Below, piece by piece: positions 1-13,947 of a DNA stretch of 13,947 nt. Every line of letters begins with the position of its first letter. Positions within the stretch are counted from its first letter, which is position 1. Source of the stretch: Candidatus Iainarchaeum sp. GTDB taxonomy: Archaea > Iainarchaeota > Iainarchaeia > Iainarchaeales > GCA-2688035. A program made the position numbers and the translations under genes. The notes below the pieces were generated by a model. That model was not told the DNA's origin, ran no database searches, and saw only the letters and a list, made by a program, of their open reading frames with translations. The stretch covers positions 1 to 13,947 of the forward strand of contig JAQTNI010000035.1 of NCBI GenBank assembly GCA_028713935.1. Reading direction: 5' to 3'.

Positions 1-156
1 CTTGGCCAGATACTCGGCTTTGAAGTTGACACAAAGCCATTGCTGAAAGAAGCAAAAGAAACAGAAAAAGCGCTCATCAGCCATCTTGAACAGCTGAAAA
101 AAACAGGCGAAGAAGTAAAAAAATTTGAGGACATTCAAACCCCAATGTACACCTGA
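1..156 (+). CDS. 3' end of a CDS that starts before the window; tentatively a PAC2/PbaA-like proteasome assembly chaperone C-terminus
   Basis: Frame 1 is open from the window edge to TGA at 154-156. It translates to LGQILGFEVDTKPLLKEAKETEKALISHLEQLKKTGEEVKKFEDIQTPMYT. The ILGxEVD + charged helix pattern and the terminal M-Y-T (hydrophobic-Tyr-X, HbYX) match my recollection of archaeal PAC2/Pba C-termini. No search was run. Confidence 0.4.
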   Translation, partial: LGQILGFEVDTKPLLKEAKETEKALISHLEQLKKTGEEVKKFEDIQTPMYT

Positions 157-165
157 AGTGATGAA

Positions 166-501
166 ATGCCAGCAAAAAAACCTGCCAGAATTTCCGGAAC
201 AGCAAGGGGAAAAGCCACAATTAACCTTTCACAAGGCAGAGGCATTCGGGGAAGGATTGTTCTTAATCTGGGCTCTGGAAAAAAACCAGTGCCAAAAAAA
301 TCTTTAACTGGAAAAGGAGGAAAAAAAATGCCACCAACAGGAAGGCCAACTAGAAAGCCAGTGCAACCAAAAATTCCGCATTACGATATTCCGGGACAAA
401 AGGCACAATTCACTGCACAGGGAAGCAAATACTGGATAAAGAGAAAAAAAGATGAATTCGCAATACAGGCTGCGAAAAGGCCAAAAGTAAGATATGTCTA
501 A
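166..501 (+). CDS. Highly basic hypothetical protein (111 aa from ATG 166; alternative 57-aa product from ATG 328)
   Basis: ORF in the track. ATG 166 lies 10 nt after the upstream stop and is preceded by GTGAT. An in-frame ATG at 328 is preceded by AAGGAGG (314-320) with a 7-nt spacer. The sequence is Lys/Arg/Pro/Gly-rich. Its C-terminal half carries the module also found at the N-terminus of the next gene. The antisense ORFs look like artefacts. Confidence 0.5.
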   Translation: MPAKKPARISGTARGKATINLSQGRGIRGRIVLNLGSGKKPVPKKSLTGKGGKKMPPTGRPTRKPVQPKIPHYDIPGQKAQFTAQGSKYWIKRKKDEFAIQAAKRPKVRYV

Positions 502-524
502 AAGGGTTTAACAAAAGTTTTTTT

Positions 525-1493
525 ATGCCGAGAAGAAGACCACAGTATAGTATTCCTGGGCAAGCTGCCGATTTTAATGTACTGGGCAGCAGATATAACA
601 TACGCAGGCGGCCAGACGAGATTTTTGTAGAAGGCAGGAGAGTTCGCAGGAGAGAAATCAATGTAAGAGGCGGGCAAACCCATATCCATGTACATACTGG
701 AAGGCCAAGGAGAAGAAGGGAAGCTGCAACACCGCAGATTGATTTTGAAGCAAGGCGCAGGGAAATTGACGATGCAATCGGAAAAAGGGCAAGGCAAATT
801 GCGCTTTTGGCAAATATGCCTGCCAGGACTTTTGAAGAAGCCGCAGAGAGAGAACAGGCAATACATGCAGGCACAGGCAGAAAAGTCCTGACAAAAATTG
901 TTGATTTTCAAGGGGAACAAAGGCTTATAACGGAAAAGGCAACTGCAAGGGCAAATGAAAAAATTTCCGGCCTTGAAAGGCGCTTTGGAAGGCAGTTGAA
1001 TACAGCGGAAAAAGCAGCTGTTCTGAATGGCGAGCTTAAAAAAGTCAGGGAAAGCTTAATGGCAAATGATTTGAGAAGCAAGGCTCATCCGATAAGAGGC
1101 ACAATTGGATTAAAACAGTCCAATCCCCTGAATGTTGGGAAAGCCTGGTTTTTGCATCCGATTAAAACAATTGAAAAATTGCTGATTACTCCTGCGGCAT
1201 TGAGAAAACAGGGAATTGGAAGGCAAAGCAAAAGAGGGCAAATAAAATCCTTTCGCAAAGATGCAACAAGAAAATCCGGGGCTTTTGCTGAAATTGGCGG
1301 GGAAACAAGGGCAATTGGAATTTTTACGCAGTATAGGGGAAGAGTACTGGATGCTTTTGATGAATTTCGGAGAACAGGAAATAATGTTGTTTTTGAAAGG
1401 GCTGTAAAGGATGCTGAAAACTGGGCACAGTCCCAGATTTCCGGTGAAGGCAGCTTAATGTCAGATTACAGGACCAGAAGAAAGGCCGCATAA
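525..1493 (+). CDS. Hypothetical protein, 322 aa, with an Arg-rich N-terminal ~70 aa followed by a helical charged region; no family recognised
   Basis: Long ORF with a purine-rich coding strand like the other genes here. The overlapping minus-strand ORFs (410-874, 498-920, 658-894) are Cys/Leu/Phe-rich antisense-type translations. The N-terminus MPRRRPQYSIPGQAADFNVLGSRYNIRRRPDEIF is paralogous to the C-terminal half of the upstream ORF. Confidence 0.6.
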   Translation: MPRRRPQYSIPGQAADFNVLGSRYNIRRRPDEIFVEGRRVRRREINVRGGQTHIHVHTGRPRRRREAATPQIDFEARRREIDDAIGKRARQIALLANMPARTFEEAAEREQAIHAGTGRKVLTKIVDFQGEQRLITEKATARANEKISGLERRFGRQLNTAEKAAVLNGELKKVRESLMANDLRSKAHPIRGTIGLKQSNPLNVGKAWFLHPIKTIEKLLITPAALRKQGIGRQSKRGQIKSFRKDATRKSGAFAEIGGETRAIGIFTQYRGRVLDAFDEFRRTGNNVVFERAVKDAENWAQSQISGEGSLMSDYRTRRKAA

Positions 1494-1497
1494 AAAA
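1492..1497 (-). terminator. Oligo-T tract (T6 on the minus strand) just downstream of the rbkR stop; possible archaeal intrinsic terminator in an 11-nt convergent gap
   Basis: The + strand reads taaaaaac at 1491-1498, which gives GTTTTTTA on the minus strand, 8-13 nt after the TGA at 1505-1507. Archaeal termination commonly uses oligo-T tracts. Confidence 0.3.
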
Positions 1498-1504
1498 CTG
1501 TTTG

Positions 1505-2158
1505 TCAGGCAATCCTGATTTTTGTTTTGCTTCCTTCTTTGAGGGAAAATTTTTTTCTCAGGAAAACAGGCGAAATTATTTCAATTGTGTTTTTTTGGTG
1601 CTTTGTGCGTTCAGGAATAATTATTGCGCCGTTGGCATTGAAAATTTTTATTTTGAATGCTTTGAGGTTTCCGAAGCTTCTTTCTTTTGTTGAAAATCCT
1701 TCAATAAAAATTGGCTTTGAATTTAAAAGGAATTTTTCAAGTTTTTCCTGTTCAACAACAATGTTCAAAGTGCCCAAATAAGGCCTGAAGCCAAGCAATT
1801 TTTTGAATTGTCCAAGGTAAGGTTCCTGCGAAACATAGTACCTGCCTTCGCCAAAGCCAAGTGAAACCTTGCCTTCAAGTTCCCTTGTTTTTCCTTTTGA
1901 AAAAAATTTTTTTAATTCAAAAAAATGTTCCCTTGCAAGCGCAATTCCTTTTTCAGTAAGGGAAATTTCGCATCCTTGAGGGGAAGAAGCAAGAGTAATC
2001 AAGCCCTGTTCTTTCAAGGAGCGGAGTTTTCTTGAAACAGTCTGCTGTGAAACTTCAAGTTCTTCGGAAATTTTTCCCGTGCTTGTTTTTATTGAACTGA
2101 AAAGGCCTGTTTTTTTTGCGAGAAACAAAAGCAAAAAAAAATCTCCCTGTTTCTTCAA
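1505..2158 (-). CDS. rbkR: RbkR-type bifunctional protein: N-terminal winged-HTH regulator fused to a CTP-dependent riboflavin kinase (MJ0056/RibK family)
   Basis: The C-terminal half is GKVSLGFGEGRYYVSQEPYLGQFKKLLGFRPYLGTLNIVV...GAIIIPERTKHQKNTIEIISPVFLRKKF. It aligns by eye with MJ0056 motifs (GLGEGRYF, GFEPYEGTLN, VPKKTYH..IEIIAP..LR). The N-terminus ISEELEVSQQTVSRKLRSLKEQGLI is a typical wHTH recognition region. The start is TTG at 2158; there is no in-frame ATG nearby. Confidence 0.9.
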   Translation of the reverse strand: MKKQGDFFLLLFLAKKTGLFSSIKTSTGKISEELEVSQQTVSRKLRSLKEQGLITLASSPQGCEISLTEKGIALAREHFFELKKFFSKGKTRELEGKVSLGFGEGRYYVSQEPYLGQFKKLLGFRPYLGTLNIVVEQEKLEKFLLNSKPIFIEGFSTKERSFGNLKAFKIKIFNANGAIIIPERTKHQKNTIEIISPVFLRKKFSLKEGSKTKIRIA

Positions 2159-2205
2159 AAAAACACCTTTAAAAAAATAGTCTTGGCTTGATGCAAATGA
2201 AATTG

Positions 2206-5200
2206 TTATTTTGCCCTGTGCTTTTTTTCAGCCCTTAACCTGAACATGAATATTGTGCAGAGCAAAAGCGAAAGAAATACAAGCATTGCAATTCCTTCTG
2301 GCAAAGAAGGCAGGTTGAATGGCATTCCGCTGCCTCCCCCGACATTCACTGTCAAAGGATTTCCGCCTGGAACCTGTGAAACTTTTCCATCAGCGCCAAC
2401 AGCAGTGCTGAAGCCTTTCTGCCTGAAGGCCTCGTCAAGCGGTATTAGCTGGGCATTTTCAGGATACCAATTGCCTGTTGAAGGGTCATACCAGAAGCTT
2501 CCATTGGGGCCAGTTGCAGTCTTGAGAATTTCATTTGGCTGCTTGTTATAGGAAATAACAGGGGCACCGTTTTCAGCTCCAAAATCAAGGGTATGGGTTT
2601 GCCCATCGGCAGTAGTGAATTTTATTCCAGTGGGAGTTTTTTCTATTGCGCCGTTAATTGGCTGGTCATAAACTTCTCCAGTTTGCTTGTTAATCATTTT
2701 GAAATACGGTTTGCAAACCCCGTTTTCAAGCTTGGAGTAAAAGATGTACCTGTGGGTGTCAGTGTCAAAAACCTGGAAAGGCCCCATTTTTTGCATTGAT
2801 GCATTGAAATTGTCAACTTTTGCGGCAATTGCATCGCTGCCTGACTTCGGGATTGCTTCAAGGTTAATGGCAGGCTCTTCACATTGTGTTTCAGGATTTT
2901 TTACTGTTGTTGGAGTTGCAATCAAGCCTTCAACATCGTTCTGATTCAAAATCGCCTTGTCATGCCTTTTCAGCCAGATAAGCAATTCGTTTGTTTCTGC
3001 CTTGTAAACAATTACTCCCTGTTCAAACTGGATCGACTCCATTTTTCCGACTCTTGCAAGACCCTTGCCGCCCGCATTGCCTGACAATTCAATGTCCCTG
3101 CTTGCATTTATTGAGGCGGCTGCACTGTCACCATAAACAATTTCCCTTGGGATGCCTTCAGCAGTGATTGTCTTGCTTAATTCATCGGCAACAATGCTTG
3201 GATGGGTGTCAGAAACAATTGATTTTACTTTTCCGAATGCATCGCTTAAATTCTGGCTGTTCAGCTTCACACCTGTCTGCTCTTCAACTCCCTGTTTAAT
3301 GCAATTCAAAATGCTTTGCCCTACAGGGGAGGTGGTATCAACAAGCAATTCGGAATTTATTCCCATCTGGAAAATTCTGTCTGTAGAACCGGAAGGCAAA
3401 ACAATTTTTGTCATTCTCTGGGGAATTTCCCAGGCAGGAATGTTTCCGTTAGGCGCAGCCAATCTTACCTGGTCAGGAGTTGTTATTACCGGCTTTCCGT
3501 CAAAAGAAATCTCTCCTTTTGCATTGTCAATTTTCAGTTCAGTGCCATTGTCAGTGTCCTTAATCAGTGCCTTGCTTGTTTTGTCATATTTTGAGGCATT
3601 CTGCTCTCCCTTGTACCACAAGAAAAACAATTGCTTGCCTTCAAAATTTCCCGTTGTATAATTTTTTGCATCAACTTTTGCCTGCAAAACAGATTTTGCA
3701 TTTGCCTTGTCGGCAAGCTGCTGTGTTTCCTCTTTTACCTTGTCTTTTACAACATCAACAAAAGTCTTTGACTTGTCATCAGGATTAGAAGGGCCGAGAA
3801 CGCTGCCTGTCAGGTTTTTGAAAATGTCAGTGGCTTTTTCAGAGCCAAGCTGATTTGGAGTCTCGGCTTTTTTTTCCTGTTCTTTTGCAGGCGCAAAAAT
3901 ATGTATGTAATACCCTTCCACATCATCAACACAGTCCTGGAATTCTGGTGCAATCAAAATCTGCTGCATTGCAGAGCCGAAAATTCCTGGCCAGCCGAAA
4001 ACAAAGTAACCCATTGTTTCGCCGAAAGAAAGGAAAGCCCCTATTCTCTGTGGCTTGCCATCAACAATTTTTCCAAAAGAGCCGACAATTGGAATTTTTT
4101 CCAAAGCATCTTTGCAGGTTTTCTTGTCATTCTGCGCCTGCACCAAATCCAATTTTGTATCCCCTGCATCTGATTTTTCAGGGCCTGTCCAGTCAATATT
4201 TGTGTGGTGCGCAAAAGAAATAAGAGTAGAGCCTTTTTCCTTTGCATCATCAGAGATAACATCTTCAAGCAGTATGCTGCTTAATCCTTCCCTTGTTTTC
4301 AGGGAAATTCCTGCAGTGCCAATTCCTGTTTCTGGATTAACTCCTTTTGGGGCATAATTCCAGCTGCAGGTTTTGCATTCATCGCCTGTCTGGGAAAACA
4401 ATGCAACATTTTCAACATTCGACCTATAACCTGCAGGGCCTTTTCCAGTAATATAATTAAATTTTTCTTCAAGTGGCTTGTATTGCTCTGTTGCCTTGTT
4501 CAAAATCATTTTCCATGGCAAAACATTTAAAACCTGGGCAAACAAATCGCCTTCATCGCTTCCTTCGTTTGCAAAAAAATCCATGAAAGCATCATTGTAC
4601 AATTTTGTTTCTCCAAGGGAAAGCTGGGCTGCTCTCCAGGAATCAGGCAACTGGTAAGCAGACAATCCTTCAAAGCCAACTCCTCTTTTCAGGCCCCAGT
4701 AAACAAAAGGCATTACTGTCCATTTTGTGCCTCCTTTCAATGAAAAATAACTTTTTAAAATTTCTTCTTCCTGTGCCATTGCCTTGTCAAGCAAAGACAA
4801 ATACCTGCGGTTCTGGCCTGCCCAGCCTTTTTCAATCAATGCATTGTACAGCCTGTCTGCATGGAGATTCATGTTTCCCATAATCCTGCTTTTCACCCTG
4901 TATCTAGTGAATCTTGCTGCCCAGTCTTCAGGAGTCATGTCAATTTCAGGCTTCCATCCAAGGTCATAAACCCTTATTTCCCCTGTAGGAGTGCCGCTTT
5001 TCAGGATATGCCCAACAGAAGTGGAGTCAAGCTTTATGAATTCACCATTTTCAAGCTGGATCATTTTGTCCTGGAACCTTGAAAAGTGCTTTTCAACATC
5101 CTCTACTGTATAAGAACCCAAAAATTTTCCAGTCGGGTCTGGCTTGTACATTTTCAAAAATCCATCAGGAGTTGTTTCAAAAATCCTTGCATAGTCTCCC

Positions 5201-6846
5201 CCGGGAGGGCTGGCTTCCCAATTTGCCCAGGTTCCGTCCCTTTCAAATTTTGCCATTATTCCGTTTATATTGGCAGAGTCTTCAGTCAGGGTAATCATTG
5301 TGCCTGTTTTTGCATCCTTAACAGCCATATTATATATGCCGGCTGCCTCGTCCTTTGCCCAGAATTCAGGATAATCCAGCCTTGTCACCCTGTCCATGTC
5401 TCTCATCAGCCTTGAAGTTTTTTGGCCATAGTCAATTAATGCTGATTTTCCTTCAATGCTGTCCATTCCATATTTTTCAACTATCTTGGCGTATTCACCG
5501 GAATAATCATCTATCAAGGCACTGTTTGTTTTTGCAAAGCTTCTCCATTCTTTTATAAGCTTGAAAAATTCTCCCCGCCTTACAGGGTCTGTTATTTCAG
5601 TGTCAAGCTTTCCGCCTGCCTTGAGCCAGTCATCCAAAAGCCTTCTTGTGCTGCCGCCTTTTATCATTTGATAGCCTTCCTGCCAGCCAGTTCCTTCCCA
5701 TAAAATTTTTCTGTACTCCCCAAAGCCGAACTTGTCAATACGCGCAGCAGTATTGGCAGCCCTTGCATCCCCAAGCAGAGAGCCTGTTGTCATAAAATTT
5801 TTTCTGAATGCCTTGACAAAAGAATTGTTAGACAAGTCCCAGGGCCAGCCTCTTCTCCCCAAATAACCAAGATATCTTTTTGCCTGTCCAAGCAAGGTTG
5901 GGCCAAAATTGCTTATCACCATTTCAGAAGAAAACCAGGAATTAAAATATTTGTCAAAAGCACTGTAACTGCTGATTGTGCAGTCAGCTGTCTGGCAAGT
6001 AGAGCCGATTTCAGCGCCAAAAGACTGGGTCTTAATGCTGTTTTTAATTGGATTTCCTGGAACTCTTGAAACCTGTTTATAAGTTACTTTTTCAGGGTCT
6101 GTTTCAGAAGCCAAGGCAGTCTTGATTTGCTCTGTTTCCTTGTCAGTATAAGTATCCTCCACATCAGGCCCAATTCCAACCCAGTCTTTCAAATCATTCC
6201 AGACATTCTTGAAATCCTGTGTTATTCCTTCTCCGCTGTTCCTGAATTCTAACTGCCTGTCAATCATTGGGCAGGAATTCTGGTTCTTGTCCAATTGAGA
6301 CTGCAAATCTTCACATCTTCCAATTCTCAAAGTATCGTCAAGGGAAATTCCAACTGCAAAAGGCCCCTGGCTTGACTTGTTAAACAAAAAAGGGGCTTCT
6401 CCGGGATTAAATTTTAAGTCAGGCAACGTGTTCAGGAAAGCCTCATTGCCATTCCCTGTTGGGAGAACTATTTTTGAATTTTCAAGCTTGTCCCTGTCAG
6501 CAGGCTCGGTTTTTTTTGCATCAGGCGCTTCAATTGCTTTTCCAGTAAAAGGCTTTGCATTTAATTCGTCAAGGCTTTGCACTGCCTGTTTCAGCTTTGC
6601 AATCTCGCCTGGAAGCAAAACAGTTTCTCCAGGCAAAGTGTTTGAAGGATTTTTGCAGGCAAACTCAGTGAGTTTTCCGGTGTCATTTGTTGCAGGAGGA
6701 GTTGCGGGCTCAGAAGGCGGAACTGTTGTGCCATCAGTGCCGGTCCCTGTATCTGAAGCGCCTGTTTCTGCAAAAGCAAAACTGCTGTTTAAGATAAGCG
6801 CAATCAGCAGAATGCTAAAAAAATCAGCTAACTTGTTTTGCTTCAT
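2206..6846 (-). CDS. Giant (1546 aa) secreted, C-terminally membrane-anchored surface protein; candidate S-layer protein or adhesin, family unknown
   Basis: Uninterrupted 4.6-kb ORF. The ATG at 6846 gives MKQNKLADFFSILLIALILNSSFAFA|ETGAS, a Sec-type signal peptide with an AxA site. A Thr/Pro/Gly-rich linker follows. The ectodomain has 12 Cys and many N-x-S/T sequons. The C-terminus is LPSLPEG + IAMLVFLSLLLCTIFMF + RLRAEKKHRAK (motif, TM helix, basic tail). The track start at 6852 is a TTG two codons upstream. Confidence 0.9.
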   Translation of the reverse strand: MKQNKLADFFSILLIALILNSSFAFAETGASDTGTGTDGTTVPPSEPATPPATNDTGKLTEFACKNPSNTLPGETVLLPGEIAKLKQAVQSLDELNAKPFTGKAIEAPDAKKTEPADRDKLENSKIVLPTGNGNEAFLNTLPDLKFNPGEAPFLFNKSSQGPFAVGISLDDTLRIGRCEDLQSQLDKNQNSCPMIDRQLEFRNSGEGITQDFKNVWNDLKDWVGIGPDVEDTYTDKETEQIKTALASETDPEKVTYKQVSRVPGNPIKNSIKTQSFGAEIGSTCQTADCTISSYSAFDKYFNSWFSSEMVISNFGPTLLGQAKRYLGYLGRRGWPWDLSNNSFVKAFRKNFMTTGSLLGDARAANTAARIDKFGFGEYRKILWEGTGWQEGYQMIKGGSTRRLLDDWLKAGGKLDTEITDPVRRGEFFKLIKEWRSFAKTNSALIDDYSGEYAKIVEKYGMDSIEGKSALIDYGQKTSRLMRDMDRVTRLDYPEFWAKDEAAGIYNMAVKDAKTGTMITLTEDSANINGIMAKFERDGTWANWEASPPGGDYARIFETTPDGFLKMYKPDPTGKFLGSYTVEDVEKHFSRFQDKMIQLENGEFIKLDSTSVGHILKSGTPTGEIRVYDLGWKPEIDMTPEDWAARFTRYRVKSRIMGNMNLHADRLYNALIEKGWAGQNRRYLSLLDKAMAQEEEILKSYFSLKGGTKWTVMPFVYWGLKRGVGFEGLSAYQLPDSWRAAQLSLGETKLYNDAFMDFFANEGSDEGDLFAQVLNVLPWKMILNKATEQYKPLEEKFNYITGKGPAGYRSNVENVALFSQTGDECKTCSWNYAPKGVNPETGIGTAGISLKTREGLSSILLEDVISDDAKEKGSTLISFAHHTNIDWTGPEKSDAGDTKLDLVQAQNDKKTCKDALEKIPIVGSFGKIVDGKPQRIGAFLSFGETMGYFVFGWPGIFGSAMQQILIAPEFQDCVDDVEGYYIHIFAPAKEQEKKAETPNQLGSEKATDIFKNLTGSVLGPSNPDDKSKTFVDVVKDKVKEETQQLADKANAKSVLQAKVDAKNYTTGNFEGKQLFFLWYKGEQNASKYDKTSKALIKDTDNGTELKIDNAKGEISFDGKPVITTPDQVRLAAPNGNIPAWEIPQRMTKIVLPSGSTDRIFQMGINSELLVDTTSPVGQSILNCIKQGVEEQTGVKLNSQNLSDAFGKVKSIVSDTHPSIVADELSKTITAEGIPREIVYGDSAAASINASRDIELSGNAGGKGLARVGKMESIQFEQGVIVYKAETNELLIWLKRHDKAILNQNDVEGLIATPTTVKNPETQCEEPAINLEAIPKSGSDAIAAKVDNFNASMQKMGPFQVFDTDTHRYIFYSKLENGVCKPYFKMINKQTGEVYDQPINGAIEKTPTGIKFTTADGQTHTLDFGAENGAPVISYNKQPNEILKTATGPNGSFWYDPSTGNWYPENAQLIPLDEAFRQKGFSTAVGADGKVSQVPGGNPLTVNVGGGSGMPFNLPSLPEGIAMLVFLSLLLCTIFMFRLRAEKKHRAK

Positions 6847-6853
6847 ATCCAAC

Positions 6854-7387
6854 TTAACCCCAATATAACAGGAAAACTATTCCGTTTATTATCCATGGAA
6901 ACACGAAAAGTATTATTATTGTTACCAAGAGGCCTGTGCAATAGGCAATAACAAAATTTTTTGCCAATTGCGGAAACTTTTTTTCTTTGAGCTTGTCAGA
7001 AGCGAATTCCGCAAAAAATTCAAGTGGCAGCACTATTATTGTAAGGATAAGCGCATTGACAAGGATTTTCAGGATTGTGAGAAAAATAGCGACTGCAATG
7101 TCAGCGGGAGTTATTGCAAGCATGCCTGGCGGTATTTGCTTTGCAAGAATGCTTTCTGAAAAGCCAAGGTAATAGGGAAAGACGTATAGAAAAATTAATA
7201 TTATTGTTACTGCCAAATATGTTGCAATCAGCGCGCTTTGAATCCAGTTCAGGCTGAATTTTTTTACAAGCCAGTTTTTGAAGAAAAGCGCTGGAATTGA
7301 AACTAAAAAAAGAGGAATTGCAATTATAAGGGCAATCCTGAGCAAATCAATTATGCCGAGTGCAATTGATAAAACATCAAGGGCCAT
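6854..7387 (-). CDS. Polytopic membrane protein (177 aa, about 5 TM helices), unknown family; likely co-transcribed with the giant surface protein gene
   Basis: ATG at 7385-7387. The sequence has long hydrophobic stretches separated by short charged loops. Its TAA at 6854-6856 lies only 7 nt before the ATG of the giant gene. Confidence 0.8.
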   Translation of the reverse strand: MALDVLSIALGIIDLLRIALIIAIPLFLVSIPALFFKNWLVKKFSLNWIQSALIATYLAVTIILIFLYVFPYYLGFSESILAKQIPPGMLAITPADIAVAIFLTILKILVNALILTIIVLPLEFFAEFASDKLKEKKFPQLAKNFVIAYCTGLLVTIIILFVFPWIINGIVFLLYWG

Positions 7388-7410
7388 GAGTTAATTTAAA
7401 GTTGGAACTA

Positions 7411-7419
7411 ATATAAAAA
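7411..7419 (-). promoter_or_regulatory. TATA-box-like element TTTTTATAT, 24-32 nt upstream of the ATG at 7387 (leaderless or short-leader transcript)
   Basis: The + strand reads atataaaaa at 7411-7419. The position fits the archaeal TATA box, centred about 27 nt upstream of the transcription start. It lies in a 79-nt, very AT-rich divergent intergenic region. Confidence 0.4.
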
Positions 7420-7508
7420 GATTATTAAATCAAAAAAAATATACATTACTGGCAATTTGCTGAAATTTGGGGAATGGTGGATTTTTGGCAGAAGAAATTC
7501 CAAGAAGA

Positions 7509-8294
7509 ATGAAGCGCTTTTACAGGAAACCCGAAACAGAAGAAGCTGCTTTCGGGAATTATGACAGCACTGAAACAAGGGAACCTGTGCAGAAAGCTGA
7601 AAAAAAAGACATCAAAGACCTTATTCTGGAAGACATCAATGCACAGGAAAAAAAAAGCCCAAAAGCAATGGAAATAGCAGTGGGGCAGGTAAGCGAATTC
7701 AAGGCAAAACACAACAGGCTGCCAAGCCCGGACGAATATGACCAGATAGCGGAAAATATTTTTGGGCAGTTAAAAGAAAAAGAAGAATCCCAAAAATTTT
7801 CTGAAGCAAAAGGCAGGGAAATAAAAAGAATCCCAACAATTGCACAGGGAAACCAACAGGCAGCAGAACAGCCTTCACAGCAGGCCCAGAGAAGAGGCAG
7901 GACAAAAGCAGAAAGAATGGCTGCAAAAACAGGCACTGGCTTTGAAGAAGGGCAGCAGGCAGCACAGGAAAGTTCCCTGAACCAAAGCGAATTGAAAAAA
8001 CTTGAAATAAAGGATTTGCTGAAAGAAGATTCCGATGAATTAAAAGAATTTGAAGAAGGCAACGAAGAAGAAAATTCGGAATCTGAAGAATCAAAAGAAT
8101 TCAATCTTTCGGAATTGGGAAACGAAGAGGAAACAGGGGAAGAAAAATGCCCAAATTGCGGAAAAACAACTGAAGAAATAATTTTTTGCCCGGAATGCGG
8201 AAGCGCTTTCTGCGAACAATGCGCAAAAATCGAGAGAATAGGAAGCGAAAAAAAAATTGTCTGCCCAAAATGCGGAAAAACAACAAAAAAATAA
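7509..8294 (+). CDS. Acidic, low-complexity protein with a C-terminal 4x CxxC (double zinc-ribbon-like) domain
   Basis: ORF in the track, which starts at TTG 7467; the first in-frame ATG is 7509. The middle region is Glu/Lys/Gln-rich and includes a repeated IKDL[IL].ED motif. The C-terminus is CPNC-x9-CPEC-x4-CEQC-x13-CPKC (8148-8291). The start codon is uncertain: a TATA-like AATATACA at about 7437-7444 would also fit a transcript starting near 7467. Confidence 0.75.
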   Translation: MKRFYRKPETEEAAFGNYDSTETREPVQKAEKKDIKDLILEDINAQEKKSPKAMEIAVGQVSEFKAKHNRLPSPDEYDQIAENIFGQLKEKEESQKFSEAKGREIKRIPTIAQGNQQAAEQPSQQAQRRGRTKAERMAAKTGTGFEEGQQAAQESSLNQSELKKLEIKDLLKEDSDELKEFEEGNEEENSESEESKEFNLSELGNEEETGEEKCPNCGKTTEEIIFCPECGSAFCEQCAKIERIGSEKKIVCPKCGKTTKK

Positions 8295-8313
8295 AAAATT
8301 TCAAAAACGGGCT

Positions 8314-8619
8314 ATGATTAGAGAAGTCTGGGTTCCAGGAAATTCTTTTCGTACGGGGCATTACGAAAAGCAACCAACCGGCCAGGTAAGGATTGAACCG
8401 TGCATAGTCGGCCAAGAAATCGATAGATGGCCTCTGCGCAGAATGCCAACAAAGCCACAGGGAAAAAAATCCAGGCATGCAGGAAGGCACGGAATGCTCG
8501 GAGCCGGCCCTTCCAGCGGAGGAAGAGGAAAAAGGCATGGCAGTGCAAAATCACGCAAAAGCGCAAAACAAGGCGCGAGACCACAACGCGAAAAGAAAAA
8601 ACAGAAAAAAAACAGATAA
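8314..8619 (+). CDS. Possible extremely basic 101-aa protein (MIREVWVPGNSFRTGHYEKQPTGQVRIEPCIV..., then a Lys/Arg/Gly/Ser-rich tail)
   Basis: ATG 8314 lies 19 nt after the zinc-ribbon gene stop, with no T-tract in between. An oligo-T (aattttttcc) follows its stop. However, all three + frames are open across 8430-8620 because the strand is T-poor, so the ORF may be compositional. Confidence 0.35.
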   Translation: MIREVWVPGNSFRTGHYEKQPTGQVRIEPCIVGQEIDRWPLRRMPTKPQGKKSRHAGRHGMLGAGPSSGGRGKRHGSAKSRKSAKQGARPQREKKKQKKNR

Positions 8620-8627
8620 CTTGTTGC

Positions 8628-9476
8628 TTAACTGGTTGGAATTTTTTCCCATTCCCTGCCGCTTCTTTTCCATGAAGAACTGCACTGCAGCTCATTAAGC
8701 ACATCTTCAGGCACAACAGTTGAAACCCACATTGCCAAGTTCACCTGTGCTGCTTCCAGATTGTCATTGCCAGAGGAGTTTTGTGAAATAAGGCGTATCC
8801 AGCTTTCTGACTTTGAAACAGAGCCGACATTTGAAAGCAGGCCCTCAACCTTATGCACATTTGCAAGGCCGGAAGCAGGATAGCACAAAAAAATTACTTG
8901 TTCAGTATCCAAACATGCATTGCCCACCCAAACCATTGTTGGATTTGCAGTGCAATTAGCCTTATCCAAGTCATTGCTGGTTGTGCGGTGCAATGAAAAC
9001 AAAAGGAAAATAAGCCCTGCATTGCCTCCGGGAGTAATAGTGCCACTGCAGCCCGGATCAGTCGGGCTTATGCAGTCAGTGGTTGAGCCTCCTGAATTGT
9101 AAATGTAAAAAACATAATCATAATTATCCTGGACAGGTTCCATTATGCCCACAATATTGTTTGCCAAAAGCCCGGCAGTGCTGTTCAATTTTTGGTCATC
9201 TGCAAAATCCTCTTTTACCCTTGCAAGCAAATAATCAACTTCAGGTGTTTCTTCCAATGCCTGGCCTTCAATCCTGGGAGTGCTGCTTTTGAAAATTGTC
9301 TTGAAAGCAGAGGCGGCATATTCGGAGCCATACTGCCTTTTTATCTGTTCAACGACAGTATTCCCATAAGCATTGGAAATTAAAAAAAGCACAATGCACA
9401 AAGCTGAAACAATCATCAAAAAATAAAGCGAATCAGTGATTGCAGCCTGGCCCTTCTCATCAGAATTCAGCGCCAA
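8628..9476 (-). CDS. Class III signal peptide (type IV pilin-like) surface protein, 282 aa; last gene of the pilin-like operon
   Basis: The N-terminus LALNSDEKG|QAAITDSLYFLMIVSALCIVLFLI has a KGQ prepilin-type site followed by a hydrophobic helix. The TTG start at 9476 is preceded by GGTGGTGG and overlaps the upstream gene's stop by 10 nt. There are 6 Cys outside the helix. Confidence 0.75.
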   Translation of the reverse strand: MALNSDEKGQAAITDSLYFLMIVSALCIVLFLISNAYGNTVVEQIKRQYGSEYAASAFKTIFKSSTPRIEGQALEETPEVDYLLARVKEDFADDQKLNSTAGLLANNIVGIMEPVQDNYDYVFYIYNSGGSTTDCISPTDPGCSGTITPGGNAGLIFLLFSLHRTTSNDLDKANCTANPTMVWVGNACLDTEQVIFLCYPASGLANVHKVEGLLSNVGSVSKSESWIRLISQNSSGNDNLEAAQVNLAMWVSTVVPEDVLNELQCSSSWKRSGREWEKIPTS

Positions 9477-10153
9477 CTAACCACCACCAAAAGCATTGGC
9501 TTTACAAAAAACCTTTCCTCAAAAGCAATATTGCTGTTTTTCAAGGATTCCTTTTGAGAAAGCGGGTAAAACTTTCCTGCACTATCCTTCAAATAATCCC
9601 TTGCCAATGCAACGGGAAAAAAATTCACATTATAAAACTGCGGAACTGCCTCATCAGTGCCAATGTTTGAACAAAAAAACCTTTCATCTTCAGAAGTTGC
9701 CTCAATAGGCAGGAAAAAAATTGTTTTGTCGGAAAATTCTTTTCCATCAGGATTGAAGTGCTCTGCAGGCGAGCCAGCAAGGGAAGATGCGCCTGCAAGA
9801 GGATTTGAAGAAAGCTCAACAAGGCCGACAACAAATTTTATTCTTTTCACTCCGCTCTGTGCATTTGCACAGCTTTCCTTGAAACTGTCAAATCCTGCAA
9901 CATAAGAATTGCCCCTCATTATCGAAGCAAGGTCAAGGACATCTTTGCTGTCATCAAAAAACCTGTTTTTCTGGTCAAAAGCATTCCAGGCAAAAGTAAA
10001 GGAATAAAAGAAAATTATAAGGGCAAAAACAAGCGGAATTAAAGAAGGCAAATCATCCCCAATCGGGCCTAGAAAGCCTTTCGAAGCGCTCGCTGATGCT
10101 CGCTTTCGAAAGCCTTGGGAAATGCTTCGCAGAAAACCTTTATTTGATTTCAT
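9467..10153 (-). CDS. Pilin-like or N-terminally anchored surface protein, 228 aa, with an unusually long basic leader containing a duplicated KGFL motif
   Basis: ATG at 10153 forms an ATGA overlap with the upstream stop (10150-10153). The N-terminus is MKSNKGFLRSISQGFRKRASASASKGFLGPIGDDLPSLIPLVFALIIFFYSF. The mature part has 2 Cys. Confidence 0.7.
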   Translation of the reverse strand: MKSNKGFLRSISQGFRKRASASASKGFLGPIGDDLPSLIPLVFALIIFFYSFTFAWNAFDQKNRFFDDSKDVLDLASIMRGNSYVAGFDSFKESCANAQSGVKRIKFVVGLVELSSNPLAGASSLAGSPAEHFNPDGKEFSDKTIFFLPIEATSEDERFFCSNIGTDEAVPQFYNVNFFPVALARDYLKDSAGKFYPLSQKESLKNSNIAFEERFFVKPMLLVVVSWR

Positions 10154-10926
10154 TGCGAACCGCCGGTACAAGATTCACAACCTGGCCTGAAGCAGGATTT
10201 GGCAGGCGGGTCAACAGGAGGGCAGCCAGTGGTTGTTCCAATGGGATTGTTAATGCCTGGCAAACTGTCAAACACTCCGCCAGGAATGCAGAAGCAGCTT
10301 GAATCATGGGCTTCCACATTTGGAATGCAGCCGCTCTTGATTTTTACCCTTATATCCTGCATATTGCCATAACAAATATCGCTTGTAAAAGAACAGGAAA
10401 TTACATACACATAATTTTTTCCCTTGAAGGTTTCTTTAATCAGCATAAAAGAATTCTGCGGATTTGCAGCCTGGGGGTCAACTACAATTGAATTTTTTTG
10501 CTTTAAGGCGTCAATGCCGGTGGCATTATCATAACTCCATTCAAAAAGAATTATTTCAGCGTCAATGTCAATGCTTTTTGCAGCAATAATCCTGTTCTGC
10601 TCTCGCCTGTTCACAATTGAAAAAATCAGTGTATTATTTTCTCCTGAAACAGTTGTTTCGGGCTCCCTTGAAATTTTCATTGCATAAAAAAAATCCTTTG
10701 AACCCCCAAAATATTTTATTGCGGAAGGAATGTTAACAGGGGAAGAAAAGCAAAGCTTGTTTGAATTTGCAATTCCCAATGCCTGCTCTGCCTTTGCATT
10801 TACCATTTGGGTTGCTGAAGAAGCGACAAAAAAATCTGTCAAGCCGAACATAAAATAAGCCACTATTGCAAACAAAGCAGTGACTAAAATCAGGAGGTTC
10901 ATTTTGCTAAGGGCAAATGCAAGCAA
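10150..10926 (-). CDS. N-terminally anchored surface protein, 258 aa, with a Cys-rich C-terminal tail; unknown family
   Basis: The TTG at 10926 is preceded by GGGTGAT (SD-like). An alternative ATG at 10902 gives MNLLILVTALFAIVAYF. The protein has a single N-terminal hydrophobic helix and 10 Cys, concentrated in the last ~90 aa (...SCFCIPGG...GCPPVDPPAKSCFRPGCESCTGGSQ). Confidence 0.7.
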   Translation of the reverse strand: MLAFALSKMNLLILVTALFAIVAYFMFGLTDFFVASSATQMVNAKAEQALGIANSNKLCFSSPVNIPSAIKYFGGSKDFFYAMKISREPETTVSGENNTLIFSIVNRREQNRIIAAKSIDIDAEIILFEWSYDNATGIDALKQKNSIVVDPQAANPQNSFMLIKETFKGKNYVYVISCSFTSDICYGNMQDIRVKIKSGCIPNVEAHDSSCFCIPGGVFDSLPGINNPIGTTTGCPPVDPPAKSCFRPGCESCTGGSQ

Positions 10927-10930
10927 TCAA

Positions 10931-11497
10931 TCACCCTGCACATGAACCCGAGTCTTCCCTGCAATAAGCGCAGACAGTCGGAAAACTCGCGCTCGTTTCC
11001 TTGTTATTAAAATAAATCACTCCCCTTGGCACAATATCAACAAATTCTTCCAGCAAAATTTTTTTTTCAGAAGCCTGCAAGTCAGGGCAGTCAGGGGAAC
11101 TGAAAACAGTGTTGGGATTAATGTTCAGGCATTTTTTGAAATAAACCCCTTTCTTTGAATTTGAATATTCCAAAAGCCTGCAGATGCTTGCGCCAGAACT
11201 GCAGTAATCAGCGCAGACCTGCGGCCTTTCACTGTAACTAATTTTTATTGTTTCATCTTTTGGATCGTAACAATCGGCCCTGAAATCAAGGAATTGGGGG
11301 CTTTTCTGGTTAATTACAATTTCAAGCTTGGTTTTCAGGTCTTCTAATTTCTGCTCTGTCTGCTGGGAACATCTCTGCTCGTCAAGAGTTGTCATTGCCT
11401 TCAAGCCGATGAACAAAACAAAGCCCATTATAATAACTGCAATAAGCAGTTCAAAAGGCGCTTCTTCCTGCCCTTTCCTGCCCAAAAAGTGAAACAT
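10931..11497 (-). CDS. Class III signal peptide (type IV pilin-like) protein, 188 aa, Cys-rich
   Basis: ATG 11497 gives MFHFLGRKG|QEEAPFELLIAVIIMGFVLFIGL. This has the basic leader, KGQ site and hydrophobic helix with acidic residues near the N-terminus of the mature part. The ectodomain has 10 Cys and ends TVCAYCREDSGSCAG. Confidence 0.8.
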   Translation of the reverse strand: MFHFLGRKGQEEAPFELLIAVIIMGFVLFIGLKAMTTLDEQRCSQQTEQKLEDLKTKLEIVINQKSPQFLDFRADCYDPKDETIKISYSERPQVCADYCSSGASICRLLEYSNSKKGVYFKKCLNINPNTVFSSPDCPDLQASEKKILLEEFVDIVPRGVIYFNNKETSASFPTVCAYCREDSGSCAG

Positions 11498-11541
11498 AAA
11501 ACTACCCAAATGAAATTCAAAAAAATAATTAAAAATTCCGC

Positions 11542-11706
11542 TTAATTTGAGGTTGCGGGAGTTGTTTTTCTCACTAGCTTCTGGCTCTGCTGGAACATTG
11601 GCTTAATCACTGCAATCAGGGCAATTGCGGCAATCACCAGAATCAAAAGCATGTAAACAGAACTCCACTCGCTCTGCGCCTTTTCTTCAGCAAAAAAACC
11701 CTTCAT
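11542..11706 (-). CDS. Small (54 aa) class III signal peptide protein; candidate short major pilin and first gene of the operon
   Basis: ATG 11706 gives MKGFFAEEKA|QSEWSSVYMLLILVIAAIALIAVIKPMFQQSQKLVRKTTPATSN. The K[GA]Q-S-x-E + hydrophobic helix pattern resembles the short archaeal Class_III_signal-type pilins. A TATA-like box lies upstream. Confidence 0.7.
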   Translation of the reverse strand: MKGFFAEEKAQSEWSSVYMLLILVIAAIALIAVIKPMFQQSQKLVRKTTPATSN

Positions 11707-11736
11707 AACAAACCAATAACAAAAAGGCAAAACAAG

Positions 11737-11744
11737 TATTTAAA
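11737..11744 (-). promoter_or_regulatory. TATA-box-like TTTAAATA, 31-38 nt upstream of the small-pilin ATG; candidate promoter of the five-gene operon
   Basis: The + strand reads tatttaaa at 11737-11744, which gives TTTAAATA on the minus strand, preceded by the purine-rich AAAGGGCAG (BRE-like position). It lies in the 195-nt divergent intergenic region shared with hicB. Confidence 0.4.
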
Positions 11745-11872
11745 ACTGCCCTTTTCTTTTTTCTTTCTAAAAAAAATTGCCAATTTTTGCTCAAATCTGG
11801 ATAAGAATTTGTGTTCTTTGATTAAGCAGTGAGTTGTTGGCGGTGTTGTTCAACAAGGGTTTTAAATTGTTG

Positions 11873-11880
11873 TAATAAAA
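11873..11880 (+). promoter_or_regulatory. TATA-box-like TAATAAAA, 22-29 nt upstream of the hicB ATG (an alternative TTTAAATT lies at 11861-11868)
   Basis: The position is consistent with a leaderless or short-leader archaeal transcript starting near 11902. Confidence 0.3.
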
Positions 11881-11901
11881 GATAGGTATAGTGAAGCGCT
11901 T

Positions 11902-12174
11902 ATGAAAGAATATAAAAATGAATTTCCTGTTTCTTTGCCTGTAATGGTAAGCAGGGAGGGAAAATGGTTTGTTGCCTCCTGCCCGCTGTTAGATATTGCC
12001 ACTCAAGGAAAAACAGAGAAAGAGGTAAAAGAAAATATGGAAGAATTAATACAAGACTATTTTTCTGATCCCGATACTGTGAAACCAACTGCCAATCAAA
12101 TTTTGTCTTCTTCTGTTTCTTTAATAAATGTTCCTGTAAAAGGGGTTTCTTTGTGCCAAAGCTCCAGCCGTTAA
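11902..12174 (+). CDS. hicB: HicB-family antitoxin (UPF0150/HicB N-terminal domain only, 90 aa)
   Basis: FPVSLPVMVSREGKWFVASCPLLDIATQGKTEKEVKENMEELIQDYF matches the HicB pattern (xxVxxxxEdGxyxAxxPxLxGxxTQGxTxEEaxxNxxEai). It overlaps the hicA start by 22 nt. No RHH/HTH-type C-terminal domain is evident. Confidence 0.8.
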   Translation: MKEYKNEFPVSLPVMVSREGKWFVASCPLLDIATQGKTEKEVKENMEELIQDYFSDPDTVKPTANQILSSSVSLINVPVKGVSLCQSSSR

Positions 12175-12374
12175 AACAATCCAAAGTAATAAAAATTCTT
12201 GAATCAAACTGTTTTGTACAAGCGCGTTCAGGAAAACACATCACTTTCAAAAAGACTGATTCTCAAGGAAAAGTTTTGACAACCTGGGTGCCACACCACA
12301 AAGAAGTCACTGTTTTTGTCATCAAATACATTATTCGGCAAACAGGAAAACCAAAAGAAGAATTCCAAGAATAG
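12153..12374 (+). CDS. hicA: HicA-family mRNA interferase toxin (73 aa)
   Basis: The GTG start is preceded by AAGGGG 9 nt upstream. (M)PKLQPLKQSKVIKILESNCFVQARSGKHITFKK...VPHHKEVTVFVIKYIIRQTGKPKEEF matches the HicA/YcfA pattern (MPKLPxxSxxExIKxLxxxGFxxxRxxGSHxxF...VPxHxxKELxxGTLxxILKQAGIxxEEF), including the conserved His of G-x-H. Confidence 0.85.
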   Translation: MPKLQPLKQSKVIKILESNCFVQARSGKHITFKKTDSQGKVLTTWVPHHKEVTVFVIKYIIRQTGKPKEEFQE

Positions 12375-12393
12375 TTGCTTATATGAACCTGCA

Positions 12394-12534
12394 TTAGTGT
12401 GAAGCCGCCTTAATTCTGCCTGCTTGAATATCTTCCAAACTGGATTCTAACTGGCACAAAATGTCATCGGCAAAATCCGCTTTTTTCTTCAAATAATCAT
12501 ACTCGCTTTTTGCAATAGTAACAGTTTCGGCCAT
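12394..12534 (-). CDS. Small 46-aa ORF not in the track (under 60 aa): MAETVTIAKSEYDYLKKKADFADDILCQLESSLEDIQAGRIKAASH; antitoxin-like helical protein, tentative
   Basis: I translated this by hand: ATG at 12532-12534 and TAA at 12394-12396, giving 47 codons. A TTTTTATATT box (12567-12576, minus strand) lies 33-42 nt upstream. The x(T/I)TIxxxEYxxL...DIxxGR pattern recalls small Phd/RelB-type antitoxins, but this rests on recollection only. Confidence 0.4.
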   Translation of the reverse strand: MAETVTIAKSEYDYLKKKADFADDILCQLESSLEDIQAGRIKAASH

Positions 12535-12662
12535 AAAAAATCACTAAAAATAATTATGCCCAAAAGAATATAAAAAACAATGTTCTGCTCTTTTCGCAGG
12601 GCAATAATCAAAAAAATAAGAAAAAGGAAGGGAAAAAATCAAGCCTTCAAAAAAATAATTTT

Positions 12663-13226
12663 TTAAACTGCCTTTTTGACTGCAATTACACAGCAGGTTT
12701 CTGTATAACTGGAGTTTACACAGCTGCAATCAGACCAGCTTACATTCGGCATTTTTTCTGAGCCAAGCTCAGGGTCATACCTTTCAAAATAATCCTCGCC
12801 ATTGACGCCGTCAGCCATTTTTTTGCCGACATCGCAGATTGCATGCAGAACAACTGTTTTTGCAGCAGTTCCGTTATAAGTAACCCTGACCATATTTGCT
12901 GTTTCCCAATTGTCCTGTCCCTCAAAGTCACCTGCTGAAACACAAATTCCGTCCTCGGAAACAATTCCACCGCTGCCTTCCGCAATTCCACTGCTGTTAA
13001 TTGAAGTCCCGTTTTTAAAAGTCACTTTTTTGCTCGTTGAAGGAGTGGTTTTTTTTGTTGCAATGTCCCTTATAATTGTCTGGCCTTCTTTTCCGGGATC
13101 GTTTTCGCCAATCACTCCAATTTGCCCGATTATGGAAAGAAGCAAAGTCAGAATCACTACTGCAACAACAGCCGCAATAAGCAATTTGAATACGTCAAAA
13201 GCCTGTCCTTTTTCATTAAAAAACAT
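12663..13226 (-). CDS. Class III signal peptide (type IV pilin-like) protein, 187 aa
   Basis: ATG 13226 is preceded by GGTGGTGA 4 nt upstream. The N-terminus is MFFNEKG|QAFDVFKLLIAAVVAVVILTLLLSII. A Gly/Ser/Thr-rich ectodomain carries 6 Cys. Its N-terminus is paralogous to that of the upstream gene. Confidence 0.85.
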   Translation of the reverse strand: MFFNEKGQAFDVFKLLIAAVVAVVILTLLLSIIGQIGVIGENDPGKEGQTIIRDIATKKTTPSTSKKVTFKNGTSINSSGIAEGSGGIVSEDGICVSAGDFEGQDNWETANMVRVTYNGTAAKTVVLHAICDVGKKMADGVNGEDYFERYDPELGSEKMPNVSWSDCSCVNSSYTETCCVIAVKKAV

Positions 13227-13296
13227 TTTCACCACCGCTTTAAAAAAATTCAATAATTTTACAATTATATAATTGGTTTCTAATATTTAAAGCTTC

Positions 13297-13755
13297 TCAT
13301 GGGTTTTTTTTGAGTTCTTTTCCAAAGGAAACAATGCAGTAAGGCCTGCAGTCAGGGTTTGGGAGATAGCTTTGAAAGCACTGGTAAAAAACATTTGAAA
13401 GGATTCCGGATCTTAATTCCAAAAACTGCCCTCCCTCCAAGGAAAAAGCCGATATTGATGATGACTGGAGTTCAATGCAGTCCCCGCCTATGCCGGCGCT
13501 TGCGGCAAGGCTTTTTGCTGAAAAAACCTGGCCTTTCTGGAAAGTCAGGTTTTTTCTTACAACAACTTCTCCATTGGGAGTTTGCACTGCATTGTCAAGG
13601 CCTTCTGCAAGAAGCTTTTTGCTGACATCAATTTTCCATGTTTCAAGGTAATTGATTATTGAAATAATTATTATGAGAATTGCAAGGCCGATTGCTGCGC
13701 CTATTAAAAGCTTGAAAACATCAAAAGCCTGTCCTTTGTTATTGCAAATTTTCAA
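13297..13755 (-). CDS. Class III signal peptide (type IV pilin-like) protein, 152 aa
   Basis: The TTG start at 13755 is preceded by GAGGGG. The N-terminus is (M)KICNNKG|QAFDVFKLLIGAAIGLAILIIIISII. The mature part has 4 Cys. There is no in-frame ATG near the 5' end. Confidence 0.8.
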   Translation of the reverse strand: MKICNNKGQAFDVFKLLIGAAIGLAILIIIISIINYLETWKIDVSKKLLAEGLDNAVQTPNGEVVVRKNLTFQKGQVFSAKSLAASAGIGGDCIELQSSSISAFSLEGGQFLELRSGILSNVFYQCFQSYLPNPDCRPYCIVSFGKELKKNP

Positions 13756-13771
13756 TTTAACCCCTCAAAAA

Positions 13772-13947
13772 TTAGGCTCCACCAAAAAAGTTTCCCACTA
13801 CAAGATTGGCGATTATTACTGCTGCCAAAAAAACTCCGACTGCAATTGGCAGTGCGGTTGCAATGTTGATTCTTACAAGCAAATCATTGTCTTCCTCTAT
13901 TTTTGTTGTGAAATAACCCATTATTATCACAAGTTCTATTACATAAA
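13772..13947 (-). CDS. C-terminal end of a membrane protein running off the window edge, or alternatively a 49-aa membrane peptide from ATG 13921
   Basis: I translated this by hand: ...YVIELVIIMGYFTTKIEEDNDLLVRINIATALPIAVGVFLAAVIIANLVVGNFFGGA, ending at TAA 13772-13774. The frame is open to position 13947. It has a hydrophobic C-terminal helix and lies 16 nt upstream of the first pilin gene. Confidence 0.45.
   Translation of the reverse strand, partial: YVIELVIIMGYFTTKIEEDNDLLVRINIATALPIAVGVFLAAVIIANLVVGNFFGGA

Follow-up and report, generated by a model that had tools for sequence, protein, structure and literature searches.

A giant surface protein with a membrane anchor, paired with a small membrane protein, as a candidate module of the type IV pilus-like apparatus of Iainarchaeota

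What is a predicted surface protein of 1546 residues for, and why should it be encoded next to a membrane protein barely more than a tenth of its length? Iainarchaeota belong, with the majority of DPANN lineages, to the uncultured archaea, and little is known of the architecture of their cell surface or of how they touch other cells. The window analyzed here, 13,947 nucleotides from an Iainarchaeota (Diapherotrites, DPANN) genome, encodes such a pair on its minus strand: a small membrane protein (177 aa, 6854..7387) followed by the giant (1546 aa, 2206..6846, with its ATG at 6846). An earlier note on this DNA took the pair to be a cell-envelope or host-contact system, in which the giant might be an S-layer protein or adhesin and the small protein its anchoring or export partner. 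Neither the S-layer nor the adhesin identity gains support, while the pairing and the proximity to pilin-like genes gain in substance.

Only 7 nt (gttggat, 6847..6853, minus strand) separate the small gene's TAA stop from the giant's ATG, as the earlier note had it. The TATA-like box that it placed upstream of the small gene belongs to a conserved TTTATAYTAGTT element: tttatattagtt, at 7406-7417, precedes the ATG of the small gene by 30 nt, and the promoter element as read from the sequence, comprising the TATA box and a conserved flank (c-tt-TTTATATTAGTT), spans 7406..7420 on the minus strand. The box is real in the phylogenetic sense, TTTATA(Y)TAGTT recurring at equal distance from the ATG in most of 58 non-redundant related loci. 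A promoter element at this distance from the initiation codon implies that the transcript is leaderless or nearly so. The two genes are often, but not always, tightly coupled: in the same 58 loci the gap between them ranges from -49 to +256 nt, with 30 nt or less in 26, and some of the long gaps contain a TATA-like box of their own.

That the small protein is a dedicated partner of the giant is borne out by comparison of loci. The pair is conserved across the Iainarchaeota phylum, and a homologue of the small gene is found in 71 of the 83 loci that encode the giant; of the other 12, 11 have a contig end at the giant, and the last (L046) shows no small gene despite 1.8 kb of DNA upstream of the giant. 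At four loci (L025, L028, L047 and L082) a PAC2 gene lies between the two and the small gene is on the opposite strand. At least 80 genomes encode full-length relatives of the giant (clustering at 50% identity gives 213 groups), none of which carries an annotation, and species-representative genomes yield 147 matching stretches. The earlier note had raised the possibility of frameshifts or pseudogenization in relatives: 71 of 83 loci keep the ORF intact at 1400 aa or more, and only 4 have a stop or frameshift. Over its full length the giant is conserved at the level of riboflavin kinase, a housekeeping enzyme, and no second copy is seen within any locus examined. The proposal that it is an adhesin is not supported: it lacks an adhesin-type domain, and it is highly conserved where adhesins usually vary.

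The neighborhood of the pair is conserved as well. The earlier note drew attention to a nearby pilin-like locus, and the link turns out to be stronger than it claimed, the pair being embedded in a phylum-wide type IV pilus supercluster of conserved gene order. T2SSE and a T2SSF-like gene come first, then 6–7 pilin-like genes and the Zn-ribbon gene, then the small gene and the giant, and finally PAC2, two T2SSF genes and T2SSE (Pfam confirms T2SSE, T2SSF and PAC2). Besides the pilin-like genes, the cluster contains genes for two secretion ATPases and three platform (T2SSF-like) genes. In the window, six pilin-like genes occupy a block at 8628..13755 on the minus strand (8628-9476, 9467-10171, 10150-10926, 10931-11509, 12663-13253 and 13297-13755). 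Several of these have class III-type N-termini, for example KGQAFDVFKLLI, the small ones among these neighbors carrying N-termini of the KGQ type, and 45-47 loci have the orthologues in this order, with T2SSE and T2SSF genes on the flanks. Divergent to the pair is a plus-strand gene (7467..8294) for an acidic protein whose C-terminus bears a double Zn ribbon (weak Pfam matches to Zn_ribbon_3/DZR), with a counterpart in equivalent position in 56 loci. Downstream of the giant, a winged-helix and CTP-dependent riboflavin kinase gene (1505..2158, minus strand), an archaeal marker, is linked to it only in the window's subclade (19 loci). The pilus module persists even in the most divergent relatives of the giant, where the partner is a protein of 82-84 aa. 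We propose, and give the proposal about an even chance of being right, that the two genes constitute a lineage-specific cell-surface module of the type IV pilus-like apparatus of Iainarchaeota. The association of partner with giant, and of the pair with the pilus machinery, is one that we infer from synteny, which is the only link.

What can be said of the giant itself? The analysis supports its being an exported, membrane-anchored surface protein, as the earlier note had surmised. Inspection of the n, h and c regions identifies a Sec-type signal peptide at residues 1-26 (6769..6846, minus strand) with the cleavage motif A24-F25-A26|E27; this AFA|E call is upheld by the family, whose consensus at the cleavage site is SFxPAFA. 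The class III (pilin-type) K/R-G motif is absent, there being no [KR]-[GA] cleavage site that runs straight into a hydrophobic helix; the giant has an AXA Sec-type signal and a C-terminal anchor instead, which rules it out as a filament subunit and as a pilin-primed tip adhesin. The mature protein would be about 168 kDa (pI 5.3), with a Cys-containing ectodomain of ~164 kDa. It begins with a T/G/P/S-rich segment of low complexity (residues 27-58; 6673..6768, minus strand) that is poorly conserved, varies in length among homologues with insertions before residues 48 and 55, and has pLDDT <50 in AlphaFold2 (AF2) models. A Thr/Pro-rich stretch, previously described as a stalk, is thus present, but it lies at the N-terminus of the mature protein, so that it is no stalk next to the membrane. 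The count of 12 ectodomain cysteines was correct (there is one more in the anchor); 8 are invariant among 19 homologues, and relatives have 8-16.

The N-terminal ectodomain region (residues 59-1000; 3847..6672, minus strand) is of mixed alpha/beta character, contains 9 of the 12 ectodomain cysteines and is marked by two invariant motifs, YSxFDKYxNxW...PTLxG (294-320) and GSDxG (762-766). Its AF2 model has a mean pLDDT of 64, rising to 80-92 for residues ~345-675; it was built, like all models of the giant, from only 18 sequences, and this part of the protein is of moderate quality (pTM 0.45). Near its end lies a conserved Gly/Phe-rich hydrophobic helical hairpin (residues 934-967, RIGAFLSFGETMGYFVFGW-PG-IFGSAMQQILIAP; 3946..4047, minus strand) in which E943, Y947 and Q962 are invariant. 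It is modelled as two helices at pLDDT 50-70, with hydrophobicity (KD19 maximum, 1.26) under the threshold for a transmembrane segment, and could either interact with membrane or be a buried element of the core.

The hairpin invites the thought that the giant is a membrane-active, host-contacting protein of an episymbiont: pili would join the cells and the hairpin would enter the partner's membrane as part of a fusogen, pore or docking complex. The Gly-zipper-like character and invariant residues of this element would fit, as would the DPANN lifestyle, the narrower conservation of the distal N-terminal region relative to the membrane-proximal domain, and cryo-electron tomography of a related phylum, in which envelope complexes of unassigned identity appear where the cells touch their hosts (PMC11329633). 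Yet no likeness of fold to fusexins, class I-III fusogens or pore-forming toxins reaches significance (E >=0.16); Foldseek comparison of the N-terminal region with the PDB gives a best E of 0.16 with TM <0.2, and ClyA/SmhA-type matches of the giant in PDB and BFVD have E >3 and TM <0.2. With the hairpin's hydrophobicity below transmembrane level, its model of low confidence, and a degree of conservation that argues against a determinant of host specificity, we regard this reading as very improbable.

Beyond a variable, low-confidence linker (residues 1001-1089; 3580..3846, minus strand), into which homologues insert about 20 residues on average, comes the C-terminal beta-rich domain (residues 1090-1470; 2437..3579, minus strand), modelled mostly at pLDDT >90. 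It exceeds every other part of the superfamily in conservation and in spread, and is the only part to which the most divergent relatives align. Even so confidently predicted a domain matches nothing in the PDB: Foldseek searches with its 380 residues of pLDDT >90 found nothing at E <= 1e-3 in PDB or BFVD. The earlier note recognized no domains or internal repeats in the giant, and profile methods have not changed that: Pfam and NCBIfam recognize no domain in the window's protein or in 19 homologues, no internal repeats are detected at profile level, and PHROGs, PADLOC and PDB sequence searches return no matches for either gene. A match to a characterized S-layer or enzyme family, which would have counted against its reading of the pair, was likewise not found, by sequence or by Foldseek.

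These searches bear on the suggestion that the giant is a surface-anchored enzyme, a hydrolase degrading polysaccharide or protein, that merely happens to lie in a pilus cluster. Several of its invariant residues (Asp, Glu, His, Arg) and motifs, namely GSDxG, D171/R174, H881 and E861, might build an active site or bind metal; however, the giant resembles no enzyme family in sequence or fold, and an enzyme would leave both the phylum-wide pilus synteny and the dedicated non-enzymatic partner unexplained. We consider the notion extremely improbable.

They bear also on the older idea, in which the giant would make up the S-layer of Iainarchaeota, exported and assembled into a cell-covering lattice that its C-terminal helix anchors, with the small protein as its socket in the membrane. 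Its signal peptide, size, acidic pI (5.3), flexible tether and C-terminal transmembrane anchor are what one might expect of such a protein, it is phylum-wide with no second copy in the loci examined, and analogous anchored proteins of type IV pilus (T4P) loci have been named 'S-layer-like' (Makarova et al. 2016, PMC4858521). Against this, none of the S-layer models PF05123, PF05124, TIGR01564 and TIGR01567 matches the giant (the Micrarchaeota S-layer protein SLP_Mh is recognized by PF05123/TIGR01564/TIGR01567); there is no significant sequence or Foldseek match to solved structures, and internal domain repeats are absent. The many N-glycosylation sequons remarked upon in the earlier note are no more than chance provides (11 in the ectodomain, compared with 10.3 +/- 2.9 in 2000 shuffles). 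Sulphur-containing residues are typically scarce in S-layer proteins, whereas the giant has 12 cysteines; S-layer proteins usually diverge fast, whereas this one is conserved like a housekeeping enzyme; and its place is always within a pilus cluster. The S-layer assignment is not supported by this evidence, and we judge it unlikely.

At the giant's C-terminus, a Gly-rich, flexible membrane-proximal linker (residues 1471-1508; 2323..2436, minus strand; pLDDT <50) leads to a conserved juxtamembrane motif, PFNLPSLPE (residues 1509-1517; 2296..2322, minus strand), in which F1510, N1511, P1513 and P1516 are invariant and of which the superfamily core is hydrophobic-x-[LI]-P-x-hydrophobic-[P/D/E]. 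There follow a transmembrane anchor (residues 1518-1535) and a basic cytoplasmic tail (1536-1546, RLRAEKKHRAK; together 2209..2295, minus strand), so that the C-terminal anchor of the earlier note is confirmed as a single helix with a basic tail. This tripartite arrangement of motif, 18-residue helix and tail, conserved throughout the superfamily, resembles an archaeosortase-type sorting signal; if it were one, the helix would be cleaved and the giant re-anchored, for example to lipid, an outcome compatible with either a pilus module or an S-layer protein. An exosortase/archaeosortase-family gene with invariant Cys, Arg and His (Pfam Exosortase_EpsH, E 9e-6) does lie inside the pilus cluster, but in only 5 of 83 loci, not including the window's closest relatives. 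Known sorting-signal models do not recognize the tail (the one match in NCBIfam searches relaxed to E 10, to exosortase P, is spurious), and the motif is absent from the other ORFs of the 83 loci examined, whereas sorting signals usually mark several proteins. The universally linked gene, moreover, is the one for the small four-helix protein, which lacks the Cys/Arg/His set and is unrelated to archaeosortases. Such processing seems to us decidedly doubtful.

That small protein (19.9 kDa, pI 9.0) has four transmembrane helices, and not the five first counted, there being only four hydrophobic segments; both termini are predicted to face outward. It is a tandem internal duplication of a two-helix unit of ~85 aa (hhalign of N-half with C-half: probability 96.4%, E 1.2e-9, 70 columns). 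Unit 1 (residues 1-88; 7124..7387, minus strand) comprises TM1, a basic cytoplasmic loop (K37, K42, K43) and TM2; unit 2 (residues 89-177; 6857..7123, minus strand) comprises TM3, a second basic cytoplasmic loop (K132-K137) and TM4, and corresponds to the partner of 82-84 aa that stands alone in distant relatives. An HMM of the C-half matches the proteins of loci L084, L086, L087 and L088 (E 2e-10 to 2e-8); the N-half HMM matches those of L084, L086 and L087 (E 8e-7 to 2e-4), the L088 protein being matched by the C-half HMM only. Positions conserved at >=90% are confined to W48 and G169, and there are no conserved polar or catalytic residues, neither Cys/Arg/His nor a pair of Asp. Pfam, NCBIfam, PHROGs, PADLOC and PDB offer no match and no recurrent Pfam family; by these searches the partner is an orphan family. 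Its candidacy as a fragment of an archaeosortase, prepilin peptidase or T2SSF protein fails for want of catalytic residues and on hhalign probabilities of 1.2% or less against T2SSF, archaeosortases and pilins. The export role once suggested for it is not supported, no conserved polar or catalytic residue and no kinship with T2SSF, sortase or peptidase families being detected.

How might a cell-surface module of the pilus-like apparatus work? After Sec export the giant would remain tethered through its C-terminal helix, and the pseudo-dimeric partner would pack both on the helix and on the juxtamembrane motif; in distant relatives two copies of the 83-aa unit, paired as a homodimer, would do so. 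Packing of this kind may stabilize the giant or position it in the membrane beside the pilus platform, where the conserved membrane-proximal beta-domain could cooperate with the pilus machinery or the envelope with the N-terminal region, which is less widely conserved, turned outward. The giant's role would be structural or mechanical, that of an envelope or pilus-base component, rather than that of an enzyme or a variable adhesin, and would bear comparison with the anchored proteins called 'S-layer-like' that are predicted in T4P loci of other archaea. Since 1500 residues exceed what a mere anchor or collar needs, an additional activity is likely. A bolder version, which we put forward as a long shot, would make the giant and its partner built of two-helix units the core of a new envelope complex, an oligomeric portal or docking structure for a filament or for a host-derived conduit, in which the Gly-zipper hairpin contacts membrane and which belongs specifically to the pilus-like machinery found in Iainarchaeota and in lineages related to them. 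If true, it would provide a new protein fold, a new class of type IV filament accessory, and a molecular identity for unidentified barrel-shaped envelope complexes of the kind that cryo-tomography has shown at DPANN-host contacts (PMC11329633).

Short of that, a former 'hypothetical protein' becomes a defined, testable module, an orphan of ~165 kDa with a dedicated partner and an LP-type motif, holding a fixed place in a double-ATPase type IV pilus supercluster. The gene pair can serve as a marker in metagenomes for a pilus-like apparatus, and as a target for metaproteomics, complex structure prediction and cryo-tomography. Should the giant prove to be the S-layer, a pilus portal or a host-contact device, any of these outcomes would fill a gap in archaeal cell-envelope biology.

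Among known systems, archaeal S-layer glycoproteins (Haloferax volcanii csg with its PGF-CTERM; Micrarchaeota SLP_Mh) are likewise exported, acidic and very large, with a C-terminal tether attached through a flexible linker; tetrabrachion of Staphylothermus, also very large, exported and acidic with a flexible C-terminal tether, belongs to the same comparison. The giant differs from archaeal S-layer glycoproteins in lacking S-layer domains and repeated modules, in its unenriched sequons, many cysteines and slow evolution, and in its pilus-cluster location. With the substrates of sortases, exosortases and archaeosortases (LPXTG, PEP-CTERM, PGF-CTERM, IPTL-CTERM; PGF-CTERM proteins are substrates of ArtA) it shares a tripartite C-terminus, in which a hydrophobic helix separates a short Pro-containing motif from a basic tail; in contrast to theirs, its motif has no curated model and marks one protein in the DNA examined, and the linked neighbor is no sortase. 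Type IV filament systems have accessories, namely FlaF/FlaG of the archaellum (which contact the S-layer), TadG/RcpC of the Tad pilus and PilY1-type adhesins, that are encoded with pilus genes and, without being part of the filament, are needed for coupling it to the envelope or to a target. The giant is homologous to none of these, and its anchor helix is C-terminal, not N-terminal. The closest parallel is with archaeal T4P loci that encode a large Cys-containing protein with one C-terminal transmembrane helix together with another large component (Makarova et al. 2016, PMC4858521), exemplified by the 'S-layer-like' arCOG05471 of Thermoproteales clades 4B and 4E, these proteins being themselves predictions (Makarova, Koonin & Albers 2016, PMC4858521). 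As there, the giant's locus has a secretion ATPase, a TadC/T2SSF platform and multiple pilins; the protein has a signal peptide, a single C-terminal transmembrane anchor and conserved cysteines, and it lies beside another large component and extra membrane proteins. Compared by description with the arCOG05471 type, the giant is much larger at 1546 aa, has no detectable kinship to annotated (Pfam/NCBIfam) families, and has a partner of duplicated two-helix units and an LP-type juxtamembrane motif. It also comes from DPANN, a lineage absent from that survey (PMC4858521), so that the earlier prediction of anchored surface proteins in archaeal pilus loci is now extended to DPANN.

The genomic setting of the gene pair is the most informative result of this analysis. 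Gene order around it is strikingly constant across loci: it opens with a T2SSE ATPase, a ~740-aa protein resembling T2SSF (Pfam T2SSF matches it weakly, E 2e-4) and 6-7 pilin-like genes. A Zn-ribbon gene, transcribed divergently, comes next, ahead of the small gene and the giant. Some loci then have a riboflavin kinase or SET gene, and a convergent set of PAC2, two T2SSF genes and T2SSE completes the order. Of this conserved cluster the window covers the part that begins with the first pilin-like gene and ends with the riboflavin kinase; class III-type N-termini, for example KGQAFDVFKLLI, are seen in several of its small genes. The same layout surrounds the most divergent giant relatives that deep searching yielded. 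What the earlier note described as nearness to a pilin-like locus is, across loci, a place inside a constant T2SSE/T2SSF/pilin cluster.

Several neighbors in this cluster deserve mention in their own right. Downstream of the giant lies a gene whose product joins a wHTH to a CTP-dependent riboflavin kinase, an archaeal marker. The convergent T2SSE-T2SSF-T2SSF operon consistently ends with a PAC2-family (PF09754) gene (15265-15996 in locus L001, and the same position in 62 loci), suggesting that the PAC2 product is an unrecognised cytoplasmic component of the pilus system. The product of the divergent gene at 7467-8294 (+) of the window is acidic, of low complexity, and has a double zinc ribbon at its C-terminus; the gene is found divergent from the small gene in 56 loci; distant relatives have a 404-734-aa protein in its place, and in one of the compared loci, L084, a 713-aa membrane protein at that position matches the same Zn-ribbon profile. 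The Zn-ribbon protein may act as a regulator, or may belong to the cytoplasmic side of the apparatus. Between two pilin-like genes, at 11510-12662, the window has ~0.8 kb more DNA, of lower GC (0.36-0.38), than L004, the closest relative, whose corresponding gap measures ~330 nt; no convincing ORF, Rfam family or tRNA was found in this extra DNA, and Rfam and tRNA scans of the whole window were empty. Either the remnant of an insertion or a decayed pilin gene might explain it. A 322-aa ORF at 525-1493 (+) matches no family; it is confined to the window's subclade (14 loci), and conservation is poor, with 43% identity even in the closest relative. Elsewhere, the T2SSE ATPase of a distant relative (L086, 1-1943) holds an intein (Intein_splicing plus LAGLIDADG), and the second T2SSE of L085 is fused to 4Fe-4S ferredoxin domains.

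The small gene (7387-6854, minus strand, 177 codons) lies directly upstream of the giant ORF (ATG at 6846, stop at 2206-2208, minus strand, 1546 codons), with 7 nt between its TAA and the giant's ATG, as previously read from the window sequence. Among 58 non-redundant loci this gap ranges from -49 to +256 nt and is no longer than 30 nt in 26; some of the long gaps contain a TATA-like box of their own. Co-transcription of the two genes, which the earlier note had proposed, is thus a likely arrangement for the window without being a constant of the family. In L004 the small gene's stop and the giant's start are ~236 nt apart owing to a tandem duplication at 9736-9990, in which the small gene's 3' end together with the junction (ctactggggataaaattgaaaca) is present in three copies with ~124-bp spacing. 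The native junction of that locus is as tight as the window's. The TATA-like box noticed upstream of the small gene is real, since TTTATA(Y)TAGTT (window copy 7406-7417) recurs in most loci some 30 nt ahead of the start codon; that spacing implies an mRNA that would be leaderless or nearly so.

Whether the small gene always accompanies the giant was a question raised at the outset. Iterated HMM searches over all ORFs find a homologue of the small protein in 71 of 83 giant-carrying loci; in 11 of the 12 others the giant sits at a contig edge, leaving L046 as the sole locus that lacks one despite upstream room. The small gene is immediately upstream of the giant and on the same strand in ~60 loci, and in four (L025, L028, L047 and L082) it lies ~2.4-2.8 kb downstream, on the other strand, past the PAC2 gene. 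Direct comparison detects the small-protein homology at 48% identity (E 6e-50) in a locus whose giant is 47% identical to the window's, and still at 29% (E 6e-5) where the giants share 31%.

The small protein (19.9 kDa, pI 9.0) has four hydrophobic segments, not the five transmembrane helices originally counted, and from the basic loops (K37/K42/K43 and K132-K137) both termini are predicted to face out (N-out/C-out). Its 70 distinct homologues are 167-202 aa long, bar two truncated ORFs, and contain no conserved polar or catalytic residue; conservation of at least 90% is limited to W48, with G169 added in a diverse subset. Profile-profile comparison aligns the N-half with the C-half over 70 columns (96.4% probability, E 1.2e-9). 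In the most divergent relatives the gene just upstream of the giant encodes only 82-84 aa, and all four such proteins match the C-half HMM, three of them the N-half HMM as well. Judged by these similarities, the 177-aa protein arose by tandem duplication and fusion of a 2-TM hairpin and amounts to a pseudo-dimer. The idea that it is a T2SSF protein, archaeosortase, pilin or peptidase in disguise was rejected: no catalytic residue is conserved, and control profile comparisons with the T2SSF, archaeosortase, pilin, Zn-ribbon and PAC2 families give probabilities of at most 1.2%. Nothing recurrent was found in PDB, or in Pfam even when 16 homologues were scanned at permissive thresholds.

Sequence and hydrophobicity bear out the Sec-type signal (MKQNK, a hydrophobic core, AFA|E) and C-terminal anchor that had been described for the giant. 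Only the signal peptide and the C-terminal helix (1518-1535), which is followed directly by RLRAEKKHRAK, reach transmembrane-level hydrophobicity. The mature protein (~168 kDa, pI 5.3) has a T/G/P/S-rich low-complexity stretch just after the signal peptide (residues 27-58) and the 12 ectodomain Cys already counted. The supposed abundance of N-glycosylation sequons did not survive scrutiny: the ectodomain has 11, the shuffle expectation being 10.3 +/- 2.9, so that glycosylation potential does not set the giant apart. Conservation and gap profiles divide it into an N-terminal region (59-1000), a variable linker (1001-1089) and a C-terminal region after residue 1089. Structure prediction by chunks, as the earlier note had proposed, was done with AF2 on a shallow, 18-sequence alignment. 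It yields a beta-rich domain at ~1090-1470, mostly at pLDDT >90, then a segment at pLDDT <50 (1471-1517) and the terminal helix; the N-part model is weaker (mean pLDDT 64, pTM 0.45), and its confident portion is an alpha-helix-rich core at ~345-675. Neither model has a Foldseek match at E <=1e-3 in PDB (TM-scores <=0.2), nor does the C-part in BFVD; beta-propeller-like and helical-bundle matches were dismissed at TM <=0.2. Neither the giant nor the small protein matches Pfam, NCBIfam, PHROGs or PADLOC, with 19 giant and 16 small-protein homologues included at permissive thresholds; the 19 giants scanned singly have no Pfam match in common, and PDB sequence-profile searches of both proteins gave nothing. 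Internal repeats were looked for and rejected, so that the initial impression of a protein with neither recognisable domains nor repeats holds. Conserved features of note are the invariant motifs YSxFDKYxNxW...PTLxG and GSDxG, a Gly/Phe-rich helical hairpin (934-967; invariant E943, Y947 and Q962) with hydrophobicity below TM level, and the juxtamembrane PFNLPSLPE (1509-1517, the LP motif), whose core, hydrophobic-x-[LI]-P-x-hydrophobic-[P/D/E], all divergent relatives retain.

A collection of 5.8 billion proteins contains 20 giant relatives, down to 31% identity. All are annotated 'hypothetical', the named ones stem from MAGs of Candidatus Iainarchaeum or Diapherotrites, and the ones that do not run off a contig end span 1495-1635 aa. 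A second, word-indexed search with the family profile added no sequences. Species-representative genomes contain 147 matching stretches; the best 80 loci are almost all labelled Iainarchaeota and include the complete genome GW2011_AR10 as well as Ca. Iainarchaeum andersonii. The closest relative, a deep-mine MAG, has 83% identity. When 1.84 billion cluster representatives were searched exhaustively by HMM, 213 matched at E <=1e-3 (123 at E <=1e-30); the most divergent of these are 1333-1659 aa long, some matching the C-terminal domain only. Three loci (L014, L015 and L065, from one study) carry the full module on contigs labelled Chloroflexi, Thaumarchaeota and Falkowbacteria MAGs, and are probably mis-binned Iainarchaeota. 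A viral or mobile origin was discarded, there being no relatives on IMG/VR contigs and no PHROG matches.

General pseudogenisation, considered at the start as a possible objection, is not what the relatives show: 71 of 83 loci hold a single intact giant ORF of at least 1400 aa, and contig ends truncate eight others. A single in-frame stop (TAA, TAG, TAG) in three MAGs and a frameshift in a fourth interrupt an otherwise conserved ORF (L020 ~4212, L047 ~2608, L055 ~5990, L075 ~10650-10790); errors in sequencing, a recent loss of function or read-through might account for them. Identities to orthologues of 83, 58, 46, 45 and 47% for the giant compare with 80, 73, 51, 43 and 52% for the riboflavin kinase. 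Over eleven loci, coverage of the giant is always 93-99% and its conservation equals or exceeds that of the pilins and the small partner. By this measure the giant is under strong purifying selection over its whole length, as expected of a machine component more than of an S-layer protein that evolves fast or an adhesin specific to a host.

Functional statements here are based on synteny, sequence features and the shallow-alignment AF2 models. The Sec signal and C-terminal anchor mean that the giant cannot be a filament subunit. An S-layer role, once entertained for it, is less likely: no S-layer family matches it, not even the PF05123/TIGR01564 type by which the S-layer protein of the related Micrarchaeota is recognised, and it evolves slowly. 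With the T4P-locus precedent, these points lead us to read the pair as a membrane-tethered surface component of a pilus-like apparatus. Constant adjacency and the lack of a catalytic signature suggest that the pseudo-dimeric small partner may pack against the giant's anchor helix and LP motif. As a secondary possibility, the giant's tripartite C-terminus might be a sortase-type signal. An archaeosortase/exosortase-family gene (~190-220 aa; invariant Cys in SELCTG, Arg in RIF and His in THN) does lie next to the pilin genes in five loci, all of a single subclade (L003 985-1656, L007 ~4710-5321, L008, L013 and L056), but it is not generally linked, and the LP motif fits no curated sorting-signal model and is unique to the giant in the DNA examined (a search of the loci's other ORFs returned one spurious ORF only). 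That the giant might be a host-contact protein or fusogen is suggested only by its hydrophobic hairpin and by analogy with cryo-ET of another DPANN archaeon (PMC11329633).

No family model or literature description of these proteins was found, the literature providing only general T4P-locus precedent and an unrelated Micrarchaeota S-layer protein. An anchored surface protein in an archaeal T4P locus is of a kind predicted before; what is new is a phylum-wide orphan family without a detectable fold relative, a small partner built from a duplicated 2-TM unit, the conserved juxtamembrane motif of the giant and the fixed place of the pair within a double-ATPase supercluster. The giant's closest precedent is to be found in the anchored proteins, named 'S-layer-like', of Makarova et al. 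2016 (PMC4858521): several archaeal T4P loci are predicted there to encode a large Cys-containing protein with one C-terminal anchor helix, adjoined by another large component.

Follow-up and report, generated by a model that had tools for sequence, protein, structure and literature searches.

Archaeal type IV pilus loci that encode at least five minor pilins, together with Cys-rich components and large surface proteins, have been described (PMC4858521). A close system to the one described here is that of Epd in Methanococcus maripaludis, a 'system 1' archaeal TFF with minor pilins EpdA-D, major pilin EpdE and the peptidase EppA; the major pilin is head-less (10.64898/2026.04.22.720090). Type IV pilus loci with unrecognisable pilins have been noted in DPANN archaea (PMC6393860). 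The window analysed here is one whole contig, 13.9 kb long, from a MAG of Candidatus Iainarchaeum. It holds an accessory, minor-pilin-type operon that is conserved within a type IV pilus cluster throughout a phylum of very small DPANN archaea. We estimate a probability of about two in three that its five genes, G1 to G5, form a lineage-specific minor-pilin or assembly-priming module of an archaeal type IV pilus in the Iainarchaeota (Diapherotrites, DPANN).

The five coupled genes lie on the minus strand between 8628 and 11706.

11737-11745, minus strand: TATA-like box TTTTAAATA, ~35 nt ahead of the ATG of G1
11542-11706, minus strand: G1, ATG start, 54 aa, head-less pilin-like protein
11498-11541, minus strand: G1-G2 spacer, 44 nt, T-rich TTTTTAATTATTTTTTT
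10931-11497, minus strand: G2, ATG start, 188 aa, pilin-like protein with class III signal
10150-10926, minus strand: G3, TTG start matching that of the annotated product, 258 aa
9467-10153, minus strand: G4, ATG start, 228 aa
8628-9476, minus strand: G5, TTG start, 282 aa, pilin-like protein with class III signal
8591-8612, minus strand: oligo-T tract (T8, T6, T4), directly after the G5 stop

The five consecutive genes of the initial annotation agree in coordinates with the NCBI products of the contig, which have identical lengths and starts and are all named 'hypothetical protein'. The annotation had begun G1 at 11730, where the longest ORF opens with TTG; the ATG start gives 11706. From G1 to G5, the first two junctions are spacers of 44 and 4 nt, the third is an overlap of 4 nt (ATGA) and the fourth an overlap of 10 nt, exactly as claimed. 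A TATA-like heptamer is found at the equivalent distance from G1 in 30 of 45 orthologous loci, compared with 3.2% of random positions. The single TATA-like box proposed earlier is present, but the G1-G2 spacer (GCGGAATTTTTAATTATTTTTTTGAA...) also holds a TATA-like, oligo-T stretch, a possible attenuator or second TATA-like box. Because of this stretch a single promoter for G1-G5 is likely, but not exclusive. Shine-Dalgarno-like sequences precede both TTG starts, GGTGA 6 nt upstream of G3 and GGTGG before G5. Oligo-T tracts function in archaeal transcription termination, and that following G5 is likely to be such a stop.

The initial annotation had seen no ATPase or platform gene nearby. The right edge of the window cuts through the platform gene, and two canonical KGQAFDVFKLLI pilin genes lie between this gene and G1 (a slash marks the predicted cleavage site).

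13772-13947, minus strand: 3' end of platform gene, divergent T2SSF / FlaJ-TadC-like, cut by the contig end
13297-13755, minus strand: PilA-type canonical pilin, MKICNNKG/QAFDVFKLLIGAA
12663-13226, minus strand: PilB-type canonical pilin, MFFNEKG/QAFDVFKLLIAAV, 1-4 copies per locus
11902-12374, plus strand: HicA toxin gene with overlapping upstream small ORF, HicA_toxin E 1.6e-8

The last 52 platform codons (13772-13930) are 94% identical to the C-terminus of a 769-aa protein encoded at 4084-6393 of locus L003. The platform protein has ~770 aa in relatives, and 13 of 25 orthologues match T2SSF (best E 2.4e-6). Relatives have a T2SSE ATPase and this T2SSF-like platform directly upstream. Their ATPase matches Pfam T2SSE with E 1.4e-18, has FlaI (139 bits) and TadA (119 bits) as its best NCBIfam matches, and is closest among solved structures to A. 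fulgidus GspE, CpaF and FlaI. The absence of motor genes from the window is an effect of the edge of this short contig, a little beyond which they lie. Given the linkage to ATPase and platform in relatives, the view of an orphan module loses its main reason. The two pilins are homologous to each other (hhalign 99.9%), and the PilB-type pilin is a candidate for the major subunit. The HicA gene, on the plus strand between the pilin genes and G1, is outside the pilus system; there is no plus-strand gene among the called genes of that interval in L001, L003 and L004. There is no prepilin peptidase gene within 10 kb of any of 66 loci, which tells against a minor-pilin set.

Conservation was surveyed in 66 related genomes, giving 66 GTDB loci, of which the 56 that hold enough upstream sequence were informative for the G2-G5 block. 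G2, G3 and G4 lie ahead of G5 in 55 of these 56, a grouping that exceeds chance. The order ATPase, platform, 1-4 pilins, G1, G2, G3, G4, G5 is found in L001-L004 and most of the 66 loci, with the platform gene upstream of the block in 25 of 34 and the tight G1-G5 coupling maintained in the gene coordinates of relatives. Conservation of gene order was a test that the initial annotation had set beforehand, and the order is conserved. Six loci (L036, L041, L045, L049, L052 and L053), with ~7.5-10 kb of upstream sequence covered, have G2-G5 with no nearby G1, pilins, ATPase or platform, an observation that weighs against a minor-pilin role. Where downstream sequence is covered (L036, L053 and partly L049), the Zn-ribbon, membrane-protein or giant-protein gene still adjoins G2-G5. 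These neighbours are encoded in the window as follows.

7467-8294, plus strand: Zn-ribbon protein, Zn_ribbon matches, conserved PRRLRRF and four CxxC
6854-7387, minus strand: 177-aa polytopic membrane protein, a conserved neighbour in 52 loci
2206-6846, minus strand: 1546-aa giant surface protein, a conserved neighbour of G2-G5

The Zn-ribbon gene, found in 57 loci, converges on G5 and diverges from the gene of the membrane protein. The membrane protein has no Pfam or NCBIfam family and no two-Asp peptidase signature. The giant protein also has no Pfam or NCBIfam family; it has a Sec-type signal peptide and ends in NLPSLPE, a helix and a basic tail, a motif that is conserved.

Each of G1-G5 has exactly one strongly hydrophobic 19-residue segment, near the N-terminus, in keeping with the leader and single helix previously ascribed to each. 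The motifs read earlier as KA/QSEW, KG/QEEAPFELL, KG/QAAITDSL and KG/FLGPIGDD are all present, and G3 has the anchor helix only. G1, G2, G5 and the pilins all keep the class III motif [KR][GA]Q. G1 comprises the leader MKGFFAEEKA/Q, a single helix and a conserved tail KPMFxQSQ. It is present in 46 of 56 loci, and its orthologues retain [KR][AG]Q in ~90% and an invariant Tyr. Compared by hhalign with the N-terminus of the neighbouring pilins it gives a probability of 77%. G2 has the motif [KR][GA]/QESAPFELLIAVI, and its N-terminal 65-80 residues share homology with the PilA/PilB pilins of the locus (hhalign probability 97%). Helix position +7 is Glu in G2 (55/58) and Lys or Arg in the pilins (48/72); judged from sequence, this charge swap would fit a contact between pilin and minor pilin.

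G3 and G4 depart from this pattern. G3 has a conserved N-terminus M[LI]xFxLSKxNLLILV (MLAFALSK and then the helix in the window copy) with a single helix and no [KR][GA] cleavage motif, and is likely to be an uncleaved N-terminal anchor. G4 has the invariant motif [KR]G[FY][LI]GPIGDDLPSLIP, or KG[FY]xGPIGDDLPSLIP, ahead of its helix, with ~12 conserved polar residues between the KG and the helix. The missing motif of G3 and the 12-residue distance in G4 count against assignment as minor pilins. G5 carries [KR][GA]/QAAxTDALYFL. The Cys totals of G1-G5 are 0, 10, 10, 2 and 7, with one Cys of G5 in the membrane helix and six in the ectodomain, so that a recount upholds the even ectodomain numbers noted initially (0/10/10/2/6). 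The Cys columns conserved in orthologues (8 in G2, 4 in G3, 2 in G4 and 2 in G5) are also all even.

The AF2 models of G4 (pLDDT 84) and G5 (pLDDT 75) have N-terminal helices of 43-58 residues, spanning residues 38-80 and 6-63 respectively, followed by an alpha/beta head, with ~7 strands in G5. Foldseek gave a best E of 0.4 for G4 and 0.07 for G5, with none at or below 0.001 and no pilin retrieved, and these heads are therefore not demonstrably pilin folds; this is a point against minor pilins. Searches with the head domains gave no Pfam, NCBIfam, PDB-sequence or Foldseek match. This includes Pfam searches with all orthologues of G2 and G3 and PDB searches with each of G2-G5; the homologues of G2, G4 and G5 have no precomputed Pfam domain on record. 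Pfam and NCBIfam searches with the window proteins were also empty, bearing out the absence of a recognisable family. Of 1.84 billion representative proteins, only 242 are relatives of G4.

Some or all of G2-G5, especially G3 and G4, might stay membrane-bound by the N-terminal helix as an envelope anchor or stator. Such a module would tie the base of the pilus to the envelope by binding the neighbouring ~1,500-aa surface protein, in the way that FlaF/FlaG serve the archaellum and the S-layer. The precedent is FlaF, an S-layer-binding, pilin-like anchor (PMC4425475). The lack of a cleavage site in G3 and the pre-helix segment of G4 fit an anchor, as does the linkage of G2-G5 to the membrane protein and giant protein in 41 of the 49 loci with enough downstream sequence, retained in the six-locus subclade where this is covered. 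The signal peptide and C-terminal PSLPE, helix and basic tail of the giant protein are typical of archaeosortase-sorted envelope proteins, and L001 has an archaeosortase-family gene beside the locus (TIGR04178; score 41.5 bits, cut-off 23). However, the [KR][GA]Q sites of G2 and G5 are canonical, and G2 shares homology with the pilins. The alpha/beta models of G4 and G5 differ from the all-beta sandwich of FlaF/FlaG, which were matched by neither sequence nor structure, and the giant protein is only a putative S-layer protein. We consider an anchor module rather unlikely.

In a second alternative, G1-G5 would form a short non-protruding filament, comparable to T2SS pseudopilins or the Sulfolobus bindosome, that positions or retains the giant protein or other cargo at the cell surface and does not build an adhesive pilus. 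One small and four larger pilin-like proteins recall GspG plus GspH-K, linkage to the giant protein is constant, and in the subclade G2-G5 lie beside its gene with pilin genes not nearby. TFF machineries functionalised for surface display have been discussed (10.64898/2026.04.22.720090). Yet most loci have 1-4 ordinary pilin genes between the platform and G1, the giant protein's own Sec signal and C-terminal anchor make an extra export route unneeded, and cargo-like binding proteins with class III signals are absent from the locus, so this is distinctly unlikely. That these are unrelated membrane-anchored surface proteins lying beside a pilus locus by chance, outside any filament system, is very improbable: their heads have no detectable relatives and no peptidase is nearby, but their order and coupling beside ATPase, platform and pilins are conserved phylum-wide, as are the class III motifs, and G1 and G2 are related to pilins by profile comparison.

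The likeness to a minor-pilin set, recognised at the outset, remains the best reading. It is supported by linkage to the ATPase, platform and pilins, by the class III motifs and by the profile matches of G1 and G2 to pilins, and further by the helix-plus-head models, even conserved Cys, tight coupling and conserved G1 TATA-like box. On the minor-pilin reading, G1-G5 would insert into the membrane by the N-terminal helix. Cleavage of G1, G2 and G5 after [KR][GA], and likewise of both upstream KGQ pilins, would fall to a class III signal (prepilin) peptidase whose gene would lie elsewhere. G4 would either be cut after KG or keep the conserved GPIGDDLPSLIP segment at the cytoplasmic face, and G3 would remain uncleaved as an anchor. 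Gene coupling would keep the four head-bearing proteins in fixed proportion; stabilised by 4, 2, 1 and 1 predicted conserved disulfides, they would assemble on the platform protein into a complex. It would prime filament assembly by the FlaI/TadA-type ATPase, ending at the tip or base of a shaft made from the variable-copy PilA/PilB pilins or from head-less G1. A role in adhesion, such as the cell-cell attachment suggested initially, may follow.

The locus resembles the DPANN 'dark matter' type IV pili islands of Makarova et al. 2019 (Fig. 2A), where FlaI/TadC occur with signal-peptide proteins outside known pilin families. In its text that paper gives no family-level description, has Diapherotrites only in expansion of the DPANN acronym, and contains neither Iainarchaeum nor GW2011. 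FlaF and FlaG of the archaellum, with an uncleaved pilin-like N-terminal helix and envelope-binding ectodomain, are a possible model for G3 and G4; however, they are beta-sandwiches, in contrast to the models of G4 and G5, they are not matched by sequence, and archaellins are absent from the locus. The Tad/Flp system (Flp, TadE, TadF, TadG; CpaF/TadA) shares a similar ATPase and a head-less pilin of ~45 mature residues followed by larger pseudopilins, but its subunit sequences are unrelated, and the Flp G/xxxxEY motif, TadV, RcpA and TadZ are absent here.

As in the bacterial core minor pilins with PilY1 (FimU-PilVWX-PilY1-PilE) and the T2SS minor pseudopilins GspH-I-J-K, four different pilin-like proteins are encoded in one tightly coupled operon, apart from the major pilin gene and sometimes from ATPase genes, with a proposed role in assembly priming and filament capping. 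Alongside lies the gene of a very large surface protein that is not a pilin, as with PilY1, although the protein here ends in a membrane anchor or sorting signal and lacks a PilY1 domain. Homology to the bacterial proteins was not detected, G3 lacks a peptidase site, and the machinery and envelope are archaeal.

Like Epd, the locus has an archaeal FlaI/TadA-type ATPase with a TadC-like platform, several co-transcribed minor pilins with class III signals, a very short pilin with no globular head (G1) and large putative adhesins (PMC4858521; 10.64898/2026.04.22.720090). It differs in having a single fused ~770-aa platform where Epd has two platform genes, no dedicated peptidase and non-canonical N-termini in G3 and G4, and its sequences match neither an Epd family nor a Pfam model of class III signals. 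Szabo et al. reportedly found in 2007 that the Epd cleavage site has Gln at +1, as here. The pilus system is a known machine in an unannotated, lineage-specific version, and not a new machine.

The five pilin-like genes, G1 to G5, are read from the minus strand and have the following limits.

Genes of the pilin-like operon
11542-11706, minus strand, G1, ATG start, 54 aa
10931-11497, minus strand, G2, ATG start, 188 aa
10150-10926, minus strand, G3, TTG start, 258 aa
9467-10153, minus strand, G4, ATG start, 228 aa
8628-9476, minus strand, G5, TTG start, 282 aa

From G1 to G5 the junctions read from the sequence are 44 nt, 4 nt, an ATGA overlap and a 10-nt overlap. The NCBI annotation of the contig gives identical lengths and starts, with every product called 'hypothetical protein'. 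Coordinates, junctions and public annotation therefore agree on the tightly coupled five-gene layout put forward in the initial annotation. The TTG starts of G3 and G5 are preceded by GGTGA and GGTGG respectively, i.e. the archaeal Shine-Dalgarno core. We read a TTTTAAATA box at 11737-11745, and there is an oligo-T tract just after the G5 stop codon. The 44-nt spacer between G1 and G2 is itself T-rich and TATA-like, so there may be another start site, or some transcripts may terminate after G1. No tRNA genes were found in the window. Its other features are as follows.

Features flanking the operon in the window
166-501 and 525-1493, plus strand, two ORFs (111 and 322 aa) for very basic products rich in Arg and Lys, neither with a Pfam family, both on the other strand from the riboflavin kinase gene
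1505-2158, CTP-dependent riboflavin kinase with an HTH domain, consistent with archaeal DNA
2206-6846, minus strand, giant protein of 1,546 aa with orthologues in 49 loci
6854-7387, minus strand, polytopic membrane protein of 177 aa, no family
7467-8294, plus strand, Zn-ribbon protein, Lys/Glu-rich and cytoplasmic, with a conserved PRRLRRFxR at the N-terminus and a C-terminal double zinc ribbon
11902-12374, plus strand, HicA toxin gene (E = 1.6e-8) and an overlapping upstream ORF of 90 aa
12394-12534, minus strand, 46-aa ORF beside the HicA pair
12663-13226 and 13297-13755, pilins with canonical class III signals (…KG/QAFDVFKLLI…)
13772-13930, 52-aa ORF at the right edge, corresponding to the C-terminus of a ~765-aa protein of the relatives (BLAST, 94% identity)

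We reached the genomic context in relatives through contigs carrying a G5 homologue. Scanning one genome per GTDB species with a G5 profile gave 66 loci, nearly all labelled Iainarchaeum, Diapherotrites or 'archaeon', and including Ca. Iainarchaeum andersonii and the complete genome GW2011_AR10. Loci of the Iainarchaeota type are also filed under unrelated phyla, i.e. L009 and L037 (Thaumarchaeota), L015 (Falkowbacteria), L016 (Chloroflexota) and L043 and L047 (Micrarchaeota). This filing is probably mis-binning or mislabelling. The relatives' contigs share a single gene order: a T2SSE ATPase (~770-800 aa), the ~765-aa protein, pilins, a gene for 54-57 aa and matches to G2-G5, followed downstream by a convergent Zn-ribbon gene, a ~180-aa membrane protein, a ~1,580-aa protein and riboflavin kinase. 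BLAST comparison of the window proteins with the genes of the relatives gave one-to-one orthology.

Gene order mapped by iterated HMMs on six-frame ORFs is near-uniform across the loci. Among the 56 loci in which G5 has 2.2 kb or more of upstream sequence, 55 have all of G2, G3 and G4, so that the order is kept in relatives, a check that the initial annotation had proposed for its reading. G1 is present in 46 of the 56, the platform lies upstream in 25/34 and the giant protein downstream in 41/49. Each of G2-G5 is single copy in nearly every locus, and the genes overlap or nearly abut. This is the pattern of a minor-pilin set, i.e. several distinct pilin-like proteins, single copy and coupled, in a conserved block. 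In six loci, all of one subclade, G2-G5 are present but the upstream sequence covered contains none of G1, the pilins, the ATPase and the platform; where the downstream side is covered, these loci retain the gene for the Zn-ribbon, membrane or giant protein.

A T2SSE domain is found in the ATPase (E = 1.4e-18). In NCBIfam the protein scores highest with FlaI (139 bits) and TadA (119 bits), and among solved structures it is nearest to A. fulgidus GspE, CpaF and FlaI. The ~765-aa protein scores 23.3 bits against T2SSF in L003, just under the Pfam threshold of 25.2, and 13 of its 25 orthologues match T2SSF at E <= 0.01 (best 2.4e-6). Judged by these matches, it is a divergent platform of the FlaJ/TadC/PilC type. 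The pilin-like genes are thus encoded with an ATPase of the FlaI/PilB/TadA family and a T2SSF platform. The initial annotation had seen no machinery nearby. This was wrong, given the platform C-terminus in the window and both genes upstream in the relatives; the machinery seemed absent because the contig ends there. The two pilins of the window are mutually homologous (hhalign 99.9%), and such pilins occur in 1-4 copies per locus.

No polytopic GxGD candidate for a prepilin peptidase was found within 10 kb of any of the 66 loci. A search of the flanks for polytopic ORFs with GxGD, GGGD or GxHD returned chance matches only, all from the family of the 177-aa membrane protein. Since that protein lacks a conserved Asp pair, we rejected the idea that it is a hidden peptidase. 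A further T2SSF-domain protein, short at 292 aa (E = 1.7e-11), is encoded in L003 at 19900-20778 on the minus strand, and the same in L001 at 19624-20505. It lies beside a PAC2 gene about 9 kb downstream of G5, and its neighbor of ~260 aa in L003 (20788-20819) is cut by the end of the locus. Together the two could make up a split platform, belonging to a second type IV filament system.

In 30 of 45 loci the [KR][AG]Q codon of G1 has a TATA-like heptamer 50-70 nt to its 5' side, compared with 3.2% of random positions. On this evidence G1-G5 appear to form their own unit, apart from the ATPase, platform and pilin genes. Bacterial minor-pilin operons likewise stand apart from pilBCD.

Each of the five proteins has one strongly hydrophobic segment, near the N-terminus. 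Consensus patterns were drawn from 47-68 orthologues per protein.

N-terminal consensus patterns
G1, [KR][AG]-Q-S-E-W-S-S-V-Y, with the Tyr invariant, then KPMFxQSQ
G2, [KR][GA]-Q-E-S-A-P-F-E-L-L-I-A-V-I
G3, M-[LI]-x-F-x-L-S-K-x-N-L-L-I-L-V, without a Gly/Ala site
G4, [KR]-G-[FY]-[LI]-G-P-I-G-D-D-L-P-S-L-I-P, with ten invariant residues, N-terminal of the helix
G5, [KR][GA]-Q-A-A-x-T-D-A-L-[FY]-F-L

A class III signal, i.e. a basic leader ending in [KR][GA] and then a helix of ~20 residues, is found in G1, G2 and G5. About 90-100% of their orthologues have [KR][GA]Q, and the helix begins within 6-8 residues. The signal of G4 is atypical, with 12 conserved polar residues after KG[FY]. The orthologue alignment of G3 has no Gly/Ala site, and hence no class III signal. 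We considered whether G3 might be a Sec-cleaved secreted protein, and judge this unlikely because the hydrophobic stretch is ~20 residues long and the region beyond it is not conserved.

G1 to G5 contain 0, 10, 10, 2 and 7 cysteines respectively. The earlier ectodomain count of 0, 10, 10, 2 and 6 is right, as the seventh cysteine of G5 sits inside the helix. The conserved cysteine columns number eight in G2, four in G3 and two each in G4 and G5. At helix position +7 past the cleavage site there is Glu in 55 of 58 G2 orthologues, and Lys or Arg in 48 of 72 pilins. This charge swap may reflect a complementary contact, or an inter-subunit salt bridge, in the filament core. E16 of G2 (numbered from the ATG at 11497) corresponds in helix position to the K of the PilB-type pilin (12663-13226). 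In G5 the residue at helix position +6 is an invariant Asp.

Profile-profile comparison with the pilins of the locus gave 97% probability for G2 over 65-80 residues and 77% for G1 over 38 columns. The match of G5 is weak and confined to the signal and helix region, and G3 and G4 have none. The link of G1 and G2 to the pilins of their own locus is the sole one to pilins in sequence. Pfam and NCBIfam searches of the window proteins gave no family for G1-G5, nor did Pfam for any G2 or G3 orthologue, and G2-G5 had no significant match when their profiles were run against PDB sequences. Across Pfam and NCBIfam for G1-G5, and PDB sequences for G2-G5, there is no similarity to a described pilin or archaellin family. 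The locus pilins match the archaeal pilins 9myg and 8gi2 non-significantly (E = 0.33 and 0.73).

AlphaFold2 modeled G4 from a 67-sequence alignment (pLDDT 84, pTM 0.70), placing a helix (38-80) between a disordered leader and an alpha/beta head. In the G5 model, from 15 sequences (pLDDT 75, pTM 0.68), the helix covers 6-63 and the alpha/beta head contains about seven strands. Foldseek comparison of both models with the PDB gave nothing at E <= 0.001, and the top hits included no pilins. An exhaustive HMM search with G4 of 1.84 billion representative proteins found only 242 representative clusters, all of 85-250 aa, with no tie to a wider family. The claim of the initial annotation that no known family resembles the ectodomains thus holds at each level tested.

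Most simply, G1-G5 can be read as accessory subunits of a type IV pilus specific to Iainarchaeota. On this account G1 would be a head-less pilin of the Flp/EpdE kind, G2 and G5 minor pilins with predicted cleavage, G4 an atypical pilin-like protein and G3 an uncleaved anchor. The 1:1:1:1 gene content and translational coupling suggest that the G2-G5 set could form a hetero-oligomer, in the manner of the bacterial priming complexes GspHIJK or FimU-PilVWX. The locus is a new, lineage-specific form of a known type of system. The initial reading as a pilin-like minor-subunit module of unknown families thus stands, while its lack of machinery does not. We found no published description of the locus in the literature on Iainarchaeum/Diapherotrites pili or peptidase.

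The giant protein carries a signal peptide of the Sec type, and its C-terminus has a conserved [FL]N[LI]PS[LV]PE motif followed by a hydrophobic helix and a basic tail. It has no Pfam or NCBIfam family, and neither collection placed a PilY1/PilC beta-propeller or DUF2341 in it. It was therefore rejected as a PilY1 homologue, having no such domain and a C-terminal anchor instead. Its C-terminus looks like an undescribed archaeosortase-type sorting signal, and the protein is possibly an S-layer protein or adhesin. L001 has a 191-aa gene of the exosortase/archaeosortase family (720-1295, minus strand; TIGR04178, 41.5 bits against a cut-off of 23), located ~0.8 kb upstream of the pilus ATPase with a PIN/MazE toxin-antitoxin pair between. 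Its product may be the enzyme that processes the PSLPE-tailed giant protein. The Sec signal, the PSLPE tail and this gene together suggest that the giant protein belongs to the envelope and is sorted by an archaeosortase, and that it is not a tip adhesin like PilY1.

The membrane-protein gene is directly upstream of the giant-protein gene in 52 loci; its product has few conserved residues and no peptidase signature. In each of the 57 loci that have it, the Zn-ribbon gene converges with G5 and diverges from the membrane-protein gene; it may encode a regulator of the giant-protein operon. The HicA insertion and the 46-aa ORF stand between the pilin genes and G1 in the window. The 90-aa ORF has a HicB-like position and no significant family match. 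None of the gene-called relatives L001, L003 and L004 has the HicA group at this position.

The steady linkage of G2-G5 to the membrane-protein and giant-protein genes keeps two alternatives in play, i.e. that they form an envelope anchor like FlaF/FlaG, or a pseudopilus or surface-display device. Yet ordinary pilin genes are also present in most loci, G2 is homologous to them, and neither G4 nor G5 is modeled as a beta-sandwich. An N-terminus of the uncleaved type is indeed common to G3, G4 and FlaF/FlaG, but the ectodomain of the latter is a beta-sandwich, whereas that of the G4 model is alpha/beta. FlaF/FlaG chains gave no profile match for G3 or G4, and no Foldseek match for G4. It is rather unlikely that G2-G5 are instead a new class III-signal-dependent DPANN envelope complex serving the ~1,500-aa archaeosortase-type surface protein, and not a pilus tip, as might be read from their place next to the giant-protein gene in most loci and from the subclade that, where the downstream side is covered, keeps these neighbors without pilus genes in the upstream sequence covered. 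Such a complex would position, anchor or extend the giant protein for host contact through a pseudopilus or stalk, and GPIGDDLPSLIP, the motif that G4 keeps invariant at the cytoplasmic face, would act as a docking or processing signal of a new kind.

Iainarchaeota belong to the DPANN archaea and are uncultured and ultra-small. No other surface-appendage gene cluster found in the 66 sampled genomes is as conserved as this locus, and G1-G5 and their giant neighbor are families without annotation, Pfam model or structural relative. Defining them as an accessory set names 'hypothetical' proteins and gives them a testable role, with ~242 representative clusters for G4 alone. The system can be located by the motifs [KR][GA]Q, KG[FY]xGPIGDDLPSLIP and MLxFxLSKxNLLILV. 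The finding overturns no current view. As accessory pilus subunits, G1-G5 would provide an archaeal counterpart for comparison with the bacterial minor-pilin/PilY1 priming complexes. A head-less pilin of the Epd type has been described (10.64898/2026.04.22.720090). A passage of PMC6393860 remarks in general terms that DPANN type IV pilus islands contain unrecognisable pilins, and the G1-G5 locus fits that remark. Conserved cysteines expected to form disulfides occur in some archaeal type IV pilus systems, those of Thermoproteales (PMC4858521). The archaeal models of the same study have at least five minor pilins, with large adhesin or S-layer-like neighbors, and this architecture is matched by the G1-G5 locus.
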